Assembly (NCBI GenBank): GCA_963843375.1 | Contig: CAWJKT010000004.1 | Span: 160,001-224,000, forward strand | Direction of reading: 5' to 3' | DNA: 64,000 nt | DNA from: an uncultured Pseudomonadota bacterium | Lineage (GTDB): Bacteria > Oederibacteriota > Muellerivitia > Muellerivitales > Muellerivitaceae | Shown here: positions 1 through 64,000 of the stretch, piece after piece | Position numbering within the stretch: the stretch's first letter is position 1 | Layout: each line of letters opens with the position of its first letter | Program-made: the position numbers and the translations under genes | The notes under the pieces: model-generated | Told to the model about the DNA's origin: nothing | Database searches by the model: none | The model's input: the letters and a program-made list of their open reading frames with translations, nothing else

Positions 1-56
1 ATCTATTTCAAGAATATCCTGACTTCCTATTCAAACAAAATGCCACGTCGATGGTT

Positions 57-902
57 TTAGCTGGTCGGAGTAAGTGAATCGTAAGTGCGGATTTTCGTAA
101 TGACTTCCTCAATGAGATAATCCGGGGTCGAGGCTCCGGCAGTGATGCCGACCTTGTCCTTGCCCTCAAACCATTTTGCGTCTAGTTCCTCGGCAGTTTC
201 CACATGATAAGTGTCGTTGGGCAGGTTCATTTTGCAGGTGTCGGCCAGCTTGTGGGTGTTGCTGGAATTGCGCCCGCCGATGACGATCATGATTTGCATG
301 GTCTTGGAAAGGGCGGCGGCGGCGGTTTGGCGGTCCTTGGTGGGCTTGCAGATGGTGTTCACCGTGACCACCTCGGCACAGCGGGTCTTCAAAAGAGACA
401 CGAACTTATCGAACTTATCCATTAATAGCGTGCTTTGGCATACGACACCCACTCGGGACCCCGTCGGAACCGTTTGGATATCCTCTTCGTGGTACACGAT
501 GATAGGATTTTTCATGCGGCTGGCGATACCCTTTACTTCCACGTGTTTAGGGTCTCCAATAATGACGATTTGAAGGCCCTGGGTTTCCAGCTTGTGCCCT
601 TCGTTATAAATTTTGGTAACTAGCGGGCAGGTGGTATCGATGATTTCCAGGTTGCGTTCCTTCATCTGAGCGATTACGTTGATATCCAAACCATGGGCGG
701 TGATGACCACGCGATTGTCCTGCACATCCTCAAGCGAGTGGACGATTTTCTTGTTTAGTGAAGCAAGACGAGCCACTTCCTGAGGGTTATGGATGAGGGA
801 GCCGAAGATAAAGGCGCGGTCCATGGTCTCGGCCTTCTGGATGGCCTTCTTCACGCCAAAACAAAAACCAGCGGCATTGGCTATTTGAATTTCACGCGGC
901 AT
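57..902 (-). CDS. ispH: 4-hydroxy-3-methylbut-2-enyl diphosphate reductase
   Basis: AGFCFGV, LIHNP, TAHG, DTTCP, HVEVKG, NTICKPT, SSNT and GITAGASTP motifs; three Fe-S cysteines. Confidence 0.97.
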   Translation of the reverse strand: MPREIQIANAAGFCFGVKKAIQKAETMDRAFIFGSLIHNPQEVARLASLNKKIVHSLEDVQDNRVVITAHGLDINVIAQMKERNLEIIDTTCPLVTKIYNEGHKLETQGLQIVIIGDPKHVEVKGIASRMKNPIIVYHEEDIQTVPTGSRVGVVCQSTLLMDKFDKFVSLLKTRCAEVVTVNTICKPTKDRQTAAAALSKTMQIMIVIGGRNSSNTHKLADTCKMNLPNDTYHVETAEELDAKWFEGKDKVGITAGASTPDYLIEEVITKIRTYDSLTPTS

Positions 903-922
903 AAAAACCTCTAAAGAGTTTT

Positions 923-1090
923 AACCACCAAGGGCATCAAGGAAACCCTTTGGGGACAAAGGCAATAACGGAAAGTAGGCCAAAAACCTTTCCGAAGTTG
1001 GATTATATATAATGACGTCCTTAAACTATAGAGGTCTTCCTAGGCCAAGAAATTTATCTTTTCTTGGTGAACTTGGTGCCCTTGGTGGTT
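923..1090. repeat. 19-bp inverted repeat pair with 9-nt internal periodicity (MITE/REP-like) between divergent ispH and addB
   Basis: AACCACCAAGGGCATCAAG (923-941) vs CTTGGTGCCCTTGGTGGTT (1072-1090), 18/19 complementary; right arm has CTTGGTG x3 at 9-nt period (1063-1090). Confidence 0.8.
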
Positions 1091-1113
1091 CAATCTTTCT
1101 TTAAGGACATTCC

Positions 1114-4100
1114 GTGGTTTTTTCCCTCTATTTAGGCCCCTACCAGCCCTTCCTGGAAAATCAGCTGCTGGAAACCTTCCAAGACTACCGAAAGAAAGAG
1201 CCATTCGCCCCCGTGACAGTTCTTGTCCCAAATTTCCTATTGGTTGGACATCTGCGTCGGACCCTAGCGGAAAGGGCCGAAAATCTTTTTAACCTTCAGG
1301 TCCACACTCTACGGCACTATTTGGAAAGCTTCGTCGAGGAATCCGTCGTCCGGGAAGGCTTCCAGACCCTGCCGGACGTTTTGGCCCCTTGGATTTTGAA
1401 GGAAGTGGCCCGGCCCATCTTATCCAAGGGTACGGCCTTCCGTTCCGTCATGGAAACGCCGGGGTTTTACCCCTCCTTGCGCTCGACCCTTCGTGAATTA
1501 AGGGAGAGCCTCGTCACCCCGGAGATGCTCCAAGGCTTCTCGAAGAGCTACCAGAAAGCGGTAAACACCCACCGGCTGGCGCAAAAACTTTCCGAGTTCG
1601 CCGAAGTATCGGCCGCCTACCGGGAATGGAAAAAAAAAGGCCGCTGGCTGGACCAGGAGGATTCCTATTTCAAGGCCCTCGAGGTTCCGCCTTCGCCTGA
1701 AGGAAAAGTTTGGATTTACGGGTTTTACGACGCTTCCGCCCTTCAAAAGAAGGTCCTGCGACATTTAACCAGCGGCAGTGAAAGCGCCTGGTTTATACCC
1801 TATGAGGAGCAGCCAGCCTACGAATACGCTAAACCTTTTGTGGACTGGGCCCGAAGCCTGGGAAAGGTTCGTAAAGAGGATTCCTGGGAGCCCAATGGCA
1901 AAGGCCCCCTTCAACGCTTGCAGGGGATCTTGTTCCACGGGAAAAACCCCTGGATGGACCATTTCGGGCCGGCTCCGGAAATAAAACCCGAGGATTACGA
2001 AAGGTCGGATTGCAAGATCATCCTCTGTCCCGGCGAGCCCCGGGAAGCTCGGGAAGTGGCCCGGGCCATTTTCGAGGAAGCGGCCCGGAGCAATTCTAAC
2101 CTATCCGATTGCGCGGTAGTCCTTCGGGACCCGGCTGCTTACCGCAAGATCCTTCCACCCGCCTTCGAGGACCAGGGAATTCCCCTTTCCAAAAGCATTC
2201 CCGGTCCGCTCCTGGAAACCATGGAAGCCAAAACGCTTTTGCTTATGTTGGATTGCTTTCTGAAGGATTTTCCACGCAACACGGTGATGGATTTGGTGTC
2301 GTGTCCTCCCTTGCAATCCGCAGGATTTGGATTGAAGCCGGAGAAATGGAATCCCTCCTACTGGGATGTTCTGAGCCGGGAAGCTCGTATCGTGGAGGGC
2401 GAGAAAGAATGGATCAACCGCCTCACGACTTGGCGGGCTTTGAAGAAAAAGGGAAATCGGGAAGAGGATGAGCCGACTTCCGCCGAGAGAGAGATCCAAT
2501 CCTCGATGGCTTTTGAAAAGATCCTGGCTTGGTTGTTCGAAGCGCGGCGTGAATTTGAAAAAGCCAAGGGCTGGCCTGAAAAATCGGCCAAACTGTTGGG
2601 TCGGTTCAAGAGCCTGTGCCTCCCTAGCGAAGCCTTAAAGGAGGTGGCGGGTGTTTTGGAATCCTTCGCCCTTCTCAGCCGGTCCTTCCACCTGGATATT
2701 TCCGCCGAGGACTTCAGCTCGCTGTTGGCCGCTTTGTTGGAGGAACGAAAGGTAAAGGCCAAGTCCCTCCAGCCCGGGGGTGTGCAGGTGGTGGATTTGA
2801 TGCAGGCGCGGGGCGTTCCCTTTGACCTTTTGGTCTTCCCGGGGCTGGTAGAAAAATCCATACCCCGCCTAGTTAGGCAGGACCCCCTTTTGCTCGATGA
2901 CGAAAGAACGCTTTTAAACGCCAAGTCCGAAGGCGCTGAAATCCCACTGAAGAAATCGGGAATGTTGGAAGAAAGACTGCTTTTCACCCTGGCCGTCCGA
3001 AGCGCGAAAAAGGCGATCCTTCTAACAGCTCCCCACCTGAACCCCTCCACCGGTTCCCCCCGAACCCCCTCTATCTATCTCTTCGAATCAGCCGAAGCGG
3101 TCCTGGGGAGGCGCATCACGCGCTTGGGGGATGTGCCTGGATTGGTGAAAGCCGTCCTGGTTAACGATTGGATTCAGACTGATTTTGCTCATTGCGCGGA
3201 CCCTTTGGAAATCCTCCTAACGGCGATGGATTTGGGCCGCCAAGGCGACCTTGCGGCAGTCCTGGCCGTAGTCCGAGAAAAACCCTTTTATTTTGAGGGT
3301 TGTGATCTCCTGAAATTACGGCAAGCTGCCCGTGTTTTCACCGCTTATGACGGAATGCTGCAGGGCGAGGAGGCCCGGAAGCGACTCCAACAAAACCATT
3401 CTCTCAAGGACAAACGTCTTTCCGCCTCCCGTCTGGAGACTTTTGCGGCCTGTCCCCTGAGGTATTTTTACAAATACGTTTTGGGGCTCATCGTGACGCC
3501 TGAGCCGGAAAAGGTGTTGGAACTCCAAGCTTCCGACCGCGGCAATCTGATGCACGAAATTCTGGAGCAAACCCTGAAGCGGGGTGTGAAGGAAGGTTGG
3601 CTTAAGGACACTGCACGGGAGGCGGCCCAAAAGACACTGGGCGAGGAAAAAGAAAAAGCCTTCCGCCGTTTCGAAAAAGAAGGTGTCCCCGGCGCTCCAG
3701 CATTGTGGGCCTGGGAAAAGGACCAAATGGTCCGCGACATGCTTCGTGTCGTAGAAGATATTCTTCAGGAGGCCGATTGGACCCCCTTGGATTTTGAGGT
3801 GGCTTTTGGAAGCGAACCGGGGAAGAACGATGTAGCTTTTTCCGCCGGAGGAAAGGTTTCCTTCGGTTTGCAAGGCCGCATGGACCGAGTGGATATTTCC
3901 AAGGATGGGAATCGTCTAAGGGTGGTGGATTACAAAAGCGGTAGTTCAAACGGTGTTTCCAAGAACAGCGTTAAGGCCGGCACCAAATTACAGCTCCCCT
4001 TTTACCTATGGGCCCTCCAAAGCATTTTCCCCCAAAAAGAAGCCAAGGAAGCCCTTTATGATTACGTTACCCGCAAAGGAGGATACCGACAGGTTTCTTT

Positions 4101-4317
4101 CACACCTCAGTCCCCGGACCAAATCCGTGACATCCTCTCCCAAATACTTTTCACGGTGGATGGAAGCGTGGAGGAAGGAAGATTTCCTGCCGTTGGGTTG
4201 GAATGTGAACAATGCGATTACCAGAAACTTTGTGGGACGGGCATGAAAGCGCGAGGCGAGCGCAAGTGTGAAGATAAAAAAGTTAGTAGTTATTTCGAGT
4301 TGGAGAATTTGCCATGA
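1114..4317 (+). CDS. addB: AddB/RexB-like inactive helicase with C-terminal PD-(D/E)XK nuclease and Fe-S staple
   Basis: LSASRLETFAACP, RGNLMHEILE, GRMDRVD..RVVDYKSG, LQLPFY, CEQCDYQKLC; directly upstream of AddA-like gene. Confidence 0.85.
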   Translation: MVFSLYLGPYQPFLENQLLETFQDYRKKEPFAPVTVLVPNFLLVGHLRRTLAERAENLFNLQVHTLRHYLESFVEESVVREGFQTLPDVLAPWILKEVARPILSKGTAFRSVMETPGFYPSLRSTLRELRESLVTPEMLQGFSKSYQKAVNTHRLAQKLSEFAEVSAAYREWKKKGRWLDQEDSYFKALEVPPSPEGKVWIYGFYDASALQKKVLRHLTSGSESAWFIPYEEQPAYEYAKPFVDWARSLGKVRKEDSWEPNGKGPLQRLQGILFHGKNPWMDHFGPAPEIKPEDYERSDCKIILCPGEPREAREVARAIFEEAARSNSNLSDCAVVLRDPAAYRKILPPAFEDQGIPLSKSIPGPLLETMEAKTLLLMLDCFLKDFPRNTVMDLVSCPPLQSAGFGLKPEKWNPSYWDVLSREARIVEGEKEWINRLTTWRALKKKGNREEDEPTSAEREIQSSMAFEKILAWLFEARREFEKAKGWPEKSAKLLGRFKSLCLPSEALKEVAGVLESFALLSRSFHLDISAEDFSSLLAALLEERKVKAKSLQPGGVQVVDLMQARGVPFDLLVFPGLVEKSIPRLVRQDPLLLDDERTLLNAKSEGAEIPLKKSGMLEERLLFTLAVRSAKKAILLTAPHLNPSTGSPRTPSIYLFESAEAVLGRRITRLGDVPGLVKAVLVNDWIQTDFAHCADPLEILLTAMDLGRQGDLAAVLAVVREKPFYFEGCDLLKLRQAARVFTAYDGMLQGEEARKRLQQNHSLKDKRLSASRLETFAACPLRYFYKYVLGLIVTPEPEKVLELQASDRGNLMHEILEQTLKRGVKEGWLKDTAREAAQKTLGEEKEKAFRRFEKEGVPGAPALWAWEKDQMVRDMLRVVEDILQEADWTPLDFEVAFGSEPGKNDVAFSAGGKVSFGLQGRMDRVDISKDGNRLRVVDYKSGSSNGVSKNSVKAGTKLQLPFYLWALQSIFPQKEAKEALYDYVTRKGGYRQVSFTPQSPDQIRDILSQILFTVDGSVEEGRFPAVGLECEQCDYQKLCGTGMKARGERKCEDKKVSSYFELENLP

Positions 4318-4391
4318 ACCAAAAACAAAACGAGGCAGCCGAGGATGGAAAAATTTCTATAGATAAATTTCCTCGAGTATTGAGATTTTAG

Positions 4392-7300
4392 ATGATTTCA
4401 GATGAAGAGGCGCGGCAACGGATACGAAAAGACCTAGACGCTTCTTTCGCGGTGGACGCGGGAGCGGGCACTGGCAAGACGACACTACTGATAGACCGGC
4501 TGGCGGGTGTGCTTTTGGAAAAACGCATCCCCCTCTCCCGGGTCGCCGCCATTACATTCACCGATAAAGCGGCGGGAGAACTCATTGAACGGCTTCGAAT
4601 CAAGCTTGAAAAAGCCTTCGACGATCCTATCATCGAGCCCCAATTAATAAGGCGAGCCCTGCAAGATTTGGAACAGGCTTCGGTATCTACCATTCATTCC
4701 TTTTGTTCATCGATTCTCCGTGAATATCCCGTGGAAGCTGGAGTGGACCCCCGCTTCGTAGTCTTGGATCAGGTGCAGGCGGATACCCTGGAAATTCAAG
4801 CTTGGGAAGGATGGTTGAAGAGGTCGCTGGAGAAGGAAGTGGAAGCTCTCTCCCGGTTTTTAAAGCTCGGCGGGACCTTCAACCAGGTGGAAAGCCTGAA
4901 GGACAACCTGCTCAAGAACCGGTCTCTTTTAAATCGGCCTACACCACCGTCTCTGCCGGAAACCCAACCAATCTATGGGGAAATCAAAGCTTTTCACGGC
5001 AAAATCCCGGGATTTCTCCATAAGTGCATTGATTACCAGGACCCCATGTTTCAAAACCTGTCGGCTTTCTTGAGGCTATGGGAATCCTTAAAGGATTCAA
5101 GCGATCCTATAGAAATAGCCAGGATGGAATTGCCCTCTTCCAAATCGGGTGCCGAGATCCGATGGGAAAAGGGTGTAATCAAACCCCTCAAGGCGGAGCT
5201 CAAGAACCTGGAGGAAAGCCATGAGAAATTCGCTGCCCAAGTGAAGGATTCCTGCCTTCTTTCATTGGTCAACTGGCTTTGGGATTATCTGCAAGAATAC
5301 GGGGACGCCAAGACCCGCCTAGGATTCCTGGATTTTGATGACCTGCTTTCCAAGACCCGTGACTTATTGAAGGGCCAGCCCCCAGTACGGGAGGAAATGA
5401 AAAAACGGTTCGACCGGGTTTTCGTGGATGAGTTCCAGGACACGGATCCCTTGCAGGTAGAAATCGCTTTCTTTCTATCAGAAAAGAAAAACAACAAAGC
5501 CGCCCAATGGCAGGACGTGAAACTGGAACCTGGAAAATTGTTTCTCGTTGGCGATCCCCAGCAAAGTATTTACCGCTTCCGGCGTGCGGATGTGGAGATT
5601 TACGGGGAAGCCAAGGGAAAACTTGAGGCTTCGGGAGGTCGGGTGGAAAAGCTGACGGAAAACTTCCGTACTCTTCCCCCAATTGTGGAATGGGTGAACG
5701 AAGGCTTCCAGAAACATTTTGAGAGCGGCCTTTTTCCTTATGTGGCCCAGAAGGCCCACCGCGTTTTGGCGGAGGGAAGATTTTCACCCCTGATGACCCT
5801 GGCCATGGTCGAGTTGCCTGAGGGTGAGCAGACTGCCGATTCCTTCCGGAAACTTGAAGCCGAAACGGTGGCTTCCTTCATCACACAACTGTTGAAAGGT
5901 GATCCGCCCCTGATCGAGGATCCCAAGACCAAGACCCCGAGACCATTGAAGGCTGGGGACGTCGCCATCCTTTTCCGCGACCTTTCCAACACCGAGGAAG
6001 TTTACGAGGAGGCTCTTCGAAGCCGTGGGGTGCCTTTTTCGGTTGTGGGCGGGAAGAAATTCTATAACCGACCCGAGATCGTGGCCTTGGAGACCCTGCT
6101 GTCCGCACTGGAGTCGCCCGCAGACGAGGCGGGTTTAGTGGCCCTGCTTCGGACGCCCCTCTTCGGGTTCAGCGATGAGGACTTGTTCCTTTACCGCGAA
6201 AAAAGGGGGGCTTTCCAGTTTTTACAAACTGCGGACGGAAAGATGGGCGAGGCTTTTTCAAAACTCCGGGAATGGCGGGAGGCCATTCGGGAAAAATCCC
6301 CGGCCGAATCCCTTCTATATCTTTACCAAGCGACGAATCTTCTGGCTGTGGTGGCTTCCCAAACGCACGGCACCCAACGCGTGGCCAACATCCTGAAGGT
6401 GGTGGATCAATGCCGTGATCTGGAGGCTTCCCAAAACTTTACCTACCGGGCCTTCGTGAAATGGCTCTCCCGCCAAAGAGAGGAAGATTCCATGGAAGGT
6501 GAGGCCCCGGGGCCGGAGGAAACGGGAAACCAAGTTACCCTTATGACCCTTCATAAAGCTAAGGGGCTGGAATTTCCGGTAGTGATTTTGTCATCCGCAG
6601 GTAAGAGCGCCGACAAGCCGAGGGCCGCCGAATTCATCGTGAACCGCAAGTCGGGCACGGCCGCCTTCAAAGTTGGCGATTCCAGAAATGAATTTTGGAC
6701 CAGCAGTTATCCCAAGGCCAAAGAAGAAGAGCTTGCCCATGAAAGAGCTGAAACCCTGCGCCTGCTTTACGTGGGCTGTACCCGGGCCCGGGAAAGCCTG
6801 GTGATCCCCCGGTTTTCCCAAGAGAAAGCACCGGCATTTTTGAAACCACTTTGGGATTATTTGGATTCCCCGGCTGTGAAGGTCGTGAAAGTCACTTTGG
6901 ATAAGGGAGGGGAAGATGTCTCCCCGTTGGTTTTGGAGCTCAATGAAACCCAGGCTAAGGGTGGGGCTGTTGATAAAAAGGCACACGATTTAAACCGTCT
7001 TCAGGAAGAAAAGAAAAGCAGGACCCAAGCCCTTACCCATGAACCTGCTTTGAAATCCGTTACTTCTCTTGTTCATTCCGATGATGATAAATCACTCCGG
7101 GAGGGGTGGAACCTGGCGGGCGGGCCGGAAGCCGACCCTCTCTCCTTATCTAAGGAAGAAGCCAAAACCTTCGGGGTTTTGACCCACAAGCTTCTGGAAA
7201 AGGGATGGAATTGGGATGAGGAACTTTTAGAAAAAGCCGCCCTTTCTTGGAGAGTGAATTTGAACCTATCTGAAGAAAAGGCCCGGGAAGCCGCCGGAAT

Positions 7301-7610
7301 GGCTTCCCGGGCACTCAAAGGGGAACTTCTCCAAAGAGCTAAGAAATCCCCGCAGGTTTTCAGGGAATTACCTTTGTCCGGTAAAACTTCCGCCGGTGAA
7401 TTCCTAAATGCCATTATGGATCTGGCGTTCCTGGAAGGGAACGAATGGGTGATCGTGGATTATAAGACGGACCAGGATATGGAAAGAGAAAAAGATAAGT
7501 ACAAGGAACAGTTGGGCTATTACAGCCAGCTTTTAGAAAAGTTCACGAATTATAAGGTGAAAGAAGTATTTCTTTATTTCGTTCGGCATAATGAAATCGT
7601 CCGGCTTTAG
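4392..7610 (+). CDS. addA: AddA-like UvrD helicase with RecB-family nuclease domain
   Basis: AGAGTGKT, ITFT, STIHSF, VDEFQD, VGDPQQSIYRFR, TLHKAKGLEF, LLYVGCTRA, DLAF..IVDYKTD. Confidence 0.9.
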   Translation: MISDEEARQRIRKDLDASFAVDAGAGTGKTTLLIDRLAGVLLEKRIPLSRVAAITFTDKAAGELIERLRIKLEKAFDDPIIEPQLIRRALQDLEQASVSTIHSFCSSILREYPVEAGVDPRFVVLDQVQADTLEIQAWEGWLKRSLEKEVEALSRFLKLGGTFNQVESLKDNLLKNRSLLNRPTPPSLPETQPIYGEIKAFHGKIPGFLHKCIDYQDPMFQNLSAFLRLWESLKDSSDPIEIARMELPSSKSGAEIRWEKGVIKPLKAELKNLEESHEKFAAQVKDSCLLSLVNWLWDYLQEYGDAKTRLGFLDFDDLLSKTRDLLKGQPPVREEMKKRFDRVFVDEFQDTDPLQVEIAFFLSEKKNNKAAQWQDVKLEPGKLFLVGDPQQSIYRFRRADVEIYGEAKGKLEASGGRVEKLTENFRTLPPIVEWVNEGFQKHFESGLFPYVAQKAHRVLAEGRFSPLMTLAMVELPEGEQTADSFRKLEAETVASFITQLLKGDPPLIEDPKTKTPRPLKAGDVAILFRDLSNTEEVYEEALRSRGVPFSVVGGKKFYNRPEIVALETLLSALESPADEAGLVALLRTPLFGFSDEDLFLYREKRGAFQFLQTADGKMGEAFSKLREWREAIREKSPAESLLYLYQATNLLAVVASQTHGTQRVANILKVVDQCRDLEASQNFTYRAFVKWLSRQREEDSMEGEAPGPEETGNQVTLMTLHKAKGLEFPVVILSSAGKSADKPRAAEFIVNRKSGTAAFKVGDSRNEFWTSSYPKAKEEELAHERAETLRLLYVGCTRARESLVIPRFSQEKAPAFLKPLWDYLDSPAVKVVKVTLDKGGEDVSPLVLELNETQAKGGAVDKKAHDLNRLQEEKKSRTQALTHEPALKSVTSLVHSDDDKSLREGWNLAGGPEADPLSLSKEEAKTFGVLTHKLLEKGWNWDEELLEKAALSWRVNLNLSEEKAREAAGMASRALKGELLQRAKKSPQVFRELPLSGKTSAGEFLNAIMDLAFLEGNEWVIVDYKTDQDMEREKDKYKEQLGYYSQLLEKFTNYKVKEVFLYFVRHNEIVRL

Positions 7611-7701
7611 CGGTTTTGGCACACGGCCAAAGCCGCTTTAAGTCATATTTGAAGAGATGTATTTATTACTCAAGTTTTTGTTTAAAAGATAAAATAGCCC
7701 T

Positions 7702-8664
7702 ATGTCCCACGAACACCCTCATGACCACTCACACAAACCGCACAAATCAGTTGAGTTACACCATGGCCACTCCCACGAGGAACCCAGTCGCCGAGGAAAG
7801 ATGATTTGGGCCATCGGCATCACCAGTTCCATCTTAGTTCTCGAAGCCGTGGGCGGCATTGTTTCAGGTTCTTTGGCCTTGCTTTCCGACGCCGGTCATA
7901 TGCTCACCGATCTGGCCGCACTCTTGATTTCCCTGGCCGCGATGATTATGGCCGCCAAGCCGGTCAGTGCCCGGCATACCTATGGTTTCGCCAGGCTCGA
8001 AGTTCTGGCGGCCTTGGGAAACGCCATTACGTTCTTTCTTATGGTTGTGGGTGTAGGTTGGGAAGCTGTGAACCGATTCGCCCATCCTTCTTTGCCCGAT
8101 TGGAAGATTATGGGAATCATCGCGGGTGTCGGGCTTTTGGCCAATGCCCTTTCAGCCTGGTTTTTACATGGAGCGGAAGAGGAAGACTTGAACCTACAAA
8201 GCGCCTGGGTTCATGTAATGGGCGACTTGGCTTCGTCCCTGGGGGTCTTAATGGGCGTTTTCGTCATTGCCAAAACCGGTTGGACCTGGGTGGACCCGCT
8301 TTTAAGCTTAGGGATCGCCCTACTCATCGCGGTGAGCGCCTTCAAGCTTTTCATGAAGGCTCTTCATATTCTCTTGGAATCGGCGCCCAAAGGCCTTACC
8401 TCCGACCTCATTTATGAAGCCCTGACCCAGGGCATTCCTGAGATAAAGGAAGTCCACCATGTCCACCTCTGGGAGGTGGGGTCCGGGGAAGTGCATTTGA
8501 CCGCGCATCTGGTGGTGATCGACCGTCCTTTAAGCCAGGGACTTGATATCATCCAGAATGCTTCAGAAATATTGGAGAATAAATTTTCGATCCATCACAG
8601 TACTTTCCAGTTAGAAGCGCCAGCCCTTGTTCCGATGCAGGGTCCCAAGAACCCAGCTGATTGA
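7702..8664 (+). CDS. Cation diffusion facilitator (CzcD/ZitB-like Zn/Co/Cd exporter)
   Basis: His-rich N-terminus, SLALLSDAGHMLTD, TYGFARLE, HVMGD, EVHHVHLW. Confidence 0.93.
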   Translation: MSHEHPHDHSHKPHKSVELHHGHSHEEPSRRGKMIWAIGITSSILVLEAVGGIVSGSLALLSDAGHMLTDLAALLISLAAMIMAAKPVSARHTYGFARLEVLAALGNAITFFLMVVGVGWEAVNRFAHPSLPDWKIMGIIAGVGLLANALSAWFLHGAEEEDLNLQSAWVHVMGDLASSLGVLMGVFVIAKTGWTWVDPLLSLGIALLIAVSAFKLFMKALHILLESAPKGLTSDLIYEALTQGIPEIKEVHHVHLWEVGSGEVHLTAHLVVIDRPLSQGLDIIQNASEILENKFSIHHSTFQLEAPALVPMQGPKNPAD

Positions 8665-8703
8665 CCATGAAAAGGGAATTTTCTCCTTGTGTTTTAGAAA
8701 CAT

Positions 8704-10734
8704 TCAAGGACTTGGCCGGATAGTTCTCCCCTCCTCCATTAAAAGGATTAACTTTTCCGACAAAACGGCATCCCGACAGCTTTTATCAAAAGATTGCTGG
8801 AAGATTTTTGGGAGATTCCCCCAACCCTCCTCTTTATCCTCGGGATGAAAGGTTTCTTCCCAGGAATAATTGAAGGCCAATTTTTCGAAGAAAAAAGACT
8901 GTAAAAGGGAATCGTTGGGGACCCATGGATAAAATCTGGCCATGTTCCTCAAAATTTCTGTTCGTGGCTGCCCATCCGCCAGATCGATAATTTTGAATTC
9001 GATTCCCTGATACCATGAGTAAAAATCATTCCATGAATTGAAAGTTCCCGCAAGGGATGGATTGAGGGGTATCAAAACAAGTCCGTGACGGTTCGCAGGT
9101 CCGCCTGCTTCGGCAGGAAGATCGAACCATCGGGAAGAAGGAAAGCGCTGGGAAAAGACAGGCCGATAGTGCTCCAAAGTAAAAACCGCGGCCCATTTCA
9201 CGTTTCGTGCTTGGACATCGGAGTTGAGGGTCGCATTGAAGAAATAAGTGGCATAGGTCAGGATATGGTCGCTTTGCTCCGGCACCAATTCAGGGAAAAT
9301 AAAACCGGGACCTTCGCGATCCGAAAGCTGTTTCAATATTTCATAACAATATTGTTTTGGGGGAATTGTTGTCCCCCTGTCTTCCGCGTTAAAGGGCAGG
9401 AATAACCTGTTCCAGTCCAATCCTAAAGAAGTCAATAAAACCAACGGGAGAAAAGTTGCCCGACCGCGTGAAGAGAGGCGGGCCCAGAGGGACTGGGCTC
9501 CCAGAGCTGTCACGATCACCAACAAGGGGAGAAGAGGAATTATTCGGTAAGTTTCCATACTGTTGGACAGGAAGCCCGGGGATAAAAAGAGAAGAAAGAA
9601 AAAGGCAATGAACCGGGTCGACGGTTCCCGGCGGAACCGGTAAAGTTCTAGGCACCCCACGAAAAAGGAGGATGCCGATAAGACGTTTAAAAATCCACCC
9701 AAGGGCGGGACACACAACCCCTTTACTCCCCCCCAAAAAAGTACAGAAAGGTATGCCATCGCCACATTCACGGGAACCCACCAAGATGAAAAGTTTTTCC
9801 AGGAAGCTACGGCCAAAATGTGATGGCCAAAGCCCTGGGTCCGGATGGCAATCAAAAAAGGGATCAAGGCGACCCCCAGACCCATGAAGAAAACAAACAA
9901 CAAAGCATAATCTCGCGGACGTTTCTTAAAGAATTCAAAGACGATGACAACAATAATTCCAAAGGACACTACTTCCCAGGGATCAATGGTGAGGGGACCC
10001 AATCCCGCGCAAAAGCCTAAAAAACAGGTCCATTTTTTCCTGGAGGAGTTTGCGGAAGGAAAAAGATAACGTCCAAAAACGTAAAAACACCCGCATTCCC
10101 ATAAAGGAAACAAAACTCCCGCCAAGGGAGTTCTTCCAACCAACTGGGCCCAAAGATTTAAGGCTAGAAGGAAAGAAGCGAGAAAGGAAAAGGAAGAGGA
10201 AAAAAACCTTCGGGCCGCAAAATAACTTGCCAACACGGTTAAAGTGGAAAGAAAAGCTGGAGGAAAATAGAGGCTGAGGAACGGGTTGTCTGACAATTTT
10301 AGGGTGAAAAAACATAAACGGCTCAAAAGACTTGATACTTGGGAAAAATCTTGGAAGAGCCTCCAATGCCATTTCTGAAAGAGTTCCAGGGCGCTCATAC
10401 CCGTCAAAGCTTCATCCCCTTCCGGCCAAAGGCCGGAGTCGGTTAAGCGCCAAAACCGCAGAAACAAACCTAACCCGGCAGGAAAAATCCAAATCCATCG
10501 ATGTTGAAAGGTAAAAATCTCAACCGCATAGGGGGGGCGCTGGTCAGGGGATACCTCCACATGAGTCGCCCAATAAAGGAAAAAGGGCAGGGCCAAACCG
10601 AGCAAAAGGACCCAAAATCTGAAAACAAGCGGGAGTGAACCAAAGGTCAATAAGGTATTGGAAAGAAGAAATACCAGGAAATAAATCCAAGGGTTATAGG
10701 GAAGTTTCAAATCCGCCCGCGAGGTGGCTTTCAT
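8704..10734 (-). CDS. GT-C-fold (PMT/ArnT-like) polytopic membrane glycosyltransferase, paralog 1
   Basis: Many TM helices, WPEGDEA loop motif, GGFLN, FFEK; start refined to MKATS at 10734. Confidence 0.7.
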   Translation of the reverse strand: MKATSRADLKLPYNPWIYFLVFLLSNTLLTFGSLPLVFRFWVLLLGLALPFFLYWATHVEVSPDQRPPYAVEIFTFQHRWIWIFPAGLGLFLRFWRLTDSGLWPEGDEALTGMSALELFQKWHWRLFQDFSQVSSLLSRLCFFTLKLSDNPFLSLYFPPAFLSTLTVLASYFAARRFFSSSFSFLASFLLALNLWAQLVGRTPLAGVLFPLWECGCFYVFGRYLFPSANSSRKKWTCFLGFCAGLGPLTIDPWEVVSFGIIVVIVFEFFKKRPRDYALLFVFFMGLGVALIPFLIAIRTQGFGHHILAVASWKNFSSWWVPVNVAMAYLSVLFWGGVKGLCVPPLGGFLNVLSASSFFVGCLELYRFRREPSTRFIAFFFLLFLSPGFLSNSMETYRIIPLLPLLVIVTALGAQSLWARLSSRGRATFLPLVLLTSLGLDWNRLFLPFNAEDRGTTIPPKQYCYEILKQLSDREGPGFIFPELVPEQSDHILTYATYFFNATLNSDVQARNVKWAAVFTLEHYRPVFSQRFPSSRWFDLPAEAGGPANRHGLVLIPLNPSLAGTFNSWNDFYSWYQGIEFKIIDLADGQPRTEILRNMARFYPWVPNDSLLQSFFFEKLAFNYSWEETFHPEDKEEGWGNLPKIFQQSFDKSCRDAVLSEKLILLMEEGRTIRPSP

Positions 10735-10842
10735 AGGAGTTCTTTCTTTAAAAACCGTCGGCGGGAAGGCGCTTTTCCAAAACCCGCAGTCCGTCAGCAT
10801 AGTTAAAGCGTTTTTAAAAATCCTTTTGTTGGCCGAATAATC

Positions 10843-11196
10843 CTAACAGGCCTTAAACCATCCTTCCAAATTTTTTTCAATGAGGTTCAGACGTTTTACC
10901 CAACGGTCATGTAGTTCGGATGACAAAAGGTTCTTCTTTAGGCAAAGAGAGATCAAAGGAACGCACTCATGGGTGAGGGCGAGGGAATCCTCGAGGAGTT
11001 TTTGGGTGCGGGCCATATTGGAAGAATCTTGGGCGGCAGCAACTTTTTGGGATAATTCGTGGATCTGGCGTTTAAGACGGGATACGGCTTCATGCTTCAA
11101 GGCCCAGGGCAGGTGCCGGTAGGTTTTGTTGATTTCACTGGCTAGGTCACCGCAGAGAGCGGCTATGTCGACGTTCAAGAAGTCTGATGAAGGCAT
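10843..11196 (-). CDS. Four-helix bundle protein (Avd / 23S-rRNA-IVP-like)
   Basis: 117 aa, helical pattern; LP after helix 1, LISLCLKKNLLS and terminal IEKNLEGWFK resemble the Avd/four-helix-bundle consensus. Confidence 0.6.
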   Translation of the reverse strand: MPSSDFLNVDIAALCGDLASEINKTYRHLPWALKHEAVSRLKRQIHELSQKVAAAQDSSNMARTQKLLEDSLALTHECVPLISLCLKKNLLSSELHDRWVKRLNLIEKNLEGWFKAC

Positions 11197-11205
11197 GGAC
11201 TTATT

Positions 11206-13287
11206 TTATGGCAATGTCGATTGCTTCCCAAGTGTTCCAAGGGTAGGGCCCACGTTTTTTCCTGAGTTACGATCGTTTGTTGATAAGCTAAAAACTGAAA
11301 GGTACCATAAACGGCAGGGATAGGCTGTTTTACGGGCTCGATCCATAGCCTGATTGGCGGCCTGATAATTACCATCCTTCAGAAAACATTGGATGATTTT
11401 TTCAAAAAGACAGGATTCTAAAAAAGGATCATTGCGGAATTCCGATTGAAGTTCAGCCATGACTTTCAGCGCTTCGCCAGGGGCATTCTTATCGTGGCCT
11501 AATAGGATGGCATTGATTTGATCAAAAGAAGCGTGTGGTGCAATCCAGGATTGAATGGTAGAAATCTGGGAAGGGGGCCAACGAAAAATCCCAAGTAAAA
11601 GGCTGCCATACCCTGGATGTACATCCGTTGCCAATGGATACCATTGCGCTTCTGGAAAGCGTTTCCTTAAAGAGGCTTCGTAATCGGAATTTACAATGAT
11701 GCCAGCCCAACGGATTTCTTGAAATGATAAATTTTTGTTATCCAACTCGTTAAAAGGATAACAAGCGATCCGCAAAGTTTGATCCGGTAATCCCAAGTCC
11801 CCGCTGAAGTCGGCCGCGAACTCGGTAAACACCCACCCCGGCCCCAAATTATCGGAGGTTTTTTTTAGGATTTGATAAGCCTGGAATTTGGCTGCAGATT
11901 TGAACTCGATATTGTGTTTTCCGGGTATCTGCCATTGGCGGAAAGGACCCATCAATTGATAAGTATCAAGTGAACAGGAGAGCAAGAGCAAAGTCGCCAA
12001 GATTAAAGTGCGGCGGTCAGGTTGGGTGTCCGCCAAGAGTTTTTGAAACCCCACGCAAGCTAATCCCAAGCCAATGGGAAGGACCGCAGCAATCCGCATC
12101 ATTTCCTGATTTCCCGATAAAAGTCCCGGCAGGAGCAGGAAAATAAAAGCGAAAAGGCTTCCCCAAGCTTCCGTGTATTTCCTGAATCGAACGGCTTCAG
12201 CTATTCCAATGAAAATGGCCGAACTTAAAACAGGATTCCAAAGGCCTCCCCAAAATGCCGTAAATCGAAAGTCCCCGTTCCAATTCCCCCAAAAAAGGGC
12301 GGTGATATAAGAAAGAGAATCCCGAAGCCGATCAAAAAACGGTCTTGGCGAGGAGTTAAATAACCAGTTTTGAGACACATGCTGCCCGAATCCAAAATGG
12401 AAAACTTGCCATAATAATGGTCCAAGTAAAACGAGGAAGGAGACCAAAAACGCGAAAAAAGAGAGGTAGCCATTTTTTTTCCCTTGAAGAAGTAACCAAA
12501 GCCCCAAGAAAGGAGGAATGGCAATCAAAAAATTAGTGAAATAATATCCGATACCTATAGTTGCTCCTATTATCGTGGCCCAAATGATCCTATGTTTTGC
12601 GGATGAAAGGTGCCAAGTCGCCAACACCCCCCCGAGGACGCATTCCAAGGCCAATGCCAAGCTAACATTAGGGCACATCACTTCGATGAGAAGAGGCCAA
12701 AAACTGAAGGCGAGAAAAAAAAACATGAGGAAGGAAAAAGACCGGTTGAAAAAAAGACGAACTACTCCATAACCCGTTAATAAGCAAAAAAACGAAAAAA
12801 AACAAAAATAAAGCCAAATAGCGTCTAAAGACGGAGAAAAAATTTTATAAAAAACTGTGATTATCCATAGGTAACCAACCGGGACATCGGAATAACCATA
12901 AAAAAACTGATGATTCCAGACTTGAGAAATTTTTAAGGCGAAATAATCCAAAAAACCATTGTCAAAAATTGGCCAAATGCTCAGGTTATGGGATACAAAC
13001 CAGCGGATGGCGAATGCTAAAAAAAAGAGGAAAAACAAAGCTATAGGGGAGGGAGTTTTGAAAAATTCAATTTTCCAGGGCGGGGTCGGTTCGGAGGGAT
13101 AGGCTTTTTTAAAAACGATCCCAAATGGAACAACAACCATGAATCCGAATATAAAAATTTTTAAAATCAGCGGCAAGGAAGAATAGGCCAGGATTGAATT
13201 AGCCACAAAACTCAAGGCAAAAAGCTGGAAAGAAGATATGGGTTTCACAAACAATTTGTTGATTGTTGGGAGCATGAAATGGGACAT
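11206..13287 (-). CDS. GT-C-fold membrane glycosyltransferase, paralog 2
   Basis: WPIFDNG (DE replaced by DN), WGGLWNP, PDQTL, DPFLESCLFEK. Confidence 0.7.
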   Translation of the reverse strand: MSHFMLPTINKLFVKPISSFQLFALSFVANSILAYSSLPLILKIFIFGFMVVVPFGIVFKKAYPSEPTPPWKIEFFKTPSPIALFFLFFLAFAIRWFVSHNLSIWPIFDNGFLDYFALKISQVWNHQFFYGYSDVPVGYLWIITVFYKIFSPSLDAIWLYFCFFSFFCLLTGYGVVRLFFNRSFSFLMFFFLAFSFWPLLIEVMCPNVSLALALECVLGGVLATWHLSSAKHRIIWATIIGATIGIGYYFTNFLIAIPPFLGLWLLLQGKKNGYLSFFAFLVSFLVLLGPLLWQVFHFGFGQHVSQNWLFNSSPRPFFDRLRDSLSYITALFWGNWNGDFRFTAFWGGLWNPVLSSAIFIGIAEAVRFRKYTEAWGSLFAFIFLLLPGLLSGNQEMMRIAAVLPIGLGLACVGFQKLLADTQPDRRTLILATLLLLSCSLDTYQLMGPFRQWQIPGKHNIEFKSAAKFQAYQILKKTSDNLGPGWVFTEFAADFSGDLGLPDQTLRIACYPFNELDNKNLSFQEIRWAGIIVNSDYEASLRKRFPEAQWYPLATDVHPGYGSLLLGIFRWPPSQISTIQSWIAPHASFDQINAILLGHDKNAPGEALKVMAELQSEFRNDPFLESCLFEKIIQCFLKDGNYQAANQAMDRARKTAYPCRLWYLSVFSLSTNDRNSGKNVGPTLGTLGKQSTLP

Positions 13288-13575
13288 CGCCTGTAAAAAA
13301 TAGAAGGTTTTTTCAATTTTTCAGCCCGAACAATTTTAAATATGATTGTTTTAAATCCGAAGTGGAAAACGCGATCAAAACGGAGGGGAATCTTCATTGT
13401 TTGTTCACCATTAAACTTAATTGTGGGTTAGGCGTCTCGATGGAAATTTATTTTAGACTTTATTGGGTTGGGTAACATATTTATTTTAGGAAACTTAACA
13501 GACTGAGAGCGGGTTTTTCCTAGGCTCTTTCCTTGAGTATTTTCAAACACAACTGCTCCGGGTTTCGTTTCTGTT

Positions 13576-15786
13576 TTATTTTGAAGAATCCCCAATGTTC
13601 TTTTGTCTTGGCAGGGTCTGAAGATAGTCTGCGGCCATGGTTAGATTTAGGGGGGCCTTCGTTGCTTTTTGAAAAGCTTGACGGGCGCCGGTTATGTTGT
13701 TTTCTACCATATATAAAGCTCCCAAACGTTCATAAAGATGGGCCGCTGGATAACCCTGCTCAGTCGCTTTTTTCAAATCCGAAATGCTTTTTTCAAAATT
13801 GAGGGGAGTTTGAGAAGAAAAAAGAGGTGTTCCTGAAGTTTGGCCATTTAAAAAGGCCGATTCTTTGAACTCAAGGTCTGCGGCTTTTTCCCAATAAATG
13901 CTTTCCAAAAATCGGTCTTTTTCAAAAAAAGGATAGGCCTCGGAAAGATCCTGGGATTGCTCAGCATAAGACTGGATTTCTCTCGAGCATATTTGCCGGT
14001 CGATCATAGGTGTTAAAGCGCCTGAAGCTTTCTGCCAAGTTCTCAAGGCCTCCCTTCGGGATGGGTCGAGGGACATTTCCCAGATCATATAACCGCCATC
14101 GGGGTTGGGGTGTTCCCCGGATGAAAACCAATGGACTTTTCCCCCCGGAAAACGACGGGAAAGAAAAGGCGCATAATTCACGTTGGTTAAGACCGCAGCC
14201 CAAGAAGCCCGGTCAAAATCGAGCCGAGTATTGATGGCTGCGTTATAGCCTGCCGTGGCCATTTCCAAGGTTTCATCCGGCAGGACCTGGAAGAAGAGTG
14301 TAAAAACAAGGCCATCCCCCTTTGTCCTATGGATTTTTTCGATTTCTTCATAGGCCTGATAAAGCCTGCTGGATTTGGTGTAATACTTTTCCATTTCGGC
14401 GGAAAAGGCCCAATGTTTTTGGTAGGGACCGTTCAAGTGGTAAAGATCCGTACCCATGGAAAGGGCCAAGCCAGCGACCCAAAAAAAGGAGAATCGACGG
14501 AGGGGAAAGGCCATCAAAAGTTTTTGGCATCCCACGGCCACAACGATAGCCAAGAGAGGCAACAATGGAATAATCCGAAAAAATTCCTCAAAGTTGCTTA
14601 AGAGGCCCGGTAAAAGGGTGAGCCCCAAGGCCACACCCATCCAAAGGCAGAAAGGATCCCGGCGCCGACGAAAGAGTTCCAGGATTCCCAAGTCGCATAA
14701 GGATGAAATCAAAGGATTAAAAAATCCACCCCACACTGGTGCGAAATAAATGGATTTTCCAACCGGTCCCCAGAACAAGGAAGTGACATAAGAGGCAGAT
14801 ACTAGCAATTGCTCAAAAGGGCTTGATTCGGGTCGAAGGGCGGCAGTTTGCAAAAGATACGAACCCAGATGGCTTTTCCAGGCTTCCACCACGAGAGGAA
14901 TGGGAATGAGAAGCATAGGAAGTAAAAAACACAAAAAGGCCGGAATCCGAGTAATGGAGGGCCGCCGTAAGGTGGCCAGCACCGTAAGGGTAAAAAGCAG
15001 CGCAAGAAAGAGCCAGTGATAGTGGACATAAAAACCCAAACCAGTCCAAATTCCCAGCAGGGCGAGGAAAGTTTTTTGGAGGTTATACTTCTCGGTTTTC
15101 AAATAAAGAACCAGAAATACAAAACCGCCGCATTCCCAGAGGGGAACCAAGGTGCCTTCCACGGCCGTTCGGGCAGTGGAAAGAGACCAAAAATTAAAAG
15201 CCAGGATAAAGGCCACAATGAAAGCGAAGGAACTGGAGAAGAAATATCGCGCCGCAAGAAAACCCAACAGCAAAGTAAAAACAGAAATTAATCCTGAATA
15301 TAGCCAAAGTGAAGCCAGAGAAGGCTGGAAAATTTTGAAAAAAATCCCAAGCCCCCAAACAAAGAAGGGAGGAATTCGACTGTTACCGTAAAAGAGACTC
15401 CATTGGTTTTGAAAAGCGGCTTCCAATGCGAAATGAGCGTTTTTACCCTCATCAATATGGGGCCAAACGGAAAAAGTGGAGAGGTTATAAAACCTCAAGT
15501 AAACCGCCAATGCCCCCAAAATTGCCAGCAGAACGGCGGGCACTTGCGGGAAGGTTTTTTGCTCCCAAAGAGGCTTTTCCGACAAGGGCGCTGGAACTAT
15601 TGAAACCAGGGCCCAACCGATGGGAAAAGCCAAGCCAATTAGGAAAATCCAGAGTTTTGCTTCCGCCGGAAGTGACCCATAGGAAAGAATGGAATTAGCC
15701 ACTACGAATAAGAAAAAGAAAAGTCCAGGGTGGTCATAGGGAGCAAGCTGGAGGAAAAATTTTTGAAATATATTTTTCAACTTCAA
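13576..15786 (-). CDS. GT-C-fold membrane glycosyltransferase with TPR-like C-terminus, paralog 3
   Basis: WPHIDEG, WGGFFNP, NVNYAPFL, FLESIYWEK, GYPAAHLY; start overlaps upstream stop. Confidence 0.72.
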   Translation of the reverse strand: MKLKNIFQKFFLQLAPYDHPGLFFFLFVVANSILSYGSLPAEAKLWIFLIGLAFPIGWALVSIVPAPLSEKPLWEQKTFPQVPAVLLAILGALAVYLRFYNLSTFSVWPHIDEGKNAHFALEAAFQNQWSLFYGNSRIPPFFVWGLGIFFKIFQPSLASLWLYSGLISVFTLLLGFLAARYFFSSSFAFIVAFILAFNFWSLSTARTAVEGTLVPLWECGGFVFLVLYLKTEKYNLQKTFLALLGIWTGLGFYVHYHWLFLALLFTLTVLATLRRPSITRIPAFLCFLLPMLLIPIPLVVEAWKSHLGSYLLQTAALRPESSPFEQLLVSASYVTSLFWGPVGKSIYFAPVWGGFFNPLISSLCDLGILELFRRRRDPFCLWMGVALGLTLLPGLLSNFEEFFRIIPLLPLLAIVVAVGCQKLLMAFPLRRFSFFWVAGLALSMGTDLYHLNGPYQKHWAFSAEMEKYYTKSSRLYQAYEEIEKIHRTKGDGLVFTLFFQVLPDETLEMATAGYNAAINTRLDFDRASWAAVLTNVNYAPFLSRRFPGGKVHWFSSGEHPNPDGGYMIWEMSLDPSRREALRTWQKASGALTPMIDRQICSREIQSYAEQSQDLSEAYPFFEKDRFLESIYWEKAADLEFKESAFLNGQTSGTPLFSSQTPLNFEKSISDLKKATEQGYPAAHLYERLGALYMVENNITGARQAFQKATKAPLNLTMAADYLQTLPRQKNIGDSSK

Positions 15787-17903
15787 TTCCCCGCGGCCAT
15801 AGTTTTTTTCAAAAAAGAATCGGCATCCGTACGGTTGAGGGGAGCTTTCAAAGCTTTTTGAAAGGCGCCTTCGGCTTCTTTTTTATCACCCGCGATCTCA
15901 AAAAAAACACCCAAATGCTCATATAAATGAGCTGCCGGGTATCCCTCTTGAATAGCTTTTTCTAAGGCTTGAACAGCTTGGCGGTAAGATTCGGAGCCTG
16001 GAGTTAAAAAAGAATCTTTGAAATAGGTGTCGGCAGCCCTCTCCCAAAAGCAGGACCTTAAAAAGGGATCGGAAGCAAAGGCCGGTTCGGCGACGAACAA
16101 AGCTTTCAGGCTATCCTGATAGGTGCGGTCCGGAAAGTAACCGATGGTTTCATCCACAAAGGAACGCAAGGCCAGATCGGCTATTTGCCAGTTTTTTAAT
16201 TCCTTGATCCGAGAAGCTTCCAACGGCATTACGAAAAGCATAAGGCCCCCATCGGGCGGGGAAAAATCCTTGGACAGCCAGGAATAGCGACCGTCCGGAA
16301 ATCTTTTGGTTAAGAAGGGCTGATAATTGACGTTGGTCAGTATCGCACCCCACCGGGCCTTTTCGAAGGAAAGGTCAGGGTTTTCAGCTGCGTTGAAATC
16401 ATGGGTGGCTACAGTCAAGGTCTGGTCCGGCAAGCCGGAAACGAAATCATTGAAGAGAAGCCCCGGGCCCTTTTCGGAAGCGATTTGTTTTAGAAGGTTG
16501 TAGGCCCGGAAACGTTCCACGGATTTGGTATAACCGCGCCAATTGTCGGAGGAGTCCCAAAGATGGTGATAAACTCCGAACAAATGGTAGGTGTCCAAAC
16601 CCACTGAAGGGAGAAGTAAAAGAAGGCTTAAAACCATTCCTTTTTTGCCCAGAAAGGACTCTCCCAATTTTTTCCAGCCCAAAACCGTAATGGCCAACAG
16701 GACCGGAATCACCGGAACTATCCGGAAAGTTTCGCGGTCGCTTGTCAAAAGTCCGGGAAGGAGGAAAAGGAAAAAAGCCCAAAGGAGCCAGCGATTCAAG
16801 CCAAGTCGACGATTTTTAAATATATCCAATAGGCCCAGAAAAAAGAGAGAACCCAGAACCGGATTCAAGAACCCCCCCCATAAGGGTTGATAAGTATGAA
16901 AGCGGGGATCCATTCCCCAGAAGAGGGAGGAAATATAGGAAAAAGAAATGGCGGCTTGTTGGATCCATGAAGAGCTTTGGTGAAAAGCCGCCAGATGACG
17001 CAGGTAAGGGCCGTATCCCCGGGTGGCGCAGAAGTAAAAAAAAGGAAGGAACAGCGAAAGAAAGGGAAAAATCCAAAAGAGAAAGGCTCGTTGAGAAGTT
17101 TTTTCCCCGGTTATCAGATCATATAAAAGGGTTGCCACCAAGACAGCGGCAATGACCGCCCAATGGATGTGAATCAAAAAGCCAAACCCTAGCAGGAGTC
17201 CCAGTGCCAAAGCCCATTTTTTCTTAGAGGAGGGGTACGAAGGATGAAGAACTCCTCCCAAAAGGTAAAAGGCCAGGCATTCCGCCAAAAGAACAAGTCC
17301 AGTCATGAAGGAAAATCTTCCCAAGAGCCAAGGCCAAAAACTAAACGCCGCCAGGAGTACACAAAGAAAGGAAAATGATTTTGAAAAAAAACGGGTGGCG
17401 GCTAAATAAGCGATGGGAACTACCGAAATTGAAATTAGGGCTGGAAGCAACCAAAGGCTTGTCAGGGAAGTTCCGAAAATCCTAAAGGTCAGACTGAGCA
17501 GCCAAATATAAAAAGGGGGGACACGACTATCCCCATAAAACAACCGCCAATCCCATTTTTCATTCAACTGGAGGGCGTAATACCCATAGACTCCCTCGTC
17601 GTAGTGGGGCCAAACCGAAAGAGTGGTCAGTTGGGCAAGTCGCACGGATACGGCAAGGATCGCGACCAAAATCCATATCCAAGCTGGAATGAATGGTAAA
17701 AATTCCAATTGTTTCATCGTTTTTTCATTTTGGATTTCACCCCTGCTCGTTCCCAGCCAAAGCACAGCCGGCACCAGGAGCCCCCCCAAGCCGATCCAAA
17801 TCTTGGTTTCCAATGAAAAAGGCAGATAAGACAATCCCAGGTTGGCCGCTAGGAAAACAAAAAAGAGAAGCCATGGGGTATGAAGCCATTCATTTTTTTT
17901 CAT
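15783..17903 (-). CDS. GT-C-fold membrane glycosyltransferase with TPR-like C-terminus, paralog 4
   Basis: WPHYDEG, WGGFLNP, NVNYQPFL, DPFLRSCFWER, GYPAAHLY; ATGA overlap with paralog 5. Confidence 0.72.
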   Translation of the reverse strand: MKKNEWLHTPWLLFFVFLAANLGLSYLPFSLETKIWIGLGGLLVPAVLWLGTSRGEIQNEKTMKQLEFLPFIPAWIWILVAILAVSVRLAQLTTLSVWPHYDEGVYGYYALQLNEKWDWRLFYGDSRVPPFYIWLLSLTFRIFGTSLTSLWLLPALISISVVPIAYLAATRFFSKSFSFLCVLLAAFSFWPWLLGRFSFMTGLVLLAECLAFYLLGGVLHPSYPSSKKKWALALGLLLGFGFLIHIHWAVIAAVLVATLLYDLITGEKTSQRAFLFWIFPFLSLFLPFFYFCATRGYGPYLRHLAAFHQSSSWIQQAAISFSYISSLFWGMDPRFHTYQPLWGGFLNPVLGSLFFLGLLDIFKNRRLGLNRWLLWAFFLFLLPGLLTSDRETFRIVPVIPVLLAITVLGWKKLGESFLGKKGMVLSLLLLLPSVGLDTYHLFGVYHHLWDSSDNWRGYTKSVERFRAYNLLKQIASEKGPGLLFNDFVSGLPDQTLTVATHDFNAAENPDLSFEKARWGAILTNVNYQPFLTKRFPDGRYSWLSKDFSPPDGGLMLFVMPLEASRIKELKNWQIADLALRSFVDETIGYFPDRTYQDSLKALFVAEPAFASDPFLRSCFWERAADTYFKDSFLTPGSESYRQAVQALEKAIQEGYPAAHLYEHLGVFFEIAGDKKEAEGAFQKALKAPLNRTDADSFLKKTMAAGN

Positions 17904-20014
17904 TTGTATATCGGTTCTTTCCCCTGGGAAGGGATTTTCAATTGCTCCAAAAGAGAAGCCGCATTGGTGAAATTCATAGGAGATTGGGTCGCTTTTTCCA
18001 AGTATTGGCGGGCCTTTGAAGGGCTTTGTTGGAGAATTTCTAATATGCCTAAGCGGTAGAAAATTTGAGCAGCTGGATAACCCTCACGCAAAGCCTCCTG
18101 AAGGCAGCCGATGCTTTCAGGAAAACGGCGGGCTTTGAAATCGTAGTCCGCCATCTTTTCCCAGAAACATGATCGTAAGAAAGGATCATCTTGGAAGGCA
18201 GGATAGGCATCCTCCAGAATCCGGAATGTTTCTGCGGAAGGTTGGCCCCAAAAGTAATTGATATTTTGAAAACTGGAATCCCGGAAGTTATCCAATGCCA
18301 AGTCAGCTTTGTACCAGCGCCGGAAAATGGGCCGGTTCGAATCGGTGATTGGAATTATCCAAAGCATCCGGCCGCCATCCGGAAGGTTAAAGTCCTTGGA
18401 GAGCCAATAGGCCTTTCCAACGCCGAACTGCCGTTCTAAAAAAGGACGGTAATGGACATTTACCAGTAGGGCTGCCCATTGGGCCTCCTCAAAGGATCTT
18501 TCTCGGTCTACCAGTGCATCGAAGGAGAAAGTTGCCAAGGAAAGAGTTTGATCGGAATTGTTGGGGTTGAAATCTTGGAAGACCAGTCCAGGCCCTTTCT
18601 TAAGAGATTCTTCCTTGAGGATGGGGAATGCCCGGTAACTATTGATGGATTTCACCGATTTCAACCAATAGTCGGGAGAATCCCAGAGATTCCGACTAGG
18701 TCCGGTCAAGTGATAAAAATCAACACCAATGGAAGTTAGAAAAAGGAATGTCAGCAAGATAGCAGCCCGGGAAGGGGCTAAACCATCTAAAAACCGGGAG
18801 ATACCCAAAGCGATCAAAGGAATAACGGCAGCTAGGACGGGAAGAACGCGGTAGTTTTCCGAATCCCGGCTGAGCATTCCAGGCAGCAAAAAGACTAATA
18901 GAGAAACCAACAGCCATTGATAGACTCCATCGGAGATGTTTTTAAAGGCTTCCAGGATGCCTAAAAAACAGAGGGATCCCAAGATGGGATTTAAGAACCC
19001 TCCCCAGGAAGGTTGATAGGTGTAAAACTCGAGCGGGATTCCCCAGAAGATGGATTGGAAATAGGAAAAATTTACTCTTAAATGATCCGGATTTGAGAGG
19101 TAACCAACGTAACCCGGAATGCCCGAACTAAAGGCCAATAAAGCGAAAGGAAGAGCCGCTAATGCGAAACCGATTGCAAAAAAACTAGCCATTGCCGGAG
19201 ATTTACGGGTTTGGTAAAAAACCGTCGCCCCTATCATGGCGATCACCGCCAACCAATGCAGATAAATGGCATAAAGGATAAGGCCTAATCCAAATCCCAA
19301 TATGAAAGCGAGAATTCGACGGTTCTTTTCTAAATTTGTTCTAAGTAATTTTCCCAACCCTAAAAAAACAATAGCTTCCGCCAAGGGAATCAAGGTTGTG
19401 CATTCGGAAAAGCGGGCCATGTACCAAACCCAAAAACAAAAAGCCATCAACAAAACGCAAAGGAAGGAAAAAGACCGAGAAAAATAATATCGGGCCGCCA
19501 GATAACAAATCGGAAGGGTTAGCGTGGAAAAAAAAGACGGCCAAAACCATAAGTTGGCCATAGAGGGCCCCCAAAGTCGGAACTGCAGAGCCAGCCACCA
19601 GGGATAAAAAGGAGGAACCTGGCTACTACTATAAAGTAAACGGGTCACTCCTTTTCTCATGATGGACAAAGCGAAAAAAAAATAACTACCTTCGTCCCCG
19701 TTAGGCCAGAAGAAAAGGGAGCTGAGCTTATAAAAACGGAAGAAGAGAGCCAGGCCCCCCAATATTCCCCAAATCCAAAGTGGTACTGTAGGAAGAAATT
19801 CTCTGGTGTAAAGGGGGCCGTCGGCACGCAGGGGTGTCCTACTGAAAACAGCAAAAACAAGGGGAAGAACCAGACCCGCCAGGCCCACTCCGAGAGCCCA
19901 TTTCGGCGACAAGTTAAAATAAGAAAGTAGAATATTAGCCAACAGAAAAACCAAAAAATAAATACGTGGACGGTAGGAGTATGGAAATTCTTTACCGAGG
20001 AAAAGTTTTGTCAT
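17900..20014 (-). CDS. GT-C-fold membrane glycosyltransferase with TPR-like C-terminus, paralog 5
   Basis: WPNGDEG, WGGFLNP, NVHYRPFL, DPFLRSCFWEK, GYPAAQIF; start refined to MTKLF at 20014. Confidence 0.72.
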   Translation of the reverse strand: MTKLFLGKEFPYSYRPRIYFLVFLLANILLSYFNLSPKWALGVGLAGLVLPLVFAVFSRTPLRADGPLYTREFLPTVPLWIWGILGGLALFFRFYKLSSLFFWPNGDEGSYFFFALSIMRKGVTRLLYSSSQVPPFYPWWLALQFRLWGPSMANLWFWPSFFSTLTLPICYLAARYYFSRSFSFLCVLLMAFCFWVWYMARFSECTTLIPLAEAIVFLGLGKLLRTNLEKNRRILAFILGFGLGLILYAIYLHWLAVIAMIGATVFYQTRKSPAMASFFAIGFALAALPFALLAFSSGIPGYVGYLSNPDHLRVNFSYFQSIFWGIPLEFYTYQPSWGGFLNPILGSLCFLGILEAFKNISDGVYQWLLVSLLVFLLPGMLSRDSENYRVLPVLAAVIPLIALGISRFLDGLAPSRAAILLTFLFLTSIGVDFYHLTGPSRNLWDSPDYWLKSVKSINSYRAFPILKEESLKKGPGLVFQDFNPNNSDQTLSLATFSFDALVDRERSFEEAQWAALLVNVHYRPFLERQFGVGKAYWLSKDFNLPDGGRMLWIIPITDSNRPIFRRWYKADLALDNFRDSSFQNINYFWGQPSAETFRILEDAYPAFQDDPFLRSCFWEKMADYDFKARRFPESIGCLQEALREGYPAAQIFYRLGILEILQQSPSKARQYLEKATQSPMNFTNAASLLEQLKIPSQGKEPIYK

Positions 20015-20024
20015 CGAATCTATT

Positions 20025-21362
20025 TTACTGGCCCTTAGACAGATATTCTGCGATTTTTTCTGCCGCCCGGTGTCCCGAATGGCATGCGCCCTCAATGGTG
20101 GCCGGAAGCCCGGTGGCAGTCCAATCCCCGGCGAGAAAAACATGAGGGAAAGGTGTTTCGGTGGGAAGGCGAAGAGAATTCGTTTCCTCTGTCCAGATAA
20201 AGGTGGCGGCCATCTCGCGGGTCACTTTAGCATGCAGAATCTCCGCGCTTCGGGATGAGGGGCAACGGTCTTGAAGTTCTTCTAAGGCCAGGGCGACCAG
20301 TTCATTTGCAGATTTACCGGCCAAGTCCTCTGCGGCGCTAGTCGTAAAGCTCAAGTATTGGCCTTTCCCTTGCCAACCCCAATTGGCATTGCGATTGAAA
20401 ACCCAGTCGAACCTTGCGCCGGAAAGGCCCACCATATGTTGGTCGGTTACTTTTTTAGAAAGGATCAAATGCACCGAAAGGATGGGGGACTTGCCCAACT
20501 TCGGCAATGCTTCCACTGCCCGCCAAGTATTTGGAGGCCAGAGGGCATAAAGCGAAGAAGGAGGAACGGCCCAAATCAAAGCGTCGCCGTTGAAAGTCTT
20601 GCCAGAGCGGGATGTTAATTGGAAATCCCTTCCTTCCACTCGGAAAGCTTGAATACCCTCGTGGAAATAAACGCTCCCGCCCTTTTGTTTTAGGTAAGCG
20701 ATAGTTTGGGGAAAGCCTAATTCGCTTAAGGGACGGGAAGGGACGGCCAGAGCACTGTTCCTCCGGCTCTGGAAAAAAATCCGGCGAAGGACTTCGCCTA
20801 AGCCTTTTATAGGGGCTATTTCCACCGGAACGTTCATTACCGAGTTACAGAGGGGAATCCAAAATCTTTCCCGGGCGAGAGATCCTTGATAGGTAGCATC
20901 CAGAAATTGGGCCACGGTTTTAACCCCCGCCTGTAAGGCAAAGGGCTTTTTAGAAAAAACCCTGAGGGCCAGGGCAAGATTAAGTTTTTCTCCAAAGGGA
21001 AAAGCATTGGACCAGAAAAGCCCCCAGACTAGATGGAAAGGCGCCGGAAGGGGAGCGCAGTTCAGCGAAACCGTGGAATGATTCTTTACCAGCCAGGAGA
21101 GCCGTAAGGGATCCAGCCAGTGGAAGGGTTCCTGTACGCCTATTCGATGAAAAAGCTTGAAGGTTTCATGATAACAACCCATGAGAAGATGGGGACCATT
21201 GTCCACCGGGGCTGGGAAATTTTCCAAAGTGGTGGTGGAGTAAACACGACCTCCGAGGGAACCGCGGGATTCCAGCAATTCCACCTGATAGCCGCGTTCC
21301 GCTAAAGACGTGGCGGCGGATATTCCCGCAAAGCCCCCACCCACAACGATTACTTTAGTCAT
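20025..21362 (-). CDS. hpnE: Hydroxysqualene dehydroxylase HpnE
   Basis: VVGGGFAG FAD motif, LGGRVYS, DNGPHLLMGCY, LAGDWTATGLPATIEGACHSG; SD GAGG before MTKV; clustered with hpnC/D. Confidence 0.9.
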   Translation of the reverse strand: MTKVIVVGGGFAGISAATSLAERGYQVELLESRGSLGGRVYSTTTLENFPAPVDNGPHLLMGCYHETFKLFHRIGVQEPFHWLDPLRLSWLVKNHSTVSLNCAPLPAPFHLVWGLFWSNAFPFGEKLNLALALRVFSKKPFALQAGVKTVAQFLDATYQGSLARERFWIPLCNSVMNVPVEIAPIKGLGEVLRRIFFQSRRNSALAVPSRPLSELGFPQTIAYLKQKGGSVYFHEGIQAFRVEGRDFQLTSRSGKTFNGDALIWAVPPSSLYALWPPNTWRAVEALPKLGKSPILSVHLILSKKVTDQHMVGLSGARFDWVFNRNANWGWQGKGQYLSFTTSAAEDLAGKSANELVALALEELQDRCPSSRSAEILHAKVTREMAATFIWTEETNSLRLPTETPFPHVFLAGDWTATGLPATIEGACHSGHRAAEKIAEYLSKGQ

Positions 21363-21432
21363 AAAATTCCTCAAAATTGATCTCTTGATTATCCTTGGAG
21401 CAAAAAAGGCGGAATTAGGAATGACGCCTATT

Positions 21433-23571
21433 TTAAGGAGTTTTATCCACTCCGACATTTTTAAGTTTTATCTTTTGGTTCAATAAAACCAAGTTTTGGG
21501 CGGCAGGGGTTAAGTCCAGGGGAGAATCAATAGCTTTTTGATAAGCTTTTTTCGACTCCATCAATTTTCCCTTTTTCTCTAGCAGGAAGCCCTTATCGTT
21601 CCAAAGTTCAGGCAGGGAATAACCATGGGCCAAAGCTTGATTAATTGCGGATAGAACAGCGTCGTAATCACCCTCCACTTTTGAGTGAAAAATGACTTTT
21701 TCCCAAAAACAGGATTCGAGAAAAGGGTCTCCTTTTATTTCAGGGTGAATATTAAATAACAAATCCAGAATGGGTTTCGTAGTCTGTTCCGGATAATCAG
21801 TCATGATGGCGGTTGTAACCGCCTCGAGCTTTTGGTTTACGAGGATCCAATGTTTCAAGGTGGGTGCCGTTGACCCATTGAAAGGAATTACGCCCAACAT
21901 TTGGGCTTGGTTAGTCGTTGCGCCAATTTTCTCTAACCAAAACCAACGCCCTTGAGGAAATCGGGAGGCCAGGAATGGCTTGTAATTGGCGTTGATGACA
22001 ACCGCGATCCAGCGTACGTCCGAAAGTGAAAGAGCGGGGTTATGGGCGGCGTCAAAAGGGAAGGTTGCTGTCATCAGGGTGGTATCGGTCGGATTCGGCT
22101 GGAGGTCTAAGAGTAGCGCCCCGGTTCCTTCCTGTTCTCGGATCTGTTCCAGAATGTTGTATGCCTGGTCCAATTCCACCGATTTCATATTTTTCCAATA
22201 AGAATTAGGAACCCCCCAGAGGTGGTGATAAGGGCCCATGAGATGGTAAAGGTCAAAAAAAACAGAAGAGGCTAAAAGAAGACCCATGATCGGCGTCCGG
22301 TACTCCTTTTTCCAATCCGACGGCCAGGTTTTCAAAAGGTTTTGAGCTCCTATGGCGGAAACCAATATTAATAATGGAAAAATTTGAGTATTGCGGAATA
22401 TTTCAAACCCTTTGGATACCAGGCCTGGAAGACAAAAAAGTCCCAGTGACAAAAGGAGCCAAAGGTAAAAGCGGTTCCGATGGATTCGGAAGCACTCAAG
22501 GATTCCCCAAAAGAAAAAAGCATCCATAACAGGATTTAACATTCCTCCCCAAAGCGGACCATAACTTGCGGAAAGGGGGGCAATCCAAAATAAGGAGGCA
22601 AGATTTAACAACGCGTCTTTGAATGGGAGTTTGGAAACGTTTTGAAAGTGGAAAGTTCTTGCGCTTAAAAGATGAGAGCCGTAGTTTTTATTAATAGAAA
22701 TGTAAAGGAAAAAGGCGGAGACGAAAATTAAGGACGCAAAAAAAACCCAGAATTTTTTCTGGCTAGAACGGGAAACGAAAATGTATAAAACAGCTATTAC
22801 GACAGAAAATGCAACGACGGGCCAACTGATGGCAACAAAAAATCCAAGTCCGGTTATAAAGCCTAAAAAGAGACCGGGTTTAATTGTTTTATTGCTTGAA
22901 TTGGTTACGTAAAAACTTAGGGCCACGAGGGTTATAACTGTCCAAAAAAGAACCATGACCGGCCAAGTGCAAAACCGGGCTGAATAAAGAAAGGTGAAAT
23001 TGAATGATGCCATTGTCAATAAAAGAAAGGTGAAGGAGGCGGGAAATGTTTTTTTTGCCCCTACATAAATCACGAAAACCGTCACCACGGAGATTGTTGC
23101 TGGAAAAAGCCAAAGGGAAAAAAGCGAGGGTTCAATCCATTTATAAAATAAAGACAAGGCCCATACGGTTATAGGGGGGACTTGAACATAGCTGAAGAAA
23201 AAATTCCAATGCCATTTCCGGGCCAATTCCAAGGCATAAAAAGAGAAAAGGCCTTCGTCCGGCATGGGCCACGTAGAAAGTCGGGTCAGGTGCCAAAAGC
23301 GGACCAGGATCGCTCCGGCCAGAATTCCACAAGTCCAAAGATAATGGGGTTTAAATGAATCCTCGGGACCCACAGGGAGGTTCTCGTTTCTTTGAGATGA
23401 AAGGATGTAAAAGATCAAAAGAAGTCCGAATCCTAAAAGCCCAACCAAAACCTTTATAGCTGTGGAAAAAGAGGAATAGGAGAGAAAAATATTAATAAGA
23501 AGAAATATAAAAAAACATTTCCAGGAATGAAAATTAATCGGGATTTTTTCAAAAATATTATTTCTAATCAT
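21433..23571 (-). CDS. GT-C-fold membrane glycosyltransferase with TPR-like C-terminus, paralog 6 (between hpnD and hpnE)
   Basis: WPMPDEG, WGGMLNP, NANYKPFL, DPFLESCFWEK; start overlaps hpnD stop by 8 nt. Confidence 0.72.
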   Translation of the reverse strand: MIRNNIFEKIPINFHSWKCFFIFLLINIFLSYSSFSTAIKVLVGLLGFGLLLIFYILSSQRNENLPVGPEDSFKPHYLWTCGILAGAILVRFWHLTRLSTWPMPDEGLFSFYALELARKWHWNFFFSYVQVPPITVWALSLFYKWIEPSLFSLWLFPATISVVTVFVIYVGAKKTFPASFTFLLLTMASFNFTFLYSARFCTWPVMVLFWTVITLVALSFYVTNSSNKTIKPGLFLGFITGLGFFVAISWPVVAFSVVIAVLYIFVSRSSQKKFWVFFASLIFVSAFFLYISINKNYGSHLLSARTFHFQNVSKLPFKDALLNLASLFWIAPLSASYGPLWGGMLNPVMDAFFFWGILECFRIHRNRFYLWLLLSLGLFCLPGLVSKGFEIFRNTQIFPLLILVSAIGAQNLLKTWPSDWKKEYRTPIMGLLLASSVFFDLYHLMGPYHHLWGVPNSYWKNMKSVELDQAYNILEQIREQEGTGALLLDLQPNPTDTTLMTATFPFDAAHNPALSLSDVRWIAVVINANYKPFLASRFPQGRWFWLEKIGATTNQAQMLGVIPFNGSTAPTLKHWILVNQKLEAVTTAIMTDYPEQTTKPILDLLFNIHPEIKGDPFLESCFWEKVIFHSKVEGDYDAVLSAINQALAHGYSLPELWNDKGFLLEKKGKLMESKKAYQKAIDSPLDLTPAAQNLVLLNQKIKLKNVGVDKTP

Positions 23572-24445
23572 GAGACTTTATGTTTTTTTTAAAATCAGAC
23601 ACCAATTTCTTATCGGCCCATTTCCAAAAATGACATTGTCCAATAATGCCAATCACCGAAATTAATTTGTCCCATTTGGACAGTGTGATTCGGCCTTGCA
23701 GTATCCGGTAAGGATTGTTTTTAAGCTTTTGAAAGAGTTTCACGTAAACCGCGGCAATGGCTTCGGCGGTCGACAGTTCGGCCCTTTGGGACCGGGACAA
23801 GGATTGACGGGCTTTTTCAAGGAATCCCCAAGCCCGGTCCAGTTGGAACTCGACGAAGAGTTTCCAATGGGAATTATTTTCATCAATATTCTGTGGGTTC
23901 AAATGGAACCGCTTAAAATCTTCACTAGGAAAATAAATCCTTTTGATGGCTTTATCTTCCAGGAAGTCCCGGGCAACGTTCACGATTTGAAGGAAAACTC
24001 CCAAGTTTTCGGCGTATTCCCGGTGAGGCTTATCCTTGAAACCGAATATTTCCATGCTGGAAAGACCCGGTCCGCCCGCTACTTGAAGGGCGTAGTGGTG
24101 GAGTTCAGTGAATTTTTTGAAACGAACTGGCCGAAGATCCCTCTGCACCCCGTTCACAATGCGTTCCAAAGGCTCTCGTGTAAGGCCGAAACGTTGGACA
24201 ATTGTTTGAAATTGACAAAAAAAGTAATCCTTGGGTTTGCCACGGAAGGTATCCCGTAGGTTTTGCTTGAAACGGGCCAGCTTTCGACACTTTTCAACGA
24301 TGGTGCCGGGGCCGTCCGAAATCTCATCAGCCATCCAGCAAAAACGATAGAGAAGTTCCATGGCCTGTCGCTTCTCTTTATTCAAAAGAAGGAGCGGGTA
24401 ATAAAAACTGGTTTTATTTTCAAGGGACCCGATTTTAGGATTCAA
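23564..24445 (-). CDS. hpnD: Presqualene diphosphate synthase HpnD (squalene/phytoene synthase family)
   Basis: SFYY, YRFCWMADEISD, YALQVAG, LQIVNVARDFLED..RIYFP. Confidence 0.85.
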   Translation of the reverse strand: MNPKIGSLENKTSFYYPLLLLNKEKRQAMELLYRFCWMADEISDGPGTIVEKCRKLARFKQNLRDTFRGKPKDYFFCQFQTIVQRFGLTREPLERIVNGVQRDLRPVRFKKFTELHHYALQVAGGPGLSSMEIFGFKDKPHREYAENLGVFLQIVNVARDFLEDKAIKRIYFPSEDFKRFHLNPQNIDENNSHWKLFVEFQLDRAWGFLEKARQSLSRSQRAELSTAEAIAAVYVKLFQKLKNNPYRILQGRITLSKWDKLISVIGIIGQCHFWKWADKKLVSDFKKNIKSHD

Positions 24446-24460
24446 AAAATCCTCAATATG

Positions 24461-25337
24461 TTAATTTTGTGGAAGGACCCGACTGAAAAGGGCTTTTAAA
24501 ACCAGGGAAAACTTGTCCATAGCGTTCCACGAGGGCCGATTTTGAACCACATTGTAGTCCAAGGTTTTGATTTTATTGAGGATTCCGTAGCCCCCCAAGT
24601 AAGTGGCTTTCATTTCCCACCTGAATCGTCCCGATCACCGATTCCAAGAGGGGATAACCTTTTTGAAAATAGTTTTCCGTATATTCCACCGCGTTTTTCA
24701 CCAATTGCCGAACCTTAGGTGAATCCTTTAAAGACAAAAGTTCTTTTTCTGCCACACCTGTTTTTTTCATTTCCTTCCGGGGGTAATAAATCCTATTTCG
24801 CCTCAAATCAATGGAAGTGTCCTGCCAGAAGTTGATGAGTTGGAGACCACTACAGATAAAATCGGAATAATCATGAAGTTTTTTATCCCGGATACCTGAA
24901 ATGTAGAGAACCATACGGCCGATGGGATTGGCGCTGTGACGGCAATAATAAAGAAGGTCATTCCAGGAAGCGTAGCGCTTAATGGTTAAATCCATTCGAT
25001 AAGCCTTCAATAAATTTAGGGGAAGAAGAAGGGGAATATGAAAAGTTTTCAAAGTATTGGCAAAGGCCTGAAGAATCTTGGGCGCTTTTTTACCCTTCAC
25101 TGCGGCTTTCAATTCCTTTTCCCACCGGTTCAGTTCGGGCAGGCGTTTTCCCTCGAAAACTTCCTCGTCGGCAAAGTCATCGGCGGTGCGGGAAAAAGCG
25201 TAAAGGGCCGCTACATGGGGCCGAGATTCCTTGGGTAAAAGAAGGGATGCCACCGGAAAATTCTCATAGTGGGAAAAAACCAGCTTTTGACACTGTTGGT
25301 AAGCAGATTCGAGATCTTTGGAAAAGGGCGATTTCAT
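24461..25337 (-). CDS. hpnC: Squalene synthase HpnC; one extra base near 24630, C-terminus continues in another frame to a stop at 24461
   Basis: HYENFPVAS, YAFSRTADDFADE, YCRHSANPIGR, LQLINFWQD; shifted frame gives GRFRWEMKATYLGGYGILNKIKTLDYNVVQNRP. Confidence 0.9.
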
Positions 25338-25491
25338 TGAACAAGAATAAGCGCGGAAGGGTGTTGAGATAAACGCTTATTTTCCTTTGGAAAGGCATAA
25401 AAAGTAATGACCAATTCCAACATTAGAAATGATAAACTTTTCCCGAATATTTAATCTATTTCAGGTATGAACCAAGGGATTTCCAGAGCTC

Positions 25492-26565
25492 ATGACCTTG
25501 AACAAGTCCTTTCTACTTGGAGCTTTTTCCGCCTTTTTTGGCCTTTTGTTCTTATCCGAAATATTCCTCCGCCTGACTGTTCCCACTGGCTTTTGGTACC
25601 GCCATTTCGACTTATCCGGTGACATGACCAGCTTGGCCGAGCTTCGGGACCGACTTTCCTTTGCGGCTCCATCGGATCACAGGGTATTCTTATTAGGCGA
25701 CAGCGTATTAGGCGGCAGCGCCCTGATGGAACACCGAATTCCTGAAGCTCGATCCAAAACCCTTTCCAGGTTATTAAAAGTTAGCCTTGGGGCCGCCGAT
25801 ACCAATGCGATTAGCTTAGGTTCGGATGGGCTTCTTTTACCCGACATTGAGGGTTTGACGAAGGAATTCTCCAACGCACTCCCGGATAAGATCCTACTTA
25901 TCTTGAATTTTCGAATGTTTTCCAAGGAATTCGGTGAAGGCGCCAAAGCCCTTTCGCGTAATTTCTTACTTCCGGATCTGCCTGGTGAAATCCAAAAAAG
26001 ATTAAGACCGGATAAATTACCCACAGCCGAAGCTCAATTGAGCGACCGGCTTTACGCGGGAATGTGTGACCATTGGTTTCTTTTCCGTGAAACCCAAATG
26101 CTCAAGACTCTATGGTATTACCCCAGCCAAAAGGATTTTCTTCAACGCCTGCTTGAGCAAGTGGTGGGAAAAAACGAAGACCAGGCGGACATGATTGAGG
26201 CGGCTTTGAAACAAAAGATCGCTTCCTACTATCAACCCTATCTTTGGGATCCCGATGCACTTCCCTTGAATTGCCTGAAAAGGATTCTGGATCAATGGAC
26301 GGAAAAACATATTCCCGTCGAGGTGATATTGACTCCCCAGAATAAAAAATTTTTAGGAAGCTACTTGGATAAACCCAGCTTCGAGAAGAACCGAAAAACA
26401 TTGGCGGTATTTATGAAGAATTACACCCAACAAGGTGTGGCCTATCTCGATTGGGCGGACCGGTTTGATAGCAAGGCTTTTTTGGATCACTGCCATTTGA
26501 CCCCTGAGGGGAACGAACAATACGCCAAAGATTTAATCCAAGTTTTGGGAAAAGGGACACAATGA
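25492..26565 (+). CDS. Membrane-anchored SGNH-fold protein (DltD/AlgJ/PatB-like acyltransferase)
   Basis: N-terminal TM helix, LLGDS, C-terminal DHCH (DxxH); first gene of MBOAT operon. Confidence 0.75.
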   Translation: MTLNKSFLLGAFSAFFGLLFLSEIFLRLTVPTGFWYRHFDLSGDMTSLAELRDRLSFAAPSDHRVFLLGDSVLGGSALMEHRIPEARSKTLSRLLKVSLGAADTNAISLGSDGLLLPDIEGLTKEFSNALPDKILLILNFRMFSKEFGEGAKALSRNFLLPDLPGEIQKRLRPDKLPTAEAQLSDRLYAGMCDHWFLFRETQMLKTLWYYPSQKDFLQRLLEQVVGKNEDQADMIEAALKQKIASYYQPYLWDPDALPLNCLKRILDQWTEKHIPVEVILTPQNKKFLGSYLDKPSFEKNRKTLAVFMKNYTQQGVAYLDWADRFDSKAFLDHCHLTPEGNEQYAKDLIQVLGKGTQ

Positions 26566-26684
26566 GGAATGTAGAATTCTGGAAGGGTTTCGGAATTGGT
26601 GTAGTTTTGTTCGCCATGTTCCTGGCGATTCTTCTTTTTTCAGGCGACCTATCAGCTTCCAAATTCATCTATGTGGATTTTTAA
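26562..26684 (+). CDS. 40-aa DltX-like single-TM micro-protein (MRNVEFWKGFGIGVVLFAMFLAILLFSGDLSASKFIYVDF)
   Basis: Translated by hand; ATGA overlap with the SGNH gene, TAA abuts the MBOAT GTG; hydrophobic helix plus C-terminal FIYxxF. Confidence 0.88.
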   Translation: MRNVEFWKGFGIGVVLFAMFLAILLFSGDLSASKFIYVDF

Positions 26685-27890
26685 GTGATCTTTAATACCA
26701 GTTGGTTCCTGCTCTTCTTCCTTGTTTTTTATTTTTTCCTATGGTTCATGCCCAACGCCAAAGTGCGGTTTCTATATCTCCTGATCTGCAGCGCTATTTT
26801 CCACTATCATTTTGCCGGCCCGGCAGGAGTAACGCCCATCATCATCATGGCGGTTATCACTTTTTTCTTCGCCCTTTGGATTTCCAAATGTTCCCCGGGA
26901 AGCCTCCGGAAGAAATGGGTTTTTACCGCTGCTCTTTTGGTACCTATCTTTGGGCTTCTCTTTTATAAATATCGCGCGCTATTGCTGGGGTCCATAGGTC
27001 CTCTCGTCGGTGGTTCCGTGGGCGGGTGGCTGACTGCCAATGCTATTCAACCGGCGATGCCGCTGGCGATCTCCTTCTTCACTTTCGAATTCGTTCATTA
27101 CCTTACGGATATCTATCATGACCACGGAGATCCAATAAGGAATCCATTCAAGTTCGGTATCTTCTGCATATTCTTCCCCTCCATCGTTTCAGGCCCTATT
27201 AAGAGGTTTCAACCTTTTTTGGCCCAAATGGAAAACGGTTTGGAGAGGCCGCCAGTGGAAAAGGCCGCCTTGGGTTTGGCTCAATTGCTCCTGGGTTTTT
27301 TTAAGAAACTTGTCATCGCCGACAACGCCACTATGCTCATCCATCTCTTGGAAAAGCGAACCGACCTTCATTTTGGTTCTGTCTGTCTCTTACTGACACT
27401 TCTTTCAATTCGAATCCTTTTTGACTTCAGCGGCTATAGCGATATTGCTATAGGCTTGGGCAAGATGATCGGGTTGGATTTACCTGCGAATTTTAATTTT
27501 CCTTATATTTCCCGCAATATCACCGAGTTTTGGCGCCGGTGGCACATGTCCCTCAGCAGTTGGATCAGGGATTACATTTATATTCCTATGGGCGGAAATC
27601 GATTCGGTGTTGTAAGAAAATTCTTCAACCTGATGGTCACTATGTTCGTGTGCGGGCTCTGGCATGGCGCTAGCTGGCACTTCGGCCTTTGGGGCATGTA
27701 CCATGGGGTAGGGTTGGCGGTTCACAACGTCTGGAGCAAATCGAACATGGGCCAGAAATGGGAAGCCCTCCCATTTAGCCGATGGGTGGATATTGGAATT
27801 ACGAATGTTTTCGTGGCTTATGGCTGGCTTTTGTTTTTTTATCCGATGGAACAAGTTACAAAGTTCACGGAACGTTTATTTCAATTTTGA
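26685..27890 (+). CDS. MBOAT family O-acyltransferase (DltB/AlgI/PatA-like)
   Basis: PLAISFFTF, SGPIKR, DFSGYSDIAIG, FWRRWHMSLSSWIRDYIY, catalytic GLWHGA. Confidence 0.93.
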   Translation: MIFNTSWFLLFFLVFYFFLWFMPNAKVRFLYLLICSAIFHYHFAGPAGVTPIIIMAVITFFFALWISKCSPGSLRKKWVFTAALLVPIFGLLFYKYRALLLGSIGPLVGGSVGGWLTANAIQPAMPLAISFFTFEFVHYLTDIYHDHGDPIRNPFKFGIFCIFFPSIVSGPIKRFQPFLAQMENGLERPPVEKAALGLAQLLLGFFKKLVIADNATMLIHLLEKRTDLHFGSVCLLLTLLSIRILFDFSGYSDIAIGLGKMIGLDLPANFNFPYISRNITEFWRRWHMSLSSWIRDYIYIPMGGNRFGVVRKFFNLMVTMFVCGLWHGASWHFGLWGMYHGVGLAVHNVWSKSNMGQKWEALPFSRWVDIGITNVFVAYGWLLFFYPMEQVTKFTERLFQF

Positions 27891-27904
27891 TCTCAGGAGA
27901 AGTG

Positions 27905-29980
27905 ATGCCCAAGGAATACCAGCGAAAGACACACGAGTGGATAGCATTTTGGATGTCTTTCTTCTTCTTTCCATCGTTGGTTTTTGCCCTTTCTCCCATG
28001 GATTATTACAACAGCCTTGTTTGCGGAGCGGAAGAGGCTGGGTTCCAAGATGGGGCTTTTTATCAGGCCCGATTCAACGGTCCATGTGGCTTGGCTTTTG
28101 ACGATAAGGGAGAGAGGCTTTTCGTAGCCGACAGGGATAATCACCGAATTCGAGTCATTTTCCTTAATGAGGACAACCGGGTGGAAACATTGACCGGAAC
28201 GGGCAAAGCGGGGTCAGTAGATGGAAGTTTAGACCAGGCTTCATTCGACTTGCCTTGGGCGCTGGCTTGGGTTCCAGGCGGACACTTGGTGGTTTACGAT
28301 GCTGGCAATAAACGGTTTCGGGAAATCGACTTAAGCGCTGGGAGCGTTTCCACGCTGGCTTGTGATTCTTCGGACTGTAAAACCACCGCAGCGCCTGCGT
28401 TCCAAGTATGGAACATTGTCTATTGTTCAAAGGACAACAGCCTTTATTTCACCGAACCCTTGGGTCAGGAGCTTCAAAAGATGGATTTGGGATCCCAATT
28501 GGTCTCCACCGTTTTTTCAAAAAATTCACAGATACCCCAACCCAAAGCCCTTTGTCTTGACGGGGACCATCTTTACGTCGCGGACAAGGATCTTCCGACG
28601 GTGTATGAAGTGGATATGCCGACGGCCACCGGAACTACCCTAGCCCCTGTTTCGCTGACGGAAGTGGGAAAGGGGCAGCTCATTCAAGAAATGACTTTTT
28701 CGGACGGACAATTGTACGCCTTACAATTTGGAAACCCGCCCTTGGTGAGATTAAACCCCTATGAACCTGTAAGTCTCGCCACATCCTGGGGCTTCACCCT
28801 GGACGAATCGGATTCGCAATACAAAGCTCTTTTGAGTTTCACTTTACTTGATCCGGTAGGATTTGCTTCTTGTCCCGCCTTTCCCCGGAAGCTGTTTATT
28901 TCCCATCCCAGAATTACGGATCATTCCCTTTTAAGCGTTAAGGATTACGAGTTCGATAAATATTGGGCCGGCCGTGACTTGGTTTCGGATGAGAGAGAGG
29001 GGGTTTTAACGGATTTTCATTATCCCGAGGCAAAGCCTCCCAACACTTTTCGTATTTTAGTGGTGGGGGATTCCCAAATTTTGTCCGGTGACCTCATGGG
29101 ACCGAGCGACGGGGCCGTGACGGGAGAAGGGGCCTCGCTTTTCCAATTCGGGGCCTCTCCACGGGATTTAACTTGGCCCAAGCAGTTGGAGTTTATGTTG
29201 AATGCCCAAGCCGCCTTGGCCCATGGGAACATCCATTACGAGGTACTCGTGTTGGGCCACCCTGGGAAGTCGGCCCAACTCTTCGGTTATTATGAAGCGC
29301 CACCGCTTGTGGAGAAATATGACATCGACTCTGTCTTGTTTTTTGCCACGCCCTACAACATTGATAATCAGGATTCCTATTCGAGTTATTTCTTGAAAAA
29401 AATGACCCAAGAAGGCGTGCCGGCCCAGGAGGTCGACCCGGAGTATCTTTTGACGTCCGCTTCCAAGCGGGTGCCCCCCGGCATTCCAGCCGATCTTTAT
29501 CAAAGAGCCTACGAAGCGGGATTCATCAAGAAGGTTTCGCCAACCCAGGATTATTTCGCTCCTTTTGCGGACTTGTTGGAATCCGACGACAGCCAAATCC
29601 ATGAGGACTTGGTTCAAATGGTGGGGCTGCCCCTCAAGCTCCTGTCGAATAAAGTCCAACTGCATAAAACCAGAGGAGGAAAAGAAACCTCTTTTCTTCT
29701 TTGTTATGCCCCCAGCGGCGATAATAGTATTAAAACTAAATCGGATTATCATGTTTTTTGGCGGGATGTGATTTCCCAAACCCAATTGCCTTTTCTGGAT
29801 CTGGACGATTCCTTCAGGGTTTTCAAATCCGCTTTTTACCCCACGAATGATGCCTGCTGCCATAGCCACTTTACCGCTTATGGTGATATGCTGGTTGCCT
29901 ATCTGTTGAATTATTATCTGGTCGCTGGAAAATTTATTCCTTTTGGGACAAACCAGGGCCTCGAAGGCTCGTCCAAGTAG
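27905..29980 (+). CDS. Secreted NHL-repeat beta-propeller fused to an SGNH-like domain
   Basis: ARFNGPCGLA..LFVADRDNHRIRVI repeats; TFRILVVGDS; C-terminal HSHFTAYG; SD AGGAG before start. Confidence 0.75.
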   Translation: MPKEYQRKTHEWIAFWMSFFFFPSLVFALSPMDYYNSLVCGAEEAGFQDGAFYQARFNGPCGLAFDDKGERLFVADRDNHRIRVIFLNEDNRVETLTGTGKAGSVDGSLDQASFDLPWALAWVPGGHLVVYDAGNKRFREIDLSAGSVSTLACDSSDCKTTAAPAFQVWNIVYCSKDNSLYFTEPLGQELQKMDLGSQLVSTVFSKNSQIPQPKALCLDGDHLYVADKDLPTVYEVDMPTATGTTLAPVSLTEVGKGQLIQEMTFSDGQLYALQFGNPPLVRLNPYEPVSLATSWGFTLDESDSQYKALLSFTLLDPVGFASCPAFPRKLFISHPRITDHSLLSVKDYEFDKYWAGRDLVSDEREGVLTDFHYPEAKPPNTFRILVVGDSQILSGDLMGPSDGAVTGEGASLFQFGASPRDLTWPKQLEFMLNAQAALAHGNIHYEVLVLGHPGKSAQLFGYYEAPPLVEKYDIDSVLFFATPYNIDNQDSYSSYFLKKMTQEGVPAQEVDPEYLLTSASKRVPPGIPADLYQRAYEAGFIKKVSPTQDYFAPFADLLESDDSQIHEDLVQMVGLPLKLLSNKVQLHKTRGGKETSFLLCYAPSGDNSIKTKSDYHVFWRDVISQTQLPFLDLDDSFRVFKSAFYPTNDACCHSHFTAYGDMLVAYLLNYYLVAGKFIPFGTNQGLEGSSK

Positions 29981-30006
29981 GGACTTTTAATTAAAGGAGA
30001 AATAAG

Positions 30007-30510
30007 ATGAAAGAATTTCTGTTCATTTTAATTTTTTTCGGGCTTGTGACTTTGATAGGAGCTCAAGAAACTCCGGTGCCCGCGATAACAACGCCCGCCA
30101 CCGTTCCAGTGACAGTCATCGAGAAGTGGAACACCTCCAATGTACCTTGGGACGATTGGTTCAAGAGCAACGCTATGGTCACGGATAAGACCGATTACGT
30201 CCATTTCTTTTGGAACGCGCAAGACTTCAAGGCCAATTTCGAGGTGAAGAATAAGAAAGTCCGCTTAGCTGAGGCTGCGCTGGAATTGGTGAAGCGTCTT
30301 TATCCCTCGGACGCCAGTGCGGACCAGGTAAAGGTGGATATTGTTTATGTATTAGAGAGGGATTCCTATGGCCAACCCAAGTGGGACAGCCTACAACAGG
30401 TGGCTCATTTTGAGTTCTTGAAATCAAAAGCGCTCAAACAGGCCAAGAAGAAGCAAGTTCTAACCGATACTGTTATGAAAAAGATTTTCGATAAATTTGA
30501 GTTTTATTGA
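30007..30510 (+). CDS. Secreted hypothetical protein, last gene of MBOAT operon
   Basis: SD AAGGAG, signal peptide, short P/T linker. Confidence 0.7.
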   Translation: MKEFLFILIFFGLVTLIGAQETPVPAITTPATVPVTVIEKWNTSNVPWDDWFKSNAMVTDKTDYVHFFWNAQDFKANFEVKNKKVRLAEAALELVKRLYPSDASADQVKVDIVYVLERDSYGQPKWDSLQQVAHFEFLKSKALKQAKKKQVLTDTVMKKIFDKFEFY

Positions 30511-30674
30511 GCTTTGTTTGCGACGGTAAACTTCAATTTTCACGTAAAATAAGGTCGTTGTGCCCATTATTTCCCTTAGGTAACCGGCTTCCTAGAGCTA
30601 GAATCATCCTCTCATTTTGATCGAACGAAATGGCAAATTGAGTTGGGTTTAGAAGCAGACTCTAACCATGTTTT

Positions 30675-30702
30675 GCCCGGGTTTAATGACCCTGGCTTTT
30701 TT
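30675..30702 (+). terminator. Candidate intrinsic terminator
   Basis: GCCCGGGTT-TAAT-GACCCTGGC imperfect stem followed by T6. Confidence 0.45.
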
Positions 30703-30742
30703 CTAAAATTTGCAACTGTGACAACTTTTCAAGGGGTGGACG

Positions 30743-31597
30743 ATGAAAAGAATTTTGAGTTTCGCTGTAACTTTTTTCATCTTGGCGGGAGTTTCCGCAA
30801 GTAATGCTCAAAATTTATCCACAACTCCATCTGCCAGTGGCCCCACTCCGTCCACGACACCAGGTTCAACCGTTAAGCACCACAAAAAGAAGAAGGCCTC
30901 CGTCCAAGCCACGGTTCAACCCACTGCCCAAATGACTGTATCGCCAACATCAAGTCCTTCGGTTACTCAAACCCTCCCTGTCAAACCGACCTCAACTCCG
31001 ACTGCGATGCCGACCCCAACAAACGTTCCTGAATCCTCTTCGATGGGAGCTATCGCCAATTCGAAAATTTATGACCGCATGGACCTGCCTGGGGACTTAC
31101 GTGGAGCTTTGTTCCGTGCCGTCAAGACATTGACCAGGGTTTCCGTGAAACATGGCCACACGGTTTTCTTGGACCTGGAAAAGGTTTCCGCGAACAAGAT
31201 CGATAAGGAAAGAAGGAACGCCTACGCGCGATTCGAGATTAATGAACTGGAATTAGGGGGAGCTCGCAACCCTTGGATTCTTCTGGCCGGAACTGTTTTC
31301 GAGCAAAGTGGGGATGATTGCAAAGTGGACGGTCCCATCGAAGTGGCAATTGATTTTAAAGATATCAAGATCAATTACGGCGGGAGCAAAATGGGGGAGA
31401 TCCAAAAAGGAAACGATATCGCCGCCCAAGTGTATAAGAAACTCATCAGCCATGACGGCTACCAATTGATATTGCAAGCCAATGACCAGGACAAGGATTC
31501 CAAGTATATGGACGATACAGCGGCCTATACCGTCAAGGCCAGGGATGGATACGTTATTATGGATTTCCCGAATTCCTCCCATGAAGCATCCCGATAA
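30743..31597 (+). CDS. Secreted Pro/Thr-rich hypothetical protein (cassette copy A1)
   Basis: Signal peptide, KHHKKKK, PT-rich linker; close paralog at 32780. Confidence 0.8.
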   Translation: MKRILSFAVTFFILAGVSASNAQNLSTTPSASGPTPSTTPGSTVKHHKKKKASVQATVQPTAQMTVSPTSSPSVTQTLPVKPTSTPTAMPTPTNVPESSSMGAIANSKIYDRMDLPGDLRGALFRAVKTLTRVSVKHGHTVFLDLEKVSANKIDKERRNAYARFEINELELGGARNPWILLAGTVFEQSGDDCKVDGPIEVAIDFKDIKINYGGSKMGEIQKGNDIAAQVYKKLISHDGYQLILQANDQDKDSKYMDDTAAYTVKARDGYVIMDFPNSSHEASR

Positions 31598-31615
31598 ACC
31601 CTGGAGGACTTAGTT

Positions 31616-32695
31616 ATGCGCGAAGTTAAAATGAAAGCATTGGGATGTTTTTTGTTGGTTCTCTTGGCCATGCCGGGCTTTGTCGGAGCCATGAGTTTAG
31701 CCAGCCAATTAAATAATCCCCCTGAACCCTTGAGTGTGGAGGCGGAGGGGATGGGAGAAGCGGTTGTTGCGGACGGAACTCTTTTCAACGCCACGGCTTT
31801 CAACCCGGCCTTACTCTCCAACGCTCCCTATTCCGGGGAATTTAGTTTGGGCTTTGACGCCTCCAGCGGCGTTACCGGGCTCAGCAATTACCTGTCAAGC
31901 GGGTCCACCGACCTTCCCCCCGATACCGTGAATATCGGGGCGGGCTTCAATCTCGCACTGAAGTTCGACGACCATTGGGGTTTCCAGGTTTACAACAATA
32001 GCCACGGATTTTTCCAACTCAAGCTTCCCGGTACGGTGGAAACAATCACCGGGCCAGACTATCTCGACACGGTGGCCCTGGCCACCTACAACTTCAAACC
32101 CCTGGAGGATGAAACTCCACTGACGGTCGGGGTCAATCTAAAGATTGTGGACCATCGCGTCGGGACCATTGACAGTTCTGAAACCCCAGGCAATTTCTCC
32201 AATTTCAACAGCGAGTTTCATCCTTCCACCTTGCGTTGGGGGTTGGATTTAGGTCTGCTTTATGAATTCCAACAGGAACATGCCGCCTTAGGTCTTTCGG
32301 CACTCGACCTTTTTCACTCCGCTGGGACGATCGATGACACCGTGGGAGATCCCCTTTACGGGGTCAATATGGATCCGGCCCCTGTAGTGGTCAAGTGTGG
32401 CGCGTCCTGGAACCCCATTGGTCCATTCGTCTTGAACGCCGATGTGGACGATCTTTTTTCCGATACCGCTTTTTATTCTCAAAACCCGGGTTTGGGGTCC
32501 CACGTGAAGTTGGGGGCCGCCCTTAACCTGTTTCTCATTCAATTGAAAGGCGGTCTATCCAATGGCAATGTGAGCTTGGGGTTTCGGATTCCATTCCTGG
32601 GTTTGGATTGCGCTTATGCGGTTGATAATTTGAACGCCGTGGATAATACGAATCAGGTTTATAGCTTCTTCTTTGATTTTAAGGTTGAAAAGTGA
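31616..32695 (+). CDS. TraF-like outer-membrane beta-barrel protein (cassette copy B1)
   Basis: Signal peptide, GMGEA..NPALL, GLDLGLLY, aromatic C-terminal strand. Confidence 0.6.
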   Translation: MREVKMKALGCFLLVLLAMPGFVGAMSLASQLNNPPEPLSVEAEGMGEAVVADGTLFNATAFNPALLSNAPYSGEFSLGFDASSGVTGLSNYLSSGSTDLPPDTVNIGAGFNLALKFDDHWGFQVYNNSHGFFQLKLPGTVETITGPDYLDTVALATYNFKPLEDETPLTVGVNLKIVDHRVGTIDSSETPGNFSNFNSEFHPSTLRWGLDLGLLYEFQQEHAALGLSALDLFHSAGTIDDTVGDPLYGVNMDPAPVVVKCGASWNPIGPFVLNADVDDLFSDTAFYSQNPGLGSHVKLGAALNLFLIQLKGGLSNGNVSLGFRIPFLGLDCAYAVDNLNAVDNTNQVYSFFFDFKVEK

Positions 32696-32779
32696 TTTAG
32701 CGGGGTTTGGTTGTGTAGCAATTTTTGCGATTTTTAATGCATTTGATGGATTTCGAAAAAAGTTAAGGAGTTAGTTTCC

Positions 32780-33637
32780 ATGAAAAAGAAAATTATATTT
32801 TGGGTAGCGTTGTTCATCTTGGCAGAAGTCTCCGTCGGAAGGGCGCAAAATTCATCCTCCACGCCCACCATCAGCGGTCCTACCCCTTCCACGACTCCCT
32901 CTTCGTCCGTCAAACACCACAAAAAGAAGAAAAAAGCCTCCGCAAAAGCCACGGTCCAGCCCACAGTCCAAATGACCGTTTCACCAACCGTGAGCCCCTC
33001 GGTGACGCCGATCATTGCCACCAAACCCACAGCTACGGCTACAGCGACGGCAACGCAGGCAGCTGTTTCCGAACAGTCTTCCATGGGAGCTATTTCCAGC
33101 TTCAAAATTTACGACCGGGTCAACATGCCGGGAGATTTCCGCAGAGCTGTCACCCATGCCGTCCAGACATTGAACCGGGCTTCCTTGAGGCATGGCCACA
33201 CGGTTTTCTTGGACTTGACAAAGGTTTCCTCGAACAAGATGGATCAGGAAAAAAAGAAGGCCTACGCGCGCTTCGAGGTTAACGAACTGGAATTCGGCGG
33301 GCCCCGCAATCCTTGGATCCTGCTGGCCGGAACCGTTTTCGAACAAAGCGGCGATGATTGCAAGGTAGACGGTCTTATAGAAGTGGCGGTTGATTTCAAG
33401 GACATCAAGATCGACTACCAGGGGTCCAAGCTAGGCGAAATTCAAAAGGGGACTGATATCGCTGAGCAGGTGTATGAGATTCTTAATAGCCATTCGGACT
33501 ATCAGTTGATATTACAGGCTAATGATCAGGATAAGGATTCCAAGTATATGGACCAAACGTCGGCTTACATAGCCAAGGCTAGGGATGGGTATGCGATTAT
33601 GGATTTCCTGGTTTCATCCCATGAATCATCCCGATAA
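32780..33637 (+). CDS. Secreted Pro/Thr-rich hypothetical protein (cassette copy A2)
   Basis: Shares GPTPSTTP, HGHTVFLDL, RNPWILLAGTVFEQSGDDCKVDG, LILQANDQDKDSKYMD with A1. Confidence 0.8.
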   Translation: MKKKIIFWVALFILAEVSVGRAQNSSSTPTISGPTPSTTPSSSVKHHKKKKKASAKATVQPTVQMTVSPTVSPSVTPIIATKPTATATATATQAAVSEQSSMGAISSFKIYDRVNMPGDFRRAVTHAVQTLNRASLRHGHTVFLDLTKVSSNKMDQEKKKAYARFEVNELEFGGPRNPWILLAGTVFEQSGDDCKVDGLIEVAVDFKDIKIDYQGSKLGEIQKGTDIAEQVYEILNSHSDYQLILQANDQDKDSKYMDQTSAYIAKARDGYAIMDFLVSSHESSR

Positions 33638-33660
33638 CCCATTTCCTGGAGGAGCCTGTT

Positions 33661-35189
33661 ATGCAAAGTATTAAAATGAGACTTTTAGGGTGTTTTCTTT
33701 TAGTCTTCCTGACTTTGCCGGGCCATGCCGGGGCCTTTGATTTAGGCAATTTGGGGACGCAATTTAATGTTCCGCCTGCCCAATTCAACGTGACGGCGGA
33801 AGGTATGGGGGAAGCGGGGGTGGCCGATGGAACTTTTTACAACGGTACCGTCATGAACCCCGCGCTATTAGCCAACGCGTCCCATTTTGTGGAAATAACC
33901 ATTCCAGGTTTCAGTATCTCCAACGATATTTTCTCAATGACGAACTACTTGACGAATTCCAACAACATCAATAACCTTCAAAACGCATTCCAAAATCTAG
34001 CGCCCTCGATGAAAGAAATCACCCAGGGTTTGCAACAGGTTTCCAGCGATCCGTCCGCCGTGACACAGATCAATCAAGGGCTTGCGGGCGTCCAAAACGC
34101 CATTTCCAACCTCCAGACTGCGGCGGCCACTCTAACGGATAAAAACATTCAATTGGGGGCCGGATTTAATATCGCCATGAAAATTGACGACCACTGGGGT
34201 TTCGAAATCTACAACAATACCCATGGAGTTCTTCAAATCACTCAGGAAGGTACGCTTCAGGCCCTGGAACAAATGGCGGCCCTGCCTACATTAAGTGGGT
34301 CCAGTCCCGCGTCTATTTATAGTGCCGCCAGTACATTTTTGGGGTCGGCCGTTTCGGTTCTCCAAGGACTTTTGCCCAGTCCCAAGCCGTCTCACTGCAA
34401 GCTGCGGTGACTGCCTTACAAGCCAATGAAACCACCCAAGGTGTCAGCATTTTTGCAAACACCGTATCCAACATTGTTTCGACTGTTAACCAGACGACCT
34501 TCCAAAAGGCGCTCCTGCAGAATATTGCCGAGGTAACGGGGTTGGTTTATACCGACACGGTGGCCATGGCCACCTATAGCTTCAACCCCCTGGAGGATGG
34601 GACACCTTTTACGGTTGGCGCCAATTTAAAGGTGGTCAATCGTCGTATCGGCTACATGAATAGTTATTGGCTGAGCCAGCAAAATCTCAATGATTTCTCC
34701 AACATTACCAACGGGTTGAAAAACGACATTGACCAGAGCACTTTCCGCTTTGGGATGGACCTGGGACTTCTTTACGAGTTCGAGGAACTCGGACTTTCAG
34801 TGGGGGCATCGGCCGAGGACCTTCTGCATACCTCGGCAACCATCACCACCCAGCCGGGGGACCCACTCTACGGCATCATCACCGACCCGGCCCCCACCGT
34901 GATAGCCCTTGGCGCTTCCTGGCATCCCCTCGACCCGATCATCTTGAATGCGGATCTGGACGACTTATTTTCGGCCACCTCCTATTACGAGGGCATGGAT
35001 ATCTTTTCCCACACGAAATTGGGGGCTGCTTTTAACTTACTGGGCTTCCTGCAATTGCGGGGTGGTGTTTCCAATAGTAATTTAAGCTTTGGCTTTGGCG
35101 TTCCATTTATGGGATTGAATTACGCCTATGCGGAGGACGATTTGACTCAAAGTTATAACCACTATCTCAGTTTTGGAGCGAACTTTTAA
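33661..35189 (+). CDS. TraF-like beta-barrel protein with helical insertions (copy B2); frameshift near 34380 splits it into two ORFs
   Basis: First ORF has GMGEA/NPALL/DDHWGF, second has DTVAMATY/GMDLGLLY as in the single B1 ORF; ends HYLSFGANF. Confidence 0.65.
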
Positions 35190-35404
35190 TCTGGAAAATC
35201 GCTTAATCAGATGGAAGAAATTCAATTTTTTGTTTTCTATTCGGCCAAATTCCATTTTTTCTTAATAAACCCTAAAATTTATAAGCTTCAACTAAGTATC
35301 GGATTTGTCCTTAATGCTTATTTAGAATGTTCCTTGAAAAGCCACCTTTTTCTGAATAAACTACGCCCCTTCCATTACAACTTGGCTGAGGAATGGAAGA
35401 CTTT

Positions 35405-35481
35405 GGACGTTTAGCTCAGTTGGTTAGAGCGTCGCGTTCACATCGCGAAGGTCACTGGTTCAAGTCCAGTAACGTCCACCA
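35405..35481 (+). tRNA. tRNA-Val (anticodon CAC)
   Basis: Acceptor GGACGTT/AACGTCC, D-arm GCTC..GAGC, anticodon arm TCGCG-TTCACAT-CGCGA, GGTTCAAGTCC T-loop, encoded CCA. Confidence 0.97.
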
Positions 35482-35486
35482 TCCAT

Positions 35487-35518
35487 GCCCTACCTTTAAA
35501 AAGGTAGGGCGCATTTTT
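35487..35518 (+). terminator. Intrinsic terminator after tRNA-Val
   Basis: Perfect stem GCCCTACCTT/AAGGTAGGGC, then GCATTTTT. Confidence 0.8.
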
Positions 35519-35551
35519 AAAGAGAAATGAAAATCCGGGTTCTTCGCCTTA

Positions 35552-35579
35552 TTGTCTCCCATCAGGTCTTTGTTACAAT
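35552..35579 (+). promoter_or_regulatory. Sigma70-type promoter, likely leaderless, for the SRAP gene
   Basis: TTGTCT-16 nt-TACAAT with extended TG; ATG 6 nt downstream; no SD. Confidence 0.55.
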
Positions 35580-35585
35580 ATTTGC

Positions 35586-36275
35586 ATGTGCTCACGTTTC
35601 GTCCTTAAAAGCCCGCCGAAAGCCCTCGCTAACCTCTTTAAATTGGAAAAGGCCGTTGACTGGAAGTCCCGGTTCAATGTCGCTCCATCTCAAAAAATTC
35701 CAGTCGTAATTAAAACCATGGAAAACAGCAAGAGGGAAATGAAGCTTTTACAGTGGGGATTCATTGCTTCCTGGACCCAAGGCGGGCGCCTATTGGTCAA
35801 CGTGCAAAGCGAGAACATCCGGGAAAAACCGATTCTGGAAGAGTCCTTCGAGAAGTGGCGTTGCCTAATTCCCGTAGACGGTTTTTACGAGTGGCGGCAC
35901 CAGGCCAAGGAAACCCATCCCTATTTCATCCAAATGAAGGACAAAAAGCCTTTCGCCTTGGCGGGTCTTTGGTGCCCGCAAAAATTGGAAGATAAGACAC
36001 TTGAGGTTTGCGCGATTCTGACGACTACACCCAATGATGTGGTTAGGGTTGTGCATGACCGGATGCCGGTAGTTTTAAACCCCAAGGATTATGATCTTTG
36101 GCTGAATTCGGACGACGTGAGGGATTTCAGGGAGATCGAAAAGCTATTCAGACCTTATCCGGCCGGGGAAATGGAAGCCTACCAGGTGGGTGCCTGGGTG
36201 AACAACGTCACCCACGATGACGAGAAGTGCATTGAGCTTTCCACCGGACCCGAAACCTTGTCATTCAATTTTTAA
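35586..36275 (+). CDS. SOS response-associated peptidase (SRAP, YedK/HMCES abasic-site protein)
   Basis: N-terminal MCSRF (Cys2), FNVAPSQ, RCLIPVDGFYEW, FALAGLW, HDRMPVVL. Confidence 0.93.
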   Translation: MCSRFVLKSPPKALANLFKLEKAVDWKSRFNVAPSQKIPVVIKTMENSKREMKLLQWGFIASWTQGGRLLVNVQSENIREKPILEESFEKWRCLIPVDGFYEWRHQAKETHPYFIQMKDKKPFALAGLWCPQKLEDKTLEVCAILTTTPNDVVRVVHDRMPVVLNPKDYDLWLNSDDVRDFREIEKLFRPYPAGEMEAYQVGAWVNNVTHDDEKCIELSTGPETLSFNF

Positions 36276-36329
36276 ACTTAATTGAAAATCTTTTTGCTGC
36301 CTGATAAGTCTCCAGCCGAAGCGCTCGGC

Positions 36330-39300
36330 TTAATGAGAGGAGGGTTGAAAAGGGATTATTTTTTCTTGAATAAGCTTTTGGGCCAAAAGATATCCCTTGA
36401 AAAAATAACCGCCCGAATTTTGATGGAAAGTGCTCGCGAATTCCGCCACTGGAAAATAACTTTGCCTTAAGGCGGTAAAAGGCGCGGCCAAATCCAGGTA
36501 GGGAATACCCGCCATTCCCGCCACATCCCCCCAAAGCTTCCGAAATGGTTCCACTTGGACAAGGTTCCCATGGCTTCCGGCTGGGAAAAAAAACATTCCC
36601 AAAGCTACTGGCTGGCCCTGGCTCGTTTGCATGGAGGAAAGCTTTTTGCGCAAAAGGGCGATGGGTTTGCTGTAAAGAAAGACAATATCGGCTTGGTCCT
36701 TTCTATCGGCCAACACTCCGGGCATGTCCAAACCATCCAACTCATCCTTTCCTCCCGCGACAATTCGAAGATGCCTTCGGAAGATATCCCCCTCTCTGCC
36801 GGAAGGCAATTGTTCCTTAAAAGACTTGAGCAAAAATTCGGGGTCCTGTTTCCAAGCGGGAATGCCCTCGGAGGTGAGAGGCCGCTGGTAATAAGCCCTA
36901 AAGTTTTGGGAGGGAGCCGAACTCATTCCCATCAATACAAGGTCAATGTCATATTTTTTGACTACGTCCGGGTCTAAGTAATAGTTCCATAGAAATGGCG
37001 GATAATCGTCGCCGTTGCCAAAGGCATAATTAATTACCTCAAAGTGGGTCGGACTCCCCTCTAAAGACGCTTCGGTGTTCAAAAAGATCTGAAGTCGCTT
37101 GGCCAGGTTTTCCATGTTATTGTTCCCGAAATCATTTCGGAACACGTGAGAATCGCCGGTAATCATAATCCGAAAAGTGTGTTCCGGTTTATGGGGGGGG
37201 TATTGGTAATCCGGCACCCCATCGGGAAGGGGATGATAGGGGTCCGGGTTTGCCTTGAAATCGTCATCCGAGAGACAGAAAACCTGATTTAAGGTAGGGG
37301 AAGTCAGGAAAAGTTTTTGCTCCCACTTTCCCCCGGTTATCAAACCTACGGGTTCCCCTCCGTTATTTCCCCCCAAGAAAGCTGAAAAATCGAAAGGGAC
37401 GGGATTTAAAAGGGTTTCCCAAATGGACATGGCCCGGGTGGTTGGTTCCGTATCCACTCGAATCCAGGATACTGGCGATCCCGCAAGAGCGTAAAGACAA
37501 TCTCCCAATGCCGCCATTGCGCAAACAGAGGATCCATTCCAAAGGGGGGTTAGGGAAGTCTTTTTCTCTTCTGGGGAGCCAGATACCGTTACGGTTCGAA
37601 TTCCAGGAAGGGTCAAGTCCGACAAGCAAAGATTACCATGAAAAAGGGTCATGGCCGCAGGTTGTGGAGAGCGAGAGTCCTTTTCCAAAAGGACAGTTAG
37701 TTCAAGGGTTTTAAATGAAATCATGTCCAGGCGGCCTTGAGTAGGTTCGGACAAATAAAGGGCATCCGAGGAGGTGTCATAAACCATGTTGAAAACTTCC
37801 GATAAGCGGCCAGTTTCCACCGGTTGACCTTTTTGCTTTAAAGGAAGCGTGGATACACTGCCGGATTTGGAGTTAATTTCCCGTAGGAGACCCTTTTGGG
37901 CGTCATAAACGACCAAGCCCTGGGGAACGGCGGCCAAGAGGGTAGGCTGCTCGAAAGAAGCTTGGTTCAAGGGCCCATCCCTGTTCCCCGATTCATCGTT
38001 ACCCGACAAGGTTTCCACTTCGTTGGAATGTTCCAGGTGGATTACCCGTATCCGGTGATTGCCCGGATCGGCCACGTAAAGGTCCGACCCATCAGCGCTC
38101 AAAGCCAAGCCTGTGGGGGAGTGGAATAGGGCCGAGGCAAAATCCCCTTCCCGGAAACCGGCCGCACCCTCTCCCGCAACCAAGTCAGTGAACTGTCTTA
38201 AGGGTTCAAGGGTTTCAGGTGTTTCCGTAAAAGGCTTGAGGGCTCCCTCAGGGGTAAGATCCGCAATTAGTAGCCGGCGGGCCAAAAGTCCCCCCAACAA
38301 ATCGGCGCCTTTCACGTTGAGTTTAGGCTGGGGCCCATCTTCCCCGAGGGGAAAGAAAGAAGGCCGCAAAAGGGTCCAATCCCGGGTTAGGTCAAGAAAA
38401 GATATGTTTTTTTCCCTGCAAAACCCCGTCCAAAAAGCCCGATCCTCTTCTACGGAAGGGATGGCGACACCGGCTGTACCGGGCAAGAAGGCCACTTGGA
38501 AAGCTGAAGCGGGATGTCCTGTTTTTTGCCATTGCCCCACGGATTGCTCCACCCAATCCGGAGAGGGAAGGGAATGGCTCGAGGATTCCAAACAGAGGAC
38601 CAAGTCAATGTCATAGGTTTGGGCAATGGGAATCAATGCCCCGGAGCTGTCGAAAGCCATCACCTCGAAGGAGGCATTCCATCCCTTCAAGGCCGCCTCA
38701 GTGTTGAGCATCAGCTCCAGCCGTTGGGGAGCTGTGGCCAGCGAAGGAAGGGCATGAGACGGTTCGGAACCGCCTGGAAGTGCCCCTGAATCCAACAAAG
38801 GATCAGCCACGACCAGGATTCGGACGGTATCTTTGGGTTTTGCGGGGGGATGTCCATAGGGTCTAAAACCCATCCATTGGGTTGGGGCAGAGTATTTTTC
38901 GGCGAGGTCACGAAAAGAAACGATTTCGTTCCGTGATGGAATGGCCAAGAGAAATGACCATTGTTCACGCGGATCGGAAATGAAACAAACTGGAGGGTCG
39001 TCCTGGAAAGGAAACCAATATTCCGAGGGCGGATGTTGCCCTGATTTATCCCATTGAATTTTGGTATCCCAAACGAATGGAAAATCAACATTTCGGATGG
39101 GTTTGAGGCAAACGAAGGGAGGATCGGTTTTTTGGAAGGCATAAAGGTTCTTGCCAGAGGGGATTAAGCCGAGGATAGACTTGCCTTGGGTTATCTCAAT
39201 CAAATCCGCCGGAGTTTGGTTCTTAGTTGGTATCGTAACCTGGAAAACCGAGGGTAATTCCCGATCGGCCACCAGAAGACGTCCCTGCCAAAGACAAAGC

Positions 39301-39959
39301 GCCCGAGGTTGAGGCACCTGGGAAGAATGGTCCAAGAGTACCTGAATATCATGGGTACCCAAGTCCAACCGCCGCAAAACATTCTTCAATGATTGGGTGA
39401 AATAAAGGGATTGGGTGGAAGGATCAAAAACCACTTCATCCACTTGCGCCAGGGAAAGGCCATGGGTTTCCTTGTCACCGCTGCGTACCAGGGTGGATAC
39501 GGTTTTTTGGGAAAGGTCCAAGAGGCGGAAAGACTCATCCGCAATATCGTAAACCAATAGACGGTCAGGAGATATCTCAAGAATCCGGTAGGGTTTATTG
39601 AAAGAAGCTACCGTCAAAGGCCCATCCAGGTGTCCCGGTTCCTCGCATCCCGCCAGGGTGGAGACTTCGTTTTGTTTTGTAAAATCGATGGCGCGGATAC
39701 AGTGGTTGTCCTGATCGGCAACATAAAGGAAATGGTTGTCTGAACTTAAAGTTAATGAAGTTGGGGAATGAAATTGAGCGTCGGCGAAAAAACCATCCTT
39801 CCGCCCCGGGTCGCCCTGTCCGGCCACTAGGTCATGAAAAGAGTGTATAGGTCCCAGGGCCCAGGATAGGTGAGAAGGAAATAAAAATGAGCCGTAAAGA
39901 AAAATAATAGCGATCCTGAAAACCGGGATGGGGTCCATTTTTTCGGGGGCTTGTTCCAT
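36330..39959 (-). CDS. Tandem 2x(NHL propeller + SGNH-like) secreted protein
   Basis: Two DLVAG..G..DG/EG + YVAD..NH.IR modules; TVRILVVADP (module 1) and TFRIMITGDS (module 2). Confidence 0.75.
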   Translation of the reverse strand: MEQAPEKMDPIPVFRIAIIFLYGSFLFPSHLSWALGPIHSFHDLVAGQGDPGRKDGFFADAQFHSPTSLTLSSDNHFLYVADQDNHCIRAIDFTKQNEVSTLAGCEEPGHLDGPLTVASFNKPYRILEISPDRLLVYDIADESFRLLDLSQKTVSTLVRSGDKETHGLSLAQVDEVVFDPSTQSLYFTQSLKNVLRRLDLGTHDIQVLLDHSSQVPQPRALCLWQGRLLVADRELPSVFQVTIPTKNQTPADLIEITQGKSILGLIPSGKNLYAFQKTDPPFVCLKPIRNVDFPFVWDTKIQWDKSGQHPPSEYWFPFQDDPPVCFISDPREQWSFLLAIPSRNEIVSFRDLAEKYSAPTQWMGFRPYGHPPAKPKDTVRILVVADPLLDSGALPGGSEPSHALPSLATAPQRLELMLNTEAALKGWNASFEVMAFDSSGALIPIAQTYDIDLVLCLESSSHSLPSPDWVEQSVGQWQKTGHPASAFQVAFLPGTAGVAIPSVEEDRAFWTGFCREKNISFLDLTRDWTLLRPSFFPLGEDGPQPKLNVKGADLLGGLLARRLLIADLTPEGALKPFTETPETLEPLRQFTDLVAGEGAAGFREGDFASALFHSPTGLALSADGSDLYVADPGNHRIRVIHLEHSNEVETLSGNDESGNRDGPLNQASFEQPTLLAAVPQGLVVYDAQKGLLREINSKSGSVSTLPLKQKGQPVETGRLSEVFNMVYDTSSDALYLSEPTQGRLDMISFKTLELTVLLEKDSRSPQPAAMTLFHGNLCLSDLTLPGIRTVTVSGSPEEKKTSLTPLWNGSSVCAMAALGDCLYALAGSPVSWIRVDTEPTTRAMSIWETLLNPVPFDFSAFLGGNNGGEPVGLITGGKWEQKLFLTSPTLNQVFCLSDDDFKANPDPYHPLPDGVPDYQYPPHKPEHTFRIMITGDSHVFRNDFGNNNMENLAKRLQIFLNTEASLEGSPTHFEVINYAFGNGDDYPPFLWNYYLDPDVVKKYDIDLVLMGMSSAPSQNFRAYYQRPLTSEGIPAWKQDPEFLLKSFKEQLPSGREGDIFRRHLRIVAGGKDELDGLDMPGVLADRKDQADIVFLYSKPIALLRKKLSSMQTSQGQPVALGMFFFPAGSHGNLVQVEPFRKLWGDVAGMAGIPYLDLAAPFTALRQSYFPVAEFASTFHQNSGGYFFKGYLLAQKLIQEKIIPFQPSSH

Positions 39960-39970
39960 GGCTGCCCTTT

Positions 39971-40445
39971 TTAGCGTTTTTTCTTTTGTCCCCGAATTAC
40001 CGCCGAGCTGTCAGGGGTTTCCCATAACGCCACCTCCACCAACCGGACCATTTCCAGTTGGAGTGGTTTTTCCAATAGCTTCCAAATAACCCATGCCATG
40101 TTTTCAGCGGTAGGCTGCACCTTGGGATTGGACTTGAATGGCTCCACCTCTTTATTGATAAAGCGGTGGTCGAATCGTCCGAAAATTTCCCGGTACAATA
40201 TTTCTTTTAAAATGCGGAAATCAATCACAAAACCCGTCTCCTCTTTGATCGGGCCTTGAACCCGTACCGCCAGACCGGTAGGAATGGCCGTGGGGATAAT
40301 GAAGCGCCTTAGGGTCATCCTTGCGGTAACCGGCGCATTTACGGAACACCTCCAGGTTTTTAGAACGGTCCCATTTGGGATTGTGCAGGTAATGGGCCGC
40401 CTCAAAGGTTATTTCCTTGGTCACTTCAGCCATCGGTTTATTCAT
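39971..40445 (-). CDS. queD: 6-carboxytetrahydropterin synthase / PTPS family; one extra base near 40275
   Basis: FEAAH..KC..HGHSYR in one frame; GFVIDF..FDHRFIN..PTAENMA..LWET in the other. Confidence 0.85.
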
Positions 40446-42089
40446 TGTTCTTCCTTAAATTTTTGGGCAATAGGAATCCGGCGGCCCATACCGAAAGCCT
40501 TGGTGGTCACCTTGAGGCCCGGCGCCATTTGACGCCGCTTATATTCGTTCTGATTGATTTTACTTAAAATCTCCCGAACCAGTTTTGGCTCGAAACCCGC
40601 TTTCACGATTTTGGACGGCGGTTGGTTTTCCTCCACATATAACCGTAAAACCGCGTCCAGAGTCTCATAGGGCGGAAGGGAATCCTGGTCGGTCTGGTTA
40701 GGCCTAAGTTCGGCCGAGGGAGCCTTCGTGAAAATGGCTTCGGGGATGACCGGTTTTTTCCGGTTGGCATAACGGGACAACTCATAAACCATTCCTTTGG
40801 GCACATCGGAGATGACCGCCAGTCCCCCGCACATGTCGCCATAAAGGGTGCAATAGCCTACGGCGACCTCGCTTTTGTTGCCGGTGGAAAGCACCAGCCG
40901 GTTGAATTTGTTGGAAAGGGCCATGAGCAATAAACCCCTCAGCCGGGCCTGAAGATTTTCTTCCGTCGTGTCCCTGGGATTGTTATTGAAAACAGGATGA
41001 AGCGTCTTAAGGGCTTCCTCGAAAAGAGGGGTGATGGGGATTTCCTTGAAAGTTCGATTCCCAAAGCTTCCGCCAGTTGGCCGGGAATCCCCGATGGAGC
41101 CAGGGGAGGAAAAGGGCGAGGGCATGGTGACTCCCATGACGTTATCCGCGCCCAAAGCTTCCGCCGCAAGACAAGCGACTAAAGCCGAATCGATCCCACC
41201 GGACAAACCGATGAGCACCTTCTCAAACCCACATTTCCGGACATAGTCCCGGGTTCCGGTGACTAAGGCCTGGTAAATCTTAGCCGTCTCGCTTTCCGGG
41301 GAGGGAATGGGTTTGATCGAGGGGTTTTCGGTGTCGTAAACAAAAAAATCCTCCTCAAAACTTTTTCCCAACTGGAATAAGATTTCCGCCCGCGTCCATG
41401 ACCATACTGCATCCATCGAATATCAGCTCATCGTTGCCGCCCACCAGGTTGCAATAGAGGATGGGCGAATGGGTTTTACGAGTGACATCCTTTAAAAGGC
41501 TTTGACGTACCGAGAGTTTGGCGTAATGGAAGGGGGAGGCGGAGAGGTTCAGGACCAGATCAGGTTTGGCCTTCGCCAGTTCCTCCACGGGATCCTTGGA
41601 GTAAAGCCGATGGGTGAAAACGCCCTCAACATTCCAAATGTCCTCGCAAATCGTGACGGCGATCTTTAGACCCTTATATTGGAAAGGAGGTTCGGGTTTC
41701 GGGGCGGGGGTGAAATAGCGGGCTTCATCGAAAACATCGTAGTTGGGAAGCAAGACCTTCCGATAGGTATGGAGAATGGCGCCGTCGGTAATGGCAACCG
41801 CGGCATTAAAGAGGGGGTTTCCCGCCTCCTTGTTTTCCAGGATGGTGCCCACGACCGCAAGGATTCCCTTGGATTCTCGAGCCACTTTTTCCAGGCTTTT
41901 ACGGGAACGCTCGAAAAAAGAAAGGCGGTCCAAAAGGTCCCGGGGAGGGTAACCGGTCAGGGTCAACTCGGGAAATAGCGCAATGTCGCAGCCGGAATCT
42001 TTGGCTTTCTTCAGGTTTTCAAGAACCTTGGTGACATTCCCGTCGAAATCCCCAACGGTGGTGTTGATCTGGCAAAGAGCGATTTTCAT
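40442..42089 (-). CDS. nadE: Glutamine-dependent NAD+ synthetase; frameshift near 41385 plus compensating indels near 41050-41085
   Basis: Nitrilase domain (FPEL, K, ICED) then GLSGGIDS, ENLQAR, TGNKSE, GYCTLYGD, PSAEL, EYKRRQ. Confidence 0.92.
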
Positions 42090-42160
42090 TTGAGCCTTTC
42101 GGCCTTAGTCTCACCAAATTAAAACCCAAAGTCCAATATTAAAATAAAGGATCGGTTGTC

Positions 42161-44206
42161 TTATTTGGCCTTCTCAACGGATGGCCAGGGGATCAAATTT
42201 TGTTTTATCAACTCATGAGCCAATACTAGGGCTTCGACGAAATAACCATCCGAACTGAAATGGTCGTATTCCGTGTGGTCGGAGATGGGAAACCAAGGCG
42301 ATCGCAGGGCCACAAAATCGTCTGACAAATTCAACAAAGGGATTCCAGTATAGTCTCGTAGATCATTCCAGAAGGGTTTTTGCGCTTCCACGGGGAAAAA
42401 CTGGCCGGTAGGCAGAATGCCCAAGTAAAAGGGAACGGGACGGCCCGAGGAGGTCCGGATGACCCCAATTTTATCTTTGAGCATACGGATGGGTTTGCCG
42501 ATAAGCTGCACCAAGTCCTTCTTAATTTCAGGTTCGGCCACCAGCTGATTGAAATCGGCGAACCAGAGCTCCTTGTCCTCAATCCGGGCCAGTTTTTTGC
42601 TCTGGCAAAGTTTGAAAAAATCACCCGCTAAGCCCGACGGCATTTTCTCGGCGATGGGCTTCAGAAGCGATTCTGGATCCCTATCCTGGGTGGGAATACC
42701 TTCGGCAGTGAGGGACCTCAAAAAGTAGGACTGAAATGAAAATTCCGTATCGTTGTTGGTACGTCCATTAAAAACCCCCGGAGTGAACATGTTGGGGCTG
42801 AACATCATGAGCACCAAATCCACGTCATATTTTTTGGCTACAGTGGGGGTGAAATAATAGGGCCAAAGGAAAAGAGGCTTGATCCCGGGCATGGCTTGGG
42901 TAAGGACCTCAAAATGAACCGGGCTGTCGTCAAGCGAGGCCAAAGTGTTCAATTCAAGCTCCAACCGTTTGGTTAAACCGTCCATCAGGTTGTCATGCGC
43001 CCAACCCCTTTTTTTATGGTCGTCAGGGAAGGTGTGATAAATGTGGGAATCTCCCACCATAAGAATTCGAAAAGTATGAGGAGGTTTTGAGGGTGGATAA
43101 TCCCAATCCGTTAAACCTGTGGGAAGCGGCGTGTCCGGACCTGTAGCGATGAATTCATCTTGAAAAATGTCGTGAAACGAGAAAAGACAATTCCATTGGG
43201 GGTTGGCAATATAAAAACATTCGGGTGAAAAGGGATCGGGTATGAATTGGAGATTGTTATCGACACTAATACCGTCAAAACATGGCGGAGTATCCCCCGG
43301 GGTCGGAAGGGTTTCTCCCCAGGCCGAGACTAGGTGGATTGGCCCGGTTAAATCCTGGGGAATTATCCGCCTTAAAGGACTGGCAGGATCGTTTTGAATA
43401 GCATAGATACCTTTTTCTGAAGCCGATAAGGCCAATATCGCATGACCCTCTCCGATTGGGTTAAACAAGAATTTTCCATCCCCTTGTTCAACCAATTGGT
43501 AAATTTCGTTTAGGTTCCGATCCGCGACATAGATTTGGTCCTTCCAAAGGCAAAGAGCCTCGGGATTGGGAACTTCGGCCCGGTGTTGGAAAACAGTAAT
43601 TATTTGATTCGTTTTTAAATCGAGTTTTTGAACGCCATCCTGGGTGGGTTCGGAAAGAAAAAGACTGTTTTGGGAAGCCTGGTAAACCATACTCCAGATG
43701 GTTCCCAGGGCGCATTGAAGGGCGATTCCTTCTTGCATCCCGTCAGTTCCGTTACCCGCTAGGGTCGCGACGGTTTTTTTGACTAAGTCCAACACCCGGA
43801 TTCGATGGTTCCCGGCGTCAAATACCGCTAATTGGGTTGGAGAGATAAAAACCAGGCACGTGGGGGAACGAAAGAGGGCGGTATCAAAGGAACCGTCCTG
43901 GTAACCCTCTTGATCACGGCCCGCAAGAGTGGAAACTTCGTTTTGGTTATTGAAATCAACCATTCTTATGCAATTATTGTCCTTGTCGGAAACATACAAT
44001 TTATCCCCTGTGGCGTTGATCGCGAGGCCCAAGGGATGATTAAAGGTTGCATTGTAAAAGCTTCCGTCTTGATGACCGGCAGAGCTTTCGCCCGCCACCA
44101 AACTGATATATCCCCACATAGGACTTAGGGCTAGGGATGACTGATAAAGGAAGAAAAATAATAAAAGGGTCCAAATGTAAGAATTTTTTTGCGGGAGGAT
44201 AAACAC
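42161..44206 (-). CDS. Secreted NHL propeller + SGNH-like protein
   Basis: FNHPLGLA..LYVSDKDNNCIR; TFRILMVGDS; EYDHFSSDG; paralog of 27905 and 36330 genes. Confidence 0.75.
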   Translation of the reverse strand: MFILPQKNSYIWTLLLFFFLYQSSLALSPMWGYISLVAGESSAGHQDGSFYNATFNHPLGLAINATGDKLYVSDKDNNCIRMVDFNNQNEVSTLAGRDQEGYQDGSFDTALFRSPTCLVFISPTQLAVFDAGNHRIRVLDLVKKTVATLAGNGTDGMQEGIALQCALGTIWSMVYQASQNSLFLSEPTQDGVQKLDLKTNQIITVFQHRAEVPNPEALCLWKDQIYVADRNLNEIYQLVEQGDGKFLFNPIGEGHAILALSASEKGIYAIQNDPASPLRRIIPQDLTGPIHLVSAWGETLPTPGDTPPCFDGISVDNNLQFIPDPFSPECFYIANPQWNCLFSFHDIFQDEFIATGPDTPLPTGLTDWDYPPSKPPHTFRILMVGDSHIYHTFPDDHKKRGWAHDNLMDGLTKRLELELNTLASLDDSPVHFEVLTQAMPGIKPLFLWPYYFTPTVAKKYDVDLVLMMFSPNMFTPGVFNGRTNNDTEFSFQSYFLRSLTAEGIPTQDRDPESLLKPIAEKMPSGLAGDFFKLCQSKKLARIEDKELWFADFNQLVAEPEIKKDLVQLIGKPIRMLKDKIGVIRTSSGRPVPFYLGILPTGQFFPVEAQKPFWNDLRDYTGIPLLNLSDDFVALRSPWFPISDHTEYDHFSSDGYFVEALVLAHELIKQNLIPWPSVEKAK

Positions 44207-44320
44207 GAAGAAATTTTTACCTTATATTTTTTTTTGACTAAATTTAATCATTTGATCCGGCAATGAATCGACAAATTTAGAACAGTTTAAAGTGAAAATC
44301 TTCGGAAGTCAAAAAGAGGA

Positions 44321-44842
44321 GTGGTTGAGGTGATCTACGGTGTTTTAGCCGATACCAGGGGTGTTTTAACTCCCGCACAAGTCCATTCCCTCAAAAAAGC
44401 ATTTAAAGGGGTGGATTGTATCCTGCACGCGGGCCCCGTGGGGGACCTGAGGGTAATTGAACAATTGACGAAGATCGCTCCGACCCGGGCGGTTTGTGGA
44501 AACGCCGAAAGCCCCATTGTGCGTTCCGAGCTTTTTGTGTGGCAGGCCTGGAAATCCGGACTTCTAAAAATGGGATTGATCCATGGCTATGGTAAACCCC
44601 ATGGTTTAAAGGCTTGGCTAGTGAAACAATTCGAAACGAACCCAGTACAGGTCATTGTTTATGGGCGCAACTTTGAACCCACTGCTCGGCAAATGGGGAG
44701 CATCTTTTTTTTCAGTCCTGGTTCCTTTTCGGGCGGTCTGCCGGAGGGATTTCACGGCAAGAAAGGCCCTTGCCGCGTGGGTTTGCTGTTTATTCGTGGT
44801 AAAAAAGTGGATGGACAAGCCGGAATCTTGGTGGACGCTTGA
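44321..44842 (+). CDS. YfcE/MJ0936-like metallophosphoesterase fold with degenerate metal ligands
   Basis: GVLADTRG, ILHAGP, AVCGN, IHG, YGRNF, SPGS align to the family motifs. Confidence 0.75.
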   Translation: MVEVIYGVLADTRGVLTPAQVHSLKKAFKGVDCILHAGPVGDLRVIEQLTKIAPTRAVCGNAESPIVRSELFVWQAWKSGLLKMGLIHGYGKPHGLKAWLVKQFETNPVQVIVYGRNFEPTARQMGSIFFFSPGSFSGGLPEGFHGKKGPCRVGLLFIRGKKVDGQAGILVDA

Positions 44843-44927
44843 CGGCTTTCCCAAGAAAGCCGATATAATATAATAGACACATCCAGACCGCCTCTGGGCG
44901 GCACTTGTATTCAAAGAGAGGTCGAAA

Positions 44928-45251
44928 ATGGTTCAATTAACCGAAAAAGCAATCACCAAAGTGAAGGATTTCGGGGTCAAGAACGAGGCTTATAAGGGAA
45001 AAAATTTCAGGGTTTATGTCCAAGGCGGCGGCTGCAATGGTTTTTCCTATGGATTCACCTTTGATCAGCAGAGAGATGGAGATGAAATAAATAAAGCGGG
45101 GGATATTGATATCCTCTTGGATCCTCAAAGCGCCAAATACTTGAACGGCGCCAGAATTGATTATGTGGAAGACTACAAGGGAACGGGATTCGTTATCGAC
45201 AATCCCAATACCACCGGTTCCTGCGGATGTGGAAATTCGGTCAGTTTTTAA
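44928..45251 (+). CDS. A-type Fe-S carrier (ErpA/IscA, HesB family)
   Basis: GGGCNGFSYG, IDY, NPN, CGCGNS. Confidence 0.93.
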   Translation: MVQLTEKAITKVKDFGVKNEAYKGKNFRVYVQGGGCNGFSYGFTFDQQRDGDEINKAGDIDILLDPQSAKYLNGARIDYVEDYKGTGFVIDNPNTTGSCGCGNSVSF

Positions 45252-45323
45252 ATCCGGTTCTTCCGAATGGGACGGGGTGAAGGCCTTGTCCCTTTTTATT
45301 TCAAGTATTTACAAGGGCGTCTC

Positions 45324-46013
45324 ATGGCTTCCTGGCGGCTCATTCCCTCAACAGCTGTTCCAGCCGAGGGCCAAATGGCCCATGACGAGGAATTATTCAA
45401 GCGGTTTCAACCCGGCCAGCCCCCGATCCTAAGATTTTTCTATTTCGAGCGACCTACCTTGACACTGGGACGGTTGGAATCCAGAAGACTCAACCTATCC
45501 GAACTTTCCCTTCCATATGAAATCCGTCCCACCGGTGGACGCGCTGTCCTCCATGGTGAAGGGGACCTTTGTTATTCCATTGTGGCTTCCACCTCCGATC
45601 CTTTGGTGGGGGGGGATCTTTTGGAAAGCTACCAGAAAATCAGCCTCCTTATGGCTAATGCCCTTCGCAGAATGGACCGGGACGTCCAGCTTTCAGAAGA
45701 AAGGCATTCTGGATTGCAAACCGGCCATTGTTTTTCCTCGCCCTCTTTCGCCGAATTAGTCTTTCACGGGAAAAAAGTTGCCGGAGGTGCCCAAGCCCGG
45801 GAAGGTAGTGTTTTCCTCCAACAAGGCGTCATCCTCCTTTCAGTCTCGCCGGAATGGAAGAATCTTTTTGGGGCTTCATTCGAAAGCCCTATGTCGGGGT
45901 TGAATGACGATTCGGAAATTCCTTTTTTGAGCCGTAAGGATTTGGAATCGGCTCTCGTGCAAAGTTTTGAGAAAGTTGGAATTATCTTTGAGAAGCCGAT
46001 GGCCGCCGTTTAG
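45324..46013 (+). CDS. Lipoate-protein ligase / LipM-type octanoyltransferase
   Basis: MAHDE, LRFF, RPTGGRAVLH, CF, KKVAGGAQ, LQQG. Confidence 0.85.
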   Translation: MASWRLIPSTAVPAEGQMAHDEELFKRFQPGQPPILRFFYFERPTLTLGRLESRRLNLSELSLPYEIRPTGGRAVLHGEGDLCYSIVASTSDPLVGGDLLESYQKISLLMANALRRMDRDVQLSEERHSGLQTGHCFSSPSFAELVFHGKKVAGGAQAREGSVFLQQGVILLSVSPEWKNLFGASFESPMSGLNDDSEIPFLSRKDLESALVQSFEKVGIIFEKPMAAV

Positions 46014-46056
46014 GACGGGTAATCTTCAGCAAGAATTATTCTAAAAAAGGAAAAGA

Positions 46057-47341
46057 ATGAAAAAGTTCGATGTACTCATCATTGGGGGGGGGCCGGGGGG
46101 CTATACAGCGGCCCTGCTCTTGGCCCAGCAGGGAAAAACTATCGCCCTATTTGAGAAACAAAAAATCGGAGGTTCCTGCCTTCATGTAGGTTGTATCCCC
46201 ACCAAATTGCTTCAATCGGCTGCTGCCCGCTTCCACGTTTTGACCAAAGAAGGAAAAAGCTGGGGTATCGAAGCGGACAATATCCGGTTTAATTTTCAAA
46301 CGCTCGTGGAACGAACACAAAAAACAATCGCGATCCTTGAACGCGGCATTCAATCCCAACTTTCCGCCGCCAAAGTGGTAGTGATCCAGGGCGAGGCTGA
46401 AGTTAAGGATTCAACCCTGGTGAAGTGTAACGGGGAAGAATACCAAGGGATAAACATATTCTTGGCCCTGGGTTCTCGGCCACGCCATTTGCCGGCTTTT
46501 CCGGTGGGCAGTTCTGTCGTCACCAGTGATGAACTATTAAGCCAACCTAAACTTCCCAAATCACTCCTGATTGTTGGAGCGGGAGTTATTGGAGTTGAAT
46601 TCGCCTGTCTTTATGCCCAATTAGGCGTTAAGGTCCGCATGGGGGAGGTATTGCCTAAACTTTTACCCAACATGGACGAGGAGTTGGGGCAGGTTCTCTT
46701 AAATTCGGTACGTAAGATTGGCGTGGAAATAGAACTTGGATTATTGGAAGTCAAACGCAAAGACGAGGAAGTCATTCTGGTGTCAGCGGGAAGATTGTCC
46801 AATTCAGATAAGGCTGGCATAGGCAATTTGGGATTAAAAATCCAAGGTGGTAAAATCGAAACCAATGGGTTCATGGAGACTTCGGTATCAGGTGTTTTCG
46901 CCCTTGGCGACTTGACGGGCAAGTATCCCTACGCTCATACCGCTTATGAGCATGCACGAATCGCGGCAGGCCGTTTGAAGGGCGGAACCGAAGAAATGGA
47001 TGACTTCAAGGTGCCCCATGTGGTTTTCACCTCGCCGGAAATCGCGGCAGTGGGATATACGGAAGACGAAGCGAAGATGAACTTTAAAAATGTGAAAGTT
47101 TTAAAACGTCATTTCGCGGCCAACAGTAAGGCCAGGATCCTTGGGGAAATCGGCGGTTGGTCCAAAATGGTTTATGATGGGGATACGGGTAGAATTTTGG
47201 GGGTACATGTGACCGGTCCAGAAGCGACAGACCTTATAGGTGAAGCTTGCCTGATTGTGTCGCAGAAGATGACAATGGACAAGACTCGATAAAGTGATCC
47301 ATCCTCATCCAACCCTAAACGAGATATTTGGGTCCCATTAA
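46057..47341 (+). CDS. lpdA: Dihydrolipoyl dehydrogenase; one extra base near 47284
   Basis: GGGPGGY, GGSCLHVGCIPTK, GAGVIGVE; catalytic IHPHPTLNE lies in the shifted frame ending TAA at 47341. Confidence 0.92.
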
Positions 47342-47446
47342 GGCTTATTCAGCCTTTCTTTTTTGGTTCAGTCTTTTCCTTTTTTGACGTTAGAATATGG
47401 ACAAAAGTAGGCGGTTTATTGAAGGATTTTTCCGGGAGAGTCATGA

Positions 47447-47809
47447 ATGAGAGGATTTGCGGGTTTATTTTTTACACTTACGATGTTCGTCGGGATACCC
47501 GTTTTGGCTGACCCCCCCATGAAGGTTATCTATAGCACTTCCGCTACCACCCACTTCAATTGGAAATGGCCATATCATCCAGTTGAAAAGTACACGGCCG
47601 TCCAAGACCAAGCCTTATTATTACACCGGTCAATTCATGAATTTTACCCATGGAAGACGTTTCTAAATACCGCCACTACTTTCCGACAAAGAACTTGCCG
47701 GAATGAGTGGGGTTATTTCTTTCCGCCGGGGACTAAGCTTTGTCCCAAACGCCCCGCCATTATTTTTGGCGATCCCAACGCCTATACCGAAGTCATTTAC
47801 CAGAAATAA
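47447..47809 (+). CDS. Secreted hypothetical protein
   Basis: SD GGGAG, signal peptide ending VLA-D, two Cys. Confidence 0.6.
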   Translation: MRGFAGLFFTLTMFVGIPVLADPPMKVIYSTSATTHFNWKWPYHPVEKYTAVQDQALLLHRSIHEFYPWKTFLNTATTFRQRTCRNEWGYFFPPGTKLCPKRPAIIFGDPNAYTEVIYQK

Positions 47810-48097
47810 AGATTTGACGGTGAAACCCTCCGGTATTTGAACCTTAGACTCAAAGCCTATTTTCAGTTTAGGTTATTCCTACAATTTTGTTCAACAGCTC
47901 ATTTTTCCCTTTTCGAAATCTTTAAAATTTTCACCCAAAATCCTCACTTTTTGAATTTTTTTTGTCCTTTAAACATCCATTTCAAGATAAATTTTTGATG
48001 ATTTTTTAGAAAACGTTATTTTTCTCCACTGGTATGACAATTGCTTTAGCTATTGGAATTAAAAGGGTTTCTCGAACCCGTCGGTCAAGAGGCGAAG

Positions 48098-48586
48098 ATG
48101 TTCCGAAAGTTCAAATTCGAAGAAGAATTATACGGAAAACTTCATGCAATACCGATGTCCACCCGCTTTAAACTGGATCGAATCGGCCTTAGATTAAATA
48201 CCAAAAGTTGGAACCGGTTTTCAAGCGAAGAAAAACTGGTTCTTTGCCATTTATCCGTCCGAAGCCAAGGCGAGGTGGAATGTTATAAGGAATACCTCCT
48301 ATATTTGCTCCACCGATTAAAAGAAAAAGTCGAATGGTTCGATCCCGAAACGTCTAAGCGTGAAAAATACCAATGGGAAAATTTGACCCGGATACCGGAA
48401 AGCGTTTATTTAAAGGTTCTTACATTAAAAGGACTATTAACCGCAGTGGAATGGATTCGGTTGGACGATTTAGAACGTTATGCTCTGTTTCGCCTTTCTA
48501 CCGATAAATACAGCGAGGACCAGTTTGCGAAGGCCCTGGAAGAATTTCTGGGCATTTCTCTGGCGAAAAAAGCGGAAGCTTCCTAA
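48098..48586 (+). CDS. Nitrate-reductase-associated protein (NarM-like)
   Basis: FKFEEE..IPMSTRFKLD..G, W..L..LERYALFRL, ALEEF pattern; SD GAGG before ATG 48098. Confidence 0.7.
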   Translation: MFRKFKFEEELYGKLHAIPMSTRFKLDRIGLRLNTKSWNRFSSEEKLVLCHLSVRSQGEVECYKEYLLYLLHRLKEKVEWFDPETSKREKYQWENLTRIPESVYLKVLTLKGLLTAVEWIRLDDLERYALFRLSTDKYSEDQFAKALEEFLGISLAKKAEAS

Positions 48587-48726
48587 GCGACTCCCTATTT
48601 GTAACCCGATCGATGGATTTTTGTAACAATTGTTTAACCTGGATTTGGGAATATTCTACCAAGCCAGTGGCCCGCTCCTCCTTCTCCCCTCAACGCCAAG
48701 GACCACATGGGTTTTGAGGAGGAAAC

Positions 48727-48909
48727 ATGTTGCGGTTGGATCCCTATTCCGAAAGCATCCTGTTTCAATGTGACCGTTGTCGGCATATCGGGGAATTGAT
48801 TACCGACGTGGTGGAAGATGAGGGCTTTTTCTATTGCTGGGGTTGTTTAGCCGAGATGAACCGAAAAAAAGGAAAGGAGGTCAAAAAAGAAAAATATGCC
48901 ATCAAATGA
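48727..48909 (+). CDS. 60-aa Cys4 zinc-finger-like microprotein
   Basis: Strong SD GAGGAGG; C15xxC18-x18-C37xxC40. Confidence 0.7.
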   Translation: MLRLDPYSESILFQCDRCRHIGELITDVVEDEGFFYCWGCLAEMNRKKGKEVKKEKYAIK

Positions 48910-49075
48910 AAGTCTTGCGTTGGTGACGAAAGTGGAGTGTTTCCACTGTCAGATCCAAGTTGATTCTTGCTCCGTCTTCACCACGGAAACGGGAAATCAC
49001 TTTTGTTTAACCTGCTGGTTGGAAAAAGGACAAAACCGTATTTCCCACCGGCGTTTAACCCTGATCGAACTTTAA
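48896..49075 (+). CDS. 59-aa Cys4 zinc-finger-like microprotein (not in ORF track)
   Basis: MPSNESLALVTKVECFHCQIQVDSCSVFTTETGNHFCLTCWLEKGQNRISHRRLTLIEL; same Cys/Gly positions as upstream ORF; AGGAGG 15 nt upstream. Confidence 0.65.
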   Translation: MPSNESLALVTKVECFHCQIQVDSCSVFTTETGNHFCLTCWLEKGQNRISHRRLTLIEL

Positions 49076-49146
49076 AAAATTATTTTATCGTTGTTATTAA
49101 TTCCATATCCCGCTCGGGAATTGGAATTTTTTATTTTTGGCCCATG

Positions 49147-49890
49147 TCAAATTTGGATTTTTGAGAAAAGATAGCTTCCGACCGCCAAAATGAGCGCCGA
49201 GACCAAGATCAACACCCCCAAATCGATTCCAAGCCCATAGAAAGAAGTCCCCCCCAAGCAAGTCCTTAATCCATCCACGCCATAAGAAAGGGGGTTCAAG
49301 GTTGTCACCAGCGCCATTCCTCCTGGAAGCCCGGAGAGCGGGAACATGGCTCCAGACAAAAAGAACATCGGCATTACGAGAAAGTTCATGATGAGGGGAA
49401 AACTTTGCATATCGTTCACCTGGGAGGCTAAGGCCGTCCCAAAAGCGGTGAAAAGCACGGCGATAAGGAACATAAATACCAAGGCTAGTGGAAGGGCTGT
49501 CAACGAGGGCCTGAACCCGAAGAGGGAAGCCAAGCCTAAAACAATCAAGCCTTGCAGTAGGGCTACTGTGGCCCCGCCCATCGTGCGGCCGATCATGATA
49601 TGGAGCCGTGGCACGGGGGCTACCAGGGTTTCCTTCAGGAATCCGAACTGCCGATCCCAGATAATCTCGATCCCCGAAAAAACACCGGTAAAGAGGATTC
49701 CCATGGAGATGACCCCCGGCGCCAGAAACTGCAGGTAGTCCCCCTTGCCGGCCTGGGAATAAATCTTCCCGAAACCGAAGCCGAAAGCCAGCAGGAAAAT
49801 TAAAGGCTGGCCCAGGGAACCGATCATCCTCGGTTTGGAACGGAAATAGCGCTTCAACTGCCTCAGCCACATGATGTAAATAGTGCTCAT
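49147..49890 (-). CDS. ABC-2 exporter permease (DrrB-like)
   Basis: LAPG, DRQFGFLKE..VAP, FLSGAMFP, NPLSYGVD. Confidence 0.92.
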   Translation of the reverse strand: MSTIYIMWLRQLKRYFRSKPRMIGSLGQPLIFLLAFGFGFGKIYSQAGKGDYLQFLAPGVISMGILFTGVFSGIEIIWDRQFGFLKETLVAPVPRLHIMIGRTMGGATVALLQGLIVLGLASLFGFRPSLTALPLALVFMFLIAVLFTAFGTALASQVNDMQSFPLIMNFLVMPMFFLSGAMFPLSGLPGGMALVTTLNPLSYGVDGLRTCLGGTSFYGLGIDLGVLILVSALILAVGSYLFSKIQI

Positions 49891-49891
49891 A

Positions 49892-50689
49892 TCAGCGCCT
49901 CCACATTTTTCTCTGAGTCCGAAGGCCCTCAATATCGGAAGAATTCTCATCGCGCAAGGCATGGCCAGTCAGGCGAATAAAGGCGTCTTCGAGGGACTTG
50001 GCCCGGGCCTTTTTCTTCAGCGCTGCAGGGGTGCCTTGGGCAATAATTTTTCCATGGTCAATGATAGTGACCTGGTCCGCCACCCGCTCGGCTTCTTCCA
50101 TGTAATGAGTCGTGAAAAACACGGTAATCTTTTCCTTCTGGTTCAGGTTCTTAATGTAGTTCCAGATATGGTTTCGGGTCTGGGGATCAAGCCCTACAGT
50201 GGGTTCGTCCAGGAAAAGAATCTTAGGATGGTGTAGGAGACCCCGCGCAATTTCTAACCGTCTTTTCATCCCACCGGAAAACTGTTTCACCAGGTCGTTA
50301 CGGCGGTCCCAGAGTTCAACAATCTTCAAAAGTTCTTCCACGCGTTGTTTCCTCAAGACAGAGGGAACTTTGTACAGGACCCCATGAAATTCCATGTTTT
50401 CTCGAGCCGTCAGTTCGTCATCCAGGCTGGAGTCCTGAAACACAATGCCGAATGACCTGCGCACTTCGGTTTGCTCCCTGACGGGATCATGGCCATCCAA
50501 AATGATTTGGCCCGCCGTGGGTTTCAATAATGTCGTCAACATTTTAATCGACGTAGTTTTACCGGCGCCATTGGGACCCAGAAAACCGAAGACTTGGCCT
50601 TTTTCCACTGTGAAAGAAATTCCATTGACCGCGGTGATATCGGCGAATTTCTTGGTGAGGTTTTTCACAACGATTATAAGGTTTTTCAT
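49892..50689 (-). CDS. ABC exporter ATP-binding protein (DrrA-like)
   Basis: GPNGAGKT, FSGGM, LFLDEPT, TTHYMEEA. Confidence 0.95.
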   Translation of the reverse strand: MKNLIIVVKNLTKKFADITAVNGISFTVEKGQVFGFLGPNGAGKTTSIKMLTTLLKPTAGQIILDGHDPVREQTEVRRSFGIVFQDSSLDDELTARENMEFHGVLYKVPSVLRKQRVEELLKIVELWDRRNDLVKQFSGGMKRRLEIARGLLHHPKILFLDEPTVGLDPQTRNHIWNYIKNLNQKEKITVFFTTHYMEEAERVADQVTIIDHGKIIAQGTPAALKKKARAKSLEDAFIRLTGHALRDENSSDIEGLRTQRKMWRR

Positions 50690-50824
50690 GGAGGTCTTTT
50701 TAACATAACCCTTTATAGGAACCAAGAGACAATCAAAATAGTTAAGGTCCGGAGGATGTAAATGATCGACTAAAGTTCAAGTCCACTTTCCAAATTCAAT
50801 TTGCTTTGCTAAAAGTTTGAATAA

Positions 50825-52921
50825 CTAGGGGTTTCCGATCGAAAGGGAAATGGCCATTTTGTAATCTTCCTGAGCTTTTTCTTTTTGGCCCATTAGTTTT
50901 TCACAAAAGGAAAGATTGGAATAAAATTGAGCGGCGGGAAGCCCATATTGAATAGCGTTTCGGTAGGCTTCACTTGCTTGGACAAAATGGCCGTCCAACA
51001 CTTTAAATAATCCAAGCTTTTCCCAGTATATTGCGGTTAATAAAGGGTCTTCTTGAAATTGACTTTTCAACCCGGGGAAGGACTCCATAAATCCAGACCA
51101 ATTTTCTTTAATGGTTTTGTTTTTCAACCTTAGATTTATTCCTCGGTAAATCTTGTCGGCTTGGATCCAACGTTGAAGGAGGGATTCCGAAAACTCCGAA
51201 AGGGGGATAAGAAAAAGTCCCATAGGAGGCGCCGCATCGGGTTCTGACTTGTCGGTTTTCAATATTTTAAAGCGAAGTCCGGGGAAATCCTTTATCAGGA
51301 AGGGAGCGAAGTGGCGGTTAAGAATAAGCGCAGCCCATTTGGGAGAGGTGTCGGTTAAGGCTGTGTTTTGGAGAACATCAAAGGGATAAGAAGCTATGTT
51401 CAAGGTCTTGTTGTCGTAGTCGGTGCTAAATTCGGTAAATATATAGAAGGGGCCATTTTGATCGCTTTGGGTCTTGAGTGTTTGATAAGCATCCCAATAT
51501 TCCACCGACCTCCATTGCTGGTCGGCTGGAACCCCCCGAATGTTCGAATAATGGCCCACAAAATTATATCCATTCAAAGTGAGATTCGTTAAGAAGATAA
51601 AAAGGGTGAAAATAACTGGCCAAGGTTTCCATTGAATTTTAAAGTTGTGGATGGACAGGCAATGGGCTCCGAAGGTTGCCAACAACATCCAAAGGAGAAG
51701 GGACGGGGTGGTCCGGTACAACTCCAAATGGTTGGTGATAGTTCCGGGGAGAAGGAAGAGGACGAGAGCCAACCCAAGCCAAAAAAGAAATTTTCTTTCT
51801 ATTTTTCCAATAGCAAAAAGACTTCCGATAAAAACCAGCGAATCGGTTAGGGGATTCAACATTCCGCCCCAATTCGAGCTAAAAGGAAAACTGACTTTGC
51901 CGTTCCAAAAGAAGCAATTCAAATAATCCAAGTAGGAAAAGAACAAGGACGGGGGACCGAATTTTCCCGCGATGACCGCTAAATTTCCAGGCCCTAGACG
52001 GGCTGAAATCAGAGGCAATGCCAGCAATGAAGTCAAAGCGCTATAAGCCAGAAAGAACTCTAAGTCTTTGTTATTTTCTTTCCACCCATGGGCTAAAAGA
52101 ACGAGACCAATGAAAAACCACACGATGCCCCAATTCACATAGGAATAAAATCCCAGGCCGCAACAGGTGCTCAAGGCTAGAATCCATATCCATTGGAGAC
52201 TTACCTTTTTGGTTTTAAAGAAGAGACCCAATAAGCCGAAGGCCAGAAATTCAAAAATAGGGATCAAGTCGTTCGGATGACAAAATCGCATTAATGAAAA
52301 GCACCAAAAAGAAAAAGAAAAAAACCATAAAAACATGAAGGAAAAGGATTTTGAAAAAAACTGACGACAGGCCCAATAGGCGAGGCTGCAGGAAGCCAAA
52401 GAGGCCAAAGTTGGAAAAAGCCTTAAGGAAAAAAGCGAGGGTGGAAAGATTTTGAAAAAAAACGCCAGGAGCCAAATCAAAAAGGGTTCGACCCGGCCTT
52501 GGGTCCAAAGAAATTCCCAACGCCAATGACGGGATAAATCCATCGCTAAAGTGGAAAAAATCCCTTCGTCGCTCAATAACCAGAAGGGGATGGTCGTCAG
52601 TTTATAAAATCGGGTCAGGATGAGACAAAAAAAGAATAATCCCCATAACCAGGTGGAAGGGGCTTGATTGAAAACTTGGGAAGGGACTTCCCAGGAAAAT
52701 TTCCCGCTAGCAGGCGCCAGCCTCCGTTGTTTCAAAACATCGAATAAACCCAATAGGTATGGAACGGCTAGTCCGCCGAATCCGACCCAAAGTTTAGTTT
52801 GCAAGGATAAGTCGAAATAAGAAAGAAGGGTATTGGAGATGAGAAAGATTAAAAAATAGATCCAAGGATGAAATGGGATTTGGCGATGTAGAAGGCCATG
52901 AAATGGTCGAAGGTCGGTCAC
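50825..52921 (-). CDS. GT-C-fold membrane glycosyltransferase with TPR-like C-terminus, paralog 7
   Basis: WLLSDEG, RFCHPNDLIP, WGGMLNP, DPLLTAIYWEK. Confidence 0.72.
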   Translation of the reverse strand: MTDLRPFHGLLHRQIPFHPWIYFLIFLISNTLLSYFDLSLQTKLWVGFGGLAVPYLLGLFDVLKQRRLAPASGKFSWEVPSQVFNQAPSTWLWGLFFFCLILTRFYKLTTIPFWLLSDEGIFSTLAMDLSRHWRWEFLWTQGRVEPFLIWLLAFFFKIFPPSLFSLRLFPTLASLASCSLAYWACRQFFSKSFSFMFLWFFSFSFWCFSLMRFCHPNDLIPIFEFLAFGLLGLFFKTKKVSLQWIWILALSTCCGLGFYSYVNWGIVWFFIGLVLLAHGWKENNKDLEFFLAYSALTSLLALPLISARLGPGNLAVIAGKFGPPSLFFSYLDYLNCFFWNGKVSFPFSSNWGGMLNPLTDSLVFIGSLFAIGKIERKFLFWLGLALVLFLLPGTITNHLELYRTTPSLLLWMLLATFGAHCLSIHNFKIQWKPWPVIFTLFIFLTNLTLNGYNFVGHYSNIRGVPADQQWRSVEYWDAYQTLKTQSDQNGPFYIFTEFSTDYDNKTLNIASYPFDVLQNTALTDTSPKWAALILNRHFAPFLIKDFPGLRFKILKTDKSEPDAAPPMGLFLIPLSEFSESLLQRWIQADKIYRGINLRLKNKTIKENWSGFMESFPGLKSQFQEDPLLTAIYWEKLGLFKVLDGHFVQASEAYRNAIQYGLPAAQFYSNLSFCEKLMGQKEKAQEDYKMAISLSIGNP

Positions 52922-53050
52922 CGGTCGTCCTAACTTAAAAATGTTTTTTTAACCGTTTTAAGCTGATGATTTAGCCCGCACAGATCCAAAACTGATTTTC
53001 AGAATATATTAATGATTTTAAAAGAAAATAATTTCCTTAATTTACTAGTT

Positions 53051-55096
53051 TCAAATATTTTTTTTTGATTCCGCCAATTGCCTGGCTCGGGCCAAGTTAT
53101 GACGGAAGTGATCTAGGGGATATCCCTCTTGAAGGGCTTTCTGAAAGGACTGGGCGGCCGCTGGGAAATCACCCGCCATTACTTGAAAAGACGCCGATTT
53201 CTCCCAATAAACGGATTCCAAGTAAGGATCACCTTTTGAAAGATTTTGAATGGGAGCCATGGGGCCCACGAATTGTTCCCATGAAGTAAGGGGGCTTTTG
53301 TTTTTGACTTCAAGGCTAACCTTGCGATAAACCTCGTGAGCCCGGATCCATTGATTCAAAGTTTGAGGTGGAATCTCTTCCTCGGGGATTAATAGGAGTC
53401 CAAGGGAATGATGAAGATCTTGAGGCGGTAGATTGGAGTTCAACAATATAGCTTTCAGCCCAGGAAAGCGTTTTTGAAGGAAAGGAGCGTAGTTGATATT
53501 GCAAAGAAGGGCCACCCAATGGGGTTGGATATGGGATAAATCAGGGTTTTGAAGGGCATCCAGGGGATAGTCAGCGACAAGCAAGGTCTTGTCGTCATAA
53601 TCGTTGTTAAATTCTGAGAAAACATAAAGCGGACCCGATTGTTCAGCTTGGGACCTTAGGATTTGATAAGCATTCCAATACTCGACAGATCGCCACTGGC
53701 GGTAAGGAAGGGATCTTTTTATATCGGAATAAGGTCCAAAAAAATTGTAAATATTAAGAGCCAAGGAACCCAGAAGAAGGCAGACGATCCATCCCCGAGA
53801 AGAGGTAATTTGGACACCATGAGAAATAAGACTTTGGACTCCCAATGTGGCCAATAGTATCCAAAAGGGTAAAGCGGGTGTGGTCCGGTGTAACTCCAAA
53901 TAATTAGAAATGACTCCTGGAAGCATTGTGAGAAACAATCCCAGCCCCATCCAAGCCCACAATGTTTTTTCAAATTTTTCGGCCAGCCGAAGCGTTCCCA
54001 TGAAAACCAAGGAACCCATGATGGGATTCAGCATTCCACCCCAATCGGGTCCAAAGGGATAACTGGCTTTGCTTTCCCAAAACAATCCGCTGAAATAAAG
54101 GATCCAGGATTTAGCGGAGAAGAAGCCACCAAAATCGTTGTTAATATTTGACATGGCGCCCGGCGCGAAGCGGGAAATGAATAAAGAAAAAGCCAGAAAC
54201 ACTGTTACGAATTCAAAGGCCGCAAAAAATTTCAGATTCCGTGTTTCGCTATTAAATCCATACGCGAAAAGGACCAAGGTGACAAAAAACCAAACGACAA
54301 CCCAATTCACATAAGCGTAAAACCCTATGCCGCAACACAAGCCTAATGCCAGGATCCATCCCCACTTTGAGGAATTGTGCTTGGATTTAGTCAAGCCGCC
54401 CAGAAGGCCGAAGGTCAGGAGTTCGAAGATGGGGATCAAGTCATTTGGATGGCAAAAACGCATTAATGAAAATTCCCAAAAAGAGAAGGAAAACAACCAG
54501 CAAAAGACAAAAGAAAAGAATTTCGGGAAAAATTGGCGGGCCGCCCAATAAGCAAGAGCCGCCGCCAAGATTGATAATAAAGCGGTGAAAAGCCGAAGCG
54601 TCGTAAATGAAGGCCCGAAGATGCGGAAAAATTCACCCAGGCTCCATGTTAAAAGGGGTTCCATCCGAAACTCACCCCACAACAAACTCCAATTCCATTT
54701 TTTTTGAAGACTCATGGCAAACATAGCGAAGGTTCCTTCATCGCTTATTGGCCAGAAGGGGACGGTGGTAAGTTTGTAAAATCTTGAGAAAAGGAGAAAA
54801 AAAGCAAAAGAAAACCACAACCAAGGGGAAAGGATGTTATGTGTGAAAGGGAAGTCCGGAAAACTTAAAGAATATGGCATCATCGATTTAGATTTCCATC
54901 GAATTTTCAGAACAGTCCACAAGGCTATAGAAAAAGGAATTATCAATCCGAGGAAACCCACCCAAAGCCTGATGGAAAAAGAGAAGGAAAAATAAGAAAG
55001 AAGGATGTTCGATGAAAGGAAAATCCAAAAATAAAACCAGGGATGAAAGATTCGGGGGGGAAGCAAAGGGATATTCTCAGAATCCTCTTTATTCAT
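53051..55096 (-). CDS. GT-C-fold membrane glycosyltransferase with TPR-like C-terminus, paralog 8
   Basis: WPISDEG, RFCHPNDLIP, WGGMLNP, NINYAPFL, DPYLESVYWEK. Confidence 0.72.
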   Translation of the reverse strand: MNKEDSENIPLLPPRIFHPWFYFWIFLSSNILLSYFSFSFSIRLWVGFLGLIIPFSIALWTVLKIRWKSKSMMPYSLSFPDFPFTHNILSPWLWFSFAFFLLFSRFYKLTTVPFWPISDEGTFAMFAMSLQKKWNWSLLWGEFRMEPLLTWSLGEFFRIFGPSFTTLRLFTALLSILAAALAYWAARQFFPKFFSFVFCWLFSFSFWEFSLMRFCHPNDLIPIFELLTFGLLGGLTKSKHNSSKWGWILALGLCCGIGFYAYVNWVVVWFFVTLVLFAYGFNSETRNLKFFAAFEFVTVFLAFSLFISRFAPGAMSNINNDFGGFFSAKSWILYFSGLFWESKASYPFGPDWGGMLNPIMGSLVFMGTLRLAEKFEKTLWAWMGLGLFLTMLPGVISNYLELHRTTPALPFWILLATLGVQSLISHGVQITSSRGWIVCLLLGSLALNIYNFFGPYSDIKRSLPYRQWRSVEYWNAYQILRSQAEQSGPLYVFSEFNNDYDDKTLLVADYPLDALQNPDLSHIQPHWVALLCNINYAPFLQKRFPGLKAILLNSNLPPQDLHHSLGLLLIPEEEIPPQTLNQWIRAHEVYRKVSLEVKNKSPLTSWEQFVGPMAPIQNLSKGDPYLESVYWEKSASFQVMAGDFPAAAQSFQKALQEGYPLDHFRHNLARARQLAESKKNI

Positions 55097-55138
55097 AGGA
55101 GATATCCTAACATGACACTTTGACCGAGGTCCTCCTTG

Positions 55139-56737
55139 TTAGGCCATATCCAAGAGTTGGTGGTTGGGGCATTTGCGGAGGGTGTAATCCTTGTCCCATA
55201 GCGTCCGGAAAAGGATCACGGGGCGATTGAGTTTATCCCTGGTTTTTAAGGCCTGCACCGGCGGGTCGAAGGTATCCACGTCGCCTTTCAGCCAAGCGCT
55301 GCAGGTGTAGGGTAAAAGCTCCAAGTCGGATTCTACACCATACTCGCTTTTCAAGCGGTATTGCAGGACGTCGAACTGAAGGCGACCCACGGCGGCCACG
55401 TAAAAATCAAGTTCGTCCCAACTTTTCAACATCTGCACCGTCCCCTCGGCGGTCATTTGCTCCACGCCCTTGTCGAAGGACTTGCGCTTGCCCACGTCCT
55501 TGGGCCGGACCCGCGCGAAAATTTCCGGCTGGAAGGACGGCAGGGGCTTGAAGTTGAATCCGCCGGTAAGGGAGATAGTGTCGCCGATGGCGAAGGTGCC
55601 GGGGTTGATGACGCCCACAATGTCTCCCGGATAGGCAAGGTCCACGGTATTTCGGTCCTGGGCCAGCATGGAATGGGGTCGCGACAGACGAAGCTCTCGA
55701 TTCAATCGGTGGTGCTTCACTACTAGGTCACGCTCGAATCGGCCCGAGCAGATACGGAGGAAAGCGGTGCTATCCCGATGCTTGGGGTTCATGTTGGCCT
55801 GCAACTTGAAAACATAGGCTGAAAATGGGGTTTCGATGGGATCCACCAGAATTTCTCCTTCGGGAGCGTCCGCGATTCGGGCGCCCGGCGGAGGGGCCAT
55901 TTCCACGAAAGCGTCAAAGAAGGGCTCGACCCCGAAGTTGGTTAGTGCCGAGGCGAAAAAAACGGGGGTCACCTTGCCCTTTAAAAACTCGTCATGATTA
56001 TAGGGATTCCCGGCCACTTCCAATAATTCCAGGTCATGGTGTAACTTCTCCCAAAGCTCTTCCGAAACGTGATCTTTCACGCCGTGGTCGGATAGAGCAA
56101 TACGTTCAACCGCCGCCTTGGCCGCGCCGCCCACGGATTTTTTGGTAAATAGCAAAAGATCTTTGGTGCGGCGATCCACTACGCCCCTGAATTCTCGCCC
56201 CGACCCAACAGGCCAATTGATAGGGGAGGAATGGATGCCGAGCACCTGTTCCACTTCCTGCATCAAGTCCAGGGGATCCCGGCCCGGTAGGTCCATCTTG
56301 TTGATGAAGGTCATGACCGGGATACCCCTCAGGCGACAGACCTCGAAGAGTTTGCGGGTCTGGGTTTCCACACCTTTGGCGGCGTCTATCACCATGATGG
56401 CACAGTCGGCAGCGGTAAGGGTGCGGTAAGTATCTTCAGAAAAGTCCTGATGGCCCGGGGTGTCCAGCACGTTAATAATGGATTTCTTGTAGGGAAACTG
56501 CATGGCGGTGGCCGTGATAGAGATACCCCGCTCCTGCTCCATGCCCATCCAGTCTGAAACCGCCACCTTGCCGCCCTTGCGGCCTCGCACCATTCCTGCG
56601 GTTTGAATCATGCCGGAATAAAGCAACAGCTTTTCCGTTAATGTAGTTTTACCCGCGTCCGGATGGCTGATGATGGCGAAGGTTCGGCGCTTCGCGATCG
56701 CATTTTTGATTTCATTGGTCAGATTGGGGTCGGTCAT
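55139..56737 (-). CDS. prfC: Peptide chain release factor 3
   Basis: RRTFAIISHPDAGKTT, RGISI, DTPGHQDFSEDTYRTL, NKMD. Confidence 0.98.
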   Translation of the reverse strand: MTDPNLTNEIKNAIAKRRTFAIISHPDAGKTTLTEKLLLYSGMIQTAGMVRGRKGGKVAVSDWMGMEQERGISITATAMQFPYKKSIINVLDTPGHQDFSEDTYRTLTAADCAIMVIDAAKGVETQTRKLFEVCRLRGIPVMTFINKMDLPGRDPLDLMQEVEQVLGIHSSPINWPVGSGREFRGVVDRRTKDLLLFTKKSVGGAAKAAVERIALSDHGVKDHVSEELWEKLHHDLELLEVAGNPYNHDEFLKGKVTPVFFASALTNFGVEPFFDAFVEMAPPPGARIADAPEGEILVDPIETPFSAYVFKLQANMNPKHRDSTAFLRICSGRFERDLVVKHHRLNRELRLSRPHSMLAQDRNTVDLAYPGDIVGVINPGTFAIGDTISLTGGFNFKPLPSFQPEIFARVRPKDVGKRKSFDKGVEQMTAEGTVQMLKSWDELDFYVAAVGRLQFDVLQYRLKSEYGVESDLELLPYTCSAWLKGDVDTFDPPVQALKTRDKLNRPVILFRTLWDKDYTLRKCPNHQLLDMA

Positions 56738-56816
56738 AGGGGCGACATGATAGCAAACAATGACCTTTTCTTGGATATAGGGTTGGGCTAAAGTAACGCC
56801 ATTCCATGTTCAAAGG

Positions 56817-57911
56817 ATGCACATGCGGAACACTTTTTGCCTGAAGTGGGATCAGGAACACGGCGCTAAATTGGTGGATTTCCATGGTTGGAACATGCCA
56901 GTTTCCTACGCCAAGGGTATTCTTTTTGAGCACGAGGCAACCCGCACCAGCGCGGGCCTTTTCAATATCTCCCACATGGGACGTCTGCGTCTCTATGGGC
57001 CCCAGGCCTACAAGCTTTGCCAATATGCCTTTACCAATGACCTTTCCAAGGTCAGCATCGGCAGTGCCCTTTATGGTTTTCTTCTTAATGCCAGGGGCGG
57101 CATCATCGATGATGTCATCATCTATAAGGAAGCCAACGACCGGTTTCTTTGGATCATAAACGCAGGAGGCCGGGGAACGGATGTGGAACAATTGACGCGC
57201 TTAGCTTCCGGAAAGGACTTGACGATGGAAGTTCTTTCCGACCACACCGCCCTGCTGGCTCTCCAGGGTCCCAAGGCTGATGCCGTCTTAAAGCGACTGG
57301 TGAAGGACGTGAATTTGGACAAGGTTCCCTATTTTGGCTTCGGGCGAGGGACGATCCAGGGAAAATCCGCCATCATCATGGCTACCGGCTATACGGGGGA
57401 AGATGGTTACGAAGTGATGGTTGACGTAAAGGATGCCCCTATGGTCTGGGACTTGCTGGTCAGCCAGCCGGAAGTGACCGCTTGCGGCCTGGGCGCTCGT
57501 GATTCCCTGCGCCTAGAAGCCGGACTGCCCCTCCATGGAAACGATATCGACGAAAACACCCAGCCTTTCGAGGCCGGCCTGGGATGGGCGGTCAAGATAG
57601 ATAAGGAGGGTGGATTTTTTGGCCGCGAAGCCCTGAATAAGAACCCAAGCCGTAAATTGATTGGATTGACTCTTGAGGGCCAGAATATCCCCCGGTCCCA
57701 CTACAAGGTTGTTTCGGAAGGCCAGGAAGCCGGGGAAGTGACCAGCGGTGTTTTCTCTCCGACCTTAAAAAAGGGAATTGCCCTGGCTTACGTTAAAAGC
57801 GAATTAGTGGAAAAACCCCTGGCGGTTGATATCCGGGGCAAAGCCGTCCCCGCGCAAAAGACGAAGCTTCCCTGGGTTAGGCACGTCACCAAAGGGAAGG
57901 CCAAAATTTAA
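56817..57911 (+). CDS. gcvT: Glycine cleavage system aminomethyltransferase T
   Basis: F.GW.MP, GLFNISHMG, GGIIDD, LQGP, TGYTGEDGYE, GLGARDSLRLEAG. Confidence 0.96.
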   Translation: MHMRNTFCLKWDQEHGAKLVDFHGWNMPVSYAKGILFEHEATRTSAGLFNISHMGRLRLYGPQAYKLCQYAFTNDLSKVSIGSALYGFLLNARGGIIDDVIIYKEANDRFLWIINAGGRGTDVEQLTRLASGKDLTMEVLSDHTALLALQGPKADAVLKRLVKDVNLDKVPYFGFGRGTIQGKSAIIMATGYTGEDGYEVMVDVKDAPMVWDLLVSQPEVTACGLGARDSLRLEAGLPLHGNDIDENTQPFEAGLGWAVKIDKEGGFFGREALNKNPSRKLIGLTLEGQNIPRSHYKVVSEGQEAGEVTSGVFSPTLKKGIALAYVKSELVEKPLAVDIRGKAVPAQKTKLPWVRHVTKGKAKI

Positions 57912-57929
57912 GGATCCCCGCATCCGATT

Positions 57930-60674
57930 TTAAGGTGCTGTTGGAGATCGAACTACCGAAATGCTTTTCAAGGCCGTTCCATCCTTGTAAATCACCACGA
58001 AATATTGGCCGGGGGGCATGTCGTTGCCTTTCTCATCGCGGCCATCCCATTCCACCCAAGCCTCCGTTTCGGCCACTACGTGCCGGTCATAAATGGTTTT
58101 TACCGGATTGGCTTCTCGGTCCACAATTTGAAGTTGGTACCACCCAGGACCGTCCCCGAAGGAAACGTAGATATTTGCAGGCGGGGCGGCGAATTCGATG
58201 GTTTGTTCCTTATCAAGCAGGGAAAGCAAGTTGGTCACGACCCTAGTGGGCGTTGGAAGCGCGGTTTTTAAAATAGGTGTTCTTGTCGGCCAGGGTCTTA
58301 GTGTGGCTGTCTTCGTTGGGCGCCAAACCCACGTCGGTGTGGGTTGAATCCTCATGCGCTTGAGCCGGGGTTTAGGGGTTAAAGCGGGAAGCGGACTGGG
58401 CGCGAGGGTGGGCCGCAAAAGAGGAATGATCGCTGGAAGCGAGTAAGGTGTAGGAGATGGCCTCAAATTCAAAACGGGAACAAACATTGAATAAGGAGTT
58501 GCTGTTGGAATGGGAATGGGTGTGGATGTTGGCCAGGGTGTATCAGTTGGAGTGGTCGTAAAGATCCGGGTGGGCCAGGGTGTGGGTGAAGGAGTGGGTA
58601 CTAATATAGGTTCCTCCGGAACTTGGGGATTGGGGCAATTCGAAGGGTTTCCGTAAAAAGCAATTTGATCCACGCTGAAAGCGAAGGATCCGCGACCTTT
58701 GGATTCGAATCCGACTCCCGTTATGTCGCTTCCGTCTGGATGGGTTGCCGCTCCCCCTTCCGTTTCCCACCAGGACTTTAGGCTCATCTCCTTAAAGGGA
58801 ACCCTGAATAAGGTCCAGACCCCTTTGGGAGGGACGACGTTAAAAGAATAACCGTTGACGTCCGTCACGGATGAACTAAGAAGGTTAAACCAATAGCTGT
58901 TGCCGTCGCCTTTCATCCAAAACTGGACGCCGGTGAGGCCGTGGATCACGGTATTGAAAGGGGCACCATTGGCGAAGAGGGGGGTCTGGAAAACCACATC
59001 ACCTCCTTTCGAACCCAAAGGGTTCTCCCCGGACACGGAAGCGCAAAAGCGGCTCCCTTGAGCGCCGGGTTCGCTGTAAGACACGATGATGCGGCTGTCG
59101 GAAGAAGCAATCGCGTTCCATTTCCCTCCCCAGCGATTGATGCGGGCGGGAGGAGGGCCATTTCGCGCCGGATCCTCGAAGTCGTCGATCCCCCTGTCCA
59201 GGCAGTCATTTTCCAGGGGGGTGGGGGTGATGGTGGGAGTCGGGGCCCCCGCCCCGGGGGTGGAACAATTGGAAACATAATCACCATAAAAGGAGATCTG
59301 ATCCAGGCTGTAAGCGAAGGAATTGTTGTCCTTGGGATAAAATTGAATCGCTGTGATGTCGGTTCCCTCAAATTTTTCGGGAAGGTCGTATTGCCGCCTA
59401 AAATCAAAATTTGGACGGCTCATTTCATCGAATGGGATTTGGTAAAAAGTCCAATAAGTCTTAGGGGTGACCAGGTAACTGTACCAATCCAAGTCCGTAA
59501 CGGCTTTGGAGGGGAGCTGGACCCAATAACTTTGGCCATCCCCCTTCATCCAAAACTGGATGCCCTTAAAGTGGTAACCGGCTGCGTTAAAAGAATTGAT
59601 CCAACCCGAAGGAGAGCCGGCCAGGGCGGATTGATACAGGGCGAAACTGGTTTCATTGCGGTTTCCGGTCATCATGGAGCCTGTAACTCCCGCCGAATAG
59701 CGGCTGGAGCCCTGGCCGGGGCCGCTGTAAGTCACGCCCATACTATTGCCGTTGGTGTATTTCAATCTCCATTGGCCGTCCCAGAGGTTAGTCCGAGTGT
59801 TATCGGACAGCCAGACACCGTCTGTCTGGGTAGGTGGCGCGGGGGAAGGTATGTTGCGGCCCGGGTCGGCGAAATCGTCGATCAAGGTTGTGGGGCAGCC
59901 GTTGACGACGGGCAGGGTGAGAGCACCGGAAGACGAAGGAGGTGCGGCATCCGAGTGGGCGTCGAAGTTCCGGTTAAAAGTGATGGTGAAATCGAAATCT
60001 TTATTTTCTCCCTTTTCCCAAATCCAATTAGGTTTGGAATCGTTGTGGGAATAGACCAGGCACAAATCGGGATCATAGTCCCGGTTATCCGCCATCACCA
60101 AATGAAGCCCTTCCGAAGTCATTTGGACCGTCAGGCCCCCGTGGGTGTGGGAAGGGCCCATGGAAAAGGGGGCTGAATCGGCCTGGCGAATCGCCCAATC
60201 GGTCACCCTATCCACCGGTATAAGGCCCTCATTGTCATTGAATTCGTAGGTATCGCCCTGCCAATCTGAATAGGGAAAACTGGCGTAAACCTGGACACAG
60301 CTGACTTCAACCGATTCCCGGGGAACCAAATGGTAATAGATGTGCAGGCCCGATCCGGAGGTTTCGACTCGGTATAGGAGGTCCACCAAAACCCCATTCA
60401 CCCGGGCGATGGCGTTGAAACCTGGTCTTAATTCGTTGGCGCGCCCCGCTTGAAACGGGAAATAGCCTTCCCAATGTTTCTCCACGAAATTTCCGGTAAA
60501 TATGACCGGGTTCACGTGGAGAACCTCTTGAAGATTGTCCTTTATGACAACGGTGCCGCTATCGAAGGCTTGGATGCTCAAGGGAGAAGCGCTTTTATCC
60601 GATGCCGATGCGGGAAGGCATTGGCCTAAGGCCAGAAGACTCCCAAGCCAAAGGCTTTTAACGAGATTATTCAT
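57930..60674 (-). CDS. Secreted modular protein: two CIA30/CBM11-like domains, Pro/Thr-rich region, C-terminal FlgD-Ig-like domain
   Basis: Signal peptide; repeated IDDF..G(I/V)QFWMKGDG..DQI.FYG; PTPT runs; WDGRDEKG..PPGQY. Confidence 0.7.
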   Translation of the reverse strand: MNNLVKSLWLGSLLALGQCLPASASDKSASPLSIQAFDSGTVVIKDNLQEVLHVNPVIFTGNFVEKHWEGYFPFQAGRANELRPGFNAIARVNGVLVDLLYRVETSGSGLHIYYHLVPRESVEVSCVQVYASFPYSDWQGDTYEFNDNEGLIPVDRVTDWAIRQADSAPFSMGPSHTHGGLTVQMTSEGLHLVMADNRDYDPDLCLVYSHNDSKPNWIWEKGENKDFDFTITFNRNFDAHSDAAPPSSSGALTLPVVNGCPTTLIDDFADPGRNIPSPAPPTQTDGVWLSDNTRTNLWDGQWRLKYTNGNSMGVTYSGPGQGSSRYSAGVTGSMMTGNRNETSFALYQSALAGSPSGWINSFNAAGYHFKGIQFWMKGDGQSYWVQLPSKAVTDLDWYSYLVTPKTYWTFYQIPFDEMSRPNFDFRRQYDLPEKFEGTDITAIQFYPKDNNSFAYSLDQISFYGDYVSNCSTPGAGAPTPTITPTPLENDCLDRGIDDFEDPARNGPPPARINRWGGKWNAIASSDSRIIVSYSEPGAQGSRFCASVSGENPLGSKGGDVVFQTPLFANGAPFNTVIHGLTGVQFWMKGDGNSYWFNLLSSSVTDVNGYSFNVVPPKGVWTLFRVPFKEMSLKSWWETEGGAATHPDGSDITGVGFESKGRGSFAFSVDQIAFYGNPSNCPNPQVPEEPILVPTPSPTPWPTRIFTTTPTDTPWPTSTPIPIPTATPYSMFVPVLNLRPSPTPYSLPAIIPLLRPTLAPSPLPALTPKPRLKRMRIQPTPTWVWRPTKTATLRPWPTRTPILKTALPTPTRVVTNLLSLLDKEQTIEFAAPPANIYVSFGDGPGWYQLQIVDREANPVKTIYDRHVVAETEAWVEWDGRDEKGNDMPPGQYFVVIYKDGTALKSISVVRSPTAP

Positions 60675-60871
60675 AACTAGGATTCTAACAGGCTCCTCCC
60701 GGGTCAGGATGGCGGAGTGGTCTTTTTCCCGGGGTTGGGGCAGGTTAATTTTGGCCCTTTAATAATTGGAAATAATTTTTTTATGGAATTTCCACAATGT
60801 TGAAGTAGGGTAACATTAAAGAAACTTAATCAGGAATTTAACCGTCTATAAAATCGACTAATCTTGAATTT

Positions 60872-62125
60872 GTGGCCACCGTAATTAAACAAGGAATATT
60901 TTCCAATGCCTGCCTCAATCATGAAGGGATTATTCAATTGAGAATCACCTTAAATCGATCACTTGTTTTGGGTTCGATGTTTTTCGCCTCTTTCGGCCCG
61001 GCCTGGGCCCAACAAACAGAAAATGCTCAGAAATATCTGGCCGCTGCTGCCAAAGCCTATCAGGCAGGAGAACTGGAAACGGCCACTCAATATTATCAAG
61101 ACGCCATCAAGCTCGATCCGAAATCCGCCGCCGCTTACCAGGGATTGGGCAGTTGTTATTATCGTCTAAGCCGTGTACCGCAAGCCTTGAAGGCTTTTGA
61201 CCAATCCCTCGCCCTGAAACCGAACAATCCCAAGCTAATCGACTTTGTCCGAGGACTACGTGATGGCGCCGCCCCCTCCACCGAGTTGGCCAGTGAAGGG
61301 GAAAAAGAAGAAATCCAGAAAGATGTGAATGATATTGAAACTGAGATGTTCCGCCCCAATTGGACGGGACAATTGGAATTGAGCCGTTCGAGTCAACCTT
61401 CCCAAACGGGGCAGGGACAGGTCCAGACCGAATTAGATTTAACTGGAACAGATCACCTCACCGAAAGCGGGCATTATTTTTCCGTCGGTGGAGGCGTGGG
61501 GAGGCAAAAGCAGGAAGGGGCTTCCCCCGATTATGGGAAAGCGACATTCGAAGGGGGCTTGGGGTTTGGTATTTTCCTGCCGTCGCTGAATGTCCAAATG
61601 GAACGGGGCCAAACGGCGCTCAATTCCAACACCTTGACGGCGAACCTGAACTTCCAGGTGTTGGAGCCCCTCACCGTAGGGATGAGTTTTAGCGGAACAT
61701 TCGAGAGCCACGACGGTCCCGCTTCCCTGGTCGGCGCTACTGCAGTGACGTTAGCGGATACGACAGTGGAAATTGACAGCCGGGATGGATCGGGAAGCCT
61801 GATGGTTGAATATAATCCCTGGGACTTTCTGGGTTTTACCCTTACGGGCGAGCAAGAATACGACGACACCTACCAAGTCCAAGGCGTGAGACATCTAAAG
61901 ACGGTTGCGCTCAATGAACAAGACCAAATCAACTCACTTAGCTTTATGGTGGATTGGACCTTCTTGAAAGATTTCGAATTGCAGGTGACAGGGCAAACCG
62001 GGGTTGAAAATTTACCCGCAGGGACGGTCTATAGCCCGATCCAGGCGGAAACTATCACGCTTACCCAACCCACCAACGAGCCCTTCAAGGGATATACTTT
62101 CGCGCTCTTATATAACTTTGATTGA
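60872..62125 (+). CDS. TPR-containing secreted protein with probable C-terminal beta-barrel (start uncertain)
   Basis: YQDAIKLDP..AYQGLGSCYY..ALALKP TPRs; alternating strands ending LLYNFD. Confidence 0.65.
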   Translation: MATVIKQGIFSNACLNHEGIIQLRITLNRSLVLGSMFFASFGPAWAQQTENAQKYLAAAAKAYQAGELETATQYYQDAIKLDPKSAAAYQGLGSCYYRLSRVPQALKAFDQSLALKPNNPKLIDFVRGLRDGAAPSTELASEGEKEEIQKDVNDIETEMFRPNWTGQLELSRSSQPSQTGQGQVQTELDLTGTDHLTESGHYFSVGGGVGRQKQEGASPDYGKATFEGGLGFGIFLPSLNVQMERGQTALNSNTLTANLNFQVLEPLTVGMSFSGTFESHDGPASLVGATAVTLADTTVEIDSRDGSGSLMVEYNPWDFLGFTLTGEQEYDDTYQVQGVRHLKTVALNEQDQINSLSFMVDWTFLKDFELQVTGQTGVENLPAGTVYSPIQAETITLTQPTNEPFKGYTFALLYNFD

Positions 62126-62264
62126 GCGCGGGGTCTGTTCCTTTCGAAAAGAGATTTTTGATGGGTTTTTTCTCTGAAAAACGGGGCAAGGGCCTGGGAA
62201 ACATTTAAAGGTCCTGATTCGTCGAAAAAATAAGATGTATTCAACTTTGTTGGAGGGAGCAATT

Positions 62265-62753
62265 ATGAAAAAGTTAGCTTTGCTGTCCATGATGGTGTTG
62301 TTCATGGGGACCGGCTCATTGGCCTTGGCCCAAACGACGGCCCCGGCCGCAGTCGATCATCCCCATCCAAGAATCAAGGAAGTGCACGCCCGTATGCACC
62401 TTCAAATGCAAAGGATCGAAGCGGGGGTCAAGTCCGGAAAACTCACCAAGGATCAGGCCGATGCTTTGATCGCCTCGCTAAAAGCAGTCAAAGAACAAAT
62501 GGAGGCTGATTTTACCACGAACGGCAAAAGGGAACTCACGGATGACCAATTGGCTCAGTTGAACCAAATGCTGGACGCGAATTCCAAGGCCATTTTCGGG
62601 GAGAAACATGATACCGGACCCGCCGCTCCCGCCAGTGGCTCATCTTCAACGGGAACTTCTTCTGATTCTTCCTCTACGGGGAGTTCATCGACGGGATCTT
62701 CCTCAACGGGTTCCTCTTCTACAGGGTCAACCAGTGCGGCGCCAAGCAACTAA
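62265..62753 (+). CDS. Secreted helical protein with Ser/Thr-rich (SSTGS)n tail
   Basis: SD GGAGGG, signal peptide, RI..GVKSGKLT motif, C-terminal SSTGS repeats. Confidence 0.8.
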   Translation: MKKLALLSMMVLFMGTGSLALAQTTAPAAVDHPHPRIKEVHARMHLQMQRIEAGVKSGKLTKDQADALIASLKAVKEQMEADFTTNGKRELTDDQLAQLNQMLDANSKAIFGEKHDTGPAAPASGSSSTGTSSDSSSTGSSSTGSSSTGSSSTGSTSAAPSN

Positions 62754-62772
62754 AAGCACGGTTATTTTTGAA

Positions 62773-62812
62773 AAAAAGCCGGGTGGCAATCGAGCCCCCG
62801 GCTTTTTGTTTT
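62773..62812 (+). terminator. Intrinsic terminator, possibly bidirectional
   Basis: AAAAAGCCGGG-T-GGC / GCC-CCCGGCTTTTT stem followed by GTTTT. Confidence 0.85.
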
Positions 62813-62822
62813 ATACCTTCAT

Positions 62823-64000
62823 GTGGTTTCTTGGATTTATGACAAACCTAACAAAGACAGCAATGCGACACTTTTGACACAAATTTGTCGTCCAAACCTT
62901 GAAGTTTTATCCACTGGTGGGAATATTGTTTCAAATCGATTCGTTCTTAAGGTAGGGCTTATGTTCGTTCCTCTGGGTTTATTCTTTTTTACCCTCTTCT
63001 TCTACCTGCGTACTTTGTGCGCAACCTTTAACATCAACGATTCGGGCGAAACCATTATGGACTGCGATCTTTTGGCTCTGGCTCATTCGCCCGGATATCC
63101 CCTTCATACCCTCCTGGGGAGACTTTTCTGCTTGATGCCTTTAGGCCAGCCCATGTTCCGACTGACTCTTGGTTCGGCTTTAATGGGAGCCTTTTCGGTG
63201 ACAATGATTTACTTTATCCTGCGGAAAACTTTTAAGAATATCGATGGATCTTTTTTTTCCGAAGCGGAGGCAACGAGGTCTTGGATTTGGGAAACCCCGT
63301 CCCTTTTCGGCGCTTTGGTCTTCGCTTTTTCCTATCAGCATTGGTTCCAATCCTGCGGGGCTAAGGGAAGCATCTACACTTTGAATACCCTCTTGGCGGT
63401 GATGACCCTTTTTCTTCTCTTAAAGATGAGGGAATCGGGCTGGTTTATCCGGGGGTTTTGGTTGTCGGCGCTTTTCCTGGGAATGGGTTTATCCGTCCAT
63501 TGGGAAACCCAGGTAGTCCTCCTTCCCGCCTATGCCTGGTTTCTCCTGGAGGCGCAAAAGCGGGTGGCAGTCGGGGAACTTTTTCGCAACCTATTGAGGC
63601 CCTTTGACCTTTGGGACAGGTTTCGCGGGCTCGCCGAACGCTTTTGGGGGTAAGCCCCCGCTGGTCCGGGCCGCCACCTTTTTGCTTATGCCCCTTTCCA
63701 CTTACCTCTACCTGCCTATCCGGGCCCACGGAAATCCCGTTCTGAATTGGTGGAATCCAGGGAGCTTCAGCCGATTCCTGACAGTCATTCTTCGGGGCAA
63801 TTACGCGGGCATTGGTGATCCCCGGTCGCTGGTGACTTTTCACCGGAACTTGGCGCGTTTTTGGCTTCATGCCCATGACCAATACGGCGCCTGGCTTACC
63901 GGGATTCTTTTTCTTTTGGCGGTGGCGGGCTTGGCATGGCTTTACCGGATGCAGAAGGTCCAGGCCATCGGGTTCCTGTTGTTTGGCGGATCAGTCTTCA
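62823..64000 (+). CDS. DUF2723 (TMEM260-like) membrane glycosyltransferase; one extra base near 63645; runs off window; start uncertain
   Basis: DSGE..LAHSPGYPL, GLSVHW; shifted frame continues YLYLPIRAHGNPVLNWWNP..RGNY open to 64000. Confidence 0.8.

Follow-up and report, generated by a model that had tools for sequence, protein, structure and literature searches.

The question raised by this locus is what a short MBOAT acyltransferase lacking a C-terminal FxYxxF motif does beside a 40-aa membrane peptide that ends in one, two SGNH proteins and a small secreted protein. The window analysed is a 64,000-nt stretch of DNA, and all coordinates are positions within it (Table 1). The preliminary description claimed five co-oriented, closely spaced genes, and all five open reading frames were found. 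The start of the NHL-SGNH gene was corrected and is most likely at 27905 (691 aa, with AGGAG upstream) rather than at the ORF-track start, 27782. Promoter and terminator scans stayed at chance level. The source genome is 80% complete and contains LpxC and an Omp85/BamA gene, in agreement with the diderm host claimed earlier. Hosts are known here from genome assemblies alone, and the kindred genomes in our counts are non-independent samples.

Table 1 Genes of the operon and NHL-SGNH paralogues in the window
Feature	Position	Strand	Properties
DltD-like SGNH, membrane-anchored	25492..26565	+	357 aa; Ser71, Asp332, His335
Single-span membrane peptide, 40 aa	26562..26684	+	ends FIYVDF (Tyr37); predicted DltX-type acyl shuttle
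Short MBOAT acyltransferase	26685..27890	+	401 aa; His287, His327; without C-terminal FxYxxF
NHL-SGNH, secreted	27905..29980	+	beta-propeller (~residues 33-351) and SGNH-type domain (Ser390, His655)
167-aa secreted protein	30007..30510	+	no listed family; conserved RDxYGxPxWD; likely adaptor
NHL-SGNH paralogue, two tandem modules	36330..39959	-	31-32% identity to operon copy
Stand-alone NHL-SGNH paralogue	42161..44206	-	681 aa; GDSH and YDHF; 34% identity, 698 columns

The peptide ORF begins within the stop of the SGNH gene (ATGA) and encodes one hydrophobic span (residues 9-27) and the C-terminus SKFIYVDF. Just 7 of the 38,782 genome ORFs of 25-90 aa end in [FY]xYxxF, the peptide among them, and this ending is more than chance. 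The frame is under purifying selection (dN/dS ~0.06), which is indirect evidence for its translation. Conservation of the micro-ORF in relatives had earlier been set as a test, and the peptide is present in 17/17 relatives with a short motif-less MBOAT, in 8/8 further genomes and in 29/33 metagenome loci, the remaining four of which stop at the SGNH gene (29/29 with enough DNA). Where gene order is rearranged, as in some loci, the peptide remains coupled to the SGNH gene. Translation running on from the peptide into the in-frame MBOAT was rejected, since the intergenic distance in relatives measures -1, 17 or 53 bases. The peptide does not match Pfam DltX, so it is assigned via its motif and via profile comparison with five DltX peptides (75%, E 2.5e-5, 38 columns) rather than by a family cut-off; from these it is predicted to be a DltX-type acyl shuttle. 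A complex prediction of MBOAT and peptide (score 0.02, mark 0.32) was uninformative either way.

The MBOAT, the sole match of its kind in the source genome, belongs to PF03062, has the His of GLWHG at His327 and ends in LFQF. Both His287 and His327 are invariant among 109 homologues. Many homologues of the MBOAT bear the name AlgI in JGI annotation. The absence of a terminal Tyr motif, as claimed earlier, holds for the 401-aa protein and likewise for its closed orthologues. It scores 186 bits against the DltB model TIGR04091 (cut-off 375; true DltB rows, 491-543), and it belongs to a clade of its own (support 100/100), which DltB adjoins in one reduced tree (support 80).

Free peptide and cis motif are mutually exclusive. 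Among 19 distant loci with an SGNH homologue, the MBOAT is long and carries the motif in cis at 11, where the peptide is absent; five have a short MBOAT and a peptide, two a peptide with no MBOAT in the stretch, and one neither. A GTDB scan with the MBOAT (at least 80 loci, with one clade member) samples other MBOATs rather than the range of the clade; among the matches listed, the enzyme itself ends in the motif or a close variant at 79/79 other loci, and the clade member (L032), a short MBOAT, has the peptide too. This FxYxxF motif was reportedly defined by Schultz et al. in 2023. Every sampled cis-motif enzyme lies on one side of one branch in the MBOAT tree.

The anchored SGNH protein has GDS at 69-71 and DHCH at 332-335, and S71, G113, D332 and H335 are invariant in 106 homologues. 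The folds of the operon proteins discussed here are predicted. For this protein the AlphaFold2 model (pLDDT 95.7) returned DltD in every one of the top 10 Foldseek rows, with Z 17.5, rmsd 5.2 and 285 aligned, as against Z 15.8 and 172 aligned for the next fold; its predicted fold is thus closest to DltD. With TIGR04092 (DltD) it reaches 12 bits against a cut-off of 150, and the profile match is 18%. By analogy, it is likely the first acceptor of an acyl group from the peptide. The split DltX-type layout described earlier, with a separate FIYxxF peptide, a motif-less MBOAT and an SGNH protein, was supported.

The model of the NHL-SGNH protein (pLDDT 85, pTM 0.87) resembles NHL domains at Z 26-30 in a fold list that covers the propeller part only, and its C-terminal part matches GDSL clusters (score 0.95). 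Across modules of the family, Ser is found in 30/32 and His in 31/32; there is no conserved triad (DxxH) Asp, and the residues preceding the His are variable. In the tandem paralogue, module 1 lacks Ser and His and module 2 has both. The family is expanded, with five genes in the source genome and 1 to at least 12 matches across genomes. It also adjoins a different, FkbH-linked MBOAT, occurs in five genomes without the SGNH gene and is absent from several operon copies. The missing triad Asp, the variable residues before the His and this scattered occurrence weigh against the relay proposed below. Mobile and expanded, the family to which the propeller-SGNH protein belongs pairs with cis-motif MBOATs as well, and by analogy the protein is likely a terminal transferase, or else an esterase.

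The 167-aa protein has no Pfam or NCBIfam match, and ESM Atlas returned hypothetical clusters only (0.82). Within the phylum, 26/99 genomes carry the system, and the anchored SGNH, the 167-aa protein and NHL-SGNH occur together in 26/26; outside the window's family, the three are found in the identical 6/68 genomes. Three-domain fusions of 1,080-1,210 aa in Myxococcota and Planctomycetota combine a DltD-like SGNH, a propeller-SGNH and a 167-aa domain, and adjoin MBOATs with the motif in cis. The 167-aa protein matches the C-terminal domain of these fusions in a profile-profile comparison (82%, E 1e-5, 91 columns), and there is additionally one direct match (E 2.4e-4). A word search for longer fused forms of the protein found none at E<=1, and its HMM reached P0244/P0262 at noise level only. 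The propeller-SGNH and the 167-aa protein are part of the system, the latter as a core component and no bystander. The literature searched made no mention of the propeller-SGNH family, the three-domain fusion or the 167-aa protein.

In an alignment with DltB (8JEM), the MBOAT has, at the sequence level, a four-residue gap and YIPMGG at the DltB segment M302-M309, part of the extended helix that docks DltC (PMC11035591). YxPLGG or a close variant is found in 19/19 clade rows and in most cis-motif MBOATs, and the extended helix in 10/10 DltB rows. As the MBOAT lacks this carrier-docking helix, the donor is likely acyl-CoA, probably acetyl-CoA, by a rule that is a heuristic, the long MBOATs L239 and L240 also being without YxPLGG. 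The operon loci read contain no carrier or ligase gene, and no FkbH gene is linked to the operon. The claim that DltA and DltC are missing from the window agrees with a best DltA score of 268 against a cut-off of 560 in the 80% complete genome, and the proposed genome-wide search for AMP-ligase and ACP partners yielded two carrier proteins, neither operon-linked, and no DltA-grade ligase. A fatty-acid-synthase ACP is present in the genome, a counterpoint to the relay as proposed below. Among near-complete genomes with the system, 4/5 have no amino-acid adenylation domain over the cut-off. Neither such a domain nor FkbH was found in G018, G026 and G055 (99-100% complete, with the system), with G013 as positive control for FkbH; the FkbH search of the source genome found none in a run with no positive control and was repeated with a positive genome. 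The sucCD genes adjoin the cluster in 2/18 loci, too few to argue for succinyl-CoA.

We propose, with a probability of roughly 0.6, that the operon encodes a split relay that acylates a cell-envelope glycan, probably from acetyl-CoA, via Tyr37, Ser71, the 167-aa adaptor and the propeller-SGNH protein. The MBOAT would move an acyl group from cytoplasmic acyl-CoA (probably acetyl-CoA) across the inner membrane to Tyr37 of the peptide, from where it would pass to Ser71 of the anchored DltD-like SGNH. The 167-aa protein would then act as adaptor in delivery of the acyl group to secreted propeller-SGNH enzymes, and these would attach it to the glycan. One relay may serve several propeller-SGNH paralogues of the genome. 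The genes, their co-inheritance, the selection on the peptide, the complementarity of peptide and cis motif, the conserved catalytic residues and the fusions are observed. In alginate acetylation, AlgJ, AlgF and AlgX are thought to pass the acyl group onto the polymer. Dlt and Pat serve as the analogy for every chemical step, for the donor and acceptor and for the order in which the two SGNH proteins would act. Relay via an acyl-Tyr has been established in both DltX and PatA (PMC12148441).

The acceptor, by analogy, is likely a cell-envelope glycan. The genes around the cluster in other families and in an acidobacterial genome include GT2, GT4, Wzx, sugar-nucleotide and GT-C genes. Within the family of the window, hpnCDE and nadE usually adjoin it instead of a glycan locus, which weighs against the proposed relay. 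Given ~20 GT-C matches in the source genome, GT-C adjacency is weak evidence for such an acceptor. That the relay might instead act on a target other than a glycan polymer, for instance secreted proteins, a lipid or a hopanoid derivative, seems very improbable. MBOATs elsewhere are generally known to acylate lipids and proteins, and divergent hpnC/hpnD genes adjoin the operon in 9/18 loci; however, hpnCD was seen at no locus outside the family, where neighbours are mostly glycan genes, and the characterised MBOAT-SGNH pairs in PMC12148441 all modify envelope polymers.

Two other readings concern the enzymes' roles and the donor. The MBOAT, the peptide and the DltD-like protein may form a complete transferase, the propeller-SGNH enzymes being editing esterases that remove or tune acyl groups, comparable to the Ape1 of Pat loci or to DltE of lactobacilli. 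In Dlt, terminal transfer is the task of DltD alone, and Ape1, with a binding module, belongs to the PatAB cluster (PMC12148441); DltE binds the DltX tail (PMC13653941), and NHL-SGNH is secreted, varies in copy number and lies also beside another MBOAT type. We consider this arrangement unlikely, as a single chain that unites the two SGNH domains with the 167-aa domain fits a hand-over better than a transferase joined to its antagonist, and the shared set of six genomes outside the family also argues against it. It is distinctly unlikely that the split relay is fed by a carrier protein, either the fatty-acid-synthase ACP or an unlinked adenylation domain/carrier pair on contig C28, making it Dlt-like with another acyl or aminoacyl group. 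The SGNH being nearest DltD and the position of DltB in the reduced tree would suit such a donor, as would the two carrier proteins and the one stand-alone adenylation domain adjoining one of them, and G001 likewise has a stand-alone adenylation domain. Yet the C28 protein scores 268-272 bits against the DltA cut-off of 560 and adjoins a SagB-type dehydrogenase, such a domain over the cut-off is missing from four of the five near-complete genomes with the system, and YIPMGG stands in place of the DltC-docking helix.

More broadly, we tentatively suggest, as a joint reading that is less likely than not, that donor type and shuttle placement vary independently in bacterial MBOAT-SGNH systems, the operon being an undescribed combination of acyl-CoA and a free Tyr peptide; that free peptides are common beyond Dlt and, given the position of the cis-motif enzymes on one side of one branch, one fusion or fission could separate the designs; and that a hub-and-spoke relay acts via a small adaptor on up to a dozen propeller-SGNH proteins and many envelope glycans. 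A 2025 paper states that MBOAT/SGNH pathways besides Dlt have no DltX-like microprotein (PMC12148441); at the gene level this is contradicted by the operon family and also by short MBOATs of separate lineages, which occur in Myxococcota, in Planctomycetota and in the phylum of the host. Unannotated ORFs of 35-65 codons probably complete many 'truncated AlgI' loci. The chemistry is already known in outline. With this system, nature provides a way to learn whether acyl-CoA can supply a free shuttle and how the fused design relates to the split one.

The layout had been described as not recognised from Dlt, Alg or Pat, and it is unlike the published systems of these three kinds. Alg and Wss components act in the O-acetylation of alginate and cellulose, respectively. 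Like these systems (AlgI/AlgJ/AlgF/AlgX and WssH/I/F/G, as listed in PMC12148441), the operon combines one MBOAT with an anchored SGNH, a small accessory protein and another SGNH to which a domain is appended, and its donor is likely an acyl-CoA. Unlike them, its Tyr motif is on a separate peptide, its appended domain is an NHL propeller, and its MBOAT lacks the two extra helices ending in FxYxxF. Family models for ALGX, AlgF and AlgJ (Pfam/NCBIfam) matched none of the five proteins or the 40 window proteins, among which no alginate or cellulose synthase was found; the 167-aa protein may have a remote likeness to AlgF. With PatA/PatB/Ape1 it shares an MBOAT, an anchored SGNH and a second SGNH in a diderm, and the Pat chemistry from acetyl-CoA to acyl-Tyr to acyl-Ser is the model for the operon; however, the motif of PatA is in cis, Pat has nothing equivalent to the peptide, the propeller or the 167-aa protein, and the anchored SGNH aligns with PatB over the core only (Z 15.6, 175 aligned, versus 285 for DltD). 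With Dlt it has in common a short MBOAT, a separate single-span FxYxxF peptide and an anchored SGNH to which DltD comes nearest among solved folds. In contrast to Dlt, the operon has no DltA or DltC, two extra secreted components, an LPS-type diderm host, an SGNH at 12 of 150 bits, and an MBOAT on its own branch that reaches half the DltB cut-off and lacks the DltC-docking helix. The general features of MBOAT-SGNH systems, namely a catalytic-His MBOAT, a Ser/His SGNH and a C-terminal FxYxxF Tyr, are all found within it. The operon likely resembles DltX-DltB-DltD in its working, yet is no Dlt pathway. As dlt genes are known in the Gram-negatives Dickeya and Pectobacterium (PMC5541007), its novelty would lie in the detached shuttle without a carrier protein and not in the diderm host.

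All five genes of the operon were recovered by reading the frames of the window at the positions claimed in the preliminary description. They include the 40-codon frame ending in FIYVDF, which carries Tyr37 and a single hydrophobic span (residues 9–27) and whose start overlaps the SGNH stop as ATGA. The propeller-SGNH gene probably starts at 27905. The MBOAT (401 aa, C-terminus LFQF) indeed has no terminal Tyr motif and is the only MBOAT match in the genome, which is 80% complete. LpxC and an Omp85/BamA protein are also encoded in the genome, in agreement with the proposed diderm host. In the same-genus genome G001 (locus L112, 9098–9439), the propeller-SGNH is cut down to a C-terminal remnant and the other four operon genes are intact.

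Comparative evidence identifies the peptide as a real gene. It is kept in relatives, directly upstream of the short MBOAT in 17/17 holders of this MBOAT clade among the 40 relatives searched. It also occurs in 8/8 further genomes and in 29 of 33 metagenome loci, which were baited with the SGNH protein and not with the peptide; the remaining four stop at the SGNH gene. Five of the eight genomes have the order propeller, MBOAT, small protein, SGNH, peptide, so it is the SGNH gene, not the MBOAT, that the peptide tracks. At one rearranged locus (L203) the small protein was uncalled, and a genome search located one there. All five genes are present in an acidobacterial genome. Codon-position entropy is 0.72, 0.26 and 1.43 (46 distinct peptide DNAs), and 227 non-independent pairs give a pooled dN/dS of 0.06; invariance of the terminal motif is built into this selection dataset because its rows were chosen by that motif. 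Profile alignment matches the peptide over its whole length to five DltX peptides (75%, E 2.5e-5). Peptides at L141, L143, L144, L147 and L158 have an N-terminal extension of 23–28 residues with a conserved PL(S/A)(Y/C)xGEKRFF stretch.

In their distribution among sequences, the separate peptide and the cis motif are alternatives. Long MBOATs whose C-terminus is FxYxxF or a near variant account for 79 of 80 GTDB loci among the matches listed (one motif is reached across a frameshift), and no peptide-like ORF was found beside these 79; the 80th is an acidobacterial short MBOAT with its peptide. We also examined 19 distant loci encoding an anchored-SGNH homologue, comprising 10 Myxococcota stretches (from 9 of 10 matching genomes among 251), 8 Planctomycetota stretches (from 6 matching genomes among 301) and one host-phylum stretch. 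At eleven of these loci a long MBOAT carries the motif in cis and the peptide is absent; five have a motif-less MBOAT, in one case with a frame continuing beyond the domain, plus a peptide (FIYIDF twice, VVYQGF, FVYAGF, FIYVAF). Two have SGNH and peptide with no MBOAT within the stretch, and one has neither peptide nor MBOAT. The planctomycete genome G832 encodes three SGNH-peptide cassettes (L282–L284; FLYVTF, FAYIAF, FIYVAF), of which one adjoins an MBOAT within the stretches examined and the other two are near Wzy_C or PMT_2 genes. Three SGNH-MBOAT fusions of 777–796 aa (P0220, P0247, P0263) have an extended carrier-type helix and no terminal Tyr motif.

Ser71, Asp332 and His335 of the anchored SGNH are invariant (106 homologues). 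Its model (pLDDT 95.7) has DltD as nearest in both fold comparisons (Z 17.5, rmsd 5.2, 285 aligned); in sequence it scores very low for DltD. Both active-site histidines of the MBOAT are conserved (109 homologues), and the enzyme scores half of the DltB cut-off. In a 37-row mixture-model tree, which is unrooted, has long branches that meet (DltB's among them) and excludes the cis tail through the column filter, the short clade (100/100), DltB (100/100) and 20 cis-motif enzymes (96/91) each fall on one side of a branch. An 80-row tree gives the same three-way grouping, and in a 25-row tree DltB adjoins the short clade (support 80). Uniting the short clade with the fusion-linked long MBOATs was rejected (p-AU 0.017).

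The propeller-SGNH and the 167-aa protein are members of the system. In the 99 phylum genomes, the SGNH occurs in 26, the 167-aa protein in 28 and the propeller-SGNH in 31, and all three are present in 26/26 SGNH-bearing genomes; outside the window's family, the identical 6 of 68 genomes carry them. A profile of seven proteins of 1,094–1,211 aa aligns, in order, with the SGNH (E 1e-30), the propeller-SGNH (E 3e-22, 540 columns) and the 167-aa protein (82%, E 1e-5), and in Myxococcota such three-domain fusion genes adjoin a cis-motif MBOAT in 4/5 examined. The propeller-SGNH is predicted to fold into an NHL propeller and, C-terminal to it, an alpha/beta domain resembling GDSL clusters, with Ser kept in 30/32 modules, His in 31/32 and no fixed Asp. 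The family has five genes in the genome and at least 12 matches in one relative. Members of the family are also found beside a second MBOAT, a 531-aa cis-motif enzyme that has an SGNH of its own and, in most copies, an FkbH-type gene; the family is thus a module paired with more than one relay. This second acylation system, seen in relatives (L270–L275, L207), comprises, besides that MBOAT, FkbH, a MaoC-SDR fusion and an SGNH-like protein of 338 aa, and paralogues of the NHL-SGNH and of the 167-aa protein often lie on its flanks; the system suggests an acyl group derived from glycerate.

DltC is described in PMC11035591 as docking on DltB at Met302, Val305, Ile306 and Met309. At this segment the MBOAT has a four-residue gap and the sequence YIPMGG. 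The YxPLGG-type motif is common to 19/19 clade rows and most cis-motif rows and absent from 10/10 DltB rows, one member of an FkbH-linked family and one MBOAT with FkbH upstream. Two long MBOATs (L239, L240) outside the carrier-gene comparison also lack it, so it is a heuristic sign of the donor. The preliminary description noted no DltA in the window, and the genome search gave none over cut-off. A stand-alone amino-acid adenylation domain does occur with a divergent carrier protein, the genome's second, and a SagB-type dehydrogenase on a contig other than the operon's (G000:C28:19207–22513), a small cluster resembling peptide synthesis. No adenylation domain over cut-off was found in 4/5 near-complete genomes with the system, nor FkbH in 4/4 tested (positive control, G013). 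The likeliest donor, judged from sequence, is acyl-CoA; it may instead be the fatty-acid-synthase ACP.

The likeliest acceptor is a surface glycan. The cluster is surrounded by GT2, GT4, Wzx, sugar-nucleotide and GT-C genes in two other families and in the acidobacterial genome; within the window's family its neighbours are hpnCDE, GT-C/TPR arrays and nadE. Adjacency to the hpn genes is kept in 9/18 loci, with none seen outside the family. The window's GT-C genes form arrays of six and two, plus a TMEM260-like gene, and related ORFs number about 20 genome-wide. The second TraF-like copy is split into two ORFs (33661–34410, 34407–35189), corresponding to a single 518-aa ORF in G001. Elsewhere in the genome, ORFs at G000:C10:23000–52000 look high-GC and foreign, possibly assembly contamination.

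Further features in the window
Feature	Coordinates	Strand	Orientation
GT-C (PMT_2-like) membrane glycosyltransferases, ~700 aa, several with C-terminal TPRs	8704–23571; 50825–55096; 62823–63653	-; -; +	
hpnC, hpnD, hpnE-like squalene synthesis genes interleaved with GT-C/TPR gene	20025–25337	-	divergent from operon
Duplicated two-gene unit: secreted Thr/Ser/Pro-rich protein (no listed family) and TraF_2-like outer-membrane protein	30743–35189	+	

An acyl-Tyr relay is established for PatA, and MBOAT/SGNH pathways other than Dlt are said to be without a DltX-like microprotein, according to PMC12148441. Other papers report that Dickeya and Pectobacterium have dlt genes and annotation frequently overlooks dltX (PMC5541007), and that DltD and the esterase DltE are both bound by the tail of DltX (PMC13653941). 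Full-text literature searches, covering hit lists and the openings of abstracts, showed no paper describing a non-Dlt shuttle peptide or an NHL-SGNH partner. Membership tests placed the five-gene layout in neither Dlt nor Alg, as the preliminary description anticipated. By analogy, the operon would work like DltX-DltB-DltD with Alg-like accessory proteins, its chemistry being predicted. DltA and the DltC-docking segment of DltB set Dlt apart from it; the DltX-like peptide is shared, and the anchored SGNH combines a predicted fold nearest to DltD with very low DltD sequence scores.
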